Shown: positions 1 to 64,000 of the stretch, one piece after another
Numbering within the stretch: position 1 is the stretch's first letter
Layout: every line of letters begins with the position of its first letter
NCBI GenBank assembly: GCA_964446835.1
Contig: CAYUQT010000007.1
Span: 9,176 to 73,175 of the forward strand
Origin: an uncultured Planctomycetales bacterium
GTDB taxonomy: Bacteria; Planctomycetota; Phycisphaerae; UBA1845; JAFGLZ01
Length of the DNA stretch: 64,000 nucleotides
Reading direction: 5' to 3'
Made by a program: the position numbers and the translations under genes
Notes under the pieces: model-generated
Seen by the model: the letters and a program-made list of their open reading frames with translations, nothing else
Databases searched by the model: none
Told to the model about the DNA's origin: nothing

Positions 1-404
1 ATGGTCATCCGCCATATCTGCATGAGGATGAAGCCGATGGAGCCATAGGTGCGGACCGACGGACCGAATCGGCCCTCAAGGTACTGGTAGCCCGAGGTGA
101 TGTTGCCTCGCCGGTAGAACGGCAGGAAGAAGTAGGAGGCGATGAGCACAACGAAGGGCAGTGTGAGATTGGGAACGAACCGCAGCCAGGCCGTCTTGAA
201 TGAGTCGGCCGGGAAGGCCAGGAAGGTTACGCAACTGATGGACGCCCCGACCATGCTGATGCCGACGATCAGGCCTTTGAAGGAACGGCCGCCGAGGAAG
301 TAGTTTTCGGTGTTCGTGCTCTTCCGGGATGCGTAGATCCCGACCGTGGCCACAACGACGAAGTAGGCTACCAGGGTCACAACATCGATGAGATGTAGAT
401 TCAT
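1..404 (-). CDS. sodium:solute symporter (SSF) family transporter, N-terminal part (gene continues beyond window start)
   Basis: Reverse-complement translation from ATG at 402-404 gives MNLHLIDVVTLVAYFVVVATVGIYASRKSTNTENYFLGGRSFKGLIVGISMVGASIS..., a typical SSF N-terminus (TM1 then the GGR motif). The frame stays open to position 1, so the ORF track did not list it. Confidence 0.7.
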   Translation of the reverse strand, partial: MNLHLIDVVTLVAYFVVVATVGIYASRKSTNTENYFLGGRSFKGLIVGISMVGASISCVTFLAFPADSFKTAWLRFVPNLTLPFVVLIASYFFLPFYRRGNITSGYQYLEGRFGPSVRTYGSIGFILMQIWRMT

Positions 405-490
405 GACACTCCGCAGAGTCGCTGCACCGCGTCATCCGTCCTGTTGCCCGGCGGCCGCCGACAGCCCCGTTTCAGGCAACGTCGTCCATC

Positions 491-1660
491 CTACGAGATC
501 GTCTGCCATGTGGCACCGGCCTCGGGGCGGGTCGTATAGACGATTGCCGGTTTCTCCCACTGTCGATCGTAGCGATCACGAATGGCTTCGGTCAGCGCCG
601 CGGCCACCCGCTCGTCGGCCAGGGCGATCGCGCAGCCTCCGAAGCCACCTCCGGTCATCCGGGCCCCGTGGACGCCCGGCACCGATCGAGCGACATCCAC
701 CAGTGCGTCCAATTCGCTGCACGAGACCTCGTAGTCGTCGCGCAGACTCACGTGCGAGTCACACATGAGTTTGCCGAAGGTGCGAACGTCACCGCCCTTG
801 AGGGCCTTGGCGGCCTGCACGGTTCGCTCGATCTCGGTCACGACGTGACGACAGCGTCGATGGACCATTTCCGGCATTCCGGCGGCGTACTTCGAGAGCA
901 TGGCCGTCGTGACATCCCGTAGGGATCGTACTGCCGGTTCGGAGGCCTGGATGAGCTTCAGACCGGCCTGGCATTGCTGTTGGCGCACGGGATACTCGCT
1001 GCGGCCGATTTCGTGTTTGACCTGTGTATCCATCACGACAAGGACGACGCCGGGCAGATCGGCCGGAATATGTTCGTAGTGCTGGGTGCGACAATCGAGC
1101 AGGAGGGCGTGTCCTTTTTGTCCGAGGACGCAGATGAACTGATCCATGATGCCGCAGGGTGAACCGGCGTATCGGTGTTCGGCCTGGCGGCAGAGCAGGG
1201 CCATGGGAACGGGGTCCATTCGTGCCCCGGAGATTGCCAGGAGGGCATGGGCGGTGCCCACTTCGAGGGCCGCCGAACTGCTGACGCCCCCCCCGAGCGG
1301 GACCTCGCTGTCGATCAGGAGATCGGCGCCGGACAGCGCGACACCGTCGCTTTGGAGCAATGCTGCGACGCCCTTGACGTAGTTGGCCCACTTGGGCTCG
1401 CCCGGGGCGATGGGCTGGTCGAGATCGAACTCCACTGTTTGCTGGTAGGCGGTGGTGTGGACGCGGATCCGCCGATCGGAACGTCGAGCCACTCCCAGAT
1501 GGAGGGCCTGGGTCATCGCGATGGGCAAGACGAACCCGTCGTTGTAATCGGTGTGCTCGCCGATCAGGTTGACGCGTCCCGGCGAGCGTACGAGGACCGA
1601 AGGCACCCCACCGGCAAATAACCTTGAGAATTTCCCTGAGAATTCTTCGATTTTGAACAC
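491..1660 (-). CDS. galK: galactokinase
   Basis: Contains the galactokinase signature RSPGRVNLIGEHTDYNDGFVLP and the GHMP kinase motif (PLGGGVSSSAALEV). The likely start is GTG at 1658-1660, preceded by GGAG (protein VFKIEEFSGKF...); the ORF-track ATG at 1774 would add about 38 non-conserved residues. Confidence 0.85.
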   Translation of the reverse strand: MFKIEEFSGKFSRLFAGGVPSVLVRSPGRVNLIGEHTDYNDGFVLPIAMTQALHLGVARRSDRRIRVHTTAYQQTVEFDLDQPIAPGEPKWANYVKGVAALLQSDGVALSGADLLIDSEVPLGGGVSSSAALEVGTAHALLAISGARMDPVPMALLCRQAEHRYAGSPCGIMDQFICVLGQKGHALLLDCRTQHYEHIPADLPGVVLVVMDTQVKHEIGRSEYPVRQQQCQAGLKLIQASEPAVRSLRDVTTAMLSKYAAGMPEMVHRRCRHVVTEIERTVQAAKALKGGDVRTFGKLMCDSHVSLRDDYEVSCSELDALVDVARSVPGVHGARMTGGGFGGCAIALADERVAAALTEAIRDRYDRQWEKPAIVYTTRPEAGATWQTIS

Positions 1661-1847
1661 CGTCACTCCCTCTGTGGCGACGCCGATGGGACAGGGTCCT
1701 CTGCGCCGGGGACCCCACCCCCGATTCGCGGCACCAATGTCCCGCGGGGAGGGGACGGTGTCAAGGCGTGCCATAACCTTGACTCAAGGCCTCCGTTCGG
1801 GTACTAATCTTCGGAATCGAGTCTGGGAACCGTAGGTCGAATCGCGG

Positions 1848-2342
1848 GTGGCGGGTATGAACCTGGTACGATATCGAACTGTGGTCGGTGTAGCGGCATT
1901 GTTCTCTCTGATCACTGTGGTCGGCTGTAATGAGCCGATGTGGAACTCCGACCAGAAGAAGCTGGTTCCACAACAACAGTTGACCAAGAGCGACATTCCG
2001 GTGCCTGAGGGCTTTGATCTGGATGAGCCTGCCTCTGAAGACCGGTCGGGTGGGGGGACGCGGCTGATCCGGTATGTGTTTTACGGCAAGGCCGACGGCC
2101 AGATGGTCCGCACCTTCTACCGTGAACAGATGCCCGTTGAAAAGTGGAATCAGACCGGCGACGAGATGCGCTCCGGTCAGTATGTGATGCAGTTTGAAAA
2201 GGGTTCGGAGGTCTGCGAGGTGACGATCTCGGGAGCCGGCCGGGGACTGATGACCAAGACCAAACTGCGCATCGAGGTGTTGCCTGGAAAGGGGCGCGCC
2301 CGATCCCCTAAGTCTACCTCTGAAGACAAGATGAGCCCATGA
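1848..2342 (+). CDS. lipoprotein of unknown function
   Basis: Signal peptide with lipobox (AALFSLITVVGC). 164 aa. The stop overlaps the start of the next gene (ATGA). Confidence 0.55.
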   Translation: MAGMNLVRYRTVVGVAALFSLITVVGCNEPMWNSDQKKLVPQQQLTKSDIPVPEGFDLDEPASEDRSGGGTRLIRYVFYGKADGQMVRTFYREQMPVEKWNQTGDEMRSGQYVMQFEKGSEVCEVTISGAGRGLMTKTKLRIEVLPGKGRARSPKSTSEDKMSP

Positions 2343-3088
2343 AAGCGGAACGCAGACAACAGCTTCGGACGAATGAACTGGCCCAGACCCTGGCAGATCT
2401 GGTTGAGTATTGTCGCAACAACAGCGGTGTGATTCTCGGGGTGGCGGCGGCGGTGGTGCTGGTGTTGTCCCTGGGTGCTTACTGGTATGCGACGCAGGTT
2501 TCGGCGCGAACCCAGGGGTGGGAGGACTTTGCCGGCAGCCAGATGGCCGGTGAGGGTGGAACAGGCGGGTTCAGCCGGGACAAGATCCGCGAAGTGGCCG
2601 TGAAGTACAAGTCTCAACCCGTGCTGGCTTCCATGGCGTGGTTGCGATATGCCGATGCCTCTGTCATGGAGTTGCGATCCGGCAGGATTCCGCCCGCAGA
2701 GGTCCAAAAAGCGTTGTCGGATGCGGTCAGCGCCTACAACTCTGTCTTGAACCACTATCCCGAGCAGACGATCTCGGTGGCAGGAGCGAGGTTCGGCCTG
2801 GCCAACCTGGCGGAGATGCAAGGGAGATTTGGGGAAGCCAAGACTCAGTATGAGGCGGTTGTGAGCGACAGCCGTTTTGCGGAAATGCCTTACAAATCGC
2901 TAGCGGTCGAGGCGATCAATCGCCTTGCCGTCATCAGCCAGCCGGTTGTTTTTGTGGATACTCCGACGACCGAACCGTCGAGTCGCCCCGTGGCTCTGTC
3001 CCCCGTGTCACGGCCAGCAGTATCCTCGGCGCCGGCCGGGGTTGGCGGAACGACACGAGCGGCCGCTGTTCCGAATGCCGGCAAGTAG
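2339..3088 (+). CDS. membrane-anchored TPR-like/YfgM-like protein
   Basis: Single N-terminal TM (ILGVAAAVVLVLSLGAYWY) followed by a helical repeat region and a Pro/Ser/Ala-rich C-terminus. Translationally coupled to the upstream lipoprotein gene. Confidence 0.5.
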   Translation: MKAERRQQLRTNELAQTLADLVEYCRNNSGVILGVAAAVVLVLSLGAYWYATQVSARTQGWEDFAGSQMAGEGGTGGFSRDKIREVAVKYKSQPVLASMAWLRYADASVMELRSGRIPPAEVQKALSDAVSAYNSVLNHYPEQTISVAGARFGLANLAEMQGRFGEAKTQYEAVVSDSRFAEMPYKSLAVEAINRLAVISQPVVFVDTPTTEPSSRPVALSPVSRPAVSSAPAGVGGTTRAAAVPNAGK

Positions 3089-3096
3089 GTTTAGTG

Positions 3097-3122
3097 CTGG
3101 GGGCAGCCCCCCAGGGTTTTTG
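3097..3122 (+). terminator. rho-independent terminator
   Basis: CTGGGGG-cagc-CCCCCAG, a 7-bp GC stem followed by GGTTTTTG, 9 nt after the TAG stop at 3086-3088. Confidence 0.6.
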
Positions 3123-3209
3123 GGATTTGTCATTGATCTGAGCTGTGGGCGATGCTAGATTCTTCGCCTGTTTGAGCGAATTCCTCAATAGACTAAGGAG
3201 ACCGGACTC

Positions 3210-3848
3210 ATGGCAGACTTGAAGGCGATCGCGGAGGCCGTAATCAACGGCAACCGTAATATGCCCAAGACCGCGCTGCAACTGACCGAAGAGGCGTTGG
3301 CTCAGGGCCTCAGCCCGAAGGCTATCTTCGAAGACGGTTTGATGGCAGGTATGGGTGTTGTCATTGAGCGTTTCAAGAAGAACGAGGTCTTTATCCCCGA
3401 GGTGCTCATCTCGGCCCGCGCCTTCGGACCGGCGATGGAGAAGCTGAAGCCGTTGCTCCTGGCCGCCGGCGAGAAGCCCGCAGGCAAGGTGGTCATCGGT
3501 ACGGTCAAGGGTGACCTGCACGACATCGGCAAGAATCTGGTCAGCCTGACGCTGAAGGGGCAAGGCTTCGACATTGAGGATCTGGGCACGGACGTAGCGG
3601 CCGACGTGTTTGTGAAGAAGGCTCAGGCGGCCGGTGCCGATGTGATCGCCATGAGTGCCCTGCTGACCACGACCATGCCGCAGATGAAGAGCGTGATCGC
3701 GGCGGTGAAGCAGGCCGGCCTGAAGACCAAGACCATGATCGGCGGCGCCCCTGTCACCCAGGACTATGCCAACGAGATCGGTGCCGACGGGTATGCACCG
3801 GACGCGGCGACGGCCGTTGATGTGGCCAAGAAGCTGGTCAAAGGCTGA
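3210..3848 (+). CDS. cobalamin (B12)-binding corrinoid protein (methyltransferase cognate corrinoid protein, MtbC/MtaC-like)
   Basis: N-terminal B12-binding-2 helical cap and a Rossmann-like B12-binding domain with the DxHxxG motif (GTVKGDLHDIGKN). Strong RBS TAAGGAG upstream. Confidence 0.8.
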   Translation: MADLKAIAEAVINGNRNMPKTALQLTEEALAQGLSPKAIFEDGLMAGMGVVIERFKKNEVFIPEVLISARAFGPAMEKLKPLLLAAGEKPAGKVVIGTVKGDLHDIGKNLVSLTLKGQGFDIEDLGTDVAADVFVKKAQAAGADVIAMSALLTTTMPQMKSVIAAVKQAGLKTKTMIGGAPVTQDYANEIGADGYAPDAATAVDVAKKLVKG

Positions 3849-3887
3849 GAGGCTGCTCAGACGTGCGATGATGGGTTGTGTGATCAG

Positions 3888-3920
3888 ACGGGTCCCGTCT
3901 CAACGGGACCCGTTCTTTTT
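3888..3920 (+). terminator. rho-independent terminator
   Basis: ACGGGTCCCGT-ctca-ACGGGACCCGT, an 11-bp stem followed by TCTTTTT, 40 nt after the corrinoid protein stop. Confidence 0.65.
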
Positions 3921-3976
3921 GCAGTGAGAGGGGTCGGTTGCTGTAGAATTCGGAGAGGGATTGTGAAGCGGGACTG

Positions 3977-5011
3977 ATGGCGGACGAAAACGAAGACATC
4001 CTGGAACGTCCGGTGGCAATTGAGGACGAAGAGGTCCAGTATGTCACGCTGCGCATCCGTCGCCGTCTGCCCGGGCGAAGGATCGACAAGTACCTGCACG
4101 GTCGGTTCATCCGGATGTCGCGGACGCTGATACAGCGACTGATCAAGCAGGGTGCCATTACTGTCAACGACAAGCCGACCAAACCCAGCTACGAGTTGAT
4201 GCCCGGCGACGTGGTGCGTGTTGTCATTCCTCCTCCGGAACCGAACGAGATCATTGCGGAACCGATTCCGCTGAGCATCGTGTACGAAGACCGTGAGATG
4301 ATCGCCGTCAACAAGCAGACGGGGTTGATCTGTCACCCGGCTCGGGCAACGCAGACGGGGACGCTGGCGAACGGGCTGGCGTACTACGCCGAAAGCCTCA
4401 GCCACGGTGAAGACCCATTCCGCCCGGGGATCGTGCATCGACTCGACAAGAACACGACCGGGATTATGTTAGTGGCTAAGACGGACGAGGCGCACTGGCG
4501 TTTGGCGCTTCAGTTCGAGCGGCGGTCGCTCCAGAAGGAATACTGGGCGATTGTTGAGGGTCGGCTGCAACTTGATTCGGACATTATCAATGCTTCGATC
4601 GCTCGTCACCCCCGGATCAAGGATAAGTACGTTGTCTCGGGCCTTCGGACAGAATCGGGGATCGGCCAGGAGGCCATCACGCGATACGAAGTCTGCGAGC
4701 GATTCGCGGGTTTCACGTTCGTAAGGCTTTTTCCCAAGACAGGCAGGACTCACCAGCTTCGCGTACACATGAGCCACCTGGGACACCCGATGCTCGGCGA
4801 CGCGATGTACGGAGGCCACTTGGTGTCCCATTCGCAACTCACGGGCCGCCCTGAGGATACGAGCACGCCTGTCATTGCTCGGCAGGCCCTACACGCCCGG
4901 CGCATCACGTTTCTTCATCCGATCCGCGAGCAAGAAATGACTTTGGAGGCGCCGTTGCCCGCAGATTTTTCTCAGACGCTCGATCTTTTGCGTCAACATC
5001 GACAGATCTGA
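3977..5011 (+). CDS. RluA/RluD-family 23S rRNA pseudouridine synthase
   Basis: S4 RNA-binding domain followed by a pseudouridine synthase core with the catalytic motif GIVHRLDKNTTG and the HQLRVH motif. Confidence 0.85.
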   Translation: MADENEDILERPVAIEDEEVQYVTLRIRRRLPGRRIDKYLHGRFIRMSRTLIQRLIKQGAITVNDKPTKPSYELMPGDVVRVVIPPPEPNEIIAEPIPLSIVYEDREMIAVNKQTGLICHPARATQTGTLANGLAYYAESLSHGEDPFRPGIVHRLDKNTTGIMLVAKTDEAHWRLALQFERRSLQKEYWAIVEGRLQLDSDIINASIARHPRIKDKYVVSGLRTESGIGQEAITRYEVCERFAGFTFVRLFPKTGRTHQLRVHMSHLGHPMLGDAMYGGHLVSHSQLTGRPEDTSTPVIARQALHARRITFLHPIREQEMTLEAPLPADFSQTLDLLRQHRQI

Positions 5012-5074
5012 CAGCTCGTTAGGGAAGATATTACAGGAACACTATCATGGGCACTCGGTTCAAAAGGCGGTATC

Positions 5075-7294
5075 ATGAGCCTTTTAAGCCAGAAAACATC
5101 GCCAGAAGGGTTCAAGTCACCCGCACACCTGTCAAAGGGTAATCGCCTTAGTCGTTGCCTCGTAAGTCGATCGGTTTTTCCAGCACATTGGTCTCGTTCT
5201 GTGCCGACAGCGACCGGGACGCTGAAGGCCCCCTATCTTCGGGCACCTGGGGTGGAGCGACCGCTGTATCCCTTGATGCCGTTGGACCGTCTTGTGGGCG
5301 GTTTTGAGAGGCCTTTGCAGTGGGACCCTTCAGTTTTCTCCGTTGACTGCCTCCCGGTTGACCGAAATAATCTAACAGGAAGTGGCCGTGTCGCCGGGGA
5401 TTCCGGCGCTACTGTATCGGCCGATGTCTTCAGGGGCGGCCTTGAGGTCGTCTCTGAGAATCGTTGTGAGGAGCGGGTTGAGTCCCCAGGGACAGGGGTC
5501 TGCTCCTGCGGGTCTGACGTCCGTTCCGAGGGGGAAGGGGCACCGACTTGTGGGGTGTGGGTGGCCCCATCCGGTCAGGTTCCGCTCTTTTCGGCGGAGG
5601 CGTTGGACGTGGCGCGATATACACTGGAGATGATCGAACAACTGGCCAGGCAGTTGTTCATGTCTCCCCCGAGGCTTCGTATCCAGCAGATCGAGGGTGC
5701 GGAGTATCTCGTCAACATCATTGAGCCTTCGCGAGCTTATCCCTACGAACTCATCGTCTTTCACATTACGCGTTACCGTGCGGCGAATCCGGCGGGTGGT
5801 GACGAGCTCCTCCCCGGCGACTGTCTGATCGGCGACCTTGTCCAACTGATCGAGGAACTGAGCGGATCGGCGGATCTTCGCATCAACCAGATGGGACAGA
5901 TGTGCTGGTCGATCGAGCAGCTTTGCCGCCGATTCAGCATCTCGCCGAAGACGATCAAGCGTTGGCACCGCAAGGGACTGGTTTCCTATCGCGCCCTCGA
6001 CGACGAGGGGCGTCGGCGAAAGGTGTTCCCCGAGCGGGCCCTGCGTCGGTTCATCGGCAAGAACGAGCGTCTGGTCAAGCGGGCGTCTGCGTTTACGAAG
6101 CTGACGGATCAGGAGCGGGAATCGATCGTTTCGACGGCCCGCGCCATGGTTCAGCAGGGCGCAACGAAGGTCAGCGATGTTTCCGAGCGAATCGGCCGGC
6201 AGATGGGGCGTTCGGCCGAGACGGTTCGCTACGTTCTCCGTCGATACGAGGAACACCATCCGGACGAGCGGATCTTCGGGGTTCAGGTCCAGCCACTGGC
6301 CGATGACGATCAGGTTGCCATCTACCGGGGATACCGTGAAGGCGAGCACGTCGCCTCTCTGGCCGAGAGATTCGGGCGGACGCCATCGAGCATCTACCGC
6401 ATCGTTTCGGACATGAGGGCGAAGGACCTGCTCGATCGCTCCATCGAGTATATTCCGAGCGATGATTTTGAGGCGGCCGACGCGGATCAGATGATTCTGG
6501 GGGAGGCGTCGAGCGAGATACCGGCCCGTTCGAGTGCTTCGAACCGCACGTCGCCCCGCGACGACGCCCCGGTCTATCTGCGTGACCTCTATCGGCTGCC
6601 CCTGTTGGCCGACGACGAGGAGTCGCGGCTCTTTCGGCGATACAACTACCTCAAGTACAAGGCGTCAAAGCGTGTGGCCACCATCGATCGCGATCGGCCT
6701 CGCAGCGCCGATCTGGACGAAGTGGAAGGTCTTCTGTCACAGGCCGAGGGGATCAAGAATCGGCTCATCCAGGCCAATCTGCGTCTGGTCGTCAGCATTG
6801 CCAAGCGTCACGTTCGTCGCGGCGAAGACCTGTTCACTGTGATCAGCGACGGAAACCTTTCTCTGATGAAGGCCGTCGAGAAGTTCGACTATACGCGAGG
6901 CAACAAGTTCAGCACCTACGCCTCATGGGCGATCATCAAGAACTACGCCCGCACGGTTCCGGAAGAACGCTACCAACTCACCCGCTATCAGACGGGGCAC
7001 GAGGATCAGCTTTCGATCGAGCCCGACCCTGTCGATCGCGTGTCGGCCATGGATCGCAGCATGGAGGGCGTCCGCGAGGCGCTGGACCATGTTCTCGCGA
7101 CGCTGCCCGCACGAGAGCGGAGCATCGTCACGCAGCACTACGGGCTGACCCCCGACGGCAAGGCCCATACCCTCGAGCAGATTGGCGAGTGGCTGGGTGT
7201 CTCGAAAGAGCGGGCGCGGCAGATCGAGCGCCGTGCCCTCAAGAGGCTGCGTGAGGCGTTAAGCCCCTCCATACTGGATGCGATTCTCACCTGA
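5075..7294 (+). CDS. RNA polymerase sigma-70 family factor (RpoD/group-1-like) with roughly 490-aa N-terminal extension
   Basis: The C-terminal 240 aa carry region 1.2 (APVYLRDLYRLPLL), region 2 (LIQANLRLVVSIAKRH...GNLSLMKAVEKFDYTRGNKFSTYASWAIIK), region 3 and region 4.2 (TLEQIGEWLGVSKERARQIERRALKRL). The true start is unclear; the ORF opens at 5075 but the first about 180 codons are of low coding quality. Confidence 0.8.
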   Translation: MSLLSQKTSPEGFKSPAHLSKGNRLSRCLVSRSVFPAHWSRSVPTATGTLKAPYLRAPGVERPLYPLMPLDRLVGGFERPLQWDPSVFSVDCLPVDRNNLTGSGRVAGDSGATVSADVFRGGLEVVSENRCEERVESPGTGVCSCGSDVRSEGEGAPTCGVWVAPSGQVPLFSAEALDVARYTLEMIEQLARQLFMSPPRLRIQQIEGAEYLVNIIEPSRAYPYELIVFHITRYRAANPAGGDELLPGDCLIGDLVQLIEELSGSADLRINQMGQMCWSIEQLCRRFSISPKTIKRWHRKGLVSYRALDDEGRRRKVFPERALRRFIGKNERLVKRASAFTKLTDQERESIVSTARAMVQQGATKVSDVSERIGRQMGRSAETVRYVLRRYEEHHPDERIFGVQVQPLADDDQVAIYRGYREGEHVASLAERFGRTPSSIYRIVSDMRAKDLLDRSIEYIPSDDFEAADADQMILGEASSEIPARSSASNRTSPRDDAPVYLRDLYRLPLLADDEESRLFRRYNYLKYKASKRVATIDRDRPRSADLDEVEGLLSQAEGIKNRLIQANLRLVVSIAKRHVRRGEDLFTVISDGNLSLMKAVEKFDYTRGNKFSTYASWAIIKNYARTVPEERYQLTRYQTGHEDQLSIEPDPVDRVSAMDRSMEGVREALDHVLATLPARERSIVTQHYGLTPDGKAHTLEQIGEWLGVSKERARQIERRALKRLREALSPSILDAILT

Positions 7295-7373
7295 GGATAC
7301 ACGGGGAACCTGGCTCTGCCCCCCCTGAATTCCGCCCGGATGTTTTCCCGAAAGCATCAAGGATCTGACGGAG

Positions 7374-7401
7374 ACATTTCCTTTGCAGTGATCCCGGGGA
7401 G
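7374..7401 (+). promoter_or_regulatory. sigma-70-like promoter (TTGCAG-N16-TATAAT)
   Basis: Near-consensus -35/-10 pair with a 16-nt spacer, 55 nt upstream of the DUF1080 gene start. Confidence 0.4.
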
Positions 7402-7456
7402 CACTATAATCGCCAGTCACGCGCCGGTCTTACACCGTCCCAGCGTCGACCCCCGG

Positions 7457-8251
7457 ATGAGGCCCTCGCAACATTATGGGAGGGGTGACCGACCCAAGAG
7501 GAGAACACCCTTGTCATCTCTGAGAGCTGTACTGTTTGTGGCAGGTATGTCGTTGTCGGCCGTGATCATCTCGGCGGTGGACGTCGCCCAGGCTGAAGAG
7601 GGCTGTCCTTCACAATGTGCGGGCTGTCCCCTGTCTCGCCCCGGCACTCCCCCGAAGGGTGCGATCATTCTGTTTGACGGCAAGGACACGTCCAAGTTGG
7701 GGGGGATGGACGGGAAGCCCTTCCCCTGGAAGATCGTTGACGGTGCCATTGAGATCGTGCCGGGCACCGGTGAACTCGTCACGAAGGAGAAGCACGGAAG
7801 TTGCCGGCTGTACATGGAATTCCGCGTGCCCACGCCGTCGGAAGCACACTGGGAACAGCGTGGCAACAGCGGAGTCTACCTCCAGGGGCGCTACGAGATT
7901 CAGATCATCGACAGCTACGGCAAGGACCCGGAATCGCACCAGTGCGGGGCCCTGTATAGCATTGCCGCCCCCAGCAAGAACGTCTGCAAGAAGCCGGGTG
8001 AGTGGCAGAGCTTCGACATCACGTTTCATGCCCCGAAGTTCGACGCCCAGGGCAAGATGACCGCCAAGGCTCGACTGACGCTCGTTCACAACGGCGTCAA
8101 GACGCTCGACAACGTCGCGTTCGACCACGTCACGCCGGGGCCCTTCGACGAGAACCTTGCCCAGCCCGGAGTCGTTCGCATTCAGAACTACAACGGCGCC
8201 CCCGTCAGGTTCCGCAATATGTGGCTGCTGCCGCTGAAAGATGGCGATTAG
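7457..8251 (+). CDS. secreted DUF1080 (LamG-like, 3-keto-disaccharide hydrolase family) protein
   Basis: Signal peptide (LRAVLFVAGMSLSAVIISAVDVAQA) followed by a DUF1080-type concanavalin-like domain (YMEFRVP...GNSGVYLQGRYEIQIID). The start is ATG at 7457, or alternatively TTG at 7511 directly after AGGAGA. The ORF-track start at 7340 lies inside the promoter. Confidence 0.75.
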   Translation: MRPSQHYGRGDRPKRRTPLSSLRAVLFVAGMSLSAVIISAVDVAQAEEGCPSQCAGCPLSRPGTPPKGAIILFDGKDTSKLGGMDGKPFPWKIVDGAIEIVPGTGELVTKEKHGSCRLYMEFRVPTPSEAHWEQRGNSGVYLQGRYEIQIIDSYGKDPESHQCGALYSIAAPSKNVCKKPGEWQSFDITFHAPKFDAQGKMTAKARLTLVHNGVKTLDNVAFDHVTPGPFDENLAQPGVVRIQNYNGAPVRFRNMWLLPLKDGD

Positions 8252-8312
8252 CAGGCCGCTCGGCCTGAGCCGTTGGATGCCAGATCCGGCTGACTCGATT
8301 TCGCTTGTGCCG

Positions 8313-8359
8313 ATGCCCCGAATGAACGATGTCCCATTGCGACCGTTCATTCGGGGCAT
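8313..8359. repeat. 16-bp perfect inverted repeat (stem-loop)
   Basis: ATGCCCCGAATGAACG ... CGTTCATTCGGGGCAT with a 15-nt loop, between the DUF1080 gene and the next CDS. There is no clean U-tract. Confidence 0.5.
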
Positions 8360-8383
8360 TCATTTGACCGGAGGACTGCCATC

Positions 8384-10840
8384 GTGATCACCGCCTGCGT
8401 GTTGTCCTGTATCGTTCTGGGGGCCGTGCCCAGCGAGATCCTGTTTGAGGACGATTTTGAGTCGCCGCTGAACCCGGCCTGGCACATTCTCAGCGGCGAG
8501 CCGCGAACGATCGCCGACCCCGACACGCCCGACCGGCACATCCTGGAACTGACCCCCTCGAGCAGGATGATGGTCTATCTGAACAAGCCGGTTCAGGACC
8601 TTGTCTTCGAGGCTCGCGTGCGTTTCGCCGAACGGCGGGGCTGGGTCGAAGCCCCCTTTCTGCTGCGGTCCAGCCAGGACGGCCTTCGAGCCCTTCAGGT
8701 GTACATCGAGCAGACCACGGGGCGGATCATCGCCGTTCGTTTCAACAACGGCGTCCATCCGATGGCCGACGCCGTGAGCCCGATTCAACTGGAGATTGGC
8801 CCCTGGTATGACCTGAAGGTGGTGGCGATCGGCAGGCGGATCGGTGTCTGGCTGAACGGCCAACCGGCCCTGGCCTTTGTCGACCCGGAACCCCAGGCGG
8901 GGCATATCGGCATCCGGGTGGGCGACGCCCGGACGTACTACGACGGAATCCGCCTGTGGACACCCAACGACGAAGAGCGCAAAGAGCTCAGCCTGATGAG
9001 CTTCGCCGGCAAGTCCATTCCGGAGATTCGGGAAACCACTCTGACGCTGCCGGACGGGTCCAAGGCGACGCTCCGTTGCCCGGACGTGGTCGAGCCGCTG
9101 GTGCCGTTTGAGGTCGGTCTGGACGCGGCAGGCGGGGCGGAATATGCCCTCGTGGCCGGCAAGAAGACGTGGCCCATCCGGACAGGGACCCCGATTCAGT
9201 TATCGCTGGGCGGGGCCGAGGGAACCCGCACTCTGGAGCTGGTTCGCGGCGGACAGTCGGTGGGCAAGGTCGAGGTGTTGTTACGGGGTCACACCCGCTT
9301 CGAGGCGGGGCCCCTGACCGAACTCTTTCAGCAGATGCAGTATCGGGTACGAGGCGATCGGTCTTCGTTTCGCCGAAAGGGCCACGTTCTCCAGGCCAAT
9401 CCGACATGGGTCCGGGACCATATCCACGAAATGAAGGCGTACAAATACTGGGAGGGGGAGCTGACCAGCTTCATCGACACTTTGATTGAGCTGCAACATG
9501 CCGACGGATTCTTCTTCGAGATCATCGGCGAAGCCGCCCACGATCATCAGACGTTCGTCGGACCGAAGTTCTCCCGCGTGGAGAAGGACGACAATCTCTG
9601 CTTCATCCGGCTGGAGATGGAAGCCGACGTCGAGTATCTGATGACCGAGGCGGTTCACACGATCTGGCAGGCGACGGGGGATGCGGAGGGTCTCCGTCGA
9701 AGGTTGCCCGCCGTCGAGCGAGGCATCCGCTACAACATGACGGATCCCACGCGATGGGACGCCCAACACGGCGCCCTCAAGCGGACCTTCAGCATCGACA
9801 CGTGGGACTTCACGTACGGCGTCTCCGACGAGAACCGCCGGATCGAGCCGACCATGCCCATGGGCATCATGCACGGCGACAACAGCGGTCTCTACCAGGC
9901 GTGCCGGCAACTGGCGGCGATGCACCGGCGAACCGGCAACGCCGAACAGGCCGCACACTGGGAACGACAGGGGGCCGAGCTTCGCGAGCGAATCAATCGC
10001 CTCTGCTACAACGGCAAGTACTACACGCATCAGATCCTGCTGGCTCCGGTCAACACCGGGGTCAAGGAGGAGGACATCCTCTCGCTTTCAAACACCTATG
10101 ACATCACCCGTGGACTGCCGACGCACGAGATGGCCGTTCGAATCATCGATGAGTATCAGGCCCGCCGGGAGCTTCGGAAGAAGACGCATTTCGCCGAGTG
10201 GTTCTCGATCGATCCGCCGTATCCTGTGTTCGGTCCGTACAAGGCGGGGCAGTACATCAACGGGGGGATTGCGGGTTTTGTCGGCGGCGAGCTCGCCAAG
10301 GCGGCCTTGAACCACGGTCGCGAGGCCTATGGGGCGGACATCCTGCATCGAATCGCGCGAAAAGTCTCGGACGACGGCACGTTGTTCTTTCTCTACACCG
10401 CCGACGGCAAGGACATGAAGGGAGGGCCTCGCGGCTGGGGGGCAGCGGCGGTGATTTCGGCGATGATCGAAGGTCTTGCGGGCATCGAGGACCGTGGCGC
10501 ACAGTTCAAAGACGTGACGATCTCCCCGCGGTTCCTGGCGGCCGGAATCGACCGTGCTCGTGTGTGCGCGCGTTATGGCCCGACGGCGGCGTACGTCGCG
10601 ATGGACTACGAGCATCGGCCTGCGGATCGGACGCTTCGCCTGCGGCTGACCGGTGTGGCGGAGAAGACCCGCGTGAGGGTTCTGCTGCCCGAAGGGACGA
10701 AGCGGGCATATGTTTTAGAGCCGCAAGGGCTTAAGACTGAATCCGAGCGAGTTGAGCGATCGAGCTATGTTGCGTTGGACCTGCCTGGGCCCCTATCGGA
10801 AGGGGTGGTCGAGGTTGTCGTTGCGTGCCGGAACGAATGA
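8384..10840 (+). CDS. secreted two-domain protein: N-terminal DUF1080/LamG-like domain fused to an (alpha/alpha)6 six-hairpin glycosidase-like domain
   Basis: GTG start 8 nt after GGAGG. The N-terminal 200 aa resemble the upstream DUF1080 protein. The C-terminal 550 aa show six-hairpin glycoside hydrolase-like motifs (MGIMHGDNSGLY, GGIAGFVGGE, GWGAAAVISAMIEG). Confidence 0.6.
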   Translation: MITACVLSCIVLGAVPSEILFEDDFESPLNPAWHILSGEPRTIADPDTPDRHILELTPSSRMMVYLNKPVQDLVFEARVRFAERRGWVEAPFLLRSSQDGLRALQVYIEQTTGRIIAVRFNNGVHPMADAVSPIQLEIGPWYDLKVVAIGRRIGVWLNGQPALAFVDPEPQAGHIGIRVGDARTYYDGIRLWTPNDEERKELSLMSFAGKSIPEIRETTLTLPDGSKATLRCPDVVEPLVPFEVGLDAAGGAEYALVAGKKTWPIRTGTPIQLSLGGAEGTRTLELVRGGQSVGKVEVLLRGHTRFEAGPLTELFQQMQYRVRGDRSSFRRKGHVLQANPTWVRDHIHEMKAYKYWEGELTSFIDTLIELQHADGFFFEIIGEAAHDHQTFVGPKFSRVEKDDNLCFIRLEMEADVEYLMTEAVHTIWQATGDAEGLRRRLPAVERGIRYNMTDPTRWDAQHGALKRTFSIDTWDFTYGVSDENRRIEPTMPMGIMHGDNSGLYQACRQLAAMHRRTGNAEQAAHWERQGAELRERINRLCYNGKYYTHQILLAPVNTGVKEEDILSLSNTYDITRGLPTHEMAVRIIDEYQARRELRKKTHFAEWFSIDPPYPVFGPYKAGQYINGGIAGFVGGELAKAALNHGREAYGADILHRIARKVSDDGTLFFLYTADGKDMKGGPRGWGAAAVISAMIEGLAGIEDRGAQFKDVTISPRFLAAGIDRARVCARYGPTAAYVAMDYEHRPADRTLRLRLTGVAEKTRVRVLLPEGTKRAYVLEPQGLKTESERVERSSYVALDLPGPLSEGVVEVVVACRNE

Positions 10841-11122
10841 GGTGCGGGAAGGTTATCCGTTGAAGCACTCAGCGACGATGTGGTGTCCCCTTGTGACATG
10901 GATGATGGGTGCCCCGTCAGCCGCCTTGGTGGTTGATTCATCGAGGTCTTTCTGAAGCGTGTGGCGGTTGCGACCATTGCCACGCCCTTACCAACAGGAT
11001 ATGTTTGTAATGGACACTGGTGGGTTGGCGCAGGGGTTGGGTGATCGGATGGGTCCCATCGGGGTCTGGGCTCTTCGTTCGAGACGTCAAGTCGCAATAT
11101 CTGTCTGCCGTTGAGAGGTTGA

Positions 11123-11785
11123 ATGTCCGTGCGAAGAGGGCGAGGCGAGGTGTCGACATCCATGACGAGCACGGAATCAATCGCAGCGAAGCTCGATCCG
11201 GATTTCATCCGGTTGATGATCGAGGAATTGAGCGGTCAGAGAGGCAAGTCCAAGGCCGCGGACATGAGCGGCACCTGGGAGGGGCAGGCGGAACCGGAAG
11301 CGGAACCCCTCCCCGATCCGTTCGCTCCTGAGCCATCGTCCAAGTCGGAAGACATCGGCGACGCCATACTCGTGGAAGAGGAAAGTCCCGCGGGTCAAAC
11401 GCCGCTGTTCCCCGAGGTGGTTGTGGGAGATCGCAAGAAGGGATCGACCTCCCTGACGGGTCAAGAGGCCGTTGCCCCCGGCGGGCGTGTGAAGATAATC
11501 CTTCGTGTGGCGGAACCCGACCTGCCCGAGCGAACGGTGAGTCTGACGCGCAAGCCCATGACGATCGGGCGGGGACGAGACGCCGACATTGTGCTGAAGG
11601 ATGCCGGCGTCAGCCGTCATCATGCACAAGTCGAAGCCGGTGAAGACTGTATTCTCGTTCGTGACTTGCACAGCCGTAATGGAACGATGGTAAACGACCA
11701 TTCGATCCAGGAACACGAGGCCTTTCCGGGCGATTTCATTCGCATCGGCAGAACCATCATCCGGATTCATCAGACCAAAGACTAA
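11123..11785 (+). CDS. FHA-domain protein
   Basis: Disordered acidic/Pro-rich N-terminus followed by a C-terminal FHA domain (MTIGRGRDADIVLKDAGVSRHHAQV...SRNGTMVND). The stop is 10 nt before the next gene. Confidence 0.75.
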   Translation: MSVRRGRGEVSTSMTSTESIAAKLDPDFIRLMIEELSGQRGKSKAADMSGTWEGQAEPEAEPLPDPFAPEPSSKSEDIGDAILVEEESPAGQTPLFPEVVVGDRKKGSTSLTGQEAVAPGGRVKIILRVAEPDLPERTVSLTRKPMTIGRGRDADIVLKDAGVSRHHAQVEAGEDCILVRDLHSRNGTMVNDHSIQEHEAFPGDFIRIGRTIIRIHQTKD

Positions 11786-11795
11786 GGGAGACCTC

Positions 11796-13466
11796 ATGAG
11801 AAGCCGGATGAGTCGTTCCCCATGGCTGACAGCGGTACCGGTGGTCGTGGTATTCCTGTCTGCTTGCGTCGCGGCTTGTGCAGAGGACGCAGCCCCTACC
11901 TCGGCTCCGACCACGACGCAGGCGGCGACGTCGCGTCCCGCCGTTGTTCCTGCCGCAACTCCAAGGGTGTCGCACGATTTTCTGATGGGGCCCGTACCGT
12001 TCGCGATCTTCGCCGTCTGGTTGGCCGCATGCCTCTACTGTACGACCTGGGCGCAGCAGCACCTGTCGATGCCCGGTGAAAGAAAGGCCCTGATCAACTG
12101 GCTGTTGCTGCCGACGGGCCCCGTGGGTCTGGCGGTAGTCTGGTACATCGAGAAGAACCCCCGGCTTCGCGAGCAGGTCAGTGAGCTTCTGGGCAGGATC
12201 GTGCCTCATCGCGCCGCGAGCGTGCCCAAGGAGAAGGCCCGAACGGTCGAGCTGGTGCTGTGCAACTCGGACGGGACTCCGGTGGGATCGCTCGGTTCCC
12301 GCAAGGCCTTCGCGCACGATTCGCTGGAACTGGCGAAACGGATTATCCACGAGGCCCTCGATCGCCGGGCATCGGATGTTCTGATCGATCCGCGGAGCGG
12401 GGACATCCATCTGGTTCGCTACCGAATCGACGGCATTCTGCAAGAGGTGGCTCGGCTGCCAGCCGATGAGGGCGTGGCGGTCGTCAACTGCTTCAAGGTG
12501 GCGTCACGGTTGGACATCAGCGAGCGTCGCCGCGCACAGGACGGGGCGTTTCTGGCCAAGCTGGGTGACCGGGAGATCAAGCTCCGTTCGGCCACCGCCG
12601 GCACCCTGTACGGCGAGAAGATGGCGATCCGGATTTTCGACACTCAGGCGGGGCTAATCAGCCTCGACAACGTGGGGATGAACGACCACGAGCAGCAGCA
12701 GATCCGGCAGTTCGTGGAGCGCAGCGACGGGATGGTCCTTGTGGCCGGTCCGACCGGGAGCGGCAAGACGACGTCGATCTACGCCGCGCTGAACCTGCTG
12801 GCCGGGAAGGGCCGGAACATCGTGACGATCGAGCAGCCCATCGAATACCCCCTGCCCTATGCCAGCCAGACGGAGGTGAATCCCAAGGCGGGGATCACGT
12901 TTGCGGCCGGACTGAGATCCATGATGCGGCAGGATCCCGACGTGATTCTGGTGGGCGAGATTCGCGACCGTGAGACGGCCGAGACGGCGCTTCAGGCCTC
13001 GCAGACGGGGCACCTGGTTCTGTCGACGATCCACAGCAACGACGGGCTGACCGCCCTGGCGCGGCTGGTGGAATTCGGCATCGAGCCGTTCTTGATCTCG
13101 ACGAGTCTGACGGCAGTGCTCTCGCAGCGGCTGGTGCGCACGCTCTGTCCGCACTGCAAGGAAACGGCGAATATTTCGCAGAAGCTTCGGCGCGAGGGCG
13201 CCAAGAGGCAGATTGCCCTGGGCAAGGTGTACGTGGCCAGTGGCTGTGAGGAGTGCGAGGGCACAGGATACGTCGGTCGGACGGGCATCTTTGAGATTCT
13301 CCCGTTGAGCAAGGACATGGGCCAGCTCCTCACCCTTCGGCCCTCTCTGGGCACGATCCAGGCGCAGGCTCAGAAGGAGGGGCTGGTCACGATGCGTCAA
13401 CGGGGCATTGAGAAGGTTCTACAGGGTGTCACAACGGTGGACGAGGTTGTCCGCGTAACCACCTAG
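11796..13466 (+). CDS. GspE/PilB-family (type II secretion / type IV pilus) ATPase with N-terminal membrane anchor
   Basis: RBS AAGGGAG. Residues 1-120 carry a signal-peptide-like segment plus two further TM helices. They are followed by an N2E domain, Walker A (GPTGSGKTT), Asp box, Walker B, His box and the tetracysteine zinc motif (CPHC...CEEC). The canonical N1E domain is absent. Confidence 0.8.
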   Translation: MRSRMSRSPWLTAVPVVVVFLSACVAACAEDAAPTSAPTTTQAATSRPAVVPAATPRVSHDFLMGPVPFAIFAVWLAACLYCTTWAQQHLSMPGERKALINWLLLPTGPVGLAVVWYIEKNPRLREQVSELLGRIVPHRAASVPKEKARTVELVLCNSDGTPVGSLGSRKAFAHDSLELAKRIIHEALDRRASDVLIDPRSGDIHLVRYRIDGILQEVARLPADEGVAVVNCFKVASRLDISERRRAQDGAFLAKLGDREIKLRSATAGTLYGEKMAIRIFDTQAGLISLDNVGMNDHEQQQIRQFVERSDGMVLVAGPTGSGKTTSIYAALNLLAGKGRNIVTIEQPIEYPLPYASQTEVNPKAGITFAAGLRSMMRQDPDVILVGEIRDRETAETALQASQTGHLVLSTIHSNDGLTALARLVEFGIEPFLISTSLTAVLSQRLVRTLCPHCKETANISQKLRREGAKRQIALGKVYVASGCEECEGTGYVGRTGIFEILPLSKDMGQLLTLRPSLGTIQAQAQKEGLVTMRQRGIEKVLQGVTTVDEVVRVTT

Positions 13467-13477
13467 ACGGAGCGTCC

Positions 13478-13984
13478 ATGATTCTTCTCGGCGGAATATT
13501 GGTGGCTTCGTTCATGGCCTGGCAGATCCGGGTATACGGCACGTACCTGGCCCTTTGCGATGCGCTCGGACTGGTCGTGGGCGCCGGGGCGACCGTGGCG
13601 TTCGGGGCCTCGGTGGGAGATGTGATCCCGTGGACCCACCCGCTGAAGGGCACTGCCAGCGCGGCCGGCACCTTCGTGGTGGTCTGGATGATGTTTCGAT
13701 CGGTAACCCGGTCGTTCGCGGGGGGCCAGAATGTGGATTTCGGCAGGTCGTTGGACACTGTCGGAGGCGGGGCCTTTGCCTTTGTGGGGATCATGGTGTT
13801 CATCGGCACGACGTCGTTGATCGCATTGACCTCGGGTCGGCAGCTTCCTCAGCAGCAGATGCTGGCCGAACCCCTCCGGCAGGCGGCGTCGATTGGCCTG
13901 GGTGCCGCCCGTTTCGTTGCCTGGTTTGTCGGGAGCACGCAAGACCTTACCCTGGACGTCGTCTTGAAGCATCTGACGACGTAG
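13478..13984 (+). CDS. CvpA-family membrane protein
   Basis: Four predicted TM helices. The N-terminus (MILLGGILVASFMAWQ) is typical of the colicin V production CvpA family. It starts 12 nt after the ATPase gene. Confidence 0.55.
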   Translation: MILLGGILVASFMAWQIRVYGTYLALCDALGLVVGAGATVAFGASVGDVIPWTHPLKGTASAAGTFVVVWMMFRSVTRSFAGGQNVDFGRSLDTVGGGAFAFVGIMVFIGTTSLIALTSGRQLPQQQMLAEPLRQAASIGLGAARFVAWFVGSTQDLTLDVVLKHLTT

Positions 13985-14035
13985 CGCATGCCTGAAGGGA
14001 TCGCTGCATTCCCTGAGAAGTGATGTTCTCTCTTC

Positions 14036-14314
14036 TTACGTGCCCGTGGTGTTGGCGTTATTGTCGGTATTCGTGGCTTGATTCTGATTGGAGAGGAACG
14101 TTGTAGCTTGGGTCACGATCGGTGCGAGCCATCCCCAGCTCTGAGCAGCCACCTGGAAGGGCCAGCTCAGCAGTCCCGAAGAACCGGTGAGCCCCAGGGG
14201 AATGTAGATGTTGAAGGACAGGTTCCCCAGGCCGCAGCCCGTCGAGCCAAACAACAGCACCCCACACAACCCCAGACACACCCAAGCCTGCGAACGTGAT
14301 CGACGGGATCCCAT
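14036..14314 (-). CDS. small secreted/lipo-protein (92 aa) with Asn/Thr-rich tail
   Basis: ATG at 14312-14314 preceded by GAGGAAGG. Signal peptide with LFGSTGC lipobox-like cysteine; the C-terminal tail is SNQNQATNTDNNANTTGT. Confidence 0.45.
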   Translation of the reverse strand: MGSRRSRSQAWVCLGLCGVLLFGSTGCGLGNLSFNIYIPLGLTGSSGLLSWPFQVAAQSWGWLAPIVTQATTFLSNQNQATNTDNNANTTGT

Positions 14315-14689
14315 AGTATCCTTCCTCGCGCACACTGTGTGCCACCATAGGCATTGTCGGCAAACCCACGAGGAAAGCTTGAGTAACGTTGGGTGTGCGA
14401 ATCGTGATCCAGACACTCCGTGTCCGGTATGCGGGGGCGTTCCGGAGTGGATCCTGCCCTGCCATCGGCCTCCTGAGGCCTTTGTGGTGGGTGAAGCCAA
14501 GTTCGGCGGACGAGGAAGTCGGCCAACGGGAATCGCCATCAATTCCAAGGACCGGCATTTTTGTGTGTGATCCATCCGAAGAATCTGCTATTCTGCAACC
14601 GTTCGGAATCGAGCGAGAGACGAGCATCCGCTCGGCCCGGCCGCGAAGGAGTCGCGTCCAAACCGGGCCTCGCGGCGGAGCACCCATCC

Positions 14690-15319
14690 ATGAGCGATGA
14701 CGCGATCAGGCGGACTGACCCCGATCGGGTCAGCGAATATTTTGGTACATACGAAAACGGGATGGTCCGGCTGGATGCTCCCATCCTCTGGAGCAATGGG
14801 ACTCGCGTCGTCGTCCGGGTGGCCGAGCCGGACATGATGAAGCAGCCCGAACTGGGCCCCGTTGTTATCGCGGGTTTCGGCTTGGCGGGTCGGTGGGTGG
14901 CCGACATCTTCGACCGTCACCATATCGACTATGTGATCGTGGATGAGAACGCCCAGACGGTGGAGGCCCAGCGAGGACTGGGACGGCACGTGGTTCTGGG
15001 CGACATCAGTCAGGAGTCGACGCTTCGCGAAGCCGGTATCGAGAAGGCCTCGATCCTGGCCTTGACGGTGCCGGACGAACAGGCGGTCTTGCAGGCGACA
15101 CAGTTGGCGCGTCGACTCAAGCCGGACCTATACATTGTCGCACGAACGACACACACCTCGGCCGGAATGCAGGCAACGCAGTTGGGCGCGGACGAGGTGG
15201 TCAAGGCCGAGCAGGCGGTCGCCCGGCAGTTTTACGAAATGCTGCTCCGAAAGGTGGGAGGTGCGCCGACCAACGGCCAAGCCGTTCGGCCCGCCGTCCA
15301 CTCTTCCCAGAAGACCTGA
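14690..15319 (+). CDS. TrkA-N (RCK N-terminal) NAD-binding domain protein
   Basis: Rossmann motif VVIAGFGLAGRWVA, typical of the Trk/Ktr RCK domain. About 45-aa N-terminal extension. Confidence 0.65.
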   Translation: MSDDAIRRTDPDRVSEYFGTYENGMVRLDAPILWSNGTRVVVRVAEPDMMKQPELGPVVIAGFGLAGRWVADIFDRHHIDYVIVDENAQTVEAQRGLGRHVVLGDISQESTLREAGIEKASILALTVPDEQAVLQATQLARRLKPDLYIVARTTHTSAGMQATQLGADEVVKAEQAVARQFYEMLLRKVGGAPTNGQAVRPAVHSSQKT

Positions 15320-15358
15320 ACCCCAACCTCGCCAGAACAACGAAGGGAAGCCCTGCCG

Positions 15359-17578
15359 ATGTCACAGTTGAAAACAGCGCGATTGTTCCTTCTTATGGCC
15401 CTCGTAAGCAGCGGCACGCAAGCCGAGCAGCTTGTCTTCAAGAGCGACTTCTCGAATGATCCTGCGGGCAAGCCGCCCGCTCGACCCGAGGGCGCCGGAA
15501 GCGCGGGCTGGCAGATCGCCGGCAACATCGTCGTGGCCACCGGACCGGACGGAAACCACTACCTTCGGGCCCAACGCACCAGCGGATCGACCGGCGCTAA
15601 TGCACTGCTGAGCCAGGAAGCTCAGAAGGCCATCCGGGGCCGCCGACTGCTGGTTCGCTTTCAGGTCTGCAAGCACTCGTCGGACAGCGGGCCTGCGGCC
15701 GTGGCGTCGTTCAACGGGACGGTGGGCAACGACAGCCGCACGTTTCAGGTTCAGTTTCAGCCTGACGGCAGCATCGCCCGGGTTTCGGGCGGCGACTTTC
15801 TCGATGTGCCTGCCATCTCCTTCGCCTGCGATGCCTGGCAGCGGGTGACGATTCTGGCGGACTTCAAGCTGCACACCTTCGACGTGGACATCGAAGGGAG
15901 GGTGGTGCGAGGTCTTCCGTTCGTTACGCCGCAGGACACCATTCAGCAGGTGTTTTTCGGTCCGAACGGCGATCACGTCCAGGTGTTCTTCGACGACATC
16001 ACGATGGTGGTCGACCCAACGACGGAAACGTTGGCGGCAGCAGCGCCGCGACACGCTCTTCCGAAGGCATCCGCCGGTGTACCCGCCGCGGGTGGACGGG
16101 TTTTCGATGTGGGGAGCAAGGCCCAGCTCTTCATCGACAAGGTGCTCGTGCGCCGAAGCGACCGCGTGTGGTGGACGCAGCACATGGGCCGCAAGCATCC
16201 GGACAACCCCCTGCTCAAGGTCGATCAGCCATGGGAAGGCTGGCGGAACTATGTCTATGGAGACGTGATTTACGACGAGCAGGAGAAGCTCTTCAAGATG
16301 TGGTACATCACCGTCGGGGACTATCAGCATGGCATGGACTACTTCGATGACCTGGCCGTGACGTGCTATGCCACCAGTCCCGACGGCATCCGATGGACCA
16401 AGCCGCTGGTCGGCACGCTTCCCAGCAAGAACGGCAAGCCGCACAACGCAATCGGGTACTTTCACATGGTCTCGGTGAACAAGGATATCAGCGAGCCCGA
16501 TGCGCAGAGGCGATACAAGATGGTCGGCTGGTCGAACAAACCTCAGGGGTATTTCGGTTTCGTCTCGCCGGACGGGCTCACGTGGACGCGCGTCGGCAGC
16601 AAGCCCGTGTCGCCGGGCGGTGACGTGATCACCGGATTCTGGGATACCTACCGACGGCAATGGGTTGCGTTTCCCAAGATTGGCACGAGGGTCCGCGGTT
16701 TCGATCGGCGGGTGTTCTACACGATCACAAGCCCCGACTTCGTCACGTGGAGCGAGCCCGTGCTGTCGTGGACGGTGGACGAGCGCGACGACGCGGGCAC
16801 CCTGGCGCGGATCGAGCAGGTCCGCCCGATCCTCGACCGCCGCGACAATCCTCCGCTCATGCGGACGGAGTACTACGGCATCGGGGCGTATCCGCACGAA
16901 AGCTGTGTTATCGGCTTTCCGTGGGTCTTCTCCATCAACAACAACGCTCGATACGGCAACCAGGAGGGACCGCAGGAGATTCAGCTCGGGGTCTCGCGCG
17001 ATTGCGTCACCTGGGAGCGTCCGTTCCGCCTGCCCATCATTGAAATCGGGAAGCTGAACCAGTGGGATGCCAGTTACCACACGACCGCCTCCAAGGCCAT
17101 TCGCGTGGGAGACGAGGTCCGGCTCTATTACGGCGGGGCCAACTACACGCACGGCTCGCCCTGCCTGTACAAGGCCTCGGACCCGGCCACAGGGCAGGAC
17201 TTCGGGCGGCGAACGCGTTTCACAGCGAGCGTAGGACTGGTGACGTGGAAGCTCGACCGCTTCGTATCCGTGGACGGCCCGCCGGATGGGGGCTCACTGA
17301 CGACGGTCCCGTTGCGTTTTTGCGGGGACCGGCTTGAGATCAACGCACGTACCGAAGCCGCAGGGCAAGTGACGGTGGAGCTTCTGGACGCCGCCGAGCG
17401 GCCCATCGAGGGCGTTTCGGCCTCGGAGCCCTTCCGCGGCGACGAACTGTGTCATGTCGTGAGATTCCCGGGGGGCAACACGCTCGGCAAACTCGTTGGA
17501 AGACCCACAATGTTGAGATTTCATCTGAAAGACGCCCAGCTCTTCGGTTTCGCGTTTCGGCAGGGACACAGGGGCTGA
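15359..17578 (+). CDS. secreted glycoside hydrolase-like protein (N-terminal lectin-like domain + beta-propeller GH43/GH32/GH130-like domain)
   Basis: Signal peptide (LFLLMALVSSGTQA). Repeated blade motifs (IRWTKP, GLTWTRVG, FVTWSEP, CVTWERP). RBS AAGGGAAG. Confidence 0.6.
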   Translation: MSQLKTARLFLLMALVSSGTQAEQLVFKSDFSNDPAGKPPARPEGAGSAGWQIAGNIVVATGPDGNHYLRAQRTSGSTGANALLSQEAQKAIRGRRLLVRFQVCKHSSDSGPAAVASFNGTVGNDSRTFQVQFQPDGSIARVSGGDFLDVPAISFACDAWQRVTILADFKLHTFDVDIEGRVVRGLPFVTPQDTIQQVFFGPNGDHVQVFFDDITMVVDPTTETLAAAAPRHALPKASAGVPAAGGRVFDVGSKAQLFIDKVLVRRSDRVWWTQHMGRKHPDNPLLKVDQPWEGWRNYVYGDVIYDEQEKLFKMWYITVGDYQHGMDYFDDLAVTCYATSPDGIRWTKPLVGTLPSKNGKPHNAIGYFHMVSVNKDISEPDAQRRYKMVGWSNKPQGYFGFVSPDGLTWTRVGSKPVSPGGDVITGFWDTYRRQWVAFPKIGTRVRGFDRRVFYTITSPDFVTWSEPVLSWTVDERDDAGTLARIEQVRPILDRRDNPPLMRTEYYGIGAYPHESCVIGFPWVFSINNNARYGNQEGPQEIQLGVSRDCVTWERPFRLPIIEIGKLNQWDASYHTTASKAIRVGDEVRLYYGGANYTHGSPCLYKASDPATGQDFGRRTRFTASVGLVTWKLDRFVSVDGPPDGGSLTTVPLRFCGDRLEINARTEAAGQVTVELLDAAERPIEGVSASEPFRGDELCHVVRFPGGNTLGKLVGRPTMLRFHLKDAQLFGFAFRQGHRG

Positions 17579-17731
17579 GGAGGGAGGCCGGGGAGGGGTA
17601 GCGGTAGTCCGAGGGTCTCGAAAAAGTGGCCTGTCGCGGCGGCCCTTGCCCTTGTCAGATGAGGGGTCCGGGAGATATGCTGTAGGATTTACGATGTTGA
17701 TAAGCCTTCAGAATCGAGGGAGTTGCGTCTG

Positions 17732-19813
17732 ATGATCAAGTTCATGCGAAAGCATAACAAGAAGCTTCTGGCCATCTTCACCGCCGGACTGCTGGTGGTT
17801 TGGCTTGGGTCTCAAGCTTTGGAGGAGATGCTCAAGCGAGACACGAGCAAGGAGACGGCCGGGCGTGCTTTCGGCCAATCCTTCGATCGACGTGATCGAC
17901 AGAACGCGCACATGCGAATCGAAGTACTCAGCTCCATGGGATTCCCCTGGAACCGCCCGTGGGGGATGAACATGTCGCGGCTGCCCATCCGACCCGTCGA
18001 CGAGTTGACGTGGTTCCTGCTGGACAGGGAAGCCCGTCGCCAGGGCATCGAGGTGACCACGCGAGAGGTCGACAGCCTTCTGACGGCGGCGCAGATGCCC
18101 GGCACCGTGCTTGAACGCATTCGGGACCGCAATGGCGTGTCTATCGACAGCATCAAGAGCTTCATCGCAGACTTCATGCGGATCGAGCGTTTGGGGCACA
18201 TGGCCGCCGGGGCCATCAAGGTGTCCGATGTCGAAGCCCGACACCTCATTCGCGACACGGGCGAGAAGGTCACCGTTCGCATGACGGTGCTGAAGGCATC
18301 GGACTTTGCCGAGCCGAACACCCCACCGGATGCTGCTGCGATGGAGAAGCAGTTCCACGACCTCAAGAACGATCTGCCGGGCAAGGGAGGGCGTCACGGC
18401 TATGGGTATCGCTGCCCCGATCGAATTCGATTGGAGTACATCACGACCTCGCTGACGGCCATTGAGAATGCCCTGAAGGTATCCAAGGACGAGGCGATGG
18501 AGTACTGGCGCGAGCATCGGCAGAACTACACGAAGCAGGTGCCGGTGAGTACGGCACCGTCGAGCGCCCCTTCGACCAATGCTGCGACCACGGCCAGTGC
18601 CCCCACCACGAGCAGCAAGCCGACCTCCATGGAGGCGAAGATCAAGTCGTTCGACGAGGCGTACGAGCAGGTTGTGGCCGACATGCGAAGAGATCGGGCA
18701 CCCAGCATCGCCGAGAAGCTCGTTCGCGAGACTTCACAACGGATCATGGAGCCGTGGTTCGACATTCAGGCCGATCCGAACACCGGGTACAAGAAGGCGC
18801 CGGTCGGCGTGGACGCCCCCGACTATCTGAGCAAGATCGCGGCCGAAGTCTGCCGGCGGAACGAGATGCCGACGGATGCACTTCGTGTGGTTAAGCCAAG
18901 TCAGTGGATCAGCCGCAGCGATGTCGCCGCCTTGGAGGGTATCGGCAAGGCGACACTGGAGGCTCAGCCGTCGGAGGAGGATTCTCCGGCCGAGTTCGCG
19001 GACGCTGCCTTCCGAGTCCAGAACCTGTACACCCTCCCTAAGGAACGGCGCGGGTCGCATGGATTGTCGCTGTTCGAGCTGTACACCACCCCATTGCGTG
19101 ACCGGAAGGATGGGGCGCCCAACAACTACTATCTGTTCCGAGTTGTGGCCGCCCAGAAGGAGCATACGCCTGAGACGATCGATGAGGTGAAGGATCTCGT
19201 CAAACGAGACGTGATCGAGATGGCGGGTTATCAGAAGGCCGCCGATCTGGCCCGGAAGCTTCAGGCCGCCGCGGCAGGCAAGGGACTCCAGGAGGCGGTC
19301 CAGGCAGACGCCTCGCTGAGCAAGAAGCTTGGCGACAAGGCTGTCTTGAAGCCTGAGCCGTTCGCCCGGCGTCGGTCGTATGGTCAGATGGCTCTCCAGC
19401 TCGGCATGCCGTTTTCGATCCTCTGGCCGCTGGAGGAGCTGAACGTCACCGAGGAGCGGAAAGTCGGTTTTCTTCCGATGCCGACGGTCGCCGAACCCTA
19501 TGTGGAGGAGACCGAGCGTTTCCTGGAGGCCTGCTTCCAGCTAGCTCCGCCCCCAAGCCCGACGACGACAGCCGCCTCTCAGCCGACGCGAAAGGTGACG
19601 GTGGTCGAGATGCCCCGTGCCCGTCAATGGGTGGTGGTCGAGTTCGAGAAGATCGACCGCGTTCAGAGGGGTGACGCACAGAAGGCCCTGGCTCAGACTC
19701 AGGGCATCCTGCAATACGAAAGAGTTGTCAGTTTCTTCAAGGAATGGTACGACCCGGAGCAGGTCAAGAAACGTGCGGGGTATAAGCCCGCTCACGACGA
19801 AGAGGGACAATAG
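17732..19813 (+). CDS. PpiD/SurA-like periplasmic chaperone (peptidyl-prolyl isomerase family)
   Basis: Basic N-terminus plus a single TM (MIKFMRKHNKKLLAIFTAGLLVVWLG), typical of PpiD, followed by a SurA-N-like chaperone region. RBS GAGGGAG. Confidence 0.6.
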   Translation: MIKFMRKHNKKLLAIFTAGLLVVWLGSQALEEMLKRDTSKETAGRAFGQSFDRRDRQNAHMRIEVLSSMGFPWNRPWGMNMSRLPIRPVDELTWFLLDREARRQGIEVTTREVDSLLTAAQMPGTVLERIRDRNGVSIDSIKSFIADFMRIERLGHMAAGAIKVSDVEARHLIRDTGEKVTVRMTVLKASDFAEPNTPPDAAAMEKQFHDLKNDLPGKGGRHGYGYRCPDRIRLEYITTSLTAIENALKVSKDEAMEYWREHRQNYTKQVPVSTAPSSAPSTNAATTASAPTTSSKPTSMEAKIKSFDEAYEQVVADMRRDRAPSIAEKLVRETSQRIMEPWFDIQADPNTGYKKAPVGVDAPDYLSKIAAEVCRRNEMPTDALRVVKPSQWISRSDVAALEGIGKATLEAQPSEEDSPAEFADAAFRVQNLYTLPKERRGSHGLSLFELYTTPLRDRKDGAPNNYYLFRVVAAQKEHTPETIDEVKDLVKRDVIEMAGYQKAADLARKLQAAAAGKGLQEAVQADASLSKKLGDKAVLKPEPFARRRSYGQMALQLGMPFSILWPLEELNVTEERKVGFLPMPTVAEPYVEETERFLEACFQLAPPPSPTTTAASQPTRKVTVVEMPRARQWVVVEFEKIDRVQRGDAQKALAQTQGILQYERVVSFFKEWYDPEQVKKRAGYKPAHDEEGQ

Positions 19814-20244
19814 CGTCTGCTCCGGACAGGACGCCTCATGTGACAAAGGACGCGACGGATCCTGTCTCGCCGTCTCAGGAGGACACTCCTGCAATCGGCG
19901 TTCACGATCGAAAGACGCGATGGCAGTGCCCGCAGCTCGGCAACCCCGTGACCTTCGGCTACTGCCGTGTGGCGAATCGGTCGTTGCCGTGTCGTCGAAT
20001 CGTATCGTGCTGGTCGGACACCTTTGACGTACTGGGGTTCCTTCGCCAGCAGTACACGCCCGAGCAGTGTGCAGAGACCCTCGATGCTCCACCGACCGGT
20101 CGTTTGGATATCATTGCCGAGACGCTTGAGAGGGTGTTGCCCAAGCGAAGCGACAACGAGACGTGAAAGAACCGGATCGCGGGCCAGGCGACGATCGCCT
20201 TTCTGCCGCCGTCTGGTGCCGGCGGGAACCCTCCTGGGTTCCGG

Positions 20245-20625
20245 TCATGGTTCGCCGTGGGTCTCCGGGAAGAACGCATCGTCGGCGCTCATGTCCGGTA
20301 TCCCCACGACGAGAACGCGCATGCGTCCTTTGGCCCCGTGAACGACGCCCGGGGGGATGTGGACGAGGGATCCCTTGCGGATGGGATGCTCGGTGCCGTC
20401 CAGTCGGATCGTGCCCTCGCCGTCAAGCACGTAGTAGATCTCTGTGCCGAGTTTGTGATAGTGCTCGCGAGCGCCGTCGATGTCCACGGCATGCACCCAG
20501 GCGGCCACACCCCTTTCCTGATCCTGACGGCTGAGCAGCAGATGCCGCCATCCACAGGTGCTCTGCTCCCTGGGGGCCTCTCCTTCGTGCCGAATGATCG
20601 TGGCTGCCGACTTGCGGGTGTCCAT
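20245..20625 (-). CDS. cupin-domain protein
   Basis: Conserved cupin motifs (HAVDIDGAREHYHK...EIYYVLDGEG; GSLVHIPPGVVHGA). RBS GGGAGGG. Confidence 0.75.
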   Translation of the reverse strand: MDTRKSAATIIRHEGEAPREQSTCGWRHLLLSRQDQERGVAAWVHAVDIDGAREHYHKLGTEIYYVLDGEGTIRLDGTEHPIRKGSLVHIPPGVVHGAKGRMRVLVVGIPDMSADDAFFPETHGEP

Positions 20626-20833
20626 AGAAACCCTCCCACCGGTCCAATAGGGTTATTTTTTGAGTCCTCTCTCTAACGAAATCCAGTAAGGTGGGTCTAT
20701 AATACATGAAGTGAGGGTGAAAGATGCGGCCACCCCGATAGCACGTCGTACATGTCATAGGTTTCTTGTGGTTACCCGGCGAATTGCACGCCGACGAACG
20801 GTTGCAGTTCCGTCCGGACACGGAGGACAAGCC

Positions 20834-21844
20834 ATGGTCACAAAGAACACGATCCTTTTGCGAGCCTTGATCATCGGTGTGTGGATCCTGACGATTGCAG
20901 GCTGTGTACCCTTTCTACCGACGCCGACACCAACCCCGACTCCGACCCCCCAACCGAACACCCCGACGACGCTCGACGACGGTCACAAGATCTACAATGT
21001 CGCGGCCGACTTCATCACCTATGCCGAGCAGAACGCCCAGGCCAACGCCGCTACCCGGAAGACGCAGTGGGATCAGATGCTGGAGTCCAAGTACACCGAC
21101 TTCTTCAATGACGTAATTTACCGCGGCAAGACCGGCCAAGACCGAGAGGACTACAAGGCAACGGTCATCGACCAGTTCTGGAATGACGTGGTTCCCAGAC
21201 TCAGCACCCTCAAACAGGTCAGCAGCGGGGCCGTTCAGAACGTCCTGACGGGGCGGACGACGTTCAAGAATGCGTTTTCCGACTTCGATCCGCAGGCTGA
21301 CTACTACCTGACCGTCTCGTTCAGCTTCAAGGGCAAGGCGGTAGAGGTGGCCGGACATAAGGGCATCGGCCTGGGCCTGGAATACTTCGGTCCCAATGAT
21401 ATCCAATTGGACATGACGATCGCCCACGAGCAGTTTCACCTGTATCACTTCACGACGTTCTCGCCGCAGGGTGGGCTCTACCGCGGGGTGTGGAGCGAGG
21501 GGATGGCGGTCTATGCCGTGGAACACCTGATGCCGGGCTATGACGCGGCGGACTACCTCGGATTCACCGCCGATCAGATGGACAGCATGAACAGCGCATT
21601 CTATGACCTGACCGACGATATACGCACGAACCTCGGGTCCAGTGATCAGGCGATCAAGCGGGCCTACCTGGGTGCCGAGGACAACGATCTTGGCATTCCG
21701 CCGATGTCGGGCTACTACGTCGGCTACTACCTCGTGAAGGCCCTGATCGACGAGGGCAACACCCTGGGAGACATGACACGGTGGGACGCCAATACGGTGT
21801 ATAACACGATGGATGAGATCCTGCCGGAGTTGGAGCAGCCGTAA
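20834..21844 (+). CDS. lipoprotein with Pro-Thr linker and HExxH motif (putative Zn-dependent peptidase, DUF2268-like)
   Basis: GGAGG RBS; lipobox ILTIAGC. (PT)n linker PTPTPTPTPQPNTPTT. HEQFH motif within IAHEQFHLYHF. Confidence 0.55.
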   Translation: MVTKNTILLRALIIGVWILTIAGCVPFLPTPTPTPTPTPQPNTPTTLDDGHKIYNVAADFITYAEQNAQANAATRKTQWDQMLESKYTDFFNDVIYRGKTGQDREDYKATVIDQFWNDVVPRLSTLKQVSSGAVQNVLTGRTTFKNAFSDFDPQADYYLTVSFSFKGKAVEVAGHKGIGLGLEYFGPNDIQLDMTIAHEQFHLYHFTTFSPQGGLYRGVWSEGMAVYAVEHLMPGYDAADYLGFTADQMDSMNSAFYDLTDDIRTNLGSSDQAIKRAYLGAEDNDLGIPPMSGYYVGYYLVKALIDEGNTLGDMTRWDANTVYNTMDEILPELEQP

Positions 21845-21930
21845 GGGCGCAACGTCCCTTGCCCACCCAGGGTCGGCAAGGGCGCAGATCTATTCGCCAC
21901 CCCCTCCGTCGCGGACATGCGTGACGGTGT

Positions 21931-23022
21931 CTAGTCACGAAACAGAGGGGAGTCGGCTCGGTCGCCCCGTCGCCGCGCGACGGCCCGATAGATGGCCAGG
22001 GCGTTCGGGATCGGGGTGTCGGGCTGGATGTTGTGGCACGGGCCGAGGATGTAGCCCCCGCCCTTGCCGACCTCGTCCATCAGGTGCTCGACCTCTTGTT
22101 CGACCTCGGCGGGGGTCGACCGCTGAAGCCCACCCTGGACGTCCACGCCGCCGTGCAGGACGATCCGGCCGGCGAACTCCTTCTTGAGGCTGTAGGGGTT
22201 CATGCCGACCGCCTGGGGCTGAATCGTCTGGAGGGCGTCCATCCCCACCTGAACGAACCGCGGGATGAGGGCCCGGCTCGATCCGCAGCAGTGGTGCGAG
22301 ACCTTGGCGCCGTAGCTGTGGACCATGTCGAAGAGTTCCTTCTTGCGCGGCGCGAAGAGATGATCGAAGGTGGCGCCCGAGATCAGGGGACCCCGTTGTG
22401 TGCCGAAGTCGTCGCCGCACAGGACCAGGTCGATGCGCCCCGCCGCGGCCTTGAGCGACCGTTCGATGTGCTCCATATAGAATCGATGCCGCCGCTCGAC
22501 GATGTAGAGGTAGACGGGATCTTCCATGGCGATGTCGAGCAGCACCTGTTCAACGCCGCGACCGAACGCCACACCGTTGATGAAGTCCTGCACGCCGAAG
22601 CTCCCCACGGCGATCGCCTTATCCGGATGCTTGCGGCAGAGCACGTGAATGGCGTCGTAATCGTATGCGTCGGCGCTCGGCCATGGGTGAGCCTTCGCCT
22701 CATCGAGGGTGGTCCACCTGGCGAACGGCAGGACGGTCGGTTCGGCGTACTCGCCGTATTCGTTGGGCATCGGCTTGCGAACCACGCCCCAGATATCCGT
22801 CACGGCCCCGTCGGGGTACGTGGGCAGTTTCGGACCGATGTACGGCGGATTGACGAACCGCAGGTCGGTGCCGAGGGCGTCCATCAGCGCATCGTCGGTG
22901 GAGACACCGAAATGATCGAGCAACGCCCGATGGATCTCCGGCGTGGCGAAGTAGTCGCAGGGAGTGCAATCCGGCTGAGTGTGGGCCAGTGCGGTCTCAA
23001 TGCGCGTCCGTGAGCTCATCAT
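21931..23022 (-). CDS. uroporphyrinogen decarboxylase (URO-D) family protein, MtaA/CmuA-like methyltransferase
   Basis: Start MMSSRTRIE overlaps the upstream stop (ATGA). URO-D fold motifs are present. The ORF-track N-terminal 175 aa are Arg-rich antisense junk. Confidence 0.7.
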   Translation of the reverse strand: MMSSRTRIETALAHTQPDCTPCDYFATPEIHRALLDHFGVSTDDALMDALGTDLRFVNPPYIGPKLPTYPDGAVTDIWGVVRKPMPNEYGEYAEPTVLPFARWTTLDEAKAHPWPSADAYDYDAIHVLCRKHPDKAIAVGSFGVQDFINGVAFGRGVEQVLLDIAMEDPVYLYIVERRHRFYMEHIERSLKAAAGRIDLVLCGDDFGTQRGPLISGATFDHLFAPRKKELFDMVHSYGAKVSHHCCGSSRALIPRFVQVGMDALQTIQPQAVGMNPYSLKKEFAGRIVLHGGVDVQGGLQRSTPAEVEQEVEHLMDEVGKGGGYILGPCHNIQPDTPIPNALAIYRAVARRRGDRADSPLFRD

Positions 23023-24191
23023 GCATAGACTCCATATTCCCGCACCGCCTCCCACATGGCCATGATGTTTTCCGGCGGTACGTCGGCCTGAATGTTGTGA
23101 ACCGTGTTGAAGATGAATCCGCCGCCCGGGGCAAGGTCTTCGATCCGGCGCCGAACTTCCTGCCGGACGTCGGCGGGCGTGCCGCGAGGCAGGATCCGCT
23201 GTGTATCCACGCCTCCTCCCCAGAAGGTCAGGTCTTTTCCGAATCGTCGTTTCAGTTCGCGTGTGTCCATGCCGGCGGCACTGACCTGAACGGGGTTCAG
23301 GATATCGATGCCCGATTCGATCAGGTCGGGCAGGATGGAGGTCACGGCGCCGCAGCAGTGATAGAAGATCTTGACCGGCACCCGGGCATGTTTCCGGATG
23401 AATGAGAAGAGTCGAGTGTGTCGGGGTTTGATCAGTTCGCGATAGAGGTCCGGCGCGACGAGAACGCGATCCTGCGTGCAGAGATCGTCGGCCTCGCTGA
23501 CGACCATGACGTTCTCGCCGACGAGTTCGAGAACGCGGGCCCAATACTTCATCTTGATTTCGCAGACGATGTCCAGAAGCGCCTCGGCCAGCGGCCGGTC
23601 GGCGAGCATGTCGCAGTAGTAGTTCTCAAAGCCGCGCATCCAGAGCGCCATTTCGAAGATGCCTGGGGCGTTTCGACCCAGGACGTAGGCGACCTGACGA
23701 CGATTCATCAATTCGTCGGCCTTGGCGGCGATACCCTCGTAGCGCCCCGGGTCCAACGGATCCGGAAAGCGAACGGCGGCCAGATCCTTCACGCCGGTGA
23801 TGTTGGCCAGCGGATGCACGCGCATGTCGTAATAGAAACCGCCGTCCCTGGGCATCCACCACTCGATGCCCCACTCGTCGAGGTACTTGTGGTAGGCCTC
23901 TTCGGTCCATGTTCTGGGACGGTGGGCGTTCGGCGGCCCGGGATTGATTCCGCAAACATCGACCTCAAGACGCTGCTTGACGTCGTCGTGAACCCTGGCG
24001 AGCTGCTGGAAGGTGTCCTCGATCTCGATCTCGACCTCGGGCAGCCCGAGATAAGTTCTCAGGCGGCGGTAGGCCTTCTCGTGAATACCGGTCAGAATCG
24101 TGCCGCCCAGATCGAACGGCACGCGATCGGGCTCCTGATGATTCAGACTGGCCTCGACGCGACGACGGCTCGTCCAGGAATGTGTCGACAT
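23019..24191 (-). CDS. uroporphyrinogen decarboxylase (URO-D) family protein, MtaA/CmuA-like methyltransferase
   Basis: Start MSTHSWTSRR is preceded by GGAGAG. It shares the fold of the downstream paralogue (VPFDLGGTILTG, NVMVVSEADD, ILNPVQ). Confidence 0.7.
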   Translation of the reverse strand: MSTHSWTSRRRVEASLNHQEPDRVPFDLGGTILTGIHEKAYRRLRTYLGLPEVEIEIEDTFQQLARVHDDVKQRLEVDVCGINPGPPNAHRPRTWTEEAYHKYLDEWGIEWWMPRDGGFYYDMRVHPLANITGVKDLAAVRFPDPLDPGRYEGIAAKADELMNRRQVAYVLGRNAPGIFEMALWMRGFENYYCDMLADRPLAEALLDIVCEIKMKYWARVLELVGENVMVVSEADDLCTQDRVLVAPDLYRELIKPRHTRLFSFIRKHARVPVKIFYHCCGAVTSILPDLIESGIDILNPVQVSAAGMDTRELKRRFGKDLTFWGGGVDTQRILPRGTPADVRQEVRRRIEDLAPGGGFIFNTVHNIQADVPPENIMAMWEAVREYGVYA

Positions 24192-24336
24192 GAGCGTCTC
24201 TCCATACGTTCCATTGGAGCGATTCGACGACGCCACAGTGTACAGACTGAGTGAAGGGCGGGCCAGATGGAAGAAATCCCACCGGCCGGGCGTCCAAACC
24301 TTCGGCAGCGTCGAGGCAGAAGACAATACTATGATT

Positions 24337-24364
24337 TTGATATTTTAGAATAGTGCTATATACT
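24337..24364 (+). promoter_or_regulatory. AT-rich promoter/operator region (TTGATA-N16-TATACT) of the ArsR-family regulator operon
   Basis: A 70-nt AT-rich island in a GC-rich genome sits between divergent genes. The -10 element ends about 7 nt before the regulator ATG, so the transcript may be leaderless. Confidence 0.35.
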
Positions 24365-24370
24365 GTTATT

Positions 24371-24691
24371 ATGGTGCGACACCCGCAAACATCTCGACAG
24401 CATCTCCAGGAGGAAGACCTCGAACGGATTGCGCATGTTCTGAAGGCGGTGGCTCATCCGCTTCGACTCCGGATCATCGAACTTCTGGAGGGACGCGAGA
24501 TGTGTGTCACCGCCCTGATCGAGGCCCTGGGCACCAAGCCGGCGATCACCAGCCAGCAGCTTGGGCTGATGAAAGACCGGGGCGTGCTTGCGAGCCGTCG
24601 GGATGGGAATCATGTGTATTACCGTGTGGTGAATCCCGGTGTGATCCGAGTGCTTCACTGCATCCGGGTTCACGCCGATGCCGAAGGGTGA
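24371..24691 (+). CDS. ArsR/SmtB-family transcriptional regulator, SqrR/BigR-like (two conserved Cys)
   Basis: The wHTH signature HPLRLRIIELL...CVTALIEAL, plus a second Cys near the C-terminus (VLHCIRV), gives the two-Cys arrangement of persulfide-sensing BigR/SqrR. Confidence 0.7.
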   Translation: MVRHPQTSRQHLQEEDLERIAHVLKAVAHPLRLRIIELLEGREMCVTALIEALGTKPAITSQQLGLMKDRGVLASRRDGNHVYYRVVNPGVIRVLHCIRVHADAEG

Positions 24692-24733
24692 TTTAAACAT
24701 CAGGCGAGCCTGAGCCGTTGACAGGAGCGCATC

Positions 24734-25318
24734 ATGTGGTGGATGCTAGTGCTTGGTTTGATGGTTGGAGGATTGGTGGGGTTCGGCTGGTATCGTCTGG
24801 TCGGGTGCAGGACGGGAACCTGTCCGATCACGTCCAGTCGGACGACATCGATTCTTTTTGGCGCTGCCATGGGCCTGTTTGTGGCCCTGCAAGCGCAGGC
24901 GTCGAGCGGTAACTGTCCTCTGACACGTGCGTTGGGGCGCGATGACGGCGTCGCGTCGGCCCACGTTAAGCCCGACAAGACTCAGAAGGAGAAAAGGACC
25001 ATGGCGGAAGTGATTACGTCGGACAGTGATTTTGAAAGCAAGGTTCTCAGCGCGGATAAGCCGGTGCTGGTGGACTTCTATGCCGATTGGTGCGGGCCGT
25101 GCAAGTTTCTCGCCCCCGTCGTCGAGGAGATGGCCAAGGAACTGGCCGGCAAGGCGTATGTATACAAGATCAACGTGGACGAGGTCGGCGGCGTAGCAGC
25201 CCGCTACGGCATCCAGTCGATTCCCACGGTGATCCTCTTCAAGGGTGGCGAGGCGGTCAAGCAGTTTGTCGGCGTAAGGGGCAAAGAGGAATACGTTTCT
25301 GCCCTTGGCAAACTGTAG
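24734..25318 (+). CDS. thioredoxin with N-terminal Cys-containing membrane domain (fusion ORF; internal RBS+ATG at 25001 would yield a canonical 105-aa thioredoxin)
   Basis: AGGAG RBS before 24734. The N-terminal 60 aa have two TM segments and the motif GCRTGTCP. The C-terminal half is a classic thioredoxin (WCGPC). AAGGAG precedes the internal Met at 25001. Confidence 0.7.
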   Translation: MWWMLVLGLMVGGLVGFGWYRLVGCRTGTCPITSSRTTSILFGAAMGLFVALQAQASSGNCPLTRALGRDDGVASAHVKPDKTQKEKRTMAEVITSDSDFESKVLSADKPVLVDFYADWCGPCKFLAPVVEEMAKELAGKAYVYKINVDEVGGVAARYGIQSIPTVILFKGGEAVKQFVGVRGKEEYVSALGKL

Positions 25319-25453
25319 CCTTCGCACGCAAGCCATGATTCCTCTCAAGGCGCGCCCACATCGCTTGAGCGCGCTTCCTTATCCATGTCCTGCGTCGCGA
25401 ACCCCTGAGGAAACCGTGTGCTCCACACGGCGGACCGGATGAAAGGCACACTG

Positions 25454-27157
25454 ATGGACCGTGAACTGAACGTCATAGTGATCGGCGGCGTGGCCGCGGG
25501 GATGAAGTCGGCATCGAGACTGAGGCGGCTGGATCCCAAGGCTCGGATCACGGTGATCGAGAAGGACCGGCTGGTCAGCTACGCGGCGTGCGGCATGCCC
25601 TACTACGTCGAGGGGTTGGTCAACGACATCGATCATCTGATGACCACTCCGGTCGGGGCGCCCCGCAACCCGGCCTTCTTCCACGCGGTCAAGGACATCG
25701 AGGTCCGAACGCGAACCTGGGCCGAGCGGATCGACCGGGCGGCTCGGTGTGTCCACGTCAAGAACCTGGACACGGGCCAGACCGATGTCCTTTCCTACGA
25801 CAAGCTGGTCATTGCCACGGGCGCATCACCGGCCGTGCCGACGATTCAGGGGGTTGAACTCAAGGGGGTTTATAAGCTGTATCACCCCGATGAAGCCCAG
25901 GCATTGCGGCAAGCGGTTGACACCGGGCAGATCCGCCGGGCCGTCCTGATCGGTGGCGGTCTGATCGGGATGGAAACGGCCGAGGCGCTGGTCGCCCGAG
26001 GCGTTCAGGTGACCATCGTCGAGAAGATGGGCCACATTCTGCCGAAGCTGCTTGACGATGAATCGGCGGCATTCCTCACACGGCACTTGCGCGCCAAGGG
26101 CGTCAACGTGATCACGCGTGCCGACGTGACGGGTATTGAAGGCGACACCGAGGGGCACGTCCGCTCGGTTCGGGCCGGCGAGCACACGATTGAGACGGAC
26201 ATGGTGCTGCTGGCCATCGGGATCCGTCCGAACGTCGACCTGGCGCGCCATGCGGGGCTGTCGATCGGTCAGACCGGCGCCATCGACGTGGACGATCGCT
26301 GCCGTACGAGCGACCCGAACATCTATGCCGGTGGCGACTGCGTGGAGTGCGTCCACCGGATCACCGGTCGGAAGGCCTATGTCCCGCTGGGCTCGACGGC
26401 GAACAAGCATGGCCGGATCATCGGCGACAACCTGGCCGGCATCGAGAGCCGTTTCGAAGGGATTCTGGGCACGTGCGTCTTCAAGGCGTTTGACTATACG
26501 GTCGCCCGCACGGGTCTGACCGAAGTTCAGGCTCGCGAGGCGGGGCTGACAACTCGAACCTCACTGGTGCCCGGCCCCGATCGGGCGCACTACTATCCCG
26601 GCAGCCAGCCGATCCTGGTGAAGCTGATCGCCGATGCCTCATCGGGCCGATTGCTGGGGGCTCAGGTGGTTGGCGCTGGAGAGTGTGCCAAACGGATCGA
26701 CGTGCTGGCCACCGCCATGCATTTCAAGGGAACGATCGACGACGTGGCGTCGCTCGACCTCGGGTATGCCCCACCCTATGCCGGGCCCATCGACAACGTG
26801 GCTCACGCGGCCAACGTGGTCCGCAACAAGCGCGACGGCATCGCCGTTTCCATCGGTCCGCAGGAGCTTCGCGAGAAGCTCGGGCGCGGTGAGGATCTCG
26901 TGCTGCTCGACGTTCGAACGCCTGCTGAGATCGAGAAGATGCGGATCGAAGACGCTCACGTGGTCTGCATCGGCCTGGGCCGGCTGCGGGAGCAGCTCGA
27001 TCGGCTGCCTCGTGACAAGGAGATCATCACCTACTGCTCGGTCAGTCTTCGCGGCTACGAAGCCCAGCGGATTCTCGTCGGAGCGGGCTTCTCTCGGGTG
27101 AAGTTTCTGGACGGCGGCCTGGCGGCCTGGCCATACGAACTCAAATACGGCAAGTAG
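25454..27157 (+). CDS. CoA-disulfide reductase family FAD/NAD(P)H oxidoreductase fused to C-terminal rhodanese domain (CoA persulfide reductase type)
   Basis: FAD fold GGVAAG, active-site Cys in SYAACGMPYY and NAD-binding GGGLIGME. The C-terminal rhodanese domain has the catalytic Cys (YCSVSLRG). Confidence 0.8.
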   Translation: MDRELNVIVIGGVAAGMKSASRLRRLDPKARITVIEKDRLVSYAACGMPYYVEGLVNDIDHLMTTPVGAPRNPAFFHAVKDIEVRTRTWAERIDRAARCVHVKNLDTGQTDVLSYDKLVIATGASPAVPTIQGVELKGVYKLYHPDEAQALRQAVDTGQIRRAVLIGGGLIGMETAEALVARGVQVTIVEKMGHILPKLLDDESAAFLTRHLRAKGVNVITRADVTGIEGDTEGHVRSVRAGEHTIETDMVLLAIGIRPNVDLARHAGLSIGQTGAIDVDDRCRTSDPNIYAGGDCVECVHRITGRKAYVPLGSTANKHGRIIGDNLAGIESRFEGILGTCVFKAFDYTVARTGLTEVQAREAGLTTRTSLVPGPDRAHYYPGSQPILVKLIADASSGRLLGAQVVGAGECAKRIDVLATAMHFKGTIDDVASLDLGYAPPYAGPIDNVAHAANVVRNKRDGIAVSIGPQELREKLGRGEDLVLLDVRTPAEIEKMRIEDAHVVCIGLGRLREQLDRLPRDKEIITYCSVSLRGYEAQRILVGAGFSRVKFLDGGLAAWPYELKYGK

Positions 27158-27283
27158 CCCTTGGGCCGCGTACAGGCGGATTGAACTCGCGATCGGGAGG
27201 CACGGAGCCGAACTTAGGAACGACCGCATTCGCTGCCCCGGTTGGAGGCGCGACGCCGGAAGCGGATTCATCGGGAGAGGATC

Positions 27284-28837
27284 ATGTCGAAGGCCCGAAT
27301 GCACTTTCGAGTGGCCGATATGTTCTGCAGCGAGAGTCGCCCCGAGCCCTGCGGCGTCATCATCTTCGGGGCCTCGGGGGATCTGGCACACCGTAAACTG
27401 CTGCCGTCGCTGTATAGCCTCTTTCGCAGGAACCTCCTGCCCGAGCGGTTCTTCGTCGTGGGGTGCGCGCGAACGGCGATGACCGACGATTCATTTCGGC
27501 AGAGTCTCGGCGTTTCGCTGGAGAAGTTCGCGGATGCAGGAACGGCTCAGGAGCGAGAGGCCTTCGGCCGGTCCTGCTATTACGTCGCGGGGGACTACAC
27601 GTCGGCAGACCTGTATGCCACCCTGGGCGAGAGGCTCGTCGATCTCGAAGCTCGCCACGCGACAGAAGGCAATCGTGTCTTCTATGCGTCGGTTCCACCC
27701 CAGGTGTATGAAAGGGTCATTTCCCGGCTCGGGGAGACGGGCCTGACCGAAGAGCCTGATGACCGAACCCCCTGGCGGCGCGTGGTGATCGAGAAACCCT
27801 TCGGTCGCGACCTGGACAGCGCTGTAGCCCTGAGCCGCGACCTTCATCAGGTGCTGTACGAACACCAGATCTACCGTATCGATCATTACCTCGGCAAAGA
27901 CACGGTTCAGAACATCCTGATGTTGCGGTTTGCCAATGCGGTTTTCGAACCGCTCTGGAACCGTCAATACGTCGACCACGTGCAGATCACCGTGGCCGAG
28001 TCGGTGGGTGTGGAGCATCGAGCGGGTTACTTCGAGCAGAACGGATTGCTGCGCGACATGTTCCAGAACCACATGCTCCAGATGCTCGCCCTGGTGGCAA
28101 TGGAGCCGCCGGTGTCGTTTGACGCCGACCGGGTTCGCGATGAGAAGTCGAAGCTGACGCGATCGATCCGCCCATTCCATCCGAAGGACCTGGATCGCTG
28201 GATCGTTCGGGGACAATACGGAGCGGGGCGGATCGGCGAGGACACGGTTCCTGCCTATCGAGAGGAACCCGATGTAGCACCCGATTCGGGCGTCGAGACC
28301 TACGTGGCCGCCAAGCTGCTGATCGATAACTGGCGGTGGGAGGGTGTGCCGTTCTATCTTCGGTCGGGCAAAAGGCTGACGCGGCGGGTCAGCGAGATCG
28401 CCCTGACATTCAAGAGCGTGCCGCACTCGATCTTCGTGCCGATTGTGGCAGAGGACCTGGCACCCAACGTCCTGGTACTGAACGTCCAGCCGGAAGAGGG
28501 CATGTCGCTGACGATCCAGGCCAAGCGTCCGGGGCCGAAGCTCTGCATGAGCGCGCTGACGATGCACTTCAGCTACCGGGAGGTCTTTGGAGGTGAGCTT
28601 CGCGACGCCTATGAACGACTGCTGCTCGACGCCATGCTGGGCGACCAGACGCTCTTCATGCGGTATGACAATATCGAGCTGGCCTGGGCGCTGCTGAACC
28701 CTGTTCTGGGTCTCTGGGCAGAAGGTGCGCAGAGCAGGTCCACCTGCCCGCTACACACGTATGCCGCCGGTTCGTGGGGACCGACCGCGGCCGACCAACT
28801 GCTCGACGCCGACGGCCGGCGATGGCGCGTGCCCTGA
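27284..28837 (+). CDS. zwf: glucose-6-phosphate 1-dehydrogenase
   Basis: NADP-binding motif [13 protein letters not shown] and the G6PD signature RIDHYLGKD. Confidence 0.85.
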
Positions 28838-28924
28838 GCGCCATTGAAGACAGAACACCAACGATGCAGATGCTCACGCCGATCCGCACGATCAGGAGTG
28901 GACGTGGGGTATGTGCGCAACGAT

Positions 28925-28978
28925 AAGGCCCGCCAAGAGATGGTCGCCCGGCGGGCCTTGAGTCTCTCGTTTCTTTTG
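28925..28978. terminator. bidirectional rho-independent terminator candidate
   Basis: AAGGCCCGCC ... GGCGGGCCTT, a 10-bp stem, followed by a T-rich run (TCTCGTTTCTTTT), between convergent zwf and the PEP-CTERM gene. Confidence 0.5.
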
Positions 28979-28985
28979 ACGTTGC

Positions 28986-30080
28986 CTATCGGCGGGTTCG
29001 ACGGACGATCGCCAGGCCGCCGAGGGCCAGGAGGCCGATTGTCATCGGTTCGGGGACGACATAGTTGAAGTAGATGTCATCCACGAAGGATGCCGTGTCA
29101 CCGACACCGCCATAGGTGCGGAAGGTCAGCGTGTGCGTGGTCCCATGAACGGTGAAGGCGTCGGTCGTGCGCCGTTCCCACGCGGTGTTGCCCACCCAAT
29201 GAACGGAGTAGACCGACACGCCGTCGAGGAAGACCTCGAGGTTGTTTCCGTTGTTGGGGCCGTTCGTGCGATTGCGCTCCAGCCAGCAGAGGTTGTAGGT
29301 AACGCCGTCCTCAAAGCTGCCGAGGGTCTGAGTGATCTCGGACCAGCCCTGCATGAAGGCAAACTGGTTACCCTCGGCCGCGGGACCGCCAAAGCCGATG
29401 CTGTCATAGCCGCTGCGGTCGAGCCCGGACCCACCGTTGAACGACCAGGCCACGCCGCTCAGACCGTTAGGGGTGTACTGAAGGGTGTTGGGACCCAGTT
29501 GGGCATCCTCGAACCCGAAGTTCATCGGGGCCGGAGCCCATTGCTCGACGGCCACCTTGTCCCACAAGGCGGTGTTGTCATAGGCCCCTTGATTGTTGCC
29601 GAGTACCAGGTTGGCATTCGTGCCGATGGCGACATAGGGGTTATGGCTGATGACGTGGCGATAGTAGAGGTCCTGGCGGGCGATATCGTGTTCGGGGACG
29701 ACGGTCGTACCGCCGAGCGTCACATACGGACGGGCGACCTCACCGGTGCCCATCTGTCCCCGCTCGTTCTCGTAGTAGTTGACGCGGTAGGCCCTGCCGG
29801 CCTCAAAACCGGAGACGTCCTGCCAGATGTAGTTCTGCGTCTGAGTGAAGGCCACCCATCCCCCGTCGGGAACCGAAGCCCCGTTGTTAAACGGACCCGA
29901 CGTGTCATTGCGACCGCTGGAACCGCCCGGATAGCTCCATCCATCGATGGGACCATAGCCGGGCCATTCCGGTGCGGCGCCCTGCTCGAAGCTCGAATTC
30001 AGAACCACCGGCGATGCCCAGGCACTGGCCGCAACGAGACAAGCTGCTGCCAGACTGACATACCGTGAAGCTCCCCTCAT
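28986..30080 (-). CDS. PEP-CTERM sorting-domain secreted protein
   Basis: Signal peptide (MRGASRYVSLAAACLVAASAWA). C-terminal VPEP motif, then a TM helix and an RRTRR tail (PEP-CTERM). GGAGGTG RBS. Confidence 0.75.
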   Translation of the reverse strand: MRGASRYVSLAAACLVAASAWASPVVLNSSFEQGAAPEWPGYGPIDGWSYPGGSSGRNDTSGPFNNGASVPDGGWVAFTQTQNYIWQDVSGFEAGRAYRVNYYENERGQMGTGEVARPYVTLGGTTVVPEHDIARQDLYYRHVISHNPYVAIGTNANLVLGNNQGAYDNTALWDKVAVEQWAPAPMNFGFEDAQLGPNTLQYTPNGLSGVAWSFNGGSGLDRSGYDSIGFGGPAAEGNQFAFMQGWSEITQTLGSFEDGVTYNLCWLERNRTNGPNNGNNLEVFLDGVSVYSVHWVGNTAWERRTTDAFTVHGTTHTLTFRTYGGVGDTASFVDDIYFNYVVPEPMTIGLLALGGLAIVRRTRR

Positions 30081-30367
30081 TTCACACCTCCGAGGACAGA
30101 CGACTGTGAATTGAAATCCCTTCGGGCAGGACGAATACTGTCCCCTTCCGCCCTTGTCACATCCCATCAAACAACCTATCAGCATGGTAATTCTATGGAT
30201 CATTTCTGTCAATTGCATTCTTTCGATTGGCCCCTCACACCTCGGAATTGCCACCTGCCCCGGAATCGCGGGGCTGCTTGACAGGTCCCGTGGGATCGAT
30301 CATTCTGCCTCTACATGCCCATGGAGTCTGTGTCCGGATCGGTTCGTCGTACGGAGAGGGCGTGCCG

Positions 30368-31015
30368 ATGATGGCTGTCTATGCAATATGCGCGGTGGTT
30401 GGAGGCACGCTCTTCCTGTGTCAGTTCGTCATGTCCCTGCTGGGACTGGCCGGCGGCGACCATGACATGGGCGACACAGGGGGAGGCGAGGGGTTCGACC
30501 ATGACCATGCCGGGGGAGCCTCGGCCGGTGATCATAGCACCGACGCCCACGGGCAGGATCACACCACAAGCCACGCCGCCGCCGCACACGGCTCCTCCTG
30601 GTTCTTCGGAGTACTAACGTTTCGTACGATCGTCGCAGCGTTGACCTTCTTCGGGCTGGCGGGCCTGGCGGGGTCTGCCGGTTCTCTGCCGGCAACCGGG
30701 GCGTTTGCCATCGCGATGGCGTCGGGGATCGCGGCGATGTACGCAGTGAGCACTCTGATGCGGGGGCTGACGCGACTGAGCGTCGAAGGGACCGTGCAGA
30801 TTGAGGAGGCCGTCGGACAGACTGGGACGGTGTACCTTCGAGTGCCGGGCTTCGGTTCCGGAGTCGGCAAGGTCACGCTGACGGTCCAGAACCGGACGAT
30901 GGAGTACTCGGCGATCACGAACGGAGAAGAGCTGCCGACGGGGACCGCGGTGATCATCGTCGGCGTTGCGGACCCGGACACCGTGGAAATCCGCGCGGCG
31001 CCCGAATCTGTCTGA
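30368..31015 (+). CDS. NfeD-family membrane protein (YuaF-like) with His/Asp-rich loop
   Basis: Two TM helices and a C-terminal OB-fold (GKVTLTVQNRTMEYSAITNGEELPTGTAVIIVGV). It lies immediately upstream of the flotillin gene. Confidence 0.65.
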   Translation: MMAVYAICAVVGGTLFLCQFVMSLLGLAGGDHDMGDTGGGEGFDHDHAGGASAGDHSTDAHGQDHTTSHAAAAHGSSWFFGVLTFRTIVAALTFFGLAGLAGSAGSLPATGAFAIAMASGIAAMYAVSTLMRGLTRLSVEGTVQIEEAVGQTGTVYLRVPGFGSGVGKVTLTVQNRTMEYSAITNGEELPTGTAVIIVGVADPDTVEIRAAPESV

Positions 31016-31132
31016 CCGAAGTCCCTGCGTTGAGTGAAGGGTGCGGTCCGGACGTCGTATGACTGGTGTGTCGGCTACGGGATAGCGCCCGCCCTCGGGT
31101 GGCGATGCCCTTCGCTGAAAGGAGCGATCTTC

Positions 31133-32869
31133 ATGAGTCTCATCTTGGCAGCACGTGTCGGCGCGAGCGGTTCAGACGACGCCTATGTGTATCTGGGCAT
31201 TCTCGTCATATTCGTAGCCCTGATGTTTGTCAGCTTCGTGGCGCTGCTGTCGCGCCGGTACAAGCGGTGTCCCAGCAACCGGGTTCTGGTGATCTACGGA
31301 AAGGTCACACAGGGTCAGACCGCCAAGTGCGTTCACGGTGGGGCGTCGTTTGTCTGGCCGCTGATTCAGAACTATGCCTACATGAGCCTCGAGCCGATCC
31401 AGATCGAGATCCCGCTCAAGAGCGCCCTGTCGATGGAGAACATCCGCGTGAACGTGCCCAGCGTGTTCACTGTGGCGATCGGCACCCAATCGGAGGTGAT
31501 GCAGAACGCGGCCATCCGTCTGCTCGGTCTGGACACCGATCAGATCAAGCAGCAGGCTCAGGACATCATCTTCGGGCAGCTCCGCCAGGTGATGGCCTCG
31601 ATGCGGATCGAGGATATCAACCGCGATCGCGAGAAGTTTCTGGAGAACATCCAGAAATCGCTCGAACCCGAGCTTCGCAAGATCGGACTGGTACTGATCA
31701 ACGTGAATATCACCGACATCACCGACGAGTCGGGATACATCGAGGCGATCGGCAAGAAGGCGGCGTCGCAGGCGATTCAGCAGGCCCGCGGCGATGTGGC
31801 CGATCAGGAGAAGATGGGCGAGATTCGCGTGGCCGAGGCCGATCGGGAGAAGGCGGTGCAGGTCGCCAACGCCCGCAAGCTCCGCGAGATCGGCACCCGC
31901 GAGGCACAGCGGGACATGGTCGTTCGACTGGCCGAGATGGAGAAGGAACAGAAGTTCGGCGAGCAGAAGGCGGTCTTCGAGCGCGAGGCGCTGGTCAAGC
32001 AGTCGGAGCGCGAACAGGCCGTTCGCATCGCCGAGTTGGACAAAGAGCAGAAGACCGGCGAGCAGACGGCCGTCATGGAGCGCGAGGCACAGGTCAAGGA
32101 CGCCGAACGAGCCAAGCGCGTTTCCATGTCCGACGCGGAGGCCAAGGCCGTGACGGGCGAAAACGAGGCCAAGGCCAAGATAGCGGCCTCTCTGGCAGCC
32201 CTTCAGGTCAAACAGGCCGAAGCCTACCAGCTTGGCGAGACCCGCAAGCGAGAGGCCGAGGCTGCCGTGCTCGAAGCCCAGTATCGGGCCCAGGCCAAAG
32301 CGGCGTTGGCGGAGGCGGAGAAGGTCGAGGCGGAGAAACGTGCCGCCCTCGAAGCGGTTGCCAAGGCCGAGAAGGCCAAGATCGTCGTGGAAGCCGAGGC
32401 TGAAGCCGACAAGCGCCGGATCCAGGCCGAGGGCGAAGCGTCGGCGATCTTCGCCCGCCTTCAGGCAGAGGCCCGGGGCCAGTACGAGATTCTCGCGAAG
32501 AAGGGCGACGGCTTGCGTCAGATCATCCAGGCGTGCGGTGGGGCTCAGCCGGCGTTTCAGCTCATGATGCTCGAGCATCTCGACGCGATGACGCAGTCGG
32601 CCGCCCACGCCATATCGAACATCAAGTTCGACAAGGTCATCGTGTGGGAGAACGGCGGGGTCGACGGGACGAGCAATACGGCTCGGTTCCTGCACGGCAT
32701 CGCCCGATCGTTGCCGCCGATGATGCAGGTGCTCAAGGACGTCGGCGGCGTGGAGCTGCCTGAGTATCTGGCTAAGCTTCAAGTCGATGCCGGAAGTCCC
32801 ACCGGCGGCGGAGAAACGCAGCCCCCGCCCACCGCATCGACGAAATCCACCGGCCCGAAAGGCGGATAG
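31133..32869 (+). CDS. flotillin-like SPFH/band-7 protein (FloT/YuaG-like)
   Basis: AAGGAG RBS. N-terminal membrane hairpin, an SPFH domain, then an extended EA-rich coiled-coil (flotillin repeats) and a C-terminal globular part. Confidence 0.8.
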   Translation: MSLILAARVGASGSDDAYVYLGILVIFVALMFVSFVALLSRRYKRCPSNRVLVIYGKVTQGQTAKCVHGGASFVWPLIQNYAYMSLEPIQIEIPLKSALSMENIRVNVPSVFTVAIGTQSEVMQNAAIRLLGLDTDQIKQQAQDIIFGQLRQVMASMRIEDINRDREKFLENIQKSLEPELRKIGLVLINVNITDITDESGYIEAIGKKAASQAIQQARGDVADQEKMGEIRVAEADREKAVQVANARKLREIGTREAQRDMVVRLAEMEKEQKFGEQKAVFEREALVKQSEREQAVRIAELDKEQKTGEQTAVMEREAQVKDAERAKRVSMSDAEAKAVTGENEAKAKIAASLAALQVKQAEAYQLGETRKREAEAAVLEAQYRAQAKAALAEAEKVEAEKRAALEAVAKAEKAKIVVEAEAEADKRRIQAEGEASAIFARLQAEARGQYEILAKKGDGLRQIIQACGGAQPAFQLMMLEHLDAMTQSAAHAISNIKFDKVIVWENGGVDGTSNTARFLHGIARSLPPMMQVLKDVGGVELPEYLAKLQVDAGSPTGGGETQPPPTASTKSTGPKGG

Positions 32870-33032
32870 GGTCGGCCAAGGGCGACGATCGCGATCGATC
32901 CCAATGGAACGCAGCTCCTTGATGGAAATGGGCTGCGTTCCTTGTTTACGGTCCGGGGGGATTTGGTGGTACACTCTCGGCGTTTGAGCGAGTGACTGCC
33001 CATCGAGAAGAGGTTGTCTGGGAGGAATTCGG

Positions 33033-33986
33033 ATGAACACACGACGGAGCCTGTGCCTTGGGCTGATGGCGGGGATGTTGCTGGCCGGTTGCGGTAAGGA
33101 GCCCGCCGGTTCGCCGAAGGCCGCGTCGGGGCCCTCAAAGGGACGTCTCTTCGGCGTCAGCTTTCAGACGATGAACAACCCGTTTTTCGTCGACCTTAAC
33201 GACGGACTCAAGGGCGTGATCGAGTCCAAGGGGGACAGCCTTCTGACCCTGGACGCCCAGTTCAACGCCCTCAAGCAGAAGAATGACCTGTCGGACCTCA
33301 TCCTGAAGGGCGCCGCTGCGATCTTCATCAACCCGGTCAATTGGGAAGGCATCAAGGGCAGCCTGCTCCAGGCGAAGCAGAAGGGCATTCCGTGTCTGAT
33401 CGTCGACGCCCCCGTTCGCGACCAAGACCTGGTGGCCTGCACGGTAGCCTCCGACAACGTTAAGGCGGGCCGGCTGGCGGCCCAGGCGATGGTCGAGGCG
33501 TGCCGCCCGGCGAAGCTGGTAGTCCTTCATCACATGATCAACAAGGCCTGTCTGGATCGCGTCGAGGGGTTCATGGACGAACTCAAGAAGTACCCGGACA
33601 TGAAGGTTCTCGACACGCAAGAGGGCAAGGGCACGACCGAAGGGGGACGCCCCGTGATGCGAGACCTGATCGGCCGGTTCCCCGATCTGAACGCCGTATT
33701 CGCGATCAACGACCCCAGCGCATTGGGCTGTGTCTCCGCATTGGAATCGGCGGGCAAGCTTCAGGCGGTCAAGATCGTCAGCGTCGACGGCTCGACGGCG
33801 GCCGTCAACGCGATCAAGGCCGGCAAGCTTCTGTCCACGTCGGCCCAGTTTCCGGGGGAGATCGGCAAGGTGGCGGCCGAACAGGCCTACAAGATCCTTG
33901 AGGGCAAGCCCGTCGAGAAGGACATCAAGGTGAAGGTCGAGCTCATCACGCGTAAGAACGCCGATCAGTTCCTGGGTAAGAAGTAA
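33033..33986 (+). CDS. sugar ABC transporter periplasmic substrate-binding lipoprotein (RbsB/type-I PBP family)
   Basis: GGGAGG RBS; lipobox LLAGCG; the fold is that of the ribose/galactose-binding protein family. Confidence 0.8.
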   Translation: MNTRRSLCLGLMAGMLLAGCGKEPAGSPKAASGPSKGRLFGVSFQTMNNPFFVDLNDGLKGVIESKGDSLLTLDAQFNALKQKNDLSDLILKGAAAIFINPVNWEGIKGSLLQAKQKGIPCLIVDAPVRDQDLVACTVASDNVKAGRLAAQAMVEACRPAKLVVLHHMINKACLDRVEGFMDELKKYPDMKVLDTQEGKGTTEGGRPVMRDLIGRFPDLNAVFAINDPSALGCVSALESAGKLQAVKIVSVDGSTAAVNAIKAGKLLSTSAQFPGEIGKVAAEQAYKILEGKPVEKDIKVKVELITRKNADQFLGKK

Positions 33987-34046
33987 CGGTGGCGGAGCTT
34001 CGGCCGGAAGAGGGGCAGGCATGATGTTGGGTGGAGTGATGTTTCG

Positions 34047-35570
34047 GTGACCGCCGCATCGACCGACACGTCCCAGCGGCTGACGATTCGCGGACTGACC
34101 AAGCGGTTCGGAGGGGTGACCGCCCTGGACCGCGTCGACCTGGACCTTCGCGCCGGTGAAATTCACGCGCTGCTCGGCGAGAACGGGGCCGGAAAGTCCA
34201 CGCTGATCAAGATTCTGGCCGGGGTTCATGCACCCGACGCCGGCACGATCGAGGTGAACGGCCGGCGTGAGATCATCCGAGACGTCTCCGACGCCGATCG
34301 CCTCGGGATCCGTGTCATCCACCAGGAACTCTCGCTGGCGGGCAATCTGTCCGTGGCCGAGAACATCTATCTGGGCCGGGAACCCCATACGTTCGGCTGG
34401 CTTCACCGGGGACAGATCTACTCTGAGGCGCGAACCCTGATTGATCGGCTGGGCCTGACCGAATTGAACGACGTCCGCGCCCCGGTCGATCGTCTGAGCG
34501 TCGCCCATCGGCAATTGGTTGAAATCGCCCGGGCCCTGTCGTCTCAGGCGAGGATTCTCATCCTGGACGAGCCCACATCGAGCCTTTCGGAGGCCGAGAC
34601 CGAGGCCCTGTTCACCACGTTGCGGCGCCTTCGCGGGCAGGGCGTAGGAATCATCTACATCTCGCACCGGCTCGAGGAGATCGTGCGTCTGGCCGACCGG
34701 ATCACCGTGCTTCGCGACGGGCATTCGGTGGGAACGCAGGATGCCGCGCGCGTGGACCAGCGTGAGCTGGTTCGCTGGATGGTGGGGCGCGACATCGTGG
34801 AACACTTTCATCGGCCACCCCACAACCCGGGGGCACCGGCGCTCGAGGTGCGCGCTCTGCGGAACCCCCGGATACATGACGTCAGTTTCTCGTTGGCTCA
34901 TGGAGAGATCCTTGGGATCGCCGGCCTGATGGGTTCGGGGCGATCGGAACTGGTGCGAGCCCTCTTCGGCATCGATCCGATCGACGGCGGCGAGATACGC
35001 GTCAACGGTGTGGCTCGCGGGATCAGCAATCCCCAGGACGCCCTGAAGGCGGGGATCGTGCTGGTTCCTGAGGATCGGCGGCGCGACGGGCTCGTCATGA
35101 TCCAGTCGGTGGCGTTCAACATCGCCCTGCCGTGGGCCTCGGAGTGGAATCCGCCGTTGCGGCCAAACCACGGCCGCCGGCGTGAGATCGTCCAGCGGGC
35201 GGTGCGGGACTTCGGCATCCGGCTGGCCGATCCCGAGCAGACCGTTCTGGGGCTGTCGGGCGGTAACCAGCAGAAGGTTCTCGTCGGACGGTGGATGGAG
35301 CATCGTCCGCAGGTGCTGATACTGGACGAACCGACTCGCGGCGTGGACGTGGGTGCCCGCGAGGAGATGTTCGCCATCATCAGCCGGCTGGTGGAGGAGG
35401 GCATGGCGGTGCTGCTGATATCGTCGGACCTGGCGGAGGTCATGAACATATCGCACCGGCTGGCGATCTACAAAGACGGACGCATCGTTCGGACCGTGTC
35501 GTCCGATTCGCTGACGCCGGAACAAGTAATGGCGTTGCTGACAGGGGCTCAGGTGCATGAGAGTCATTAA
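34047..35570 (+). CDS. sugar ABC transporter ATP-binding protein (duplicated ABC domains, RbsA/MglA-like)
   Basis: Two Walker A motifs (GENGAGKST in the first half), an LSGGNQQK signature and a Walker B (ILILDEPT). Confidence 0.85.
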   Translation: MTAASTDTSQRLTIRGLTKRFGGVTALDRVDLDLRAGEIHALLGENGAGKSTLIKILAGVHAPDAGTIEVNGRREIIRDVSDADRLGIRVIHQELSLAGNLSVAENIYLGREPHTFGWLHRGQIYSEARTLIDRLGLTELNDVRAPVDRLSVAHRQLVEIARALSSQARILILDEPTSSLSEAETEALFTTLRRLRGQGVGIIYISHRLEEIVRLADRITVLRDGHSVGTQDAARVDQRELVRWMVGRDIVEHFHRPPHNPGAPALEVRALRNPRIHDVSFSLAHGEILGIAGLMGSGRSELVRALFGIDPIDGGEIRVNGVARGISNPQDALKAGIVLVPEDRRRDGLVMIQSVAFNIALPWASEWNPPLRPNHGRRREIVQRAVRDFGIRLADPEQTVLGLSGGNQQKVLVGRWMEHRPQVLILDEPTRGVDVGAREEMFAIISRLVEEGMAVLLISSDLAEVMNISHRLAIYKDGRIVRTVSSDSLTPEQVMALLTGAQVHESH

Positions 35571-36519
35571 ACAGATCGCGCCCTTGCTGGGTGCAATGGC
35601 GGCCCTGATGGTGTTGTTCCGCTATTATGTGCCGAACTTCCTGACGGCCGAGAACATGCTCGACTTGGCCCAGCAGGTGTCTGTGAATGCGATCATCGCA
35701 TTCGGGATGACGCTGACGATACTGATCGGCGGGATCGACCTGTCGGTCGGATCGGTACTGGCGCTGGTGGGTTCCACGTCCGTATTCGTGTTGACCATGG
35801 GTGGGGCAAGTGCCGGCGGCGGGTCGCACTGGGTGCTGGCGGTGTTGGCCGGTCTGGCGGTGGCGGGGGCGTTCGGGGCGTTCAACGGGGTGTGCGCGGC
35901 CAAGACCCGCATGCCGCCGTTCATCATCACACTGGGGACGATGCTGGTGGCCCGAGGGGCGGCGCAGCGTTTCAACGAGGCCAGGCCGATGCCGATTCCC
36001 GACCACCAGACGGCGTTTCTCTGGATCGGAAACGGTCGGTTATTCGGGGTGCTTCCCGTGCCGGTTGTGATCATGCTTGTGGCCTTTGCGGCCGCCCTGC
36101 TGATGCTGCACCGGACGCGGTTCGGGCAGCATCTCTACGCGATCGGAGGCAATCGGGAGGCGGCGCGGTTCACGGGCATTCGGCTGGCGCGCAATGAGAT
36201 TATCGTCTACGTTCTGTGTGCCCTGTTGACGGGTGTGGCCGGTCTGATTCACGTGTCACAGCTCTACTCAGCGGCGCCGGACTCGGGTGGCGGTTTCGAG
36301 TTGAACGCCATTGCCGCGGCGGTGGTGGGTGGCACGAGCTTCACCGGCGGAATCGGCACGATGTACGGCACGCTGATCGGGGCGACGATCATCGGCATTC
36401 TGGACAAGGGGTTGAACCAGACGGGGGTCCACTTCTCGCTCCAGTCGGTCGTCAAGGGGCTGGTGGTCATCGCCGCGGTGTACATCGACGTGCGGCGACG
36501 GGGACGGTCCGGCCGATAG
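35557..36519 (+). CDS. sugar ABC transporter permease (RbsC/AraH family)
   Basis: Polytopic membrane protein. Overlaps the ATPase gene by 14 nt. Confidence 0.8.
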   Translation: MRVIKQIAPLLGAMAALMVLFRYYVPNFLTAENMLDLAQQVSVNAIIAFGMTLTILIGGIDLSVGSVLALVGSTSVFVLTMGGASAGGGSHWVLAVLAGLAVAGAFGAFNGVCAAKTRMPPFIITLGTMLVARGAAQRFNEARPMPIPDHQTAFLWIGNGRLFGVLPVPVVIMLVAFAAALLMLHRTRFGQHLYAIGGNREAARFTGIRLARNEIIVYVLCALLTGVAGLIHVSQLYSAAPDSGGGFELNAIAAAVVGGTSFTGGIGTMYGTLIGATIIGILDKGLNQTGVHFSLQSVVKGLVVIAAVYIDVRRRGRSGR

Positions 36520-36607
36520 TGCCACGCCGGCGCAGACGATTCTCGCTGCGATCGTTCAGCCCTCCATTCCCCCCGATGGACACCATGTCTTTCCGTTGTG
36601 ACGACCT

Positions 36608-38356
36608 CTACTCGTCTTCGAAATGGGGGCCAGCGAGGGCCTCAAATTCCTTGAGGGTGCTGACTTCACCGCTGAGGACCGACTCGCGAAGGTAGCGGAC
36701 GCGGATCAGCCGGGTCCTGGCCCATCGGCGGGCCCGTGGGGCCTTGTCGGCACTGATCGCGGCATCTCGCAGGAAGATGCAGCCGCAGATGATGTCGATG
36801 GCCGCATCGACGATGCTCCGCCCGTGCAGGTCCATGTAAGTGGTACCGGGCTGCGTCTTGACGAAGGCGACGATCTCGCCGAGGAGTTTGCGGGCCTCGG
36901 TCAGGGCATCGACGACGTCCTTGAGCGTCTCGGGCCAGCTACGCGAGGTCAGCAGGTCATCGATCATCTTCTCGGCGGTACCTGACATGACGCCGCGGAC
37001 GGCGGCGACGACCTGCAGTTGGCTCGTGCCCTCGTAGATTGTGGTAATGCGGGCGTCGCGGAGGTGCCGCTCGCAGGGGTAATCCCGCATGTAGCCGCTG
37101 CCGCCCAGCACCTGGATGGCATTGCTGGCGACGCGGTTGCTCATTTCGGAGCCGTAGTACTTGCTCATCGGGGTGAGCATGCCGGCCAGACGCTTGTAGA
37201 CCCGCTCCTTGTTGCGGAAGGCCTTGAGCAGGTCTTTGTCCGAAGGCGGATCGAGTTCCACCTTGCGCAGCGCACCGTACTGAAGGTCGACGACGTAGCT
37301 CGTCTCGTAGGTTAGCGCGCGGGCTGCGTCGAGGTCCAGCCGCATCTCGATCAGGAGATCGCGGACGGCCGGCAGTTCCTCAATCGCCACACCGAACTGC
37401 TTGCGGCTGTGGGCATAGTTGCGGGCGACGCGATAGGCGGCCTCGCCGATGCCGAGCGACTGGGTGGCGATTCCGATGCGGGCACCGTTCATCAGTGCCA
37501 TCACGTAGGTGATCAGGCCTCGCTGCCGTTCGCCGATCAGCTTGGCGGGGGCATCGTTGAACTGAAGCTCGCAGGTGGGCGAGCCGTGGATGCCGAGTTT
37601 GTCTTCGATTCGCCGGACGACGACCTGCGGTCCCCGTTCGACGAGCAGCAGGCTCAGGCCGCGACCGTCGGTCAACTCGGGCTCGGTTCGTGCGAGCACG
37701 AGCAGGATCTCGCCGCAACCGTTGGTGATGAATCGCTTGACACCCTGGACGCGCCACTGGCCGGTCTCGTCCTGGTAGCCGCGGACCTTGACGGCCTGGA
37801 GGTCGGAGCCGGCGTCCGGCTCGGTGAGGACCATGGCCCCGCTGACCTTGCCCTCGGCGAAGCTCGGGAGGTATTCCTGTTTGATCTCTTCGCTGGCGTA
37901 GGCATTGATGGTCTCGGCGATGCCCTGGAGGCCGAAGAGGTTCATCAGGCCGGCGTCGGCCCGGCTGACCATTTCGGTGGCAATCGTGTAGACCGCGTTG
38001 GGCATGTTCAGCCCGCCGAATCGATAGGGCAGGGTAAAGCCCATCAGGTCAGCCTGGGCGAGCTTTTCGAGCGCCTCGGCGATACCGGGTGCATAGCTGA
38101 CTGTACCGTCCGGATTGAGTGTGGAACCTGTCCGGTCGATACCCTCGGCCCGCGGCGCGATGAATTCGGCGCACAGTTGTCCGAGCGAGGAGAGGACGCG
38201 CCGGTAGTTGTCGATCGCCTCGGCGACGTTGCGGGGGGCGTAGTCGCATTCCTTGGCGTACTTGAAGCCGTCTTCCATGAGCTCGGCCACCTCGGCCAGA
38301 TTCATGGTGTCGAAACGGAATCGAATGTCCGGGTTATCATCGAAGAAGTTTGCCAT
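36608..38356 (-). CDS. acyl-CoA dehydrogenase family protein (long form)
   Basis: Acyl-CoA dehydrogenase N-terminal, middle and C-terminal domain motifs (YEGTSQLQ). Confidence 0.8.
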   Translation of the reverse strand: MANFFDDNPDIRFRFDTMNLAEVAELMEDGFKYAKECDYAPRNVAEAIDNYRRVLSSLGQLCAEFIAPRAEGIDRTGSTLNPDGTVSYAPGIAEALEKLAQADLMGFTLPYRFGGLNMPNAVYTIATEMVSRADAGLMNLFGLQGIAETINAYASEEIKQEYLPSFAEGKVSGAMVLTEPDAGSDLQAVKVRGYQDETGQWRVQGVKRFITNGCGEILLVLARTEPELTDGRGLSLLLVERGPQVVVRRIEDKLGIHGSPTCELQFNDAPAKLIGERQRGLITYVMALMNGARIGIATQSLGIGEAAYRVARNYAHSRKQFGVAIEELPAVRDLLIEMRLDLDAARALTYETSYVVDLQYGALRKVELDPPSDKDLLKAFRNKERVYKRLAGMLTPMSKYYGSEMSNRVASNAIQVLGGSGYMRDYPCERHLRDARITTIYEGTSQLQVVAAVRGVMSGTAEKMIDDLLTSRSWPETLKDVVDALTEARKLLGEIVAFVKTQPGTTYMDLHGRSIVDAAIDIICGCIFLRDAAISADKAPRARRWARTRLIRVRYLRESVLSGEVSTLKEFEALAGPHFEDE

Positions 38357-38432
38357 CTTACACCGTTTGTCTGAGAACCTTCCGCCGCACCACGACCGTC
38401 GGAGATCGCCGGCCGTGTGACGGAGGCGGCCT

Positions 38433-39461
38433 CTACCCTCTTGCCTTGATCGCCTTGATCATCTTGGGAACGACCACGTTCAAATCCCCGACGATGCCGT
38501 AGTGGGCGATCTGGAAAATCGGGGCGTCCGGATCGGTGTTGATCGCGATGATCTTGGCCGACTGGTCCATCCCCGCCCGGTGCTGAACCGCGCCGCTGAT
38601 CCCACAGGCGATGTACAGGGCCGGCCTGACGGTCGTCCCCGTCTGGCCGACCTGATGGTCGCGACCGACCAGCCCGCCATCGACGGCGGCACGGGAGCCG
38701 CCGACCGCGGCGCCCAGGGCGTTGGCCAGGTCCTGGATCAGCTTGAAGTTGTCCCGGCTGCCCACACCGGCGCCGCCGGAAACGATGACGCGTGCCGCCT
38801 TCAGATTGACCGTCTTGGGGCGTCGGTGCTTCTCGATCAGCTTGATCGCCAGATCGGTCGGGTCGATCGCGACGGTTTCGCGCACGACCTTGCCCTTCCG
38901 TTTGGGGTCGGGCGATTCGAGCGACATAACGCCTTCGCGAACGGTGGCCATCTGCGGCCAGCGACGCGTGTTGACGATCGTGGCGATGATATTGCCGCCG
39001 AAGGCGGGGCGAATCTGATAGAGGAGGTTCTTGTGATCGGTCTTCGTGAGGGTGTCGTGATGATCGCCGATTTCGAGATCGGTGCAGTCGGCGGTCAGGC
39101 CGCAACGGCAGTTCGATGCACACCGAGGCGCCAGGTCGCGTCCCATGATCGTGGCACCGTACAGCACGATCTGCGGCTTGTGCTTTTCGATGAGCCGGCA
39201 GACGACCTTGGCATAGCTGTTGGTCTGATAGTGATCCAGCAGCGGGTCATCGACCATGTAGATGTTGTCGGCGCCGTGCCCGATCAGTCGCTCGGCCAGG
39301 GGTTCGATCTTGTGGCCGATGAGCATGGCGCCCACCGAAACGCCGAGTTGGCCGGCCAGTGTCCGGGCCCGCCCCATCAGTTCCAGAGGCACCTCATTCA
39401 ACTGGCCGTCTTCCTGTTCGGCGAAGACCCAGACTTCACCTTTGGGATTGGGTTCGATCAT
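38433..39461 (-). CDS. etfA: electron transfer flavoprotein alpha subunit
   Basis: EtfA FAD-binding C-terminal motif (AARVIVSGGAGVGSRDNF...PALYIACGISGAVQH). Starts at MIEPNPKGEVWVF. Confidence 0.85.
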   Translation of the reverse strand: MIEPNPKGEVWVFAEQEDGQLNEVPLELMGRARTLAGQLGVSVGAMLIGHKIEPLAERLIGHGADNIYMVDDPLLDHYQTNSYAKVVCRLIEKHKPQIVLYGATIMGRDLAPRCASNCRCGLTADCTDLEIGDHHDTLTKTDHKNLLYQIRPAFGGNIIATIVNTRRWPQMATVREGVMSLESPDPKRKGKVVRETVAIDPTDLAIKLIEKHRRPKTVNLKAARVIVSGGAGVGSRDNFKLIQDLANALGAAVGGSRAAVDGGLVGRDHQVGQTGTTVRPALYIACGISGAVQHRAGMDQSAKIIAINTDPDAPIFQIAHYGIVGDLNVVVPKMIKAIKARG

Positions 39462-39549
39462 CACATCACCTTGAGGGGCCTCAGCAGGGGCCCGATATCG
39501 CTCTTCTCCTGCGGTTCGCACGGAATCCGCGTCGATGTCGACGGCGGGT

Positions 39550-40464
39550 CTACCCGATGGTGTGGTCCTCGATCAGGGAGTGGATCATCTCGGTGATCCC
39601 GTCGTCGGTGGGTTCCACCCTCTGGTAGCCGCTGCCGGTCAGCACGATGGTCTGAATACGGTGGACCTTGGTGGGCGAGCCCTTCATGCCGCACCAGGTC
39701 ATGTCGGCGCCGATCTGGTCGAGGTCCCACTGGTCGATGGCCAGGCCGGCGGCGCGAATCGCCTCGAATCGCCGAGTGGCCTCCGCCTGTTTTTCGGCGT
39801 CGGTGGCACTGGGCATGGCCCCCTCGACCTCTCGTTGAATCTCCAGGAGGGCGCGGGCGTTCTTGTATTTCATGATGCGTCGGGCGGCCAGCGGACGTGG
39901 GGTGTTCGCCTCACCCGTGACGGTCAACAGCACGGGCAGATGGGCCTGGACGACCTCCCAGCCGTGGCCGAGATTTCGCCGGGCCTGGAGGGTTCTGTTG
40001 TTCAGCTCGACGCGGGCTTCGACGTAGGTGACCTGTGGGATGCCGAGCTTCTCAGCACATTGCGGCCCGACCTGGGCGGTATCGCCGTCGATGGCCTGCC
40101 GACCACAGACGACCAGGTCGTATTCACCCTGATGTCGGACGGCCTGTGCCAGGATATAGCTGGTGGCGAGCGTATCGGACCCGGCCCCTCGGCGATCGGT
40201 CAGCAGGACGACCCGGTCGGCGCCCCTCATGAGGGCCTCTCGAAGGACCTCGCAGGCCGCCGGGGGCCCCATCGTGATGACGGTGACCGACCCGCCGTAT
40301 TGCTGGCGGACCTGGAGAGCCAGCTCCAGTGCGTTCAAATCCTCCGGATTGAAGATCGCCGGCAAGGCGGCACGATTGACCGTGCCGTCGTCGTTCATCG
40401 CCTTGCCCGTGATCCGTTTGGTATCCGGGACCTGCTTAACCAGAACCACGCAACGATAGGCCAT
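39550..40464 (-). CDS. etfB: electron transfer flavoprotein beta subunit
   Basis: The EtfB N-terminus MAYRCVVLVKQVPDT is typical. Confidence 0.85.
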   Translation of the reverse strand: MAYRCVVLVKQVPDTKRITGKAMNDDGTVNRAALPAIFNPEDLNALELALQVRQQYGGSVTVITMGPPAACEVLREALMRGADRVVLLTDRRGAGSDTLATSYILAQAVRHQGEYDLVVCGRQAIDGDTAQVGPQCAEKLGIPQVTYVEARVELNNRTLQARRNLGHGWEVVQAHLPVLLTVTGEANTPRPLAARRIMKYKNARALLEIQREVEGAMPSATDAEKQAEATRRFEAIRAAGLAIDQWDLDQIGADMTWCGMKGSPTKVHRIQTIVLTGSGYQRVEPTDDGITEMIHSLIEDHTIG

Positions 40465-40704
40465 CTTTGGCGCACTCCAAGCCCCCCTGCCGCACTTGAT
40501 GGCATGGGGAAAATTAAGACGATACCGCCTGCGATCAATGCCGTCAACCTTGTGGGGGCGGTCGTGTAGTCCCCCGGGGGTGCCAAATCCTGACAGGGTG
40601 ATGTTTCATTGAGGGGCATGACAATCCGGATGCACCCGCAGTCGTGCGGTCCTATTGTCTGGGACGCGATGTCGAGCGTCGCGTGACCCGCTGATTGTGC
40701 GTGC

Positions 40705-40953
40705 TCATTTCTTGAGAAGGTCCGAATACGTGCCCATGCGCTCGAAGATGATACGTTCGTGGTCGATTTTGTAGATCAACACCCAGTCGGATTCAATGTG
40801 GCAATCTCGCCGACCAACGTGGTTCCCGAGGAGCTTGTGGTCGCGGTGAATGGGGTCCGGCGATTGGCCGGCGATCTTCCCCAGGTGACCGGTGCGTTCT
40901 GCGCGGCTATATTGGGCCACATGACGTAAGTAATCCGTCCCAATTGAGTACAC
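40705..40953 (-). CDS. YafQ/RelE-family type II toxin (orphan, possibly degenerate)
   Basis: The C-terminal region RDHKLLGNHVGRRDCHIESDWVLIYKIDHERIIFERMGTYSDLL closely parallels the E. coli YafQ catalytic region (KDHPLQGSWKGYRDAHVEPDWILIYKL...FERTGTHAALF). GTG start. No antitoxin ORF on either side. Confidence 0.6.
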   Translation of the reverse strand: MYSIGTDYLRHVAQYSRAERTGHLGKIAGQSPDPIHRDHKLLGNHVGRRDCHIESDWVLIYKIDHERIIFERMGTYSDLLKK

Positions 40954-41050
40954 TCATGACAGTGACGGATCGCGCGTTCCGGTGTGGCAGCGTCGTCTTT
41001 CGGCTCGGAAGAGAATCATCGGTGGCGAACAATCAGACCGGCAGTCCTCT

Positions 41051-41947
41051 ATGAACGTGATTGATTTTCAATCCGTCAGCAAGAGTTACGGCGCCGTGCG
41101 GGCATTGGACGAGGTGACGTGGACATTGCCGGCCGGGCAGTTGCTGGGCTTCCTTGGGCCCAATGGGGCCGGAAAGACCACGGCGATTCGGATCATGCTG
41201 GGATTTCTGCGGAGAACCAGCGGCACCGCACGACTGTTCGGCATGGACGCCTGGCGAGAGTCGTCGAAGGTGCGTGCGCAGGTGGGCTACCTTCCCGGTG
41301 ACGTGCGACTCTATCCCAGTCTGACCGGCGAACAGACGGTGAGGTTTGTGGCCGGTGCTCGCGGCGCCGGGGGGGGCGTTGATGCGGAGCGGTTGGCCAG
41401 GGTCTTCGATCTGGACCTGCGGCTTCGCGTGCGGACCTACTCACGGGGCATGCGTCAGAAGCTCGGCCTGATCCTCTCGATGATGCACCGGCCCGCGCTC
41501 CTGATCCTTGACGAGCCTTCCTCCGGATTGGATCCGCTGATGCAGCAGGTTCTCCATGAGGAGTTCCGCCGGACCGTCGCGGAGGGCCGGACCGTGCTCT
41601 TCAGCAGCCACAGCCTGCCGGAGGCCGAACAGCTCTGCGAACGGGTGTTGATCCTTCGCAGAGGCCGGCTCGTGGCCTTGGAGAGCATTGCGGAGCTGCG
41701 ACGGCGAGCGGGTCATCGGGTCACGCTGGCCTTTTCGGGCTCCGTCGAAGGGCATCCGCCGGCGCCGAGCGGGCTTCAGATCGATCACTCCGCAGGTACG
41801 TCGCTTCGCGGCCGTTGGCATGGTGACATCGCGGTATTGATGCGATGGCTGGCCACGCTTCCTCTTCAGGATGTCATGATCGAGCCGGCGGACCTGGAGG
41901 AACTCTTTATCGACTACTATGAGGCCCCTGCGGAGGCCCAACGATGA
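41051..41947 (+). CDS. ABC transporter ATP-binding protein (ABC-2 type exporter ATPase)
   Basis: Walker A GPNGAGKTT, signature SRGMRQKLGL and Walker B LLILDEPSSGLD. Confidence 0.8.
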   Translation: MNVIDFQSVSKSYGAVRALDEVTWTLPAGQLLGFLGPNGAGKTTAIRIMLGFLRRTSGTARLFGMDAWRESSKVRAQVGYLPGDVRLYPSLTGEQTVRFVAGARGAGGGVDAERLARVFDLDLRLRVRTYSRGMRQKLGLILSMMHRPALLILDEPSSGLDPLMQQVLHEEFRRTVAEGRTVLFSSHSLPEAEQLCERVLILRRGRLVALESIAELRRRAGHRVTLAFSGSVEGHPPAPSGLQIDHSAGTSLRGRWHGDIAVLMRWLATLPLQDVMIEPADLEELFIDYYEAPAEAQR

Positions 41948-42759
41948 ACCGGGCGCTCGTCTTCAAGGTCTTTCGTGACTATCGGCTGTTGTTTGTGCTG
42001 GTGTTCATCGCCGCGGTCGTGCTGCCGCTTCTGATCATCAAGGCATTCGCGTCGACACCGATCGAACTGGTCAGCCAATGGATGAAGCTGCCTCTGGTCC
42101 GCAATTTCTTTCGCATGCTCATGGGGGCGGACCTGACGCACATGCTGAACAGCACGAGTTTCGCGGCATTTGCTTTCGTTCATCCGCTGATGTTGTCGCT
42201 GGTATGGGCCTTTCTGATTGCCGCGTGCACGGCGATTCCCGCGGGAGAGGTCGATCGGGGCACGGCGGATCTGCTGTTGTCACTGCCTATCTCGCGGTGG
42301 GGCGCCTACGTTTCGGTCTCGGCGGTCGTTCTCTTCTGGGGAGCTATACTGGGCTTCGCTCCGTGGTTGGGAGCGTGTATCAGCGAACGGCTCGGAGAGA
42401 ACCGGGAACCGCTGCAACTGGCCCGGCTGCTCCTGGTTGTTGTGAACAACCTGGCGATGATCGGGGCGGTGGCGGGCGTTGGGATGGCGGTCAGCGCGTG
42501 TTCGTCTCGCCGGGGGGTGGCGGTGGCGGTGTTGTTCGGTTGGCTTCTCGGATCATTCGCGTTGAACTTCCTGGGGACCCTCTGGAGGCCGGCCGAGCAT
42601 CTGGTGTTCCTGAGCGTGTTGAACTACTTCCGACCCCTTATCATCATTCGCGGTGGCGCCCTGGAAGTCCGGAATTTGCTGGTGCTGGTGTCGGTTGCGG
42701 TGATCGGTTGGACCGTTGGGGGTGTGGTGTTCTCTCGGAGAGATATTCGGACAACCTGA
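41944..42759 (+). CDS. ABC-2 family transporter permease
   Basis: Six predicted TM helices. 4-nt overlap with the ATPase gene. Confidence 0.7.
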   Translation: MNRALVFKVFRDYRLLFVLVFIAAVVLPLLIIKAFASTPIELVSQWMKLPLVRNFFRMLMGADLTHMLNSTSFAAFAFVHPLMLSLVWAFLIAACTAIPAGEVDRGTADLLLSLPISRWGAYVSVSAVVLFWGAILGFAPWLGACISERLGENREPLQLARLLLVVVNNLAMIGAVAGVGMAVSACSSRRGVAVAVLFGWLLGSFALNFLGTLWRPAEHLVFLSVLNYFRPLIIIRGGALEVRNLLVLVSVAVIGWTVGGVVFSRRDIRTT

Positions 42760-42992
42760 TTCGCCATCCCAGACGGCCGCGGCGGCCCATATAGGGCCAC
42801 CCTTCAACACATGACATCCTGTGGAGTCCCCTCTTCGGATTCGTCTTTCCGCCTGCGTCCCCCCGTTGGCGCGGGGCGGAGACTTGTCTGCCCTTGCTGA
42901 TGGCGGGGCTGTATGATGTGCTCGATAGGGGTTGCCCGAGAAGGTGATGGTCTGCACGGATCGGGAGCCAGGTGCTGGAGATGCTGGAGGTG

Positions 42993-44150
42993 ATGATGAG
43001 TCGTCGGGGCAGTCGTATCTGTATCGGGATATTCAGCGTTCTTCTGTTTGTCGGCGGGGTGTCTGGCCAGACGACCCGCATCAGCTTCACCGGGCTCGAT
43101 GAGGCCGCGCTACGAAGCGAGACGATACAGCGCCTTCGGCGGTTTGCGCAAACGTTCAAGGGGCAACCCGCCGCGGCAGAGGCGCAGCGACTGGCGGACG
43201 AGGACAGCAAGACCACGAATCCGCACGCGTGGATCGGCGGCACGCTGGAGTGGGTCGATCGGTCGCTGAAGGCGTGTCCGCCCTCGGCACAGGAGAACCG
43301 GGAGATTCGCAAGGCGATCCAGATGATTCTGGACTATCCCCTTCATGTCCCTCGCAGTCACCTGCCCGTGTCGTCGGATTACGGGCCGGAATGGGCCGAG
43401 GCGACGGGGCGACACTTTCAGAGGGTGGTGGCGCCGGCGATCGAGCAGATCGGATCGACCCGAACCGATCGCGGGCTGGACATATGGAAGATCTACAACA
43501 TGGGGTTCGTGGTCCGGTCGAAGAACCACTGCGTCGGGTTCGACATCATTCCGGGCATGGTGAAAGAGCCCTACGCACTGTCAAACGAGCAGATGAAGGT
43601 GCTGACGGATCGAATGGAGATCCTGTTCATCTCGCACGCCCACATGGATCACCTCGATTACCGCTTCGTCCGTCGCATGCTTGATGCCGGCAAGAAGGTG
43701 GTGCTGCCCGCGGCGGTGGCGCGAGACTTGAACCACGGCTCGGTCATTCGCCTGTACGACGACTATCAGAAGCCCCACGAGATCAGCGGCATGAACGTCT
43801 ACTGCTGGCCCGGCTGGCAGAGTCGGCCGGTGGCAATGGGCGTTTACGCCGTGAATATGGACGGGCACTGGGTGGCGCACAACGGCGACAACCTGCGCAG
43901 GGAGATTTACGCGGAGATCCCCAAGCGTTGTGCGGTGGACGTACTGCTGGGCAACTGCTGGTCGGGATTCGGCGTCCTGGCGGAGGCCACGCGGCCCAAG
44001 CTGATGATTACGGGGCACGAGAACGAGCTGGGCCATAAGACCGGCGGCCGTCGCGGATTCGGTGAGACGTATCACAACCTCGATCTGATGACCGTGAAGG
44101 TCGAGACCCGCATCATCGATTGGGGCGAATGCCTCCACTGGGAGCCCTGA
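42993..44150 (+). CDS. secreted MBL-fold metallo-hydrolase
   Basis: Signal peptide. The metallo-beta-lactamase fold motif ISHAHMDH plus downstream His/Asp ligands. Confidence 0.65.
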   Translation: MMSRRGSRICIGIFSVLLFVGGVSGQTTRISFTGLDEAALRSETIQRLRRFAQTFKGQPAAAEAQRLADEDSKTTNPHAWIGGTLEWVDRSLKACPPSAQENREIRKAIQMILDYPLHVPRSHLPVSSDYGPEWAEATGRHFQRVVAPAIEQIGSTRTDRGLDIWKIYNMGFVVRSKNHCVGFDIIPGMVKEPYALSNEQMKVLTDRMEILFISHAHMDHLDYRFVRRMLDAGKKVVLPAAVARDLNHGSVIRLYDDYQKPHEISGMNVYCWPGWQSRPVAMGVYAVNMDGHWVAHNGDNLRREIYAEIPKRCAVDVLLGNCWSGFGVLAEATRPKLMITGHENELGHKTGGRRGFGETYHNLDLMTVKVETRIIDWGECLHWEP

Positions 44151-44177
44151 GCGGGACCCAGCGGCGAATGACCGTGT

Positions 44178-45341
44178 TTATTCCTTCTCGGCCTTCCCCT
44201 TGGCCTGGATGCGGTTCATCGTCACATCGTTGATATCGAAGAGCTTCTCAAATTCCCCTTCGGCGAGTTTGGGGGCCAATTCTTCGCCGCTGCAGCGGGC
44301 CTTGATGCGATAGCTGGCGGTGTTCTTGCTGAACTCCATCTGGACGCTTCCGATCATGCCGGTCATCTCGGCCAGCCGTTTCTTGATATTGTTCGCCGCG
44401 CCGAACTTGACCTGGCTGACTTCGAGGACGATCTCGTTCTGACCGGTGGAAGAGCGTGCCCAGTTCTGCATGACGGTGACGTAGAGTTTTTCGATGAGGG
44501 CCTCACCGGCGGCGGAGAGGGCGGCCTTGCCGGCCTGGGGGCTCCGGGTGGTTCTGCCCCGTGCCCCGCGGCGCGTGACCGGAATGGACTCGGAGGCCAG
44601 CAGCCGGGCCGAATCGGTGTAGTAGCACTTGGCCATCGCGTCGCAGTTGTAGAACACGGCGGAGACGCCGTAGAGATCGGCGATTTCGGCGAAGTTGGCG
44701 TTGGCGTGGCCGACGATGTAGACCTGCGCCTTGAAGTTCTTGGCGATCCGCTGAACCTTGGTCACGTCGTTTTCCGCGGCCGCGTCGACGGATTCTTTCT
44801 TGAAGATCTCTTCCATCGCCGCCTTCTCGACCATATCGAAACCCGACTTGATCAGCCGCTCCTCCAGCTTGCTTTCGAGGATACTGCCGCTGTCGAGGAC
44901 GTTGTCGATCTTCTCCTGGATACAGACCATGACCCTGGGGCGGCCGATCTTCTCGAGCAGGATCTGCACCTCGCCCCAACGGGTGGCGACGGCTTTCTTA
45001 TCGACGATCGCCCGCATCTTGCAGGTGAAGACGCCGCCGGCATCGCCCTCTTCCGTGATCTTGTAGTCGACGACGATGCCCTCGCTGCGGCTGACGATAG
45101 TGTCATGGACCAAGGTGAAGTTCTCGGCCTGACTGTGCGAGGCGATCTCCTGCTTGCCTCCCACTTCGATCGCCTTGCGCAGGGCGTCGGCCTTGGCCGA
45201 CTCTTTATCGGTGCCCTCACCCGTAACGACGACCGTGACCTGCATCGTCTCGGTGGCCTTGGCGGGCTCCTCGGCAGCGAGTCTCGCCATCGGTGAGAGA
45301 CAAACAACCCACAGGGCCGCAATGTGCAGAGAACGAGTCAT
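44178..45341 (-). CDS. periplasmic lipoprotein of unknown function
   Basis: GGAGG RBS. Signal peptide with Cys (LWVVCLSP). Lys/Glu-rich domains. The ORF-track N-terminal 106 aa are likely non-coding. Confidence 0.5.
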   Translation of the reverse strand: MTRSLHIAALWVVCLSPMARLAAEEPAKATETMQVTVVVTGEGTDKESAKADALRKAIEVGGKQEIASHSQAENFTLVHDTIVSRSEGIVVDYKITEEGDAGGVFTCKMRAIVDKKAVATRWGEVQILLEKIGRPRVMVCIQEKIDNVLDSGSILESKLEERLIKSGFDMVEKAAMEEIFKKESVDAAAENDVTKVQRIAKNFKAQVYIVGHANANFAEIADLYGVSAVFYNCDAMAKCYYTDSARLLASESIPVTRRGARGRTTRSPQAGKAALSAAGEALIEKLYVTVMQNWARSSTGQNEIVLEVSQVKFGAANNIKKRLAEMTGMIGSVQMEFSKNTASYRIKARCSGEELAPKLAEGEFEKLFDINDVTMNRIQAKGKAEKE

Positions 45342-45657
45342 GCGAAGACCTCCGAATCGGGCGAACCGATCGACGAACGGTTGCGGAGCCCGGCTCCGCA
45401 GATTCTGGAACTCCATTCTCGTGGAAGCCGGGTCCAGGTCAAGCGGTTCGGGACGCATCGGCGACGGGTGCTTGCGGGAATTGTGGGTTCGGCGACCTGC
45501 CTGAAGACGGATGATGCTATGGCTCGGCGGGTGCACGCCGCTTTGTCTAAGGCCCTTAGCGGCAATTGGCAGGAGGGGGTCTTGTGCTATGATACCGATT
45601 CTGCGCCGAGCGTCGGGAGGAGGACGGCGGCGGGGTTTTGACAGAAGGGATCGATCC

Positions 45658-47751
45658 ATGGGTATGAATCTGGTTCAGAAGATTATCTCGGCTCACCTGG
45701 TATCGGGAGAGGCCGTCGCCGGCCAGGAGGTGGGTCTTCGCATCGATCAGTGTCTGACGCAGGACGCCACGGGCACGACGGCGTTCTTGCTGTTCGAGTC
45801 GATGGGCCTGAAGCGCGTTCGCTGCGACCTGGCGGTCAGCTATGTCGATCACAACATGGCCGCCTTCGGCCCTGAGAACCACACCGACCACATGTACCTT
45901 CAGTCGGTGGCGCCGAAGGTTGGGGCGTATCACTCGCGGCCGGGCAATGGGATCTGCCACCAGCTCCACCTCGAACGGTTCGGCAAGCCCGGGGCGACGC
46001 TGCTGGGCAGCGACTCTCACACGCCGACGTGCGGAGGGGTGGGCATGCTGGCGATCGGTGCGGGCGGGTTGGACGTGGCCGTCGCGATGGGTGGTGGTCC
46101 GTTCTATACGCCGTGTCCGAAGGTCATCGGTGTGGAGCTGAAGGGCAAGCTGAAGCCGTGGGTGGCCAGCAAGGACATCATCCTGAAGCTGCTGAGCATT
46201 CTGACGACGAAGGGGAACGTCGGCTGCGCGGTGGAGTATATAGGCAGCGGGGTGCGATCGCTTCCGGTTCCGGCCCGTTCGACGTGTACGAACATGGGGG
46301 CCGAGTTGGGCGTGACGACGAGCATCTTCCCCTCGGACGAGACAACCCGGGCCTTCCTGGAGGCGCAGGGGAGGAGCGATCAGTGGCGGGAGCTGAAGCC
46401 CGACGCCGACGCCACCTACGACCGCATCACGCGGAAGCTGCACGCCGAGCGGGACGCCCAGACGATCGAGAACTGGAGGAAGCACGGCCGGCGGTTCAAG
46501 CAATCGGCTCCGGACGCCGAGGGCTTCGTCACCGTCAGCCTCGATCGGATCGTCATCAACCTGAGCGAGTTGGAGCCGATGATCGCCCTTCCGGGCAGTC
46601 CGGACAACGTCCGGACCGTGCGCGAGGTAGCGGGCAAGCCGGTTCACCAGGTGCTGATCGGTTCGTGTACGAACAGTTCGCTGGCGGACATGACGCTGTG
46701 CGCCAAGGTGCTGCGCGGCCGTCGGATCGCCTCTCACGTGGAGTTCGGGATCAACCCGGGTTCGCGCCAGGTGCTGACGATGCTGGCCGACAGCGGCAAC
46801 CTGAAGGGGTTTATCGACGCGGGCACGCGGCTTCTGGAGATCGGGTGCGGGTCGTGCATCGGGCAGGGACAGTCGCCGGCCGAGGGGGCGGTGAGCATCC
46901 GCACGTATAACCGGAATTTTGAGGGGCGCAGCGGCACCAAGAACGACCTGGTGTATCTGACTTCACCCGAGACGGCGATCATGTGCGCCCTGGCGGGCCG
47001 GATCGTCGATCCGAGGGACTATGCGGCGGAGCAGGGCATTGCCTATCCGAAGATCGCCCGGCCGAAACAGTTCCTGATCGACGACAGCATGATTCAGCCG
47101 CCACTGCCACCGGATCAGGCGGAGAAAGCCGAGGTGATCCGTGGGACGTCGATCGTGACGCCACCGGCCAGTGAGGCACCGCCGACCGATTTGAAGGCCC
47201 GCACGCTGGTCAAGCTGGGCGACAAGATCACGACGGACCATATCAGCCCCGCCGGCGGCTTCCTGAAGTTCCGCTCGAACGTACCCGAGTATGCCAAGGC
47301 CGTGTTCCACATTTTCAACCGGGAAGGCCAGCCGACCTTCGCACAGCAGGCCCTGGCGGCCAAGGCGGCGGGGCTGGCCGGCCTGATTGTCGCCGCGGAG
47401 AGCTACGGGCAGGGCAGCAGTCGCGAGCACGCGGCGCTGTGTCCGATGTATCTGGGAGTGCGGGCGGTACTGGCCAAGGGCATCGAGCGGATTCACAAGG
47501 CCAATCTGGTGAACTTCGGCATCGTCCCTCTGATCTTCGCCGATCCGAAGGACTATGACCGGCTGGCCGTCAATGACGAAGTCGAGGTGCCCGGATTCCG
47601 TGCGGCCATCGAGCGAGGGGATTCGACCCTCGTCGCCAAGGTGGTCGGGCGGGACGTCAGCATCACGTGCCGGATCGAGCTTTCCGAGCGCCAGCGGCGG
47701 ATTCTGGCAGGCGGCGGCCTGTTGACGGCCACGCGCGACGGCAAGCTGTAG
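45658..47751 (+). CDS. aconitase-family hydratase (aconitate hydratase / homoaconitase-like, fused catalytic + swivel domains)
   Basis: Fe-S cluster ligands in SDSHT, CTNMG and GSCTNSS...CGSCIGQGQ, followed by a swivel domain (SRNFEGR). Confidence 0.8.
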   Translation: MGMNLVQKIISAHLVSGEAVAGQEVGLRIDQCLTQDATGTTAFLLFESMGLKRVRCDLAVSYVDHNMAAFGPENHTDHMYLQSVAPKVGAYHSRPGNGICHQLHLERFGKPGATLLGSDSHTPTCGGVGMLAIGAGGLDVAVAMGGGPFYTPCPKVIGVELKGKLKPWVASKDIILKLLSILTTKGNVGCAVEYIGSGVRSLPVPARSTCTNMGAELGVTTSIFPSDETTRAFLEAQGRSDQWRELKPDADATYDRITRKLHAERDAQTIENWRKHGRRFKQSAPDAEGFVTVSLDRIVINLSELEPMIALPGSPDNVRTVREVAGKPVHQVLIGSCTNSSLADMTLCAKVLRGRRIASHVEFGINPGSRQVLTMLADSGNLKGFIDAGTRLLEIGCGSCIGQGQSPAEGAVSIRTYNRNFEGRSGTKNDLVYLTSPETAIMCALAGRIVDPRDYAAEQGIAYPKIARPKQFLIDDSMIQPPLPPDQAEKAEVIRGTSIVTPPASEAPPTDLKARTLVKLGDKITTDHISPAGGFLKFRSNVPEYAKAVFHIFNREGQPTFAQQALAAKAAGLAGLIVAAESYGQGSSREHAALCPMYLGVRAVLAKGIERIHKANLVNFGIVPLIFADPKDYDRLAVNDEVEVPGFRAAIERGDSTLVAKVVGRDVSITCRIELSERQRRILAGGGLLTATRDGKL

Positions 47752-47800
47752 TGCGTCGAGGCCGCCTTTCCGGTGTCTTCGGGAGATGCACGGGGCTCAG

Positions 47801-48736
47801 CTACACCAGGCGCACGTGAGCGCGTTTGAGGTCGGGCACCTGAAGCAGGACCTCCTGGACCTGGAGCCACCCGGTCGGGATACCGGCATCGTATGCCTGT
47901 CCGTCGATGAGGAGGGCCAGGTGGCGTCCGCCGGCGGCCCGCAGGCTCTCCTGGGCGGCCGTCAGTTGGATCTCACCGCGCTGGCGGGTGTTTTGTCGAA
48001 CCATTTCATCGAGCCGCTGCATGATGTCGGCGGAGAAGACATAGTTGCCGAAGTGGGCCAGCCATCGCTCGGGCGGCAGGCCGGGGGTGATCATGTCGCG
48101 CCGGGCCTGTTCCAGCGAGGGCTTCTCGACGATCAGTTGCGACTCAAACAGCCCCGGTGCCCCCGCAATGGGATCGCCGCGCATCACACCGACTCGCGAC
48201 AGGGTCTCGGCATCGCAGGCGAACATGCCGGAGATCGCGGCGGGGCGATGGCAATGGAAGGCCTCTACGACCTGCCAGGCACAAGAATGTTCCTGATGTG
48301 AGACGAAGAGGTAGTCGCCGAGCATGACCAGGAAGGGTTCGTCGCCGACCCAATCGCGTGCGCACCAGACGGCATGCCCGAAGCCCTCGGGCGACGCCTG
48401 CTCGATGTAGGTGATCTGCCGCCCCCACCGTTCGAGCTGATCGCTGACGGCCAGGAGTTCGGGCCGGCCTGCCACGGCCGCCAGCAGTTCGGGGGTTAAT
48501 GCCTTGAAGTACTTTCTCAGGGAATCCGCCTGTCCTGGAGAGACGACGAAGGCCACCTCTTCGATGCCGGCGGAGGATGCTTCCTGGAGCAGGAAGTCGG
48601 CGATGGGCTTCGGCAGCCCGTCACGATCCATGAGGGGCATCAGGGCCTTGGGAATGACCACGGTGGCCGGAAGTTGTCGGGTGCCGCGCCCGGCTACGGG
48701 AATGACGGCTTTGCGGACTCTCCGGTGGGTGCTCAT
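47801..48736 (-). CDS. galU: UTP--glucose-1-phosphate uridylyltransferase
   Basis: Nucleotidyltransferase motif KAVIPVAGRGTRQLPATVVIPKALMP. Confidence 0.8.
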   Translation of the reverse strand: MSTHRRVRKAVIPVAGRGTRQLPATVVIPKALMPLMDRDGLPKPIADFLLQEASSAGIEEVAFVVSPGQADSLRKYFKALTPELLAAVAGRPELLAVSDQLERWGRQITYIEQASPEGFGHAVWCARDWVGDEPFLVMLGDYLFVSHQEHSCAWQVVEAFHCHRPAAISGMFACDAETLSRVGVMRGDPIAGAPGLFESQLIVEKPSLEQARRDMITPGLPPERWLAHFGNYVFSADIMQRLDEMVRQNTRQRGEIQLTAAQESLRAAGGRHLALLIDGQAYDAGIPTGWLQVQEVLLQVPDLKRAHVRLV

Positions 48737-48839
48737 ATCCTCGATCCGTTCCTTTCGATTCCCGCACGTCGGGTGGTGTTTTCCTGACTTTCCGATGCAC
48801 TGCGTCTCCGCGAGCCGTCGCCAGGGAAAGGTGATGAGA

Positions 48840-51296
48840 TCACGGTGCGATTCGGATCTCCACCGGCCCGAACAGGCCCGACGGGCGGCGATGTTTGGCA
48901 TCGTACCGAGCGGCCAGCGAGTTTGTCACCTCGACCACGAGTTCATTCTCGCCTTGGCGCAGGATCGTCGCGACGTTCCAGGCGTAGGGAGCCCAGAATC
49001 TCGGCCCCAGGTTCTGCCCGTTGAGTCGCACAACCGCCCAGTCGCCCACCTTGCCCAGATCCAACGTGCAGCGTCCGGCAATCGGACCATCGACATGAAA
49101 CCGCGTCTGGTATCGCAGGGTGCCGGCGTAGGAAGCGGTGGGCTTCAATTCCAGCCAGTTGCCCAGCTTCTCGCCCACCCGCTGCCCCTCGGCGTTCAGC
49201 ATTTCCCAGGGGCCCGGCACCGAAACACCCTTCGGCGATGCCGGTGGCGCCGGCGGCGGTTCAACGGGGCGCGGCGGACCCGGCTCTACACACAGAACGA
49301 TGCTCTCTCGGCGCCCCAGGTCCAACGGAAGGGACATGCTGTTGGGCCCCACATGCGTCACCGCGGCCGGGCTGAATCGCCCGGACCACGCGTCGAACCA
49401 GTCGGAGCGGCCGACGGATCGGCAGGTGACGGTGGTGCGAACGGGTGCCGCACCTTCGTTGACGAGCAGATAGAACTCGACGCCGTCGCGTCGGACGTGT
49501 GTCACCCGCAGGTCGATCGACGGCGGATCGAGGCGGACGTCACGATCGAGGCCTTCGACCCATTCGGCCGAGGGCGTTGCCCGACAGGTGCGCACCCGGC
49601 CGCCAGCGGCGGCAAACGCCTTCGTGCGATCGGCCGTCGCCCCGGTGAGCGGCTCGTCCTGATCGATCACGAGCATCGAATAGGACATCGGGCCGACGTG
49701 GATCCGCCCATCGGCGATGCGGGCCTGTTCGCACAGTCGCCAATCTTCGAGGTAGTTGAAGTCGACCTGGTTCTGGTAGAGCCACTTGGCGGCCCGCCAC
49801 GGGAGGCGATTTCCAACCGACAGCACCGCCACCTCGCAGACTTGGCGGCTGTCGGTCATCAGCCCACACAGACGGGTGGTGTAGTCGGCGAACAGCCGGT
49901 AGTGCGGCCACCAGGCGTTGTGCATGCCCAGGTCGGGCGGGCGTTCGTAGGCGCGTTCACCGCGGATCGTATAGTAGAAGGCGTGGGGGTAGAACATGTT
50001 GACGCCTCGGACGATCAGCCAGTCGGCCAGCCACTTCATTTCATCCATCGTCAGATGCCAGCCGTAGGCCCCATAGATTTCGTTGGCGTTTCGGCGGCGA
50101 TCGTCATGACGGGCGACGCTGCTGGAGCACTTGCCCACGGTACTGTGGGCGCCCTCCAACGCCGACGGGGACTCGGGCAGAAGCCATCGCCAGACCATGT
50201 CCTGGCCGGGGATCTGAAACAGACGGAGCGGGCGGATTTCGTCACTGCCCGAGGGATGCCCCGTCAGGGCGATGCCGTGTTCCTGACACCAGCGTGAGAT
50301 GGGCTGGTAGTAGGACTCGTCCAATCGCTGTGCCAGCGTGAGATGAAAGTCGTCGCGAACCTTCTGCGTGGCATTGCCGGCGGGATAGAACAGCGCCGGC
50401 AGGAGAGGTTCCAGACGATAGCCGCGGCGGCGTGCGAAGTCATCGGCCAGCCCGTCGGTCCACGGCACCAGTCCGCCGCGTCCGCCCCGACCCAGGAGGC
50501 CGGGTTCATCCGTGAACATCGCGATGACCGTCTTGCCGAAATGGTCTTTCAGCACGCGGTGATAGGGATCGTAGGCGAACCGGATGAAGGCCTTCATTGC
50601 CTCGAAGTTCAGCAGATCGGCCGAGGGCGGGGCACCGGGCTGGCCATCTTCCTCGCCGACATGAACGCCGCGGATATGCCCGCCGGATTTGACGCAGGCA
50701 AACGTCATGAGGCGCCAGCGGCCTTCGGGCACGGCGATGGTGCCCTCGGGCTTTTCGATCCAGCGCGGCTCCGAGAGATCGAGCGTGCCCTTGTCGTCGA
50801 TGCGACGGGCCAGCACGACCGCGACCTGCCGGCCGCCCCCCACACGGGGAGCCTCAGCCTGAGCCGGGCCGGACACGTCTTTATGAGCGACCGCCAATCC
50901 CTTCGTGGCGAATTCGGGGTTCGATCCGACGACCTTGCCATGAGCCGATCCTGAAGGGTACATCCCCTCGTCGTAGAGGACGACTTTCATTCCGGTTTTC
51001 GATGCCTCGTCGACCGCGAATCGCACGTGGCCCAGCCATCGTTCGCCCATGTACTCGATATCGCGGGGCAGTCCCATGCGGGCATGGATGATGAAACCGT
51101 AGACGCCGTGCGAACGAAACTCGGCGAGTTGATGGCGGGTCTGGTCGTCGGTGATCTGGTCGTTCCAGAACCAGAAGGGGATCTGCGCGTACTCCGGATC
51201 GGGGCGAGCCAGACGCGTCTGCCACGCCTTGTCGGCGGACCCCGCGAGCAGCGGACAGGTCAGAAACAGTGTCCATGCAATCGAAGAAGCTCTCAT
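48840..51296 (-). CDS. secreted glycoside hydrolase (TIM-barrel catalytic domain with C-terminal galactose-binding-like domain)
   Basis: Signal peptide (MRASSIAWTLFLTCPLLAGSA). 818-aa multi-domain protein with glycosidase-like motifs; the GH family is not assignable by eye. Confidence 0.55.
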   Translation of the reverse strand: MRASSIAWTLFLTCPLLAGSADKAWQTRLARPDPEYAQIPFWFWNDQITDDQTRHQLAEFRSHGVYGFIIHARMGLPRDIEYMGERWLGHVRFAVDEASKTGMKVVLYDEGMYPSGSAHGKVVGSNPEFATKGLAVAHKDVSGPAQAEAPRVGGGRQVAVVLARRIDDKGTLDLSEPRWIEKPEGTIAVPEGRWRLMTFACVKSGGHIRGVHVGEEDGQPGAPPSADLLNFEAMKAFIRFAYDPYHRVLKDHFGKTVIAMFTDEPGLLGRGGRGGLVPWTDGLADDFARRRGYRLEPLLPALFYPAGNATQKVRDDFHLTLAQRLDESYYQPISRWCQEHGIALTGHPSGSDEIRPLRLFQIPGQDMVWRWLLPESPSALEGAHSTVGKCSSSVARHDDRRRNANEIYGAYGWHLTMDEMKWLADWLIVRGVNMFYPHAFYYTIRGERAYERPPDLGMHNAWWPHYRLFADYTTRLCGLMTDSRQVCEVAVLSVGNRLPWRAAKWLYQNQVDFNYLEDWRLCEQARIADGRIHVGPMSYSMLVIDQDEPLTGATADRTKAFAAAGGRVRTCRATPSAEWVEGLDRDVRLDPPSIDLRVTHVRRDGVEFYLLVNEGAAPVRTTVTCRSVGRSDWFDAWSGRFSPAAVTHVGPNSMSLPLDLGRRESIVLCVEPGPPRPVEPPPAPPASPKGVSVPGPWEMLNAEGQRVGEKLGNWLELKPTASYAGTLRYQTRFHVDGPIAGRCTLDLGKVGDWAVVRLNGQNLGPRFWAPYAWNVATILRQGENELVVEVTNSLAARYDAKHRRPSGLFGPVEIRIAP

Positions 51297-51572
51297 ACGG
51301 TATGACACAGACCTCTCCTTCGTGAGCGACCTCGTGGGTACGGGAAGCGTGCGAAGGGGCTGCCGGCGCCAGGGCCCGGCGAGCCGCACCATGTTGCCCG
51401 CCCTCCTCCGGGAGTTTCGATCATCGTAAAGGATGCTGCAGACTGCAATACCCTCTGGGGAGCCTTGTCCCCGAGAGGCAAATCGGAGAACACCCTCGCA
51501 CGGTTCCGAGGGTTCGTGGAGGGTACCCGGTCTTCGGGTGCGAGCCGGCGTTTGTTCGCCGATCGTTCGAGC

Positions 51573-54500
51573 TCACTGCGCTCGAGTTCTGCGCGGGACC
51601 GGCGGCCGGCCACCTGCCACAAGCCACGACACCGACCAGATCGTCATGAAGGTCCCGCCCGCCGCCGCCAGGGCCCAGAGGACCAACTGGTTCTGGTTCG
51701 CCAGTCCTGAGGACACGATTGCACCGGGATAGTCTGCCGTGTCGGTTGACGGGGGTGCCGAGGCGATCGCCAGTCGTTTGCGGCAATCGGTGATCTGTTT
51801 ATCGATGTCGGCCAGGGCGCGATCGGCCGCCTTGTCGCGTTCGGCCGCCTCGCCGTATGCCGCCTGGCGACGTTCCCAGGCCGCCTGTCCGAGTTGCTCG
51901 GTCAGAAGCTGGTCATCCCGCTTGAGGAGTTCCTCGATGGCCTGATCTCTCGCGGCGACCGCCTCGTTGGCCTGGCGTCTCAGGTCGGCCAACTGTTTCT
52001 CACGGCGTTCGATCACCTGATCGCCGGCCTGCCGTTCGAGCCCCTGGGTGATTTCCTTCTGTCGGAATGAGATGCGGCTGCGCAACTGCGTGACCTGTTT
52101 CAGGCAGGCTTCCAGTCGTTCGCTGCTCATCGGGATGATTTCGGCGCCGGCGTTGGCGAAATCGCGACGGGCGGTGGTCATCTCTTCGGCCTGTTTCTTC
52201 AGGGCATCCTGGAGCACGATCCGCCGTGTCATATCGTCGCCGCCCGATTGTGCGATCGCCTTGATCTGGGCATTGATCGACACGATCGGCCGACCGAGTT
52301 GATCGAGTAGATCCGAGAGGTTCTTTTCGGCCTGTTGCTGTTCGGTGACCAGGTTGATCGGCTCGGCGGCGTTGGGTTGCCCGCGAAGCTTGTTCAACTG
52401 GGCCTCCCACGACCGGGCGGCCTCGACGAGGGCTTTCCGGCAGGTGGCCAGTTCGGATCGGATCTGATTGAGTGCCGTCTGGACATCTTCGGCCGAGCCG
52501 TTGCCCAGGCGCGAGGCGACCTCTCGATCGAACGCATCCACCTTTTCGGCCAAGGTGCCCAGCGGCCCGCGACCGACCTCGAGCCCATCGACGAGGAACC
52601 CGCGAAGCTGCTGCTCGCGGAGTCGGAGTTGTTCGGTGTCCTGCTGAAGCTGGGTATCGGCAGCCGTTGCGGTCCGGAGGGCCTCGGCATCGACTTCCAC
52701 GCTCGGACGGCTCGATGAGAACTGGGCGAACTTCTGCTCGGCCGCCGCGCATTGCTGCCGCAAGGTCTGCCAGTTGGCGAGGATCTCCGAGCGCTGCCGG
52801 ATGAGCTGATCGATCGGCTGAGCCGAGGGCTGTGACTGTGCGGCCGTCTTCAGTTCGGCCACTTCGGCGGCGCTGCGCTTCTTGGCCTGTTCTCTGCGGG
52901 CCTTCTCGGCCATCAGGTCTTTGATCTCTCCCGACGACGTTGGCGTCACGGAGCGGTTATTGATGTGGTCTTTGAGGGCCTTGCCCAATGCGTCGATGAT
53001 CGCCTGGGTGCGCTTGGGGGCGGAGGTGATCGCCCGAATTCGAATCTGCACCTCTTCGGGGATGGCTCTGATCTCGATGTCGGAGCCGGGTCCGAGCATG
53101 GCGCCGAGGTCATCGGCCGAGAGGTCGAGGTCCAGTGACGAGGCGGCTGCGGTGATCACGGTGGGGGATCTCAAGGCCTCGACATAGCGAGCCAAAGCCT
53201 GAGCGGGAGCCTCCTCCGTGGTTACGTGGAGGAAGCCCTGAACCTCATGGCGGATACCGATGGCCCACACGGCGATCAGGGCTGCGGCCCCGGCCAGAAT
53301 CCCGGAGGCCGTCAGGGCCCGGCGAAGGTTGAACCCCCCTGTCTCGATAATCAGGGGCTGTCCGCCGAGTCCCTGTTGTGCCTGCGCCGCGAGTTCTTCG
53401 AGCGATTCGACCTCTTCGGCAAGCCGTTGCTCCCGTCCGGTCAGGTCGGCCGCCTGCCGGGCGAGTTCTTCTCGCCGCTGGTCGAGGACCTGGCGTTCTT
53501 CGGCCACCTGGTGCGTGACGTCCTGGCGCTCCTGTTCGAGGAGGCGGCGTTCGTTCTGAAGGCGCGACATCTCCTGTGCCAGGCGCTTCTGCTCGTCAAC
53601 AACGCTGCGCTGGGCCTCGGTGAGCCCCGATTCGGTCGACACGGCCTTGGCAAGCCGCTGTTCGAATTCCTGCCGGGCGGCGTTCAGTTCTTCGTACTGC
53701 TTTCGGACCTTGGCCTCGGCCGCCTGGCACTGCGTTTCGACCTGGCGGCGGGTTTGCGTGAGTTTGTCCTCCTCGGACGTCATGGCCTTCCGCTGCTGCT
53801 CGATCCGGTCGGCCTGCTCGCGAAGCTCCTGGAGCCCGGGCTCCAGAGACCCCTGCAGGGCCTCCAGCTCGGCGGATCGCATGTCGAGTTCCGCCGTCCG
53901 CTCGTCGAGCCGGCGTCGCAGTGCCTCCAGCTCGCCGCGGGTGGCGGATGCCTCTTCACGATGAGCGGCGATTTCGGACTGCTGTCGCGAGACCTCCGCC
54001 GCTTTCTTCGCAAGGTCCTCTTCATGGCGCGTCAGTTCATCCAACTGGCGTTCCAGCTCGCGTTCATTCTCCAGTCGAGCGGCCTCGGCCTCACCGGCCT
54101 GCCGTCGGAAGGTCTCTTGTTCCGCCCGAAGCCCGCTCTCCAACTCTGCCAGTTCCCGCTCGCGGGTTTCCAGCGCATCTTCCCGCTGAGTCAGCGAGGT
54201 TTCACGAGACTGAAGGCTGCTTCGCTGGGCCTCGATCAGTTCGCGTTGCCGGCTCAGCTCGGCCTCAACACGATCCAGATGCTGCTCGCGGGCCGCCAGT
54301 TCGTCGGAACGGACATCGAAGGTCGCCTGCATTTTCAGAATGCGATCTCGCTCTTCGGCAAAGTCGGCATCCTTGCGAGCCAGTTCGGCCTCCTGACGGT
54401 CGCACTCGGAGCGAATCTCGGCCACCCGCCGTTCGTCGGCCTCCAACTGGATGCGGCGTTCGTCGATATCCTGTTGTTCGGTGTCCATTTCGGCGCGGCG

Positions 54501-55655
54501 CCGGGCCTGTTCGTGTGCGGCCTCGTGCTCCGACTCTTCGAGGGCCGACTGCCGGGCCTCCACCTCTCGCTGACGGATGGACAGCTGCTGCCCACGCTCG
54601 GTGACCTGGGTGAGTTGTGTTTCGAGCTGTTCCAGCTTCCTGCGAAGATCGGCGCGGTGTTCTTCGCTCTCGAGTTCGATCCGCTCGCGGGTTTCATTGA
54701 CCCTGGCGATTTCCGCTTCGAGCTGGGCCTGGCGTTCCGAGAGGCTCTCGCGCTGCGCGGTCAGAGCGGCTCTCTGTTTCTCGATGCTCTCGGCGCGGTC
54801 GGTCAACGCCGCCTGTTCGGCCGTCAGGCTGCCCCGCTGTTCATCAAGCTGTTCTCGCTGGGCGGCCAGGTGATCTCTCTCGCTCTGAAGGGAAAGCTGT
54901 TCCCGTTCGAGGTCTTCCCTACGGCGGTTCAACTCGGATACGGCCACCTCGATGCCGGTCTGGTCCTGGGAGAGTTGCGCCGCCCTGGCACTGGTCTGCT
55001 GTTCCTGGCGCAACAGCTCCGCCCGGTATTTTTCCAGTTCGTCCCGCTCGGTCTGCTGCGTGGCGGTGCGACGGTCGAGGTCGGTTCGGCCCTCTTCGAC
55101 GCGGCGCTGCAGCTCGGCGAGATCAGCCCTCTCCTGCCGGAGTTGATCTCGCAGGCCTTGGACCTGCTGGCGCTCGGCGTCCAGTTCCGCCTGTTGCTGT
55201 CGATAGAACTCCGCCAGCTTGTCCACCTGTGTGGAGGTCTGTTTTGCTTCAAAGGACTCGTTGAGGCGTTGAACCTCGGAGCGGGTTTCGGCCAGCCGCT
55301 GCCGGGCCTCGTGGGTCTGGCGGCGCTGATCCTCGATGGCGGCCTCTCGTTGATCGATATCGAGCTGAAGGGCATCAAGCTGTGCTTCACGGGTGGCCAG
55401 TTTCGCGCGTGTCTCTTCGAGTTCGCGCCGCTGGGCGTCCAGCCTGGCCTGCAACTGAGTCAGACGCGCCTCCAGATCGGCGGTGTCTCGTTCGCCCGCA
55501 TCGCCGTTGGATATCCGCCGGGCGACCGTCTCGTCCTCGATGCGAGGGCGGTCGCTTGCAGACAGAGAGGGCGTGCTACCTTCTTTGATGAGTTCGTCTG
55601 CCGAGTTGGTCTTGCTGTTCTGACCGTTGGCCTGTTTGCCTCTGCCCAGTCTCAT
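51573..55655 (-). CDS. giant coiled-coil membrane protein with Wzz/GumC (polysaccharide co-polymerase)-like TM-periplasmic coiled-coil-TM C-terminal module
   Basis: 1360 aa. Residues 1-790 are a nearly continuous heptad-repeat Glu/Arg/Gln/Ala-rich coiled coil. TM1 is at about 795-815. A roughly 480-aa second helical domain follows, TM2 is at about 1325-1347, and the tail is a short basic PVPRRTRAQ. Confidence 0.6.
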   Translation of the reverse strand: MRLGRGKQANGQNSKTNSADELIKEGSTPSLSASDRPRIEDETVARRISNGDAGERDTADLEARLTQLQARLDAQRRELEETRAKLATREAQLDALQLDIDQREAAIEDQRRQTHEARQRLAETRSEVQRLNESFEAKQTSTQVDKLAEFYRQQQAELDAERQQVQGLRDQLRQERADLAELQRRVEEGRTDLDRRTATQQTERDELEKYRAELLRQEQQTSARAAQLSQDQTGIEVAVSELNRRREDLEREQLSLQSERDHLAAQREQLDEQRGSLTAEQAALTDRAESIEKQRAALTAQRESLSERQAQLEAEIARVNETRERIELESEEHRADLRRKLEQLETQLTQVTERGQQLSIRQREVEARQSALEESEHEAAHEQARRRAEMDTEQQDIDERRIQLEADERRVAEIRSECDRQEAELARKDADFAEERDRILKMQATFDVRSDELAAREQHLDRVEAELSRQRELIEAQRSSLQSRETSLTQREDALETRERELAELESGLRAEQETFRRQAGEAEAARLENERELERQLDELTRHEEDLAKKAAEVSRQQSEIAAHREEASATRGELEALRRRLDERTAELDMRSAELEALQGSLEPGLQELREQADRIEQQRKAMTSEEDKLTQTRRQVETQCQAAEAKVRKQYEELNAARQEFEQRLAKAVSTESGLTEAQRSVVDEQKRLAQEMSRLQNERRLLEQERQDVTHQVAEERQVLDQRREELARQAADLTGREQRLAEEVESLEELAAQAQQGLGGQPLIIETGGFNLRRALTASGILAGAAALIAVWAIGIRHEVQGFLHVTTEEAPAQALARYVEALRSPTVITAAASSLDLDLSADDLGAMLGPGSDIEIRAIPEEVQIRIRAITSAPKRTQAIIDALGKALKDHINNRSVTPTSSGEIKDLMAEKARREQAKKRSAAEVAELKTAAQSQPSAQPIDQLIRQRSEILANWQTLRQQCAAAEQKFAQFSSSRPSVEVDAEALRTATAADTQLQQDTEQLRLREQQLRGFLVDGLEVGRGPLGTLAEKVDAFDREVASRLGNGSAEDVQTALNQIRSELATCRKALVEAARSWEAQLNKLRGQPNAAEPINLVTEQQQAEKNLSDLLDQLGRPIVSINAQIKAIAQSGGDDMTRRIVLQDALKKQAEEMTTARRDFANAGAEIIPMSSERLEACLKQVTQLRSRISFRQKEITQGLERQAGDQVIERREKQLADLRRQANEAVAARDQAIEELLKRDDQLLTEQLGQAAWERRQAAYGEAAERDKAADRALADIDKQITDCRKRLAIASAPPSTDTADYPGAIVSSGLANQNQLVLWALAAAGGTFMTIWSVSWLVAGGRPPVPRRTRAQ

Positions 55656-56090
55656 CGATCACCACCTTCGTCTGATCGCCCCAAGCGATTGCGCGAACAC
55701 GTCGGACACCTCGGCGACTCTCCGGCGAGGCCGTCCGCCCTCATCCGCAGGAATCTCGCATTGCGCTATGAGCCACTGACATCCGACCTGGAAGACGATG
55801 TCGGGCACTTCCTTTGCGCCGAACATCGCGTCTTGCTCTCACCCGGCGGTGGTACGATAGGCCGTATATAACCCCGTGGATTCATTCTACCTATCGGATC
55901 GTTCGAGGCCAATAGGGTTGCGGAACATTGCCTCCCGGGCAGGATGCCCTGGAGGGTTTGCGGCTTGCGAGTGGGCCAGGTGACGGGCTGTCGATTCAGC
56001 CGAGCCGGAGCGTCCTGGCCTCCGGTTTCCGGAGCAAGGACGCCCGGGCCCGGAAGGACAGAGACTCATCAATTGATGTTTGGCAGAGCA

Positions 56091-56735
56091 CTAGTTCTGC
56101 GAAACCTGGAAGGCGAACAGTTGCACCCAGTAGTAGTAGTCTCCGCCCGCGGCCTGGATGTGGTAGTAGCCGATGCCGACGTATTTGAAGTCGGCGCGAA
56201 GCATGTTCTCGTTGTGGCCGGGACTGTTCTTCCAGGCCGTCATGACGTCGGACACGGCGGACATGCTGTTCTGTCCCATGGCGATGTTCTCACCGACATA
56301 GCGGTGGCAGAAGCCGGCCTGGACGGCACGGTCGCTGGGCTGCTTGCCGTCGGGGTTGGTGTGACTGAAGAAGTGACGGTCGTACATATCGCGAGCGTGG
56401 GCGTCGGCGGCCTGCTGAAGTGTCCTGGAGTACTGGAGCCCCGTCAGTTGATTCATCACGCGGTAAGCGTTGAGTTGATCCAGCGCCGCTTGATGGGTGG
56501 TGTCGGTGGGACTGCCCAGCGCCAGACAGCCGGAGACCGGCGGATCGATCGGGACGAACCCCCCGCCGCCTGTGACTTCACCGCCGTTTCCGCCGAACCC
56601 TCCGCCGCCACCGCCACCGGTGGTGGTCGTGTTGGACGGTGTCTGCGTTCCCGCGGGTGGAAGGCATGCTCCCACCGACGAAACGATCACACCCCATACT
56701 GCGAACCGGATGATGACATTGTGCATTGGTCTCAT
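56091..56735 (-). CDS. CAP/SCP/PR-1 domain lipoprotein
   Basis: Signal peptide with Cys (VSSVGAC), a Gly/Thr-rich linker, then a CAP domain (HFFSHTNPDG..., WKNSPGHNENML..., YVGIGYY). Confidence 0.7.
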   Translation of the reverse strand: MRPMHNVIIRFAVWGVIVSSVGACLPPAGTQTPSNTTTTGGGGGGGFGGNGGEVTGGGGFVPIDPPVSGCLALGSPTDTTHQAALDQLNAYRVMNQLTGLQYSRTLQQAADAHARDMYDRHFFSHTNPDGKQPSDRAVQAGFCHRYVGENIAMGQNSMSAVSDVMTAWKNSPGHNENMLRADFKYVGIGYYHIQAAGGDYYYWVQLFAFQVSQN

Positions 56736-56919
56736 GCCTTGCCCACCGGGTGATTCTGCCTTCCGGCCCCCCTGCTCCATGAACCCCTTGAGCCTCGGCC
56801 GGCCGGCCGCAAGAGATCGGGAGACGCATTGTTTCGCCGAGTCTTTCCGGAACGATGCGTCGGATACGGTCCTGTAATCTACATCGGTCGGTCACAGAGG
56901 CGACTACCGGATCTTCCGG

Positions 56920-58176
56920 CTATTCGCCTCGAATGAACCGCATGGCTCCGTGGCCCAGCAGATCGGTCACCTCCCGGGTGATCTGATCCTCCGGCAAGGT
57001 CCAGCCGGCCTGAAGAAGGAGGAAGTACTTGTCCGTCAGCACATGGGTCAGCATCACCCTGGCATCGTGCCACTTGTAGACGAGCTGTTCGAGCACGCGG
57101 CAATCGGAATGCTGGGGCGTGAAGCTGTGTCCGAGCAGTTCGATTCGCATCCGAGCGATTTCATCGGTCAGGCTGGACACGTTCACAAACCACCAACACC
57201 CGAAGACGTGGAGGTTATGGAACTTCCGGGTCAGCACGGCCAGTTCGTGCTGATCTTCGCGGCTGAGCACGGTCGTCAGGAAACGGTTCCGGCCGAAGTT
57301 CGAACAGAGATTGACCAGCGACATCAGGTCCGCACGTCCGACACCGTCGCCAGCCAGCCGGAGTTTCGGGTTGATCTGCCGTCGCACACCGACCATCACG
57401 GCAAACGGCAGATTGTGGTCGGTCGCGGCCGGCATCACACACCGCTCGATCAGCTTCGACGCGACGGAGTCGTCGGGATAGTGGAAGTCCGGCCCCAGCG
57501 AGGCGGCCATATAGACGGGGTTCATTTGCCGGATCCAGTCGTCGAGAAACCGGCGGACTTCGTCGAATGTCCGTCCGGACAGGTCCGGCTCGACGTGATA
57601 GCCCATGTTTCGGACGATCGGTGCGACGCGAGCCCAATCGACCAGCAGGGCATCGATCCTCAGGGCGGCCAGAAAGCGTTCGTCGAAGGCCTTCTGGGCG
57701 AACCAGATGGGTTGCTCAGTCGAATCGAAGGGATCGTTGGTCATCACCATGGATCGGACCCGACAGACCTTGAGCACATGGTCGAGGTGATCCTCGGTTC
57801 GGATGTTGGTGAAGTACGTGCGGTGCTTGGTGATATCGCGTTCCGAAGGATCGAGACCGAGCTGCCGGAGGCACGTCACAACACCGCGGCAGGCTTCGCT
57901 GATGGGCGAGCGTTTGACGAACAGCTCGTTCCAGATGAGATCGGCCTGCTCGGATTTCGGCAACGACCAGAAACGGTCGTAGTCGATCCGGCGACCGGCC
58001 ACGCGGAAGAACTCGGCAACGATGTAGTGAAAGGTCAGCATCTCGTCGATGCCCCAGAGCAGCAGACTGCCGAACTGCGGGGCATACAGATGCGTGTGGA
58101 TGTCGATGATCTCCGCCTGTTCCAACGATCGGCGAACGACGGCTTCGATCTCGCTGCGTTTTGTGTCCTGGTTCAT
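56920..58176 (-). CDS. glucuronate isomerase (UxaC) family protein
   Basis: N-terminal IIDIHTHL (UxaC has DYHCHL) and the C-terminal UxaC signature FGCWWFVNV...LL (compare GSGWWFND). Confidence 0.6.
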   Translation of the reverse strand: MNQDTKRSEIEAVVRRSLEQAEIIDIHTHLYAPQFGSLLLWGIDEMLTFHYIVAEFFRVAGRRIDYDRFWSLPKSEQADLIWNELFVKRSPISEACRGVVTCLRQLGLDPSERDITKHRTYFTNIRTEDHLDHVLKVCRVRSMVMTNDPFDSTEQPIWFAQKAFDERFLAALRIDALLVDWARVAPIVRNMGYHVEPDLSGRTFDEVRRFLDDWIRQMNPVYMAASLGPDFHYPDDSVASKLIERCVMPAATDHNLPFAVMVGVRRQINPKLRLAGDGVGRADLMSLVNLCSNFGRNRFLTTVLSREDQHELAVLTRKFHNLHVFGCWWFVNVSSLTDEIARMRIELLGHSFTPQHSDCRVLEQLVYKWHDARVMLTHVLTDKYFLLLQAGWTLPEDQITREVTDLLGHGAMRFIRGE

Positions 58177-58450
58177 GGGAGGTCCTCGTCTCGGTCACCG
58201 AGCCGTCGCGTCCCGGCGCCGGCTCCAGGAGTATTATGATCCACGCCATGGCGAGAAGATCAAGTCGCCGCCGAGAGGATGCCCGGGCGGATGCCGGCTG
58301 TCGACCCCGATTGTTCGCGCCCGAGGGGGTCGGACGGCCGAAAGCGGAGAGGTGCGATCGAGAGGACCAGTCGCCTCATGCGCAGGGTCCGTCTTTCGAT
58401 CATTCCTGTTCGGATCGCTTTTCGTGAGTTCTCGCGAGCCGGCGTGCCTG

Positions 58451-59158
58451 TCAGTAGGCCCCCCGTCCGGAGAGTACCGCGGGGACGGTCTTGAGGATAA
58501 TCAGCAAGTCCATGCCCAGGCTTCGGTTCTGAACGTAGTAGCCGTCGAGCTGCATCCACTCGTTGTAGGGGATGTCGGTTCGGCCGGCGATCTGCCAGAG
58601 GCAGGTGAGCCCCGGTTTGACGCTCAGCCTCAGCCACTCGCCCCAGTTGTCGGTTCGGATCTCGCTGAGGGGCAGAGGACGCGGACCGACGAGCGTCATT
58701 TCACCGCGCAGTACGTTGATGAGCTGAGGCAGTTCATCGATGCTGCTTCGGCGAAGCCATCGGCCGACACGAGTGATTCGGGGGTCTCTTCGGATCTTGA
58801 AGACGGGGCCGTCTTCGAGTTCGTTCTGATCGGCCAGATGGTGCTGATCTGCCGCGGCCCCCTGATACATCGTTCGCAATTTGTACATGGTGAACGGCCG
58901 ACCGTGGAGTCCGGCACGGAGCTGACTGAACAGAATGGGTCCGCGACTGGTCAACTTGATCAGAGCGGCCGAGACGAGCAGTACGGGGGAGGCCATTACC
59001 AGCATCAGAGACGCCAGAACGATATCGATAGCGCGCTTGGCCGCGAGATACACCCGGTCAACGAGGTATGCCCAACCCTTGGTGGAGATGGACAGCGTCA
59101 GCCCCACCGATGGGGCACGAGCCGCCCATTCCATAAAAGACGCCTGAGCCTGAGTCAT
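58451..59158 (-). CDS. bacterial sugar transferase (WbaP/CpsE/ExoY-type polyprenyl-phosphate hexose-1-phosphate transferase, short form)
   Basis: Single N-terminal TM and a conserved C-terminal catalytic region (PGLTCLWQIAGR, SLGMDLLIILKT). Confidence 0.85.
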   Translation of the reverse strand: MTQAQASFMEWAARAPSVGLTLSISTKGWAYLVDRVYLAAKRAIDIVLASLMLVMASPVLLVSAALIKLTSRGPILFSQLRAGLHGRPFTMYKLRTMYQGAAADQHHLADQNELEDGPVFKIRRDPRITRVGRWLRRSSIDELPQLINVLRGEMTLVGPRPLPLSEIRTDNWGEWLRLSVKPGLTCLWQIAGRTDIPYNEWMQLDGYYVQNRSLGMDLLIILKTVPAVLSGRGAY

Positions 59159-59970
59159 TCGGCTATCGCCCTCCCGAGCCCGCCGTGTGAACCACGGAAG
59201 GCCCGACGAAGCACCGCCGCGGCCAGTGATCCGGCGAACAGCGGATTACCTATCAGGTATCGGCCAGCCTTGCCTTTAGGGTCCACCCCCAGCCTGAATA
59301 GCCATTCCAAACCCGCCCGGCACATCCACGCCGGAGCCCGAGATTCGACCCCTGCCGGGTAGTCGAACAAGGCCCCCACCGTCCAGATCACGGGGACTTT
59401 CAGCTTGTGTTGGTTCTCCGCGGCCCATTCTTCCTGCCGAGGACTGCCCATACCTACCATCAGGAGGTTGGGATTCGCCTCGTTGATTCGATGGATCACG
59501 GCCGGGCCGGTGGAAAGGTCGAAGTGGCCGTTATCGGTGCCGCAGATCTTCAGACCCGGCGCGATAGAACACATCCAGTTCGCGGCCGCCTGGGCGATGC
59601 CCTCGCGCCCGCCGAGCAGGTAGAGCGACACGCCGGTCTCGGCGCATGCCCGGACGAACTCCTCAACGTAATCAGCGGAACTGAGTCGCGCCGGCAAGGG
59701 GGACCCCAGCAGCCGGCTGGCCCAGACCATCGACATGCCGTCGGCGTAGAGAACATCCGCGGTGGCCAGGGCCTTTCGGAACGACGGAACCCGGCGGCGG
59801 ATATTCCAGCTATGAGCGTTGACGTAGCAGACTCGGGTTCGCACTCCCGATCGGGCCCGATCCACCAGGAGATTGATGAACTCCGCCCGGTTCACCGACC
59901 AGAGCGGCAGCCCCATCACATCCACGATGGGAGGCGTGTTCAGATTGGAGGTCGAACTAGTCAAACCCAT
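59155..59970 (-). CDS. WecB/TagA/CpsF-family glycosyltransferase
   Basis: Motifs VCYVNAHSWN and LLMVGMGSPRQEEWA are typical of the WecG/TagA family. 4-nt overlap with the downstream sugar transferase gene. Confidence 0.8.
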   Translation of the reverse strand: MGLTSSTSNLNTPPIVDVMGLPLWSVNRAEFINLLVDRARSGVRTRVCYVNAHSWNIRRRVPSFRKALATADVLYADGMSMVWASRLLGSPLPARLSSADYVEEFVRACAETGVSLYLLGGREGIAQAAANWMCSIAPGLKICGTDNGHFDLSTGPAVIHRINEANPNLLMVGMGSPRQEEWAAENQHKLKVPVIWTVGALFDYPAGVESRAPAWMCRAGLEWLFRLGVDPKGKAGRYLIGNPLFAGSLAAAVLRRAFRGSHGGLGRAIAE

Positions 59971-61360
59971 GCTTCCTGGCTACGAGCGTCTCGTAGAGCC
60001 CCTGGTACTTGCGAGCCACCACCTCAGCGGAGAAATGTTGTTCGATGCGACGTCGCCCCGCCTGTGCCAGCCGTTGCGCCATCGGGCGATCACTCAGAAG
60101 ACGATCAAGGCCTTCGGCCAGAAGGTCCGGTCGCTTTGAAGGAACCAGCAATCCCGTCTGCCCATCCTGTATGACCTCGCCGACCCCACCGACGTGGGTC
60201 GCCACGACCGGCAGACCGGCCGAGGAAGCCTCCAACAGCACGTTGGGAAGCCCTTCCATGTATGAGGGAAGGCAGAAGATGTCCGCGCCCGCCAGCACAG
60301 CAGCGATGTCCGATCGGAATCCGACCAGACGAACGCGCCCGTCGAGTCCGGCCTGGCGAACCTGTTCTGACAGCTCGGCCTTCAGTGGACCATCGCCCAC
60401 CACGGCCGCGACCACCTCGGGGTGCCGTTGAACGAGGCGTCCCATGGCCTCAATCAGAACCGAAATGCCTTTCTCATAGCTCAGGCGAGCGACCATCACG
60501 ATCAGCGGTGTGGAGGGTTGCAACCCCCACTGCTGACGGGTCTGCCGGCGGAGCTCTTCCGTCGGGACGTAGTCGGCCGGCTCAATACCGGTATGGATGA
60601 CGGACACGGAATCCTTGGGACACCGCAATCTACGGATGCAGTCGTCTCGGACCGCCTTGCTGACCGCCAGGACATGATCCGGCATCAAACGAATGAGCTG
60701 GTCGAGCATGCCGTCCAGGAGCCTCTTCTTGTCGCGGCGGTACTCCCCAATGGCATAGGCGGTGGAGACCACGGCGGGGTGACCTGCGAGCTTGCCGGCC
60801 AACCCGGCATACAGGTCGGCCCGGAGGAGGTGCGTATGGACGACGTCGAACTGTCCCCGGCGGATTTCGCGATAGGCCCTGTGAATCGCCCTGAGGTCCA
60901 GTTCGCCCGGGGCCTCCCAGTTGGTGGCAGGCACGCCAATGGACTCGAAATTCGCCTGCATGGGCCCCCCCCCGTACAGGCAGGCGATGCTGGGGATGCA
61001 CCGATGGGTATCGCGACGCCTGAGCAGTGTGAGGAGCCACTTCGTGTCGGTCTTGACCTCGAAGGTCGAGACGACATGCAGGACGCGGATCGGGCGTGGG
61101 GGGGCCAGAGGCAGACCCTCTATGACCGCCACGTCGGACGGAGCCATCGGCGTCACCCCATGGCTCACTCCGCGAGATCGCCTGGAGGGTTCCGTGAGGC
61201 TCCGACGAGCCTTTGGCCTGCCCGTTCGGACTGTATCTGCTTGTCTGACAGACCGGTCGATCATGGTCTCACACTGAGGAAGCCTACGATTTGGACTTGA
61301 CACATCCAAACTGGTGTCAGGCAATCCGGAAATGAATTCTTTGTTCTTCAGCGGTTCCAT
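59957..61360 (-). CDS. GT4-family glycosyltransferase
   Basis: GT-B fold motifs (IRVLHVVS..., EGLPNVLLEASSAGLPVVATHVGG). Start ambiguous: 61360 (M1) or internal Met at 61147. A TATAAT -10 lies about 85 nt upstream of 61360. Confidence 0.75.
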   Translation of the reverse strand: MEPLKNKEFISGLPDTSLDVSSPNRRLPQCETMIDRSVRQADTVRTGRPKARRSLTEPSRRSRGVSHGVTPMAPSDVAVIEGLPLAPPRPIRVLHVVSTFEVKTDTKWLLTLLRRRDTHRCIPSIACLYGGGPMQANFESIGVPATNWEAPGELDLRAIHRAYREIRRGQFDVVHTHLLRADLYAGLAGKLAGHPAVVSTAYAIGEYRRDKKRLLDGMLDQLIRLMPDHVLAVSKAVRDDCIRRLRCPKDSVSVIHTGIEPADYVPTEELRRQTRQQWGLQPSTPLIVMVARLSYEKGISVLIEAMGRLVQRHPEVVAAVVGDGPLKAELSEQVRQAGLDGRVRLVGFRSDIAAVLAGADIFCLPSYMEGLPNVLLEASSAGLPVVATHVGGVGEVIQDGQTGLLVPSKRPDLLAEGLDRLLSDRPMAQRLAQAGRRRIEQHFSAEVVARKYQGLYETLVARKHGFD

Positions 61361-61450
61361 GATCGGCTAGACGAAGATCCAAACTAAGACTATATTTCAA
61401 TTAACAATACTATAAAAAGTCCCTATGTACTGCGTGATACTTTATTATAG
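61361..61450 (-). promoter_or_regulatory. AT-rich intergenic promoter region within the glycosyltransferase cluster
   Basis: About 35% GC over 90 nt in a 65% GC context. It contains TATAAT (minus strand) and several A/T tracts, between two co-directional GT genes. Confidence 0.4.
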
Positions 61451-62628
61451 GCATCGGCCCTGCGTATCGGTCTTCCATCGGCGCTACCGCGCCGTGTGCT
61501 GCAGAGTTTTTCGACCAGGTCCTCGATCTCGGAGGCCATCTGGCCGGCAGTAAACTCCGACAGAACCTTCGCCCTCGCCCGTTGTCCGAGTGCCTTCCTC
61601 TGCGTAGGATCGTTGATGACCTCTGCTAGAACGCTCGCGAGGGACTCGGCATCCCAGGGGCGGAAGTTGCGGCCGGTCTGATGATCGACGAGGGCTTCAT
61701 CGAGCGATCCGTAGGAGGGAGCCAAGAAGCACCTGCCGGCGGCCATCGCCTCGAGCATGACGATACTGAGGCACTCCCATTGGCTGCAGAGGCAGACGAT
61801 GTCGAGGCCCTGCATCATCAGAGGCAGATCCTCCACTCTGCCGAGCATGCGGATTCGATCACCCGACAGTCCACTCTGAGCGATCTTCTGTTCGATGCTC
61901 GGTCTTTGGCCCCCCTCTCCGATGATGATGAAGACCGCGCGGGGACAATGGGGCGCCACGCGGGCGGCCGCCTGTACGAAGAGGTCATGTCGCTTGTCGG
62001 GCCTGAGGTTAGCGATGATTCCCACGGCGACGGTCTGATCGTCGGTCAACCGGAGTTCCCGTCGAGCCTGGTCGCGGAGACCGGGACGGTCGAACTCGCG
62101 TCCGTCGATGCCATTGCGGATGACCACGGTACGGCCGGCAGGGATATGCTCGTGGCGGACCAGTGCTTCTCGATGCCGTTTCCCCGATGCCACGAAAGTG
62201 TCGACCCAGCGATAGAGCGCCCGGTTCGATCGTTCGAAGTGAGTGTCACCCGCGCGCGGGCAGAGGTGCGACCAGACCATCATGGGGCGTTGGGTCCGAC
62301 GGGCCGCCAGTGTAGACCAGAACATGCGATCTCCGCCGCTACCTACGGCGCAGAGGGCGTCGATCCCCTCGCGAAGAATCAAGCTGGTCAGCTTCTCGAT
62401 CACGAACAGGTCCAGTTTGTGCTTGAGCAGGTCCGCGTGGACAGCCACGCCCATATCCGCAAACTGGGGCGCCATCGGTCCCGGGTCTTTCAAACAAGCG
62501 ACGACGGGCTGCAGGCGGGTTCGATCCGCCCAGCGAGCCAACGTCAGGATCATGTTTTCCGCGCCGCCGGTGGCGAGACGGTTCGTCACCAGCAGAAGCC
62601 GTTTTGGCGCGCAACCCTCAGTACCCAA
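61423..62628 (-). CDS. GT4-family glycosyltransferase
   Basis: Motifs RLLLVTNRLATGGAEN and ECLSIVMLEAMAAGRCFLAPSYG. The proposed start is TTG at 62626-62628, 6 nt after AGGAGG; the ORF-track GTG at 62655 is the alternative. Overlaps the end of the upstream GT2 gene. Confidence 0.75.
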   Translation of the reverse strand: MGTEGCAPKRLLLVTNRLATGGAENMILTLARWADRTRLQPVVACLKDPGPMAPQFADMGVAVHADLLKHKLDLFVIEKLTSLILREGIDALCAVGSGGDRMFWSTLAARRTQRPMMVWSHLCPRAGDTHFERSNRALYRWVDTFVASGKRHREALVRHEHIPAGRTVVIRNGIDGREFDRPGLRDQARRELRLTDDQTVAVGIIANLRPDKRHDLFVQAAARVAPHCPRAVFIIIGEGGQRPSIEQKIAQSGLSGDRIRMLGRVEDLPLMMQGLDIVCLCSQWECLSIVMLEAMAAGRCFLAPSYGSLDEALVDHQTGRNFRPWDAESLASVLAEVINDPTQRKALGQRARAKVLSEFTAGQMASEIEDLVEKLCSTRRGSADGRPIRRADAYNKVSRST

Positions 62629-63560
62629 GCGCCGCCTCCTAAGACCATTCCCCACAGTTCGCTCATGTTTCGGCGTCGACTACCGGCCAGGCAGAACGCC
62701 AGACGCATCGCCGCCAACACCAGGAAACTCCAGAGAATCTGAACGCACTCACCCACACCGATGGGGAGGTTCTTGCTCAAGATGTAGCAGTAGTTGTAGA
62801 CCGTTGCGAAACCGAACCTCTCAGGGTCCGGCCGATGGCCCGGTTCTACATGATGCGTCACCCAGGCGTTGGAAGCTTCCCCCACGAGAGACCGTCGCGA
62901 CAGTCTGAGGCACATCTCCCGGTCTTCACCGAGCGCATAGCCCTCAAGCTCCTCATCGAAGCCTGGCGGATAGGCAAGTGATCGCCGAACTGCCAGTGCT
63001 GCCCCACCGAGCTTGATCGCCGGAACCATACGATGCCCCGCCAGCAAGATGCCCGGCCATCCTTGCCGTCGCATTCCCCTTCTTCCGAGCGCCCACCAAC
63101 CAGCTAGCGCCGATCCATGTGTCCAGAAACGCCCGCCCAAACCTGTTAGAGATGGTTCCACCAACTTGCCGCCTGCGATTGCGATGTCCCCTTCCGAATC
63201 GGCGGCGAAGAGAGAAGTTATCTCGCTTAAGAAATCATACCTAGGTTCAGCGTCGTCGTCCAGGAATTGCACGACCTCACAGCAAGATAGAGATAGCGCA
63301 AGGTTCCGGGATCGTGTCAATCCAGGCTGAGTTTTTCGGATGTATCTCCATGCAACGCCAGATTGCCGAGAGGCCCTGGCGAATTCCAACTGGGTCGATT
63401 CGGGCAGTTCGCCATCGTCCACGATGATGATCTCAGTTGGCTTAACGTTTTGTGATAAAACGGCTTGTATACATCTTGCCAGAGACGTCGGCCTGTCTCG
63501 GGTGCAGATTGCGACAGAAATTGTCACCGAATAGGGTGCACTGGCCATGAGTGAAGCCAT
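62586..63560 (-). CDS. GT2-family glycosyltransferase
   Basis: GT-A fold: SVAICTRDRP, IIVDDGE and the DDD motif (FLDDDAEP). The start is taken as MASLMASAPYS (63560); the upstream ORF-track extension is low-complexity. The 5' half has markedly lower GC. Confidence 0.7.
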   Translation of the reverse strand: MASLMASAPYSVTISVAICTRDRPTSLARCIQAVLSQNVKPTEIIIVDDGELPESTQLEFARASRQSGVAWRYIRKTQPGLTRSRNLALSLSCCEVVQFLDDDAEPRYDFLSEITSLFAADSEGDIAIAGGKLVEPSLTGLGGRFWTHGSALAGWWALGRRGMRRQGWPGILLAGHRMVPAIKLGGAALAVRRSLAYPPGFDEELEGYALGEDREMCLRLSRRSLVGEASNAWVTHHVEPGHRPDPERFGFATVYNYCYILSKNLPIGVGECVQILWSFLVLAAMRLAFCLAGSRRRNMSELWGMVLGGGAWVLRVARQNGFCW

Positions 63561-63675
63561 CTCACACGACAAGCCATGCTCATCATGGCCTATCTCGTAA
63601 AACGTCCCAATGGAGCGAGAGTCGGCAAACCGAGGTTTGTACGAAGGGCCCCCGGACCCTTCACTCCGAGATCGA

Positions 63676-64000
63676 TTATCGGTCTGACGATTTGCGTCGG
63701 ATCCGATAAATCGTCCCATTTACATATCGGCCATATGGCTGTTCGGCATGTGTCGAACTGGTGTTGCAGGTGAGACCCGCCTTGGAAAGCACCTCGGAGA
63801 AGCCCTTGGCAACCTCGCGGTTAGGATCACTGACAAGGGCCACACCATCATCGGCCAGGAGGGCGTTGAACAGATCGGCCAGGGGTTGGAGGTTGCGTCG
63901 TTCGTAGAGAACGTCGGAGGCTAGTATTCGACTATAACGATTCAATGCAGATGGCTTTCGCCAATCCACGTACTTGACGTTGATCCCGCCCAACCCGTTG
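63676..64000 (-). CDS. class I SAM-dependent methyltransferase (Methyltransf_16/lysine-methyltransferase-like), C-terminal part; gene continues beyond window end
   Basis: RILASDVLYERRNLQPLADLFNALLADDGVALVSDPNR matches the post-motif-II region of METTL21-like methyltransferases. The frame is open to the window edge. Confidence 0.5.
   Translation of the reverse strand, partial: NGLGGINVKYVDWRKPSALNRYSRILASDVLYERRNLQPLADLFNALLADDGVALVSDPNREVAKGFSEVLSKAGLTCNTSSTHAEQPYGRYVNGTIYRIRRKSSDR

Follow-up and report, generated by a model that had tools for sequence, protein, structure and literature searches.

A single operon in the planctomycete DNA that we analyzed, a stretch of 64 kb referred to here as the window, specifies a hexameric motor ATPase, a PilB/GspE variant that is found almost only in Planctomycetota genomes and in which the soluble N1/MshEN docking domain is replaced by the protein's own membrane anchor. 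The constant core of the family is this ATPase together with the gene for a CvpA-like membrane protein, and the third gene of the operon, which encodes an FHA-domain protein, is an optional accessory that is absent from most family members. The best explanation, in which we place moderate confidence, is an operon for an anchored PilB/GspE-type motor and a CvpA-like membrane partner, regulated through the FHA protein where one is present.

All three open reading frames lie on the + strand where the earlier note had placed them (Table 1). The ATPase gene begins 10 nt past the FHA gene, as described there (stop at 11785, ATG at 11796), and the CvpA-like gene follows the ATPase gene just as closely as claimed, although the gap measures 11 nt (stop at 13466, ATG at 13478) and not 12. 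The gene order repeats in dozens of diverged genomes among unrelated flanking genes, which is more than we would expect from chance.

Table 1. Features of the operon, numbered from the first nucleotide of the window
Feature	Position	Strand	Basis or remark
FHA-domain protein	11123..11785	+	220 aa from ATG 11123; more likely 207 aa from ATG 11162
FHA domain proper (residues 147-209 of 220-aa form)	11561..11749	+	Pfam FHA PF00498, E 1e-17, 64.8 bits vs 20.7
Shine-Dalgarno-like GGGAG	11786..11790	+	5 nt upstream of ATPase start codon; read from sequence
Membrane-anchored GspE/PilB-type ATPase, 556 aa	11796..13466	+	Pfam T2SSE, 4pht and 5oiu matches; public gene calls share start
H1, signal-peptide-like/signal-anchor hydrophobic segment (residues 10-29)	11823..11882	+	Hydropathy 2.45
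Ala/Pro/Thr-rich low-complexity linker (residues 30-63)	11883..11984	+	pLDDT <50, predicted disordered
TM-A, conserved hydrophobic helix (residues 66-86)	11991..12053	+	Motif GWxxLCLYC; AlphaFold helix 66-89, pLDDT about 90
Lys/Arg-rich short loop, probably cytoplasmic (residues 87-97)	12054..12086	+	Lys+Arg counts
TM-B, conserved hydrophobic segment (residues 98-118)	12087..12149	+	G108-P109 central, near-invariant; AlphaFold straight helix 94-120
N2 domain and catalytic C-terminal domain (residues 179-553)	12330..13454	+	Profile and structure matches
Walker A GPTGSGKTT (residues 318-326)	12747..12773	+	Read from sequence
Tetracysteine zinc motif CPHC...CEEC (C451, C454, C484, C487)	13146..13256	+	Invariant in 77 relatives
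Shine-Dalgarno-like GGAG	13469..13472	+	5 nt upstream of CvpA-like start; read from sequence
CvpA-like membrane protein of 168 aa, putative member of Colicin_V (PF02674)	13478..13984	+	Four predicted hydrophobic helices, roughly 50-aa C-terminal tail

The ATPase has the complete catalytic core that had been read from its sequence. The Pfam T2SSE profile (PF00437) matched residues 179-553 with an E value of 3e-117 (391.7 bits versus a cut-off of 24.9), and the Walker A motif, both the Asp and the His box, and all four cysteines are present. Among 77 relatives, G318, P319, T320, G321, G323, and K324 of Walker A are invariant, and the Walker B/Asp box (D380-D391) and His box (T404-H413) are invariant or near-invariant. 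A phmmer search of solved structures matched GspE (4pht, E 3e-94, over ATPase residues 178-555) as well as PilF and PilB. The AlphaFold model of the ATPase (mean pLDDT 86) found its best structural matches in Foldseek among PilB and PilF, with target-normalised TM-scores of 0.87-0.90 (0.90 for PilF 5oiu) and identities of 37-40% to PilB/PilF and 40-42% to GspE chains.

Likeness to these motors stops at the N2 domain. The NCBIfam GspE model (TIGR02533) scored 435.1 bits versus a cut-off of 630.25 and was covered only at profile positions 111-486, and the PilB model (TIGR02538) scored 419 bits versus 675.65, also matching from N2 onward only; TadA-family models reached only about 47 bits. In the Pfam search residues 1-178 matched no family and gave no hit to PF05157 (T2SSE_N/MshEN), which bears out the claim that the N1E docking domain is missing, and residues 1-177 had no match among solved structures. 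We therefore rejected membership in T2SS GspE proper, given the score, the lack of an N1E match, and the absence of gspF, gspL, gspM, pseudopilin, and secretin genes from the 64-kb window and from 8 annotated related loci. T4aP PilB proper was rejected for its score and for the lack of an MshEN/GSPII N-terminal domain, and the FHA-fused CpaF/TadA-type ATPases were rejected for the separate FHA gene and the TadA-family scores.

Set beside GspE/EpsE (TIGR02533; 4pht, 1p9r, 4ksr), the ATPase shares the N2 domain and C-terminal core with their Walker A/B motifs, Asp/His boxes, and tetracysteine zinc motif, but it has no N1E domain with which to bind GspL, is itself integral to the membrane, and has a CvpA-like gene as its invariant downstream neighbor, with no gspF, gspL, gspM, pseudopilin, or secretin genes nearby. 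PilB/PilF (TIGR02538; 5oiu, 5tsh, 5zfr) are its best structural matches, and a sister clade of the family is encoded together with a true PilT; however, the anchored ATPase has no MshEN/GSPII domain, falls below the family cut-off, and is not found beside T2SSF, PilM, secretin, or pilin genes.

The N-terminal region of the ATPase has hydropathy peaks at residues 10-29, 62-86, and 98-118. The first 120 or so residues had been described as a signal-peptide-like segment followed by two hydrophobic helices, and the two helices are a family-wide feature: TM-A and TM-B align in 26/26 and 77/77 relatives, W75, G108, and P109 are at least 90% conserved, and AlphaFold predicts a straight antiparallel hairpin with pLDDT of about 90 over both. 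The signal-like segment is not so general, since the equivalent of H1 is strongly hydrophobic in only 14 of 77 relatives. H1 itself, preceded by three Arg in the N-terminus and closing with ACA followed by E, is specific to certain clades, with similar segments in P0001-P0009 and the P0079 branch.

Alternatively, the anchor might be an artefact of the start codon. Translation would then begin past the hydrophobic segments, or else at Met64, to give an ordinary cytoplasmic GspE. The GC3 of codons 1-63 is atypically low (0.62, versus 0.82-0.86 for the remainder of the gene), which casts some doubt on the start codon, and AlphaFold confidence is low for H1 and over residues 1-55. We nevertheless regard this alternative as highly improbable. 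That the protein sequences of TM-A and TM-B are conserved throughout the 77 relatives, and that both have a pLDDT of about 90, argues that the anchor is no such artefact and speaks against the downstream start that the earlier note had named as a refuting condition. Moreover, where residue 64 aligns, the relatives lack a Met, and a Met64 start would still retain both conserved hydrophobic segments. The Shine-Dalgarno-like motif and 10-nt spacing favor 11796. In five or more diverged relatives the extension likewise reads as an open frame and resembles a signal peptide; at 62% GC, we estimate a probability of roughly 1e-4 that five stretches of 50-117 codons would stay open by chance.

The orientation of the anchor is suggested by relatives with longer N termini, and the probably periplasmic N-terminal extensions of the family vary widely. 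In two relatives (P0291 and P0298), TM-A is preceded by a classic signal peptide and some 170-200 aa of hydrophilic sequence, and a third (P0357) runs in the order FHA domain, TM0, about 215 aa, three transmembrane helices, ATPase. The sequences of these relatives suggest that the linker at residues 30-63 is periplasmic, and Lys/Arg counts agree with the same N-tail-outside orientation, with a Lys+Arg mean of 2.3 per 11 loop residues versus 0.56 in the 15 residues preceding TM-A. Given that three spanning helices would place the ATPase outside the cell, we rejected a plain three-helix anchor; by parity, only one of TM-A and TM-B can cross the membrane. The earlier claim of direct membrane anchoring thus stands on the 77/77 conservation of TM-A and TM-B, although not with three spanning helices. 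A straight TM-A/TM-B hairpin combined with an exported N-tail would also put the ATPase outside, and it is this argument from parity, and only this, that leads us to favor a re-entrant or interfacial, non-spanning TM-B.

A genome scan yielded 179 confirmed matches to the family, and among the best 80 of these 179, 78 were labelled as Planctomycetota lineages and 2 only as 'uncultured bacterium'. The module lies among housekeeping genes (for example, ribosomal, tRNA-synthetase, and secY genes), and its flanking genes differ across loci. Divergence within the family is deep (39-70% identity). At every one of the 75 informative loci, only two of which lack a Planctomycetota label, the CvpA-like gene was directly downstream of the ATPase gene. 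The median distance between the two was 4-5 nt, several pairs overlapped by 4 or 8 nt, and the CvpA-like gene was retained at locus L039, where the ATPase reading frame is broken. Relative P0357, which carries the FHA fusion, lacks such a gene on its downstream side.

The downstream protein had been described as a four-TM member of the CvpA family. The window's own copy is sub-threshold for PF02674 (E 2e-3, 18.4 bits versus 29.3), and the family assignment is made probable by its counterparts, since 39 of 43 proteins at the same position, the window's own counted, match the profile at E <= 0.01 (best 2e-10). Four hydrophobic stretches can be seen by eye, and a single-sequence AlphaFold model places four helices at low confidence (mean pLDDT 54). 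E. coli CvpA is a small membrane protein of about four helices, a build that the proteins described here may share, and these 39 partners match its family profile, but they are very divergent from it. The E. coli gene belongs to the purF operon, which is not known to include a secretion ATPase.

From gene order, we infer that the CvpA-like protein is the membrane partner of the ATPase. A canonical planctomycete PilB (P0104) has its MshEN domain and belongs to a cluster that also holds T2SSF, PilM, secretin, and pilin genes, in which T2SSF is directly downstream of PilB with overlapping stop and start codons; the CvpA-like gene appears to take the position of this T2SSF platform gene (PilC/GspF). 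To our knowledge, CvpA-like proteins have no large cytoplasmic domains like those that presumably bring PilC/GspF into contact with the ATPase, and this is a point against a platform-like partnership.

We found no T2SSF, pilin, secretin, Ser/Thr kinase, or PP2C among the 39 other likely-gene ORFs of the 64-kb window, which comprise nearly all of its non-overlapping ORFs of at least 200 aa and only part of the shorter ones. Nor did the window contain a second T2SSE-family ORF or, in a six-frame search, a prepilin N-terminal motif. Within this scope, the results agree with the earlier statement that it has no GspF/PilC platform, pseudopilin, or secretin gene. At the 8 annotated related loci, taken as loci and not as whole genomes, no T2SSF was present within 8-10 kb. 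In the sister clade, by contrast with the FHA-linked operons, a true PilT gene lies upstream of the anchored ATPase in place of the FHA gene (at L006 and L087, TIGR01420 scores of 398.6 and 388.5 bits versus a cut-off of 319.1), although the core tree leaves the sister relation of the two anchored clades unsettled. The presence of PilT favors a connection with pilus-type machinery over a machine entirely of its own.

Alternatively, the ATPase might be an ordinary extension or secretion paralogue that uses PilC/GspF, pilins, and secretin encoded elsewhere. Its anchor would then do no more than stand in for N1 docking to GspL/PilM, with the CvpA-like neighbor conserved but mechanistically peripheral. 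Such a role would fit a core that is 37-42% identical to PilB, PilF, and GspE with target-normalised TM-scores up to 0.90, the PilT gene in the sister-clade operon, the existence of complete pilus clusters in planctomycetes, and the common separation of pilT and pilB from other pil genes. However, it sits poorly with a CvpA-like neighbor that persists in 75/75 loci, through 39-70% identity and changing flanks, at gaps and overlaps suggestive of translational coupling. It also sits poorly with the lack of T2SSF in the 64-kb window and within 8-10 kb at the 8 annotated loci, and with the canonical planctomycete PilB having kept T2SSF directly downstream. We consider an ordinary paralogue possible, although unlikely.

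Rather improbable, in our assessment, is that the anchored ATPase and CvpA-like protein form a non-filament machine, a new exporter or membrane-maintenance engine acting independently of pilins on, for example, peptides or envelope components. The strict pairing of the two genes, the lack of nearby pilin, platform, or secretin genes, the housekeeping surroundings of the module, and the highly variable periplasmic N-terminal extensions would all suit such an engine, as would the colicin V export defect through which E. coli CvpA was defined. Against it stand the co-occurrence of PilT in the sister clade and the precedent of the motors themselves: every GspE/PilB-clade member characterised to date is described as acting on pilin-like fibres via a T2SSF platform (PMC10790770).

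Under the anchored-motor reading that we prefer, the stretch before the first conserved helix would face the periplasm, one conserved helix would span the membrane, and the GP-centred second segment would dip into the inner leaflet, so that the ATPase ring would lie directly beneath the membrane. ATP-driven movements of the ring could be transmitted to the CvpA-like partner, which might push a pilin-like fibre out of the cytoplasmic membrane, or else some other cargo, either secreted or bound for the envelope, and a Ser/Thr kinase could switch the motor via the FHA adaptor. Our first guess is a role in a type IV pilus-like fibre, given that the operon of the sister clade includes a true PilT retraction ATPase. 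A stronger version, which we think doubtful, is a self-sufficient minimal inner-membrane machine in which a CvpA-fold protein replaces PilC/GspF and the ATPase anchor replaces GspL or PilM/N/O.

All the characterised GspE/PilB-type motors that we know of are soluble, rely on partner proteins for recruitment to the membrane, and work via a T2SSF platform, and the literature searched contained no description of a membrane-built PilB/GspE ATPase with a CvpA-like partner. Papers naming both CvpA and GspE appear from their titles to be genome surveys, and no link between the two proteins is apparent in them. The conserved lineage described here alters both points of this picture, in that the motor is embedded in the membrane with a variable, probably periplasmic extension and a CvpA-family gene stands where a platform would. 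The molecular function of CvpA has been unclear since it was named, and the family now gains a concrete, testable candidate partner. Were the minimal-machine version true, it would provide the first mechanistic role for the CvpA family, as the membrane partner of an export motor, and would mean that a T2SSF platform is not indispensable to PilB-type motors. Given the unusual envelopes and cell biology of Planctomycetota, a phylum-specific envelope motor is a sensible subject for genetics.

In its N-terminal part the FHA protein bears a conserved helix motif (LDxxFIxLMIEEL), which an acidic, Pro-rich linker connects to the C-terminal FHA domain; public gene calls and homologue N termini favor its start at ATG 11162. 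Its phosphothreonine-binding residues (G149, R150, S164, R165, H167, N186, G187, and T188) are invariant in 4 orthologues. In five diverged relatives the ATPase gene starts 8-10 nt past the FHA stop or overlaps it. The three-gene order holds in the closest clade, but over all loci compared the FHA gene lies directly upstream of the ATPase gene at only 24 of 74, and the ATPase alignment contained no Ser/Thr column separating FHA-linked from FHA-less ATPases.

The earlier note had said that FHA partners are no standard part of T2SS or T4P machinery, but FHA-coupled type IV filament ATPases are already known in class III CpaF (PMC12019362) and in KilF of the Myxococcus Kil system (PMC8460266), and the coupling is therefore not novel in kind. 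Our operon shares with these systems an FHA reader coupled to an ATPase of the type IV filament superfamily, and P0357 is a true FHA-ATPase fusion; theirs, however, are soluble CpaF/TadA-type ATPases with the FHA domain fused directly, whereas here the ATPase is of GspE/PilB type and membrane-anchored, and the FHA domain is mostly a separate small protein. The switch logic may also resemble that of T6SS Fha1/TagH with PpkA/PppA, in which an FHA adaptor reads a Ser/Thr kinase signal and switches on an envelope machine (cited in PMC8460266), although that machine is unrelated and no kinase or phosphatase gene, and hence no STPK/PP2C pair, was found among the 39 other likely-gene ORFs of this window. 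Control by Ser/Thr phosphorylation draws some support from one relative only. In P0357 (locus L090), FHA domain, transmembrane segments, and ATPase form a single polypeptide with a Pkinase gene directly upstream. The lineage would offer a second, independent case in which an FHA protein and a Ser/Thr kinase control an ATPase of the type IV filament kind.

We found that the module, comprising an FHA protein, a 556-aa GspE/PilB-type ATPase and a 168-aa CvpA-like membrane protein, was correct in all essentials as first described from sequence alone. The spacing also held for the 10 nt between the FHA and ATPase genes, while the gap between the ATPase and CvpA-like genes measured 11 nt rather than the reported 12 nt. 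The FHA domain is C-terminal in the first protein (Pfam E 1e-17), and its canonical phosphothreonine-binding residues are invariant across four orthologues. This predicted protein probably starts at the ATG at 11162, giving 207 aa, because public gene calls use that codon and homologue N-termini agree. A scan for promoters and terminators returned nothing above background.

Coordinates of the module features in the window and of the fused relative at locus L090
Feature	Sequence	Position	Strand	Remark
FHA-protein ORF	window	11123-11785	+	head to tail with next two ORFs (ORF reading)
Shine-Dalgarno-like GGGAG	window	11786-11790	+	5 nt before ATPase start
ATPase ORF	window	11796-13466	+	middle gene of three (ORF reading)
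Shine-Dalgarno-like GGAG	window	13469-13472	+	5 nt before CvpA-like start
CvpA-like ORF	window	13478-13984	+	third gene of three (ORF reading)
Pkinase (Ser/Thr) gene	L090	1315-3051	-	divergent from, directly upstream of P0357 gene
FHA-TM-ATPase fusion gene P0357	L090	3318-6245	+	

Residues 179-553 of the ATPase match Pfam T2SSE (E 3e-117), and sequence searches aligned solved structures of GspE, PilF and PilB to residues 178-555. An AlphaFold model, built on an alignment of 77 relatives (mean pLDDT 86), superposed on PilF with a target-normalized TM-score of 0.90, and those 77 relatives share, without exception, the Walker A motif, the His box and the four zinc-motif cysteines. These comparisons show the predicted protein to be a T2SSE superfamily member with an intact PilB/GspE-type catalytic core, bearing out the earlier claim that the core is complete. 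The accompanying claim that the canonical N1E domain is missing was likewise confirmed: residues 1-178 matched no Pfam family, T2SSE_N and MshEN included, and the NCBIfam GspE and PilB models align only from the N2 domain onward, both scoring below their cut-offs (GspE, 435 bits against 630; PilB, 419 against 676). The window ATPase departs from GspE proper and from PilB proper alike in its N-terminal domain, its curated scores and its gene context.

Hydropathy peaks in the ATPase at residues 10-29, 62-86 and 98-118. The latter two correspond to hydrophobic segments, TM-A and TM-B, found in every member of alignments of 26 and 77 sequences, in both of which TM-A carries the motif GWxxLCLYC and TM-B centers on a near-invariant G108-P109. 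The alignments show that a conserved, predicted membrane anchor stands in place of the N1 docking domain. The earlier note had described this anchor as having three parts; the two segments proved general, whereas the signal-peptide-like segment is strongly hydrophobic in only 14 of the 77 relatives, namely the window’s closest clade and one distant branch. The note had also raised the alternative that the true start lies past the hydrophobic segments, which would leave an ordinary cytoplasmic GspE. Codons 1-63 (11796-11984) do have a GC3 of only 0.62, compared with 0.82-0.86 elsewhere in the gene, which urges caution about the start codon; their GC2 is high, reflecting an Ala/Pro/Thr-rich composition. 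However, the hydrophobic segments are conserved as protein sequence, and in at least five diverged relatives the extension likewise stays open and resembles a signal peptide, with a start in that position abutting or overlapping the FHA stop. Since the upstream start fits both the gene spacing and the relatives, we rejected a mis-called start and regard such an artefact as effectively excluded.

Several lines of evidence bear on how the anchor sits in the membrane. In two homologues, P0291 and P0298, a textbook signal peptide is followed by a hydrophilic stretch of ~170-200 aa and then TM-A; a third, P0357 (975 aa), carries in one polypeptide an FHA domain, one TM helix, ~215 low-complexity residues, three TM helices and the ATPase. 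Lys/Arg counts average 0.56 over the 15 residues preceding TM-A, rise to 2.3 within the 11-residue loop and reach 3.6 across the 20 residues that follow TM-B. Given these exported domains, the fusion architecture and the charge distribution, the stretch before TM-A is predicted to be periplasmic and the loop and ATPase cytoplasmic, and this orientation also suits variants whose N-tail is followed by three full helices. If the N-tail is outside and the ATPase inside, either TM-A or TM-B, but not both, can cross the membrane in the two-segment type, and we infer that the GP-centered TM-B is re-entrant or interfacial. The AlphaFold model conflicts with this assignment, placing TM-A and TM-B with high confidence in a straight antiparallel hairpin.

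We compared gene order among relatives by searching six-frame ORFs of all fetched loci with HMMs, counting loci whose sequence continued for at least 650 nt downstream. Directly 3′ of the ATPase, all 75 counted loci carry a CvpA-like gene, with a median gap of 4-5 nt and several pairs overlapping by 4 or 8 nt. (One of the 75, L039 5875-7257, has an ATPase ORF that stops ~270 nt early, by frameshift or assembly error, and an intact CvpA-like gene.) The window protein itself matches PF02674 Colicin_V/CvpA weakly, below threshold (E 2e-3), while 39 of 43 scanned partner proteins match that family at E <= 0.01; in loci with precomputed Pfam annotation a small membrane protein follows the ATPase, with a Colicin_V match in L004 and L006 and no Pfam match on record in the others. 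A homologue search with the window CvpA-like sequence returned the identical sequence alone, its single-sequence structure model (pLDDT 54) was too low in confidence for a fold search, and searches of solved structures with the protein or its profile gave nothing meaningful. Flanking genes vary among loci and are often housekeeping genes, among which the module is placed in many species-level genomes. In contrast to the CvpA-like gene, an FHA gene lies directly upstream of the ATPase in 24 of 74 loci. Thus, of the proposed three-gene order, the ATPase and CvpA-like genes form the constant unit and FHA is an accessory. A sister clade, whose members have three transmembrane helices, has a PilT/PilU-family ATPase in the FHA position (398.6 and 388.5 bits, above the curated cut-off of 319.1).

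The fusion protein P0357, with its adjacent kinase gene, supports a putative functional link between FHA and ATPase and control by a kinase. The earlier suggestion of regulation by Ser/Thr phosphorylation gains backing from this locus. The gene downstream of P0357 encodes a product that is soluble, alpha-helix rich and not CvpA-like. A search for an FHA target, comparing 25 FHA-linked with 49 FHA-less ATPases, revealed no cleanly discriminating Ser/Thr column; the best were residue 505 (S/T in 76% of FHA-linked versus 14% of FHA-less sequences) and residue 435. FHA partners have two architectures: a conserved N-terminal helix, linker and C-terminal FHA in the window clade, L005 and L047, and an N-terminal FHA with a 50-70-aa tail in the main Phycisphaerae family (L011, L018, L019, L022 and others). 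FHA domains fused to type IV filament ATPases have been described in class III CpaF (PMC12019362) and KilF (PMC8460266), so FHA coupling here is not new in kind.

A database search returned many GspE-like proteins of 490-600 aa that lack PF05157 and cover 88-100% of the query; those with names belong to metagenome-assembled genomes of Planctomycetota or Phycisphaerae. Scanning species-representative genomes with a pattern from the ATPase N-terminal region gave 179 confirmed matches; among the best 80, 78 are labelled as Planctomycetota lineages and 2 only as "uncultured bacterium." With an N-terminal profile, an exhaustive HMMER search recovered 105 cluster representatives (E <= 1e-10), a count that marks the predicted anchored family as real but of modest size. 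Bootstrap values in the core phylogeny were 91% for the canonical, 74% for the two-segment and 69% for the three-helix clade, and the tree did not settle the branching among them or, with it, a single origin of anchoring. Separately, P0011, P0017, P0019 and P0133-P0218 are ~1000 aa long with a T2SSE ATPase domain and, in most, T2SSE_N; the few named ones are mostly Patescibacteria (Moranbacteria), and because they are almost double the size of a normal PilB, we suspect tandem ATPase domains.

Among 39 other window ORFs (likely genes, nearly all the non-overlapping ORFs of at least 200 aa), we found no T2SSF platform, pilin, secretin, prepilin peptidase, Ser/Thr kinase or PP2C phosphatase, in line with what had been noted for platform, pilin and secretin genes. 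No prepilin motif occurs in the six frames of the window, and a search with the family HMM gave no further T2SSE-type ORF. Canonical planctomycete PilB, by comparison, has MshEN and a full cluster with PilM, secretin, pilins and a T2SSF gene overlapping the PilB stop codon; members of the anchored family have their CvpA-like gene in the exact position of that T2SSF. Our main alternative, in which the ATPase relies on a canonical platform from another locus, with the CvpA-like protein peripheral, seems to us unlikely, if worth keeping in mind.

We propose instead that the ATPase hexamer would lie against the inner membrane face, held by its own anchor, and would work on, or jointly with, the CvpA-like protein, and as a pair they would drive assembly or export of some cargo. 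Phosphothreonine signalling may gate this motor via the FHA adaptor. Because of the PilT link of the sister clade, our first guess at the cargo is a type IV pilus-like fibre. Less probable than both the proposed motor and the reading with a platform from another locus is an exporter or membrane-maintenance engine that is independent of pilins. All of this beyond the module’s anatomy rests on gene order. The anatomy itself, as read from predicted proteins, shows an intact core, a conserved anchor, a CvpA-family gene that is invariant and closely spaced, and FHA, kinase or PilT as optional companions. In full-text searches of a literature that lacks most subscription journals, no listed paper had a title or abstract on a membrane-anchored GspE/PilB or on a CvpA-ATPase link. 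The module is real and conserved, with no published description found within the literature searched, and its architecture and CvpA link would surprise a pilus or secretion specialist and are directly testable.

The module’s neighbors are unrelated to it: 3-keto-disaccharide-hydrolase-domain proteins, a TrkA_N protein, and metabolic and glycosyltransferase genes. Genes of the URO-D family occur close to it in the window (21931-24326, - strand) as well as in the locus of a 48%-identical relative (L005 2466-3428 and 6224-7165), probably by coincidence. A 1360-aa ORF without a Pfam match (51573-55655, - strand) sits in strongly negative AT skew (-0.25 to -0.31), and a 739-aa protein at 5075-7294 (+ strand), unusually long for a sigma-like protein, combines several helix-turn-helix domains with C-terminal sigma-70 regions 2 and 4.

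Follow-up and report, generated by a model that had tools for sequence, protein, structure and literature searches.

Regulons for persulfide and thiol stress have, to our knowledge, been worked out almost solely in Proteobacteria and Firmicutes, and their sensors fall into three types (CstR, SqrR/BigR and FisR). The window analysed here, the whole 64-kb stretch of DNA from a Phycisphaerae (Planctomycetota) bacterium, carries an ArsR-type regulator gene with two cysteine codons next to genes for a thioredoxin and a CoADR-rhodanese fusion, and the question is what kind of sensor governs such a set of genes. An earlier note on this DNA had proposed a compact H2S/persulfide detoxification unit under a SqrR/BigR-like regulator; a compact unit is supported and recurs in related genomes, and a SqrR/BigR-like sensing site is not supported. 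The locus points to a fourth kind of sensor among anaerobic Planctomycetota, and in certain other anaerobes too: a subfamily of ArsR proteins that has an operator of its own and in which just one cysteine, a different one, is invariant. The reading preferred here, to which we give about an even chance, is that of an autoregulated thiol-stress operon; the ArsR-family repressor, encoded ahead of the thioredoxin and the CoADR-rhodanese persulfide-reductase homologue, probably forms with them a compact unit that includes its own control.

Gene order, promoter and candidate operator

On the forward strand, the gene for the ArsR/SmtB-family winged-helix repressor (24371..24691, 106 aa) is followed by that for a DUF6132-thioredoxin fusion (24734..25318, 194 aa) and by that for a CoADR-rhodanese fusion, an NAD(P)H persulfide reductase homologue of the putative Npsr/CoAPR type (25454..27157, 567 aa from ATG 25454, with ATG 25439 and GTG 25418 as alternative in-frame starts). 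Open reading frames and profile matches agree with the earlier description of these genes as co-directional and with the domains then assigned. A co-directional glucose-6-phosphate dehydrogenase gene (27284..28837, forward strand) begins 126 nt 3′ of the reductase gene and may be co-transcribed with the operon, since the same synteny is seen in three related genomes; no terminator-like site was found between these two genes, and neither terminator-like nor further promoter-like sites were found in 24400-27500. The 135-nt gap 5′ of the reductase gene could, as a caveat on the operon, contain an unrecognised promoter. No RNA family was matched in an Rfam search of the operon, and other sulfide-oxidation genes (SQR, PDO, TauE) were not found near it in the window.

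The regulator gene is preceded by a sigma-70-type promoter (24337..24364, forward strand) consisting of the -35 element TTGATA (24337-24342), a 16-nt spacer and the -10 element TATACT (24359-24364). The AT-rich promoter noticed before is real (GC 0.41 against about 0.62 nearby; 10/12 matches), and the scan gave four promoter-like sites where shuffled sequence gave 0.6. Its geometry, TTGAYA-N16-TAYAYT-N6-ATG, is kept in eight loci, the window and seven other independent ones. The ATG of the regulator starts 7 nt past the -10, with N6 between, and from this conserved spacing a leaderless regulator mRNA is predicted.

A candidate operator, ATAGTGCTATAT (24350..24369, no strand assigned), has one mismatch to the palindrome ATATnGCnATAT and is extended by ATAT-like tetramers with an 8-nt period (ATAG-N4-ATAT-N4-TTAT). 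When the 220-nt upstream windows of 77 regulator loci were searched, this palindrome gave 66 matches against 0.9 in shuffles; the matches are spread over 45 of the 77 loci, and their density upstream of the regulators is 134 times that in the rest of the loci. The candidate operator is the sole match of this type in the 64-kb window, where no second copy was found, for example 5′ of the reductase gene. The repressor, a dimer of the ArsR/SmtB type from a subfamily not yet described, would bind this type of operator and shut off the genes for the regulator, the DUF6132-thioredoxin and the CoADR-rhodanese, and possibly zwf; binding would silence the operon because the operator shares sequence with the -10 of the leaderless promoter from which the repressor itself is expressed.

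The 7-bp hairpin with a 3-nt loop, CCGTGTG-ctc-CACACGG, to which significance had also been attached, is present at 25414..25430 (forward strand), but the window has 36 perfect 7-bp hairpins, as many as its shuffled versions (36 ± 8). As a regulatory element it was rejected, being of chance frequency, absent from relatives, outside the MFE fold and devoid of the T-run of a terminator.

The regulator and its cysteines

The regulator is a member of the ArsR/SmtB family of transcription factors. It matches NF033788 (73.5 bits, cutoff 55) and PF01022 (30.8 bits, cutoff 22), its AF2 model (pLDDT 89) has the expected α1-α2-α3-αR-β-β-α5 winged-helix topology, and comparison of the model with ArsR-family structures by Foldseek gives probability 1.0. 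It has exactly two cysteines, C45 and C97, as had been stated. In the model, Cys45 lies just before α3, not after the recognition region as the earlier note had it, and Cys97 lies in the middle of α5. Likewise, the segment HPLRLRIIELL, formerly taken for the recognition helix, is helix α2 (model residues 30-39); the recognition helix is ITSQQLGLMKDRG (residues 57-69).

The SqrR sensing pair consists of Cys41 in α2 and Cys107 in α5, which are 7.0 Å apart (bioRxiv 10.1101/2020.03.22.001966). In pairwise and profile alignments, the α2 Cys of SqrR-type proteins aligns with Glu37 of the window regulator and the α5 Cys with Asp103, while Cys45 aligns with Ser of these proteins and Cys97 lies six residues upstream of the α5 Cys column. 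The α2 Cys column (SqrR C41/BigR C42) holds Glu or Asp in nearly all of 121 relatives and Cys in none; the α5 Cys column (SqrR C107/BigR C108) falls on Asp103 in an ungapped alignment, one residue after the Cys102 of the family. Against the BigR equivalog NF040642, the regulator reaches 47.9 bits, with a cutoff of 155. The cysteine pair therefore does not mirror that of BigR/SqrR when its register is checked, and membership of this group is ruled out by pairwise alignment, profile alignment and HMM cutoff alike. Because neither cysteine matches the sensing pair, persulfide specificity is not transferable by homology. In annotation, a two-cysteine ArsR gene that adjoins a CoADR-rhodanese gene should be named BigR/SqrR only after its Cys register has been checked.

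What the regulator does share with SqrR of Rhodobacter capsulatus and BigR of Xylella, Agrobacterium and Acinetobacter is the ArsR/SmtB winged-helix fold (Foldseek probability 1.0; phmmer E ~1e-10), a similar core of the recognition helix (SQQL) and the arrangement of a Cys-containing repressor adjoining sulfur-handling enzymes. It differs in its operator, ATATnGCnATAT against ATTC-N8-GAAT, which we take to be that of SqrR, and in its targets, which are thioredoxin and CoADR-rhodanese rather than SQR, PDO and blh.

Cys97 is invariant in all 188 non-identical relatives. Cys102 is present in 169 of them (90%) and is replaced by Ala102 in the window regulator, and in nine relatives Cys97 is the sole Cys among positions 45, 97 and 102. 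A requirement of Cys97 for Cys45 or Cys102 as partner was considered and rejected (9/188 with neither; Fisher p = 0.81); in an earlier set of 121 sequences, all seven without Cys102 had Cys45, a trend that is gone with 188. The window regulator, without Cys102, may sense differently or less well, and Cys97, being invariant and in the helix of the dimer interface, could instead be structural. To judge by sequence, the regulator belongs to an undescribed ArsR subfamily in which the last helix holds the sole invariant cysteine.

As the family name suggests, the regulator might instead sense metals or metalloids (As, Sb, Cd, Zn), which we consider highly improbable. Its best structural and sequence neighbours do include Mycobacterium smegmatis SmtB, the antimony sensor AntR (PDB 6UVU in the Foldseek table) and CadC; Cys45 coincides with the leading Cys of ELCVCDL, the α3 motif of ArsR, and His101 aligns with His117, the α5 ligand of SmtB. 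A complete canonical ligand set is nevertheless missing. The α3 motif reads MCVTAL, with CVT instead of CVC and a single Cys, the α5 positions are N88, G90, H101 and A104, the AntR cysteines align with G90 and V100, and the N-terminal arm has no Cys. The relatives that keep only Cys97 also speak against metal sensing, as does the gene content: efflux and reductase genes of the ars, czc and cad kinds were found neither in the operon nor nearby.

The reductase, the inducing signal and related loci

The reductase consists of Pyr_redox_2, Pyr_redox_dim and Rhodanese domains, the last (PF00581) covering residues 469-559 (about 26858-27130). Its active-site Cys46, in SYAACGMPYY, aligns with Cys42 of AfNpsr and EfCoAPR and is the single redox Cys in the Npsr/CoAPR pattern S-x-x-x-C-G-[LM]-P-Y, and the rhodanese Cys of Npsr and CoAPR, the two solved enzymes, falls on Cys528 (YCSVSLRG) in the alignment. 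The closest solved homologue is Npsr of Archaeoglobus fulgidus (PDB 6PFZ; E 4e-164, residues 5-559 aligned), and the alignment with Enterococcus faecalis CoAPR is full-length (E 5e-107). The score against the CoA-disulfide reductase equivalog TIGR03385, 441.5 bits, is below the cutoff of 578.8, as would suit a subfamily with a fused rhodanese that is related to that enzyme but distinct from it. The enzyme is a homologue of the Npsr/CoAPR-type persulfide reductases. AfNpsr and CoAPR are persulfide/polysulfide-specific enzymes (PMC7969121), and CoAPR of E. faecalis is under the control of CstR, a persulfide sensor (PMC9405070).

With Npsr of A. fulgidus and Shewanella loihica, the window enzyme shares the CoADR plus rhodanese architecture and equal Cys positions; the genomic context and regulation of archaeal Npsr may differ (PMC7969121). 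The cst-like operon of E. faecalis also places a gene for a CoADR-rhodanese-type persulfide reductase under a dithiol repressor (PMC9405070). CstR, however, has a CsoR-like fold whereas the present regulator is of the ArsR family, and the free rhodaneses of that operon contrast with the membrane thioredoxin found here.

Induction of the operon may be pictured as follows. First, a thiol-reactive signal would modify the invariant Cys97 in α5, which may react jointly with Cys45 or, in the other subunit of the dimer, with Cys97′, and the repressor would then leave the DNA. Second, the Npsr/CoAPR-type flavoenzyme would use NADH to reduce polysulfide or (CoA-)persulfide, releasing H2S. Third, the membrane-anchored thioredoxin would, via the presumably redox-active C-x4-C hairpin of DUF6132, reduce oxidised or persulfidated thiols at the membrane. 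The inducing signal is, to go by the enzyme, most likely sulfane sulfur (persulfide or polysulfide), although this is unproven.

The order regulator, DUF6132-thioredoxin, (small ORF), CoADR-rhodanese, glucose-6-phosphate dehydrogenase is conserved in three related loci (L013, L014 and L018). More distant regulators adjoin a second CoADR-rhodanese clade (34-36% identity, with the rhodanese domain also covered), so that the regulator family appears linked to two divergent clades of this enzyme. Among the neighbours of the regulator at 80 loci are the HAE3 RND transporter (43), thioredoxin (23) and OsmC (8), and the hosts belong mostly to anaerobic lineages (Sedimentisphaerales, Anaerolineales, Desulfobacterales, Syntrophobacteraceae). 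Since its relatives stand beside genes for thioredoxin, CoADR-rhodanese, OsmC and HAE3 RND, the regulator is read as a thiol-based stress repressor.

This wider regulon of OsmC, thioredoxin and RND transporter fits a general thiol/oxidative stress sensor equally well, and its make-up resembles a broad defence of anaerobes against oxidants or electrophiles. The regulator would then be a sensor of general oxidative or disulfide stress that responds to O2, H2O2, organic hydroperoxide or electrophiles, and the CoADR-rhodanese would be mainly an NADH oxidase or a thiol-maintenance enzyme in an anaerobe, an alternative that is possible but not the one we would expect. In its favour are the contexts of the family, with OsmC/Ohr-type peroxiredoxin, thioredoxins and HAE3 RND exporter in anaerobic hosts, the NADH oxidase activity of AfNpsr (PMC7969121), and the precedent of RexT, an ArsR-family H2O2 sensor controlling thioredoxin; in Nostoc sp. 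PCC 7120 it is a thiol switch that de-represses the thioredoxin gene trxA2 (PMC8960804). RexT senses H2O2 by a vicinal Cys pair, however, which has no equivalent in the window regulator, and RexT is absent from the PDB sequence matches of the regulator at E<=1e-3. The rhodanese domain and the two Cys residues that define persulfide reductases, the recurrence of CoADR-rhodanese with the regulator family in two divergent clades, and the rhodanese that accompanies the DUF6132-thioredoxin module elsewhere all argue against a purely oxidative signal.

Some loci of the same regulator clade have another setting. In L003/L016 and L017, the regulator precedes a HoxE/NuoF-like NADH-input module and Fe-S proteins, and in L003/L016 a CoADR-rhodanese follows, L016 reading regulator, HoxE/NuoF-like module and, further on, CoADR-rhodanese. 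These loci would suit a unit that serves dissimilatory or fermentative reduction of S0 or polysulfide as an electron sink rather than detoxification, analogous to the SurR-controlled NSR of Thermococcales or the NAD(P)H polysulfide reductase of Thermotoga. The role first put forward for Npsr was indeed in sulfur respiration (PMC7969121), SurR regulates energy genes in response to sulfur (PMC12162507), and the Thermotoga polysulfide reductase is cytoplasmic (PMC9431562). Such a role is nonetheless unlikely for the window: no hydrogenase or membrane sulfur-reductase genes were found near the operon there, a thioredoxin partner is typical of repair and not of respiration, and the regulator lacks the SurR-type CxxC motif.

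The DUF6132-thioredoxin fusion

The two-helix, Cys-containing N-terminal domain fused to a WCGPC thioredoxin had been recognized correctly: the protein runs from hydrophobic helices 2-23 and 36-56 through a disordered linker to a thioredoxin fold, and matches DUF6132 (PF19628; 34 bits, cutoff 23.2) and thioredoxin TIGR01068 (118.6 bits, cutoff 96.8). The membrane hairpin (24734-24907, forward strand) carries the motif C25-x4-C30-P. The C-terminal domain (25001-25318, forward strand) is a TrxA-type thioredoxin, with the active site WCGPC at residues 119-123 and the Trx fold in the AF2 model.

DUF6132 is a two-helix membrane domain of about 60 aa with the motif C-x-[TS]-G-x-C-P, which the fusion carries, and its invariant residues in the domain alignment are G12, G16, C25, G28, C30, P31 and T33. 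In three orthologues an in-frame TGA, a candidate selenocysteine codon, stands at the second DUF6132 Cys (Cys30), which thereby is marked as redox-active. An Rfam search of these orthologues found neither SECIS nor other RNA families; no tRNA genes were found in the 64-kb window, which is therefore without tRNA-Sec. Stand-alone DUF6132 genes adjoin thioredoxin and rhodanese genes in other phyla, and YgaP-like_TM genes also lie beside them. DUF6132 shares with YgaP, YgaP-like TM proteins and DsbD/CcdA relays a short membrane hairpin or helices, conserved Cys-Pro motifs and rhodanese or thioredoxin partners, but is a separate Pfam family of two helices only. A literature search for a published function found nothing usable, and the thioredoxin fusion, the rhodanese neighbour and the Cys/Sec exchange give DUF6132 a first functional handle; a relay function is speculation.

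These observations may be joined in a broader and more tentative proposal, which we hold to be rather doubtful as a whole. DUF6132 would be a redox-active membrane hairpin, its second Cys replaceable by selenocysteine. Fused to thioredoxin or encoded beside it, the hairpin would make up a minimal thiol/selenol relay that handles disulfides or sulfane sulfur either at the membrane or across it. DUF6132 would be part of a widespread, undescribed stress module (RND/HAE3 exporter, YgaP-like TM protein, DUF6132, thioredoxin, rhodanese or CoADR-rhodanese, OsmC), governed in Planctomycetota by the new ArsR subfamily. Sensing would take place via the single invariant α5 cysteine at the dimer interface, for example as a Cys97-Cys97′ di- or polysulfide, a mechanism that we do not know from any ArsR protein.

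Another CP motif (C61) lies in the linker of the fusion, and free thioredoxin might be made as well, from an internal start with the sequence AAGGAG-N8-ATG at 25001.

Genes of the locus

The locus is best read as a unit in which an ArsR-type thiol-switch repressor governs its own expression and that of a membrane-anchored thioredoxin (Trx) and a persulfide/polysulfide reductase. Named homologues assign the organism to Phycisphaerae (Planctomycetota). As the earlier note had it, three co-directional genes on the + strand fill 24371-27157. The first (24371-24691) encodes an ArsR/SmtB regulator of 106 aa (NF033788, 73.5 bits, cutoff 55; PF01022 also matched), the second (24734-25318) a DUF6132-Trx fusion of 194 aa, and the third (ATG 25454-27157, with in-frame alternative starts at 25439 and 25418) a reductase of 567 aa. 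A glucose-6-phosphate dehydrogenase (G6PD) gene follows downstream (27284-28837). Upstream, a pair of neighbouring URO-D-like paralogues (uroporphyrinogen decarboxylase family; 21931-24236, - strand) diverges from the regulator. This pair lies outside the conserved unit because in relatives its place is taken by other genes (DegT, LarA). The window also encodes, at 28986-30254 (- strand), a 422-aa protein that has no Pfam match and carries a C-terminal PEP-CTERM-like sorting signal, VPEPMTIGLLALGGLAIVRRTRR.

The third product was correctly recognized as a CoA-disulfide-reductase/rhodanese fusion (CoADR-RHD); it consists of a pyridine-nucleotide disulfide oxidoreductase domain and a C-terminal rhodanese domain. 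Its closest solved relative is the NADH persulfide reductase of A. fulgidus, 6PFZ (E 4e-164, residues 5-559 aligned), followed by the CoA-persulfide reductase of E. faecalis, 8A56 (E 5e-107), and its Cys46 (SYAACGMPYY) and Cys528 (YCSVSLRG) are aligned with both catalytic cysteines of these two enzymes. The substrate of CoA-persulfide reductase (CoAPR) is CoA persulfide, and its regulator is the persulfide sensor CstR (PMC9405070). The present locus resembles the CstR-CoAPR and SqrR/BigR systems in function, but its regulator falls outside both the CstR and the SqrR/BigR sensor families.

Regulator and its cysteines

The regulator has exactly two cysteines, Cys45 and Cys97, as was claimed from the sequence; the place given for Cys45 was wrong. 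The AlphaFold model (pLDDT 89) consists of alpha1 (14-27), alpha2 (30-39), a short strand (43-45), alpha3 (46-53), alpha4 (57-69), the wing (73-86) and alpha5 (89-105). HPLRLRIIELL, taken earlier for the recognition helix, forms alpha2 in this model, the recognition helix being ITSQQLGLMKDRG, and Cys45 lies directly before alpha3 instead of after the recognition region, where the classical ELCVCDL motif of ArsR has its first Cys. SqrR senses through C41 of alpha2 and C107 of alpha5, whose sulfurs are separated by 7.0 A (bioRxiv 10.1101/2020.03.22.001966). The regulator was aligned to SqrR with phmmer, free of gaps, and the family profile was compared by hhalign with a SqrR-like SoxR from a Ruegeria plasmid. 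In both alignments Glu37 is the counterpart of the SqrR-type alpha2 Cys and Asp103 that of the alpha5 Cys; Cys45 is paired with Ser, and Cys97 precedes the SqrR position by six residues. The earlier note, which saw in the pair a mirror of BigR/SqrR, had itself named such a mismatch as grounds for giving up its reading, and the mismatch was found in both alignments, together with a score of 47.9 against the NCBIfam BigR equivalog (cutoff 155). The sensing site of the regulator is thus not of the BigR/SqrR type.

A metal sensor is unlikely, since none of the canonical metal sites is complete: alpha3 carries CVT, not CVC, the alpha5 positions are N88/G90/H101/A104, and the cysteines of the antimony sensor AntR, one of the top matches of the regulator, are aligned with G90 and V100. 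When the alpha5 ligands of SmtB and the Cys103/Cys113' pair of AntR are placed on the regulator by the alignment offsets, its two alpha5 helices, antiparallel in the dimer, would cross near residue 95-96, in which case Cys97 and Cys97' could be neighbours across the dimer.

Of about 200 homologues gathered, most come from MAGs of Phycisphaerae, Sedimentisphaerales and Pirellulales and some from Anaerolineales, Desulfobacterales, Syntrophobacteraceae and Chthonomonadales. Cys97 is invariant in the 188 non-identical sequences scored (188/188), Cys102, within C-I-R-x-H-C, is found in 169 of them and is Ala in the window regulator, and 92 have Cys45. In nine sequences Cys97 stands without Cys45 or Cys102; a strict dependence of Cys97 on one of these two, suspected at first, disappeared in the larger sample (Fisher p = 0.81). 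Two paralogues of this ArsR subfamily stand in tandem in L017, a locus of a relative (6001-6309 and 7469-7819); one heads DUF6132-Trx and a small ORF, and the other a small ORF and a HoxE/NuoF-like NADH module.

Control region and recurrent neighbours

The AT-rich promoter TTGATA-N16-TATACT proposed at 24337-24364 is real: 10 of 12 consensus positions are matched, GC falls to 0.41, and promoter-like sites cluster there (4, against 0.6 expected from shuffles). TTGAYA-N16-TAYAYT-N6-ATG also precedes the orthologous regulator in 7 other independent loci, and this geometry places the A of the start codon at the expected transcription start, so that the regulator mRNA would be leaderless. No terminator-like site was found in 23900-27500. 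The spacer is conserved beyond the promoter's own needs and contains a palindrome, ATATnGCnATAT, whose window version ATAGTGCTATAT at 24350-24361 is the sole match in the 64-kb window. In 77 loci with a regulator of the same family, the 220 nt upstream of the gene contain this motif 66 times (45/77 loci, one mismatch allowed; 0.9 in shuffles of those stretches), a density 134 times that in the rest of the loci, frequently as ATAT-N4 repeats with an 8-nt period. These counts are good evidence for an operator overlapping the -10, which the regulator presumably binds, and hence for autorepression. The hairpin CCGTGTG-ctc-CACACGG, also pointed out earlier, is present at 25414-25430 and is no more than expected by chance (36 perfect 7-bp hairpins in the window, 36 +/- 8 in shuffles); it has no T-run, does not form in the intergenic RNA's minimum-energy fold and is not shared by relatives.

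Two layouts are found in the closest regulator clade (65% identity or more). In the window and three related loci (L013, L014, L018), the regulator is followed by DUF6132-Trx, sometimes a small Cys-rich ORF, CoADR-RHD and G6PD; in L015, L016/L003 and L017 it is followed by a HoxE/NuoF-like NADH module, with CoADR-RHD further downstream in L003/L016. Physiologically, the unit might serve the reduction of S0 as an electron sink. Among all 80 genome loci, same-strand neighbours, counted as lower bounds because many contigs are short, include an HAE3-family RND transporter in at least 43, thioredoxin in at least 23, CoADR-RHD in at least 11 and OsmC-type peroxiredoxin in at least 8. The CoADR-RHD count includes a second clade with 34-36% identity, in which the rhodanese domain is still spanned, and the recurrence of two such divergent clades with the regulator argues for a genuine functional connection. 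With its OsmC and RND members, the family regulon extends beyond persulfide clearance. Sulfane sulfur is the most likely inducer, its main rival being a general oxidant or electrophile.

More distant regulators of the subfamily (loci L020-L091, e.g. L030:538-3600, L035:6297-9500, L041:865-2372) most often precede an HAE3/MMPL-type RND transporter of about 880 aa, well conserved (55-90% identity) and often accompanied by OsmC, Trx and the second CoADR-rhodanese clade. In relatives, the next gene after the thioredoxin gene is usually a small Cys-rich ORF, such as an unannotated 82-aa one (L001:6967-7215) and a 78-aa FmdB-family CxxC...CxxC zinc ribbon (L007:7056-7292); it is missing in the window, where the gap between the thioredoxin and reductase genes is just 135 nt.

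DUF6132-thioredoxin and the in-frame TGA

The leads most worth following are DUF6132 with its candidate selenocysteine and the ArsR subfamily with a single invariant Cys. The second gene, an identical copy of which occurs with the same neighbours on two public metagenome contigs, encodes an N-terminal DUF6132 (PF19628, 34 bits, cutoff 23.2) and a TrxA-type thioredoxin (TIGR01068, 118.6 bits, cutoff 96.8) with WCGPC at residues 119-123. Hydropathy and the AlphaFold model (pLDDT 68) give two helices (2-23 and 36-56), which a disordered linker (57-88) joins to a Trx fold (92-193), in accord with the proposed two-TM, Cys-containing domain fused to a thioredoxin. The fusion recurs in at least two clades, and those of the second are true fusions since their junction has no Met. 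In the Phycisphaerae clade a Met stands ahead of the Trx part, in the window together with an AAGGAG Shine-Dalgarno sequence, which suggests that free Trx might be an extra product.

G12, G16, C25, G28, C30, P31 and T33 are invariant in the DUF6132 domain alignment. Three distinct DUF6132-Trx orthologues (L012:3022-3024; L019:6474-6476, the same as in L005 and L006; L177:236-238) have an in-frame TGA where the alignment places the codon of Cys30 (TGT, 24821-24823 in the window), which is the second Cys in C-x4-C-P. The frame stays open beyond the TGA and leads into the Trx domain, and a hairpin identical in these orthologues, GGUGGC-AGUUG-GCCACC, begins 13 nt downstream; gene callers began just 3' of the TGA, so that the annotated genes are truncated. 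The TGA is a candidate for selenocysteine (C-x4-U), with the usual signature at a redox-active position. An Rfam search of these orthologues matched no family, and a gene split at the TGA is a possible alternative.

No mention of DUF6132 was found in the papers searched. Stand-alone DUF6132 genes of about 58 aa occur in Holophagae (Holophaga), an unclassified NCBI MAG and a JGI metagenome contig, in clusters of RND pump, YgaP-like TM protein, DUF6132 and thioredoxin (L094:3782-5321, L095:3801-5346, L096:3675-4477); rhodanese is then present in L094 and L095 (2/3 DUF6132 loci) and OsmC in L095 (1/3). These clusters look like a widespread, undescribed membrane thiol/sulfur module. In the window fusion, a further Cys61-Pro62 (24914-24919; G-x-C-P-L) lies a few residues past the second membrane helix and gives the N-terminal domain three cysteines; the motif is repeated in several Phycisphaerae orthologues (proteins P0122, P0124 and P0128, and locus L014).

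What the first reader, a model, noticed from the sequence alone, without database searches (positions are those of the whole stretch)
51573..55655. 1360-aa protein combining a roughly 790-aa cytoplasmic coiled coil with a Wzz/GumC-like TM-periplasmic-TM module, heading an exopolysaccharide locus
Seen in sequence: the C-terminal 560 aa have the polysaccharide co-polymerase (PCP) topology. TM1 (about residues 795-815) is followed by a roughly 480-aa helical/coiled-coil domain, then TM2, and the tail is short and basic (PVPRRTRAQ). Known PCPs (Wzz, GumC, ExoP, Wzc) have only a short cytoplasmic N-terminus. Here it is preceded by an almost uninterrupted Glu/Arg/Gln/Leu-rich coiled coil of about 790 aa, roughly 100 nm if rod-like. 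Downstream on the same strand lie a CAP-domain lipoprotein, a UxaC-like isomerase, a WbaP-type priming transferase, WecB/TagA and three GT-A/GT-B glycosyltransferases. This is consistent with an EPS or capsule pathway in which this protein could couple chain-length control to a cytoplasmic scaffold. A PEP-CTERM protein (28986-30080) in the same window is also consistent with an exosortase-associated EPS system.
Basis: partly seen in the sequence, partly recalled or inferred. Interest (0 to 1): 0.7.

Follow-up and report, generated by a model that had tools for sequence, protein, structure and literature searches.

The report
Giant coiled-coil protein with PCP-like module
A 1360-residue inner-membrane protein of a planctomycete joins a roughly 700-residue cytoplasmic coiled coil to a very divergent version of the periplasmic module that normally controls polysaccharide chain length, but its relatives are not found next to polysaccharide genes, so its link to the neighbouring sugar-transferase cluster is probably incidental.

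Summary
The ORF is real: window 51573-55655, but on the MINUS strand, 1360 aa. Residues 57-756 are a near-continuous heptad coiled coil. TM1 is at 777-801, a 520-aa periplasmic domain follows, TM2 is at 1321-1346, and the tail is short and basic.

The "heading an EPS locus" reading fails. The glycosyltransferase genes lie upstream, separated by a 435-bp spacer that carries an IS element in sister contigs. No Wzx, Wzy, OPX or exosortase match turned up among the window's larger ORFs. None of about ten other loci holding family members is a polysaccharide locus.

The protein belongs to an unannotated family of at least 139 clusters; every taxon label seen is planctomycete. The periplasmic span is constant (481-546 aa) and the cytoplasmic coiled coil varies from 0 to 1629 aa. 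It is a new architectural variant of a known superfamily; its function is inferred, not shown.

The parts
51573..55655 (-). Whole gene: 1360-aa bitopic (N-in, C-in) inner-membrane protein
   Evidence: ORF list and translation. An identical protein is on record in NCBI, JGI and Logan assemblies. Orthologues are 39-51% identical.
55488..55655 (-). Residues 1-56: N-terminal non-heptad, Gly/Ser/Lys-rich head. The opening M-x-x-G-K/R-G-K is shared with most orthologues.
   Evidence: No heptad periodicity in this stretch. N-termini of the six orthologues compared.
53388..55487 (-). Residues 57-756: cytoplasmic heptad-repeat coiled coil, about 700 aa, up to about 100 nm if fully extended (inference)
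   Evidence: 3.5-residue periodicity and a/d occupancy; one proline only. Composition E 17%, R 14%, A 13%, Q 12%, L 11%. Collinear 41-51% identity with orthologues. SMC and Rad50 NCBIfam hits cover only coiled-coil stretches and score far below their cutoffs.
53253..53357 (-). Residues 767-801: conserved juxtamembrane motif (I/V)IETGGFNLRRAL followed by TM1
   Evidence: Hydropathy peak 2.08 at 783-801. AlphaFold helix at module 7-29. Motif conserved in all six orthologues.
52956..53252 (-). Residues 802-900: N-terminal part of the PCP-type alpha/beta base domain (strand, three helices, two strands, helix)
51765..52934 (-). Residues 908-1297: periplasmic all-helical stalk, ending in a single 119-residue helix (module 409-527)
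   Evidence: AlphaFold model, pLDDT mostly 90-98. The geometry (about 18-20 nm) is my inference from helix lengths, not measured from coordinates.
52041..52217 (-). Residues 1146-1205 (module 376-435): the longest of the two most conserved stretches in the whole family (...FANAGAEIIPMSSERLEACLKQV...); candidate interaction surface
   Evidence: Column conservation in the 63-sequence alignment A3. Near-invariant block in the six orthologues.
52626..52670 (-). Residues 996-1010 (module 226-240): family-wide motif AAD-x-x-LQQD
   Evidence: Highest conservation block in A3, 0.61.
51618..51740 (-). Residues 1306-1346: two short beta-strands predicted just before TM2 (candidate return to the base domain), then TM2
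   Evidence: AlphaFold strands at module 536-538 and 542-548, helix 551-576. Hydropathy peak at 1324-1342.
51573..51617 (-). Residues 1347-1360 plus stop: short basic cytoplasmic tail (GGRPPVPRRTRAQ); no kinase domain
   Evidence: Translation. The family median tail is 14.5 aa.
55656..56090 (-). 435-bp spacer upstream of the gene, with one sigma-70-like site (55912-55884). It is the insertion point (56091) of a 993-bp IS630-like element in near-identical contigs L001/L002.
   Evidence: Promoter scan, a consensus match only. Gene tables of L001/L002. blastn of window against L001: 99.8% identity with a 993-bp gap.

Best explanation
The gene encodes a highly divergent member of the polysaccharide co-polymerase (PCP) structural superfamily. 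It belongs to a family, so far unannotated, whose labelled members are all Planctomycetota.

Shown:
- Topology is N-in/C-in with two TM helices.
- The membrane-proximal alpha/beta base domain has the Wzz/Wzc/KpsE fold.
- The periplasmic domain is about 520 aa and all-helical, longer than I recall for Wzz or Wzc.
- The C-terminal tail is 14 aa, with no kinase.
- The N-terminus carries a cytoplasmic heptad coiled coil of about 700 aa that is conserved in orthologues.

Inferred:
- Like other PCPs, it oligomerises through the periplasmic domains into a ring or cage standing on the inner membrane. The conserved helical motifs (residues 996-1010 and 1146-1205) would contact a partner far from the membrane.
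- It acts in assembly or export of an envelope glycan made by machinery encoded elsewhere, as FepE does in E. coli, rather than as the dedicated partner of the adjacent glycosyltransferase cluster.
- The coiled coils pair or bundle below the ring. They would act as a length-variable cytoplasmic stalk that positions or recruits cytoplasmic partners, such as the FHA-domain proteins encoded next to the giant family members.
For: Architecture.

PCP relationship:
- The family profile finds a genuine Wzz+GNVR protein at E 5e-4 in 5.8 billion sequences.
- The same profile finds Wzc chains in the PDB at E 7.5e-4.
- hhalign against a single PCP gives 86.7%. Against a 26-sequence GumC/ExoP alignment it gives 94.9%, E 4.7e-8, over 301 columns starting at TM1 and in register.
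- AlphaFold models have pLDDT 90.4 and 92.0.
- Foldseek on the whole module finds Wzc and KpsE among coiled-coil noise.

Not tied to the neighbouring cluster:
- The spacer and IS polymorphism.
- Different contexts in L003-L009 and L013-L019 and at the P0037 locus.
- No synteny retained with the window.

Family features:
- 86 complete members have a periplasmic span of 481-546 aa and N-termini of 0-1629 aa, mostly heptad-like.

Established knowledge (mine): PCP genes can lie away from their polysaccharide locus; fepE sits in the enterobactin cluster.
Against: - No Pfam Wzz/GNVR or NCBIfam PCP model matches the protein, or any of 50 family members tested.
- No Wzy, Wzx, OPX or KpsMT-type partner is seen near any family member examined.
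- The conserved neighbours are housekeeping or unrelated genes: tig-clpP-clpP, aldo-keto reductase, tuf/rpl, and a 6-TM protein of unknown family. This would fit a non-glycan role equally well.
- Oligomerisation, stalk geometry and any glycan substrate are inferred only.
- Whole-module fold searches are dominated by generic helical bundles.
Confidence: 0.5

Rival explanations
1. First reader's model. The protein is the dedicated co-polymerase or chain-length regulator of the adjacent glycosyltransferase cluster, an exosortase- or Wzy-type EPS pathway, and its coiled coil couples that pathway to a cytoplasmic scaffold.
For: It lies on the same strand as, and directly after, a cluster with a priming phosphoglycosyl transferase, WecG/TagA, two GT4 and one GT2. 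A GalU-like nucleotidyltransferase lies two genes downstream. The GT4s are best matched by PEP-CTERM/XrtA-associated glycosyltransferase models, although below their cutoffs. A PEP-CTERM protein is present in the window. One distant member (P0037) is followed by a GT4 gene.
Against: - A 435-bp spacer with its own promoter-like site precedes the gene. A 993-bp IS sits in that spacer in 99.8%-identical contigs.
- A catabolic uronate isomerase and a CAP lipoprotein lie between the transferases and this gene.
- No Wzx, Wzy, OPX or exosortase match among the window ORFs scanned or in the extra 659 bp upstream seen in L001.
- Five orthologous loci and six further family loci lack any such cluster.
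Confidence: 0.12
2. The PCP fold has been co-opted for a non-glycan structural role. The protein would be an envelope-to-cytoplasm tether or ruler. Its constant-length periplasmic stalk reaches the outer layers, and its variable cytoplasmic coiled coil forms or anchors a cytoskeleton-like scaffold, for example for division, shape or membrane organisation in planctomycetes.
For: - Family members sit in conserved housekeeping neighbourhoods: tig-clpP-clpP-x-FHA-member in two lineages, with mraZ just downstream in one; tuf/rpmG nearby; an aldo-keto reductase overlapping the start.
- The periplasmic length is tightly constrained (481-546 aa), while the cytoplasmic coiled coil ranges from 0 to 1629 aa.
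- The strongest conservation lies in the periplasmic helical motifs, not in the base domain.
- No glycan export partners are seen nearby.
Against: To my knowledge every characterised PCP-fold protein acts in glycan assembly. Thirty-six of the 86 complete members have N-termini shorter than 100 aa, so the coiled coil is dispensable for the core function. No localisation or phenotype data exist.
Confidence: 0.28
3. It is an SMC/MukB/Rad50-like chromosome protein, as public annotations of relatives suggest ('chromosome segregation ATPase', 'SbcCD ATPase subunit').
For: NCBIfam SMC, Rad50 and ASRP models give E-values from 3e-16 down to 1e-2. JGI names for P0012, P0016, P0022 and P0037 say so.
Against: The matches cover only coiled-coil segments and score 14-58 bits against cutoffs of 300-1087. 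There is no ATPase head domain and no Pfam SMC_N hit. Two TM helices and a periplasmic PCP-type domain are present.
Confidence: 0.01

Closest known systems
Wzc / Etk (PCP-2a; E. coli K30 Wzc, PDB 7nhr; K-12 Wzc 9r62)
   Different: Wzc has a short N-terminus and a C-terminal cytoplasmic BY-kinase with a tyrosine cluster. This protein has a 14-aa C-tail and a 770-aa N-terminal region instead. Its periplasmic domain is about 520 aa and purely helical beyond the base. Sequence identity is 9-12%. No Wza or Wzy partner is seen nearby.
GumC / ExoP-type PCP (PCP-2; Pfam Wzz PF02706 + GNVR PF13807)
   Same: This is the only family reachable by sequence. hhalign gives 94.9%, E 4.7e-8, over 301 columns from TM1 through the base domain into the helices.
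   Different: The Pfam Wzz and GNVR models do not score at all. The P0148 group of GumC/ExoP proteins also carries a C-terminal cytoplasmic domain of about 250 aa, which is absent here. Those I know of (my own knowledge) are encoded inside EPS clusters.
Wzz / FepE / WzzE (PCP-1)
   Different: As I recall, PCP-1 periplasmic domains are about 250-300 aa with a stalk of about 10 nm and a cytoplasmic N-terminus of some 30 aa. Here the periplasmic domain is 520 aa and the N-terminus 770 aa.
KpsE (PCP-3; PDB 8tsh, KpsMT-KpsE)
   Different: KpsE works with an ABC-2 exporter (KpsMT) encoded next to it. No such pairing is seen here.

Membership tests
PCP superfamily (Wzz/Wzc/GumC/KpsE fold) | Two TM helices flanking a large periplasmic domain, both termini cytoplasmic | tested here: met
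   Hydropathy peaks at 783-801 and 1324-1342. Basic residues flank the cytoplasmic sides (NLRRAL before TM1, RPPVPRRTRAQ after TM2). The same layout holds in 86 family members.
PCP superfamily (Wzz/Wzc/GumC/KpsE fold) | Membrane-proximal alpha/beta base domain of PCP fold leading into long periplasmic helices | tested here: met
PCP superfamily (Wzz/Wzc/GumC/KpsE fold) | Detectable sequence homology to known PCPs | tested here: met
   Met only at profile level: hhalign 94.9%, E 4.7e-8; hmmsearch hits to P0148 (E 5e-4) and Wzc (E 7.5e-4). A single-sequence search finds no PCP.
PCP superfamily (Wzz/Wzc/GumC/KpsE fold) | Match to curated family models (Pfam Wzz PF02706, GNVR PF13807; NCBIfam GumC, eps_transp and chain-length models) | tested here: not met
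   No hit even at E<=10 (Pfam) or E<=1 (NCBIfam). None of 50 family members hits Wzz or GNVR.
PCP superfamily (Wzz/Wzc/GumC/KpsE fold) | Pro/Gly-rich motif just before or overlapping TM2 (feature recalled from the literature) | tested here: inconclusive
   The segment ASAPPSTDTADYPGAIVSSGLANQ...AAAGG is Pro/Gly-containing, but it does not reproduce a defined PCP consensus. The wider family shows P-x-N-x3-R there.
PCP superfamily (Wzz/Wzc/GumC/KpsE fold) | Ring (typically octameric) oligomer | not testable with these tools
   Only monomer prediction was available.
PCP superfamily (Wzz/Wzc/GumC/KpsE fold) | Functional or genetic partnership with Wzy/Wzx, an OPX (Wza) or KpsMT | tested here: not met
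   No such Pfam families among the window ORFs scanned or in the gene tables of 11 other loci. Partners encoded elsewhere are not excluded.
PCP-2a (Wzc/Etk BY-kinase co-polymerases) | C-terminal cytoplasmic tyrosine autokinase domain with a Tyr cluster | tested here: not met
   The C-terminal tail after TM2 is 14 aa.
PCP-1 (Wzz/FepE) | Short cytoplasmic N-terminus and a periplasmic domain of about 250-300 aa (sizes recalled from the literature) | tested here: not met
   The N-terminus is about 776 aa and the periplasmic domain about 520 aa.
SMC/MukB/Rad50 | ABC-type ATPase head split between the N- and C-termini, with a hinge or zinc hook | tested here: not met
   Only coiled-coil segments match, at 14-58 bits against cutoffs of 300-1087. 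No SMC_N Pfam hit.

The most novel reading that the evidence does not exclude
This is the founding example of a phylum-wide planctomycete family in which the PCP fold serves as a fixed-length periplasmic pillar, joined through the membrane to a cytoplasmic coiled-coil filament of variable length. It would be a bacterial trans-envelope tether, loosely analogous to a LINC bridge. It would organise the envelope, division site or membrane architecture, possibly under FHA/phospho-threonine control, rather than regulating polysaccharide chain length.
Probability: 0.25. Interest if true: 0.85.

Novelty: new variant of a known kind. Interest (0 to 1): 0.55.

Why it matters
PCPs are the least understood components of Wzy- and ABC-dependent glycan pathways, and all characterised classes have short N-termini. 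Three things stand out here.

- This family is invisible to Pfam and NCBIfam. It is currently labelled 'hypothetical' or 'chromosome segregation ATPase'.
- It pairs a PCP base with an unusually long, length-conserved periplasmic stalk.
- It carries cytoplasmic coiled coils of up to about 1600 aa, in housekeeping gene neighbourhoods of bacteria whose envelope and division biology is unusual.

The finding extends the known architectural range of the superfamily. It also corrects a systematic misannotation and gives a concrete candidate for linking cytoplasmic organisation to the planctomycete envelope. For this particular window, the practical message is that the gene should not be annotated as part of the neighbouring glycosyltransferase operon.

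Tried and rejected
- **Direct family assignment.** Pfam at E<=10 and NCBIfam at E<=1 on the whole protein and on the C-terminal 580 aa gave nothing relevant.
- **Word-indexed homologue search with the single module.** The exhaustive phmmer search was needed.
- **phmmer against PDB sequences.** Nothing.
- **AFDB50 Foldseek.** The library was unavailable.
- **Chimeric 'base-domain-only' construct** (N-part + GSG + C-part).
- **The search for related loci with the 63-sequence alignment.** It failed for lack of a conserved peptide stretch. The 6-sequence alignment found only 3 genome loci.
- **Residual synteny.** A search between orthologous loci and the window found none.
- **Conserved 6-TM downstream partner of orthologues.** No Pfam, NCBIfam or PDB assignment.
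- **Literature searches.** No paper describes a PCP with an N-terminal coiled coil or a planctomycete PCP.
- **Antisense 881-aa ORF (53226-55871, +).** I regard it as a shadow ORF of the coiled-coil region. This is an inference: it covers only the low-complexity part, and the minus-strand product is the one conserved and foldable.


Full report
**1. The observation**

Window 51573-55655 holds one uninterrupted ORF of 1360 codons, but on the minus strand. The plus-strand reading of the same interval is full of stops.

Kyte-Doolittle analysis finds exactly two hydrophobic segments, at 783-801 and 1324-1342. Residues 57-756 show strong 3.5-residue periodicity. In most 56-residue windows 75-91% of the Leu/Ile/Val/Met/Phe residues sit in a/d positions. 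Only one proline (606) lies between residues 38 and 766. The composition is E 17%, R 14%, A 13%, Q 12% and L 11%. The tail after TM2 is GGRPPVPRRTRAQ.

TM1 is about 15 residues earlier than stated. The coiled coil is about 700 aa rather than 790 aa. Most importantly, the strand is wrong.

**2. The neighbours**

- CAP-domain protein, 56091-56780.
- Small Bac_transf priming transferase, 58451-59158.
- WecG/TagA, 59155-59970.
- Two GT4 genes, 59957-61360 and 61423-62655.
- One GT2 gene, 62586-63719.
- The 418-aa protein at 56920-58176. It has no Pfam or NCBIfam hit, but it matches the BH0493 uronate isomerase (PDB 2q08) at E 3e-140.

Because everything is on the minus strand, these genes are upstream of the big gene, which is therefore last, not first. 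Downstream lie a GH106-like hydrolase (48840-51392) and a GalU-like nucleotidyltransferase (47801-48901).

A 435-bp spacer separates the CAP gene from the big gene. It contains the only sigma-70-like site found in the region, which is a consensus match only.

Two metagenomic contigs that are 99.8% identical to the window (L001, L002) carry an extra 993 bp exactly at window position 56091. That insert encodes a DDE_3 transposase fragment. The spacer therefore tolerates an IS element, which argues against obligatory co-transcription with the transferase cluster.

Pfam scans of the window's other large ORFs gave no Wzx, Wzy, OPX or exosortase match; two of them (15359-17578 and 17723-19813) matched no family at all. 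The PEP-CTERM protein at 28986-30254 is genuine, but it lies 21 kb away.

**3. Relatives**

A word-indexed search with the C-terminal 590 aa found nothing. An exhaustive phmmer search of 1.84 billion cluster representatives found 139 proteins at E<=1e-3.

Five are full-length orthologues (1136-1324 aa). They are 39-51% identical in the membrane module and 41-51% identical, collinearly, over the coiled coil. The coiled coil is thus a conserved part of the protein, not a compositional accident.

Every taxon label seen on family members is planctomycete: Phycisphaerae or 'uncultured Planctomycetales' MAGs. Source names are 'hypothetical protein', 'chromosome segregation ATPase' or 'SbcCD ATPase subunit'.

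All hits share one module: TM1, then 481-546 aa (median 512), then TM2, then a short tail (median 14.5 aa). The cytoplasmic N-terminus ranges from 0 to 1629 aa. Fifty of the 86 complete members exceed 100 aa, and most of these N-termini are heptad-like by a crude measure.

**4. Is the module PCP-like?**

Curated models say no. No Pfam Wzz/GNVR or NCBIfam PCP model hits the protein, even at permissive thresholds. None of 50 family members hits them either.

More sensitive tests say yes.
- A profile of 63 family modules (A3) retrieves one bona fide Wzz+GNVR protein, P0148, at E 5e-4 in a 5.8-billion-sequence database.
- The same profile retrieves Wzc chains from the PDB at E 7.5e-4, among coiled-coil noise.
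- hhalign of A3 against P0148 gives 86.7% probability.
- hhalign against an alignment of 26 GumC/ExoP proteins gives 94.9%, E 4.7e-8, over 301 columns. The alignment begins at TM1 and runs in register through the base domain.
- AlphaFold2 with A3 gives a confident model (pLDDT 90.4). Its elements, in order, are a TM helix, a strand, three helices, two strands, a helix, a long helical region ending in a 119-residue helix, two short strands, and the second TM helix. That is the PCP layout.

I regard superfamily membership at fold level as well supported. SMC/Rad50-type matches are coiled-coil artefacts far below their cutoffs.

**5. Is it the co-polymerase of this locus?**

Comparative context says probably not.
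- The orthologous loci L003/L004, L005, L006, L007 and L008/L009 contain no glycosyltransferase cluster.
- Four of them share instead a well-conserved downstream 6-TM protein (60-68% identity, no known family) and a secreted GDPD/PI-PLC-like protein. Neither is present in the window.
- More distant members sit beside tuf/rpmG and ribosomal protein genes (L013, L017).
- Others lie directly after an aldo-keto reductase (L015-L017).
- Others lie in a recurring tig-clpP-clpP-x-FHA protein-member block. In one case this is followed by a GT4 gene and mraZ.
- No Wzy, Wzx, OPX or KpsMT gene appears in any of these gene tables.

The window's juxtaposition with a transferase cluster is therefore lineage-specific. 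Given the IS-tolerant spacer, it is most simply incidental. This does not exclude a PCP-like function. As I recall, fepE in E. coli also lies in an unrelated cluster.

**6. Mechanism**

*Shown:*
- A bitopic N-in/C-in topology.
- A PCP-type base domain.
- A 520-aa helical periplasmic domain.
- No kinase.
- A conserved cytoplasmic coiled coil of about 700 aa.

*Inferred:*
- Ring oligomerisation, as in other PCPs.
- A periplasmic stalk of roughly 18-20 nm. This is estimated from helix lengths only, because I had no access to the model coordinates.
- The family-wide conserved motifs act as partner-binding surfaces. These are AAD-x-x-LQQD at residues 996-1010 and the block at residues 1146-1205.
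- The coiled coil acts as a length-variable cytoplasmic stalk or scaffold.

I put about 0.5 on a PCP-like role in envelope-glycan assembly that is not dedicated to the adjacent cluster.

**7. Novelty and verdict**

I found no paper describing a PCP with a long N-terminal coiled coil or a planctomycete PCP family. The literature library is incomplete, however.

The protein fails the membership tests for PCP-1, PCP-2a and the curated Pfam/NCBIfam models, while meeting the fold-level tests. I therefore class it as a new architectural variant of a known superfamily, and as a member of a sizeable unannotated or misannotated family.

Interest is moderate (0.55). The architecture and its housekeeping context are surprising to a specialist and suggest clear experiments, but nothing about function is yet demonstrated.

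Noticed in passing
window 56091 (junction); L001 8569-9561, L002 7280-8272 (approx.): Contigs 99.8% identical to the window carry a 993-bp IS630-like insertion (a 207-aa DDE_3 ORF plus a 95-aa ORF) immediately after the CAP gene, between the glycosyltransferase/CAP genes and the big gene. The window lacks it, so this is a strain-level polymorphism.
   Followed up: yes
L003 13992-15506, L005 14251-16170, L006 7770-9311, L007 14328-16226 (+); L005 16292-17272, L006 9523-10449, L007 16543-17577: Orthologues of the big gene are followed by a highly conserved 6-TM membrane protein (N-terminus MPDDQQELRR..FPFTQLFRSFRLAIHP; 60-68% identity, more conserved than the big protein itself). Three of the four loci (L005, L006, L007) then have a secreted GDPD/PI-PLC-like protein. 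Neither has a confident family assignment, and neither is in the window.
   Followed up: partly
L014 1067-14141; P0037 locus; L015 1073-5812; L017 2551-5377: There is recurrent synteny in distant family members. Two lineages have tig-clpP-clpP-(~210 aa)-FHA protein-giant member, and in one of them a GT4 gene and mraZ follow. Other lineages have an aldo-keto reductase directly upstream of, or overlapping, the member's start. This suggests a housekeeping gene, possibly regulated through FHA domains.
   Followed up: partly
window 56920-58176 (-): This 418-aa protein has no Pfam-A or NCBIfam hit, yet it matches the BH0493 uronate isomerase (PDB 2q08 and others) at E 3e-140. The family is missed by both HMM libraries. 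It is a catabolic enzyme sitting between the transferase genes and the CAP gene.
   Followed up: yes
window 53226-55871 (+): An 881-aa antisense ORF overlaps the coiled-coil-coding part. Its codon-position GC pattern (0.74/0.43/0.77) resembles that of the real gene. It is most likely a shadow ORF of a low-complexity, high-GC region.
   Followed up: partly
P0012, P0016, P0022, P0037: Public sources name family members 'chromosome segregation ATPase' or 'DNA repair exonuclease SbcCD ATPase subunit'. These are coiled-coil-driven misannotations of membrane proteins that have no ATPase head.
   Followed up: yes
window 15359-17578 (+) and 17723-19813 (+): Two adjacent large ORFs (739 and 696 aa) with coding-like GC3 have no Pfam or NCBIfam hit. 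The first is 29.5% identical to the secreted protein encoded downstream of the orthologue in L008.
   Followed up: no
window 5075-7294 (+): A 739-aa protein has sigma-70 regions 2 and 4 at its C-terminus, preceded by about 550 aa that contain several extra helix-turn-helix motifs. This is an unusually extended sigma-factor-like architecture.
   Followed up: no
window 28986-30254 (-): A PEP-CTERM sorting signal is confirmed (VVPEPMTIGLLALGGLAIVRRTRR; TIGR02595 19.6 bits against a cutoff of 16) on a protein whose body has no family hit. No exosortase match turned up among the window ORFs scanned.
   Followed up: partly
window 11796-13466 (+), 31034-32869 (+): A T2SSE/PilB-type secretion ATPase and a 611-aa SPFH/Band-7 protein are encoded in the same window. 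Neither is linked to the finding.
   Followed up: no
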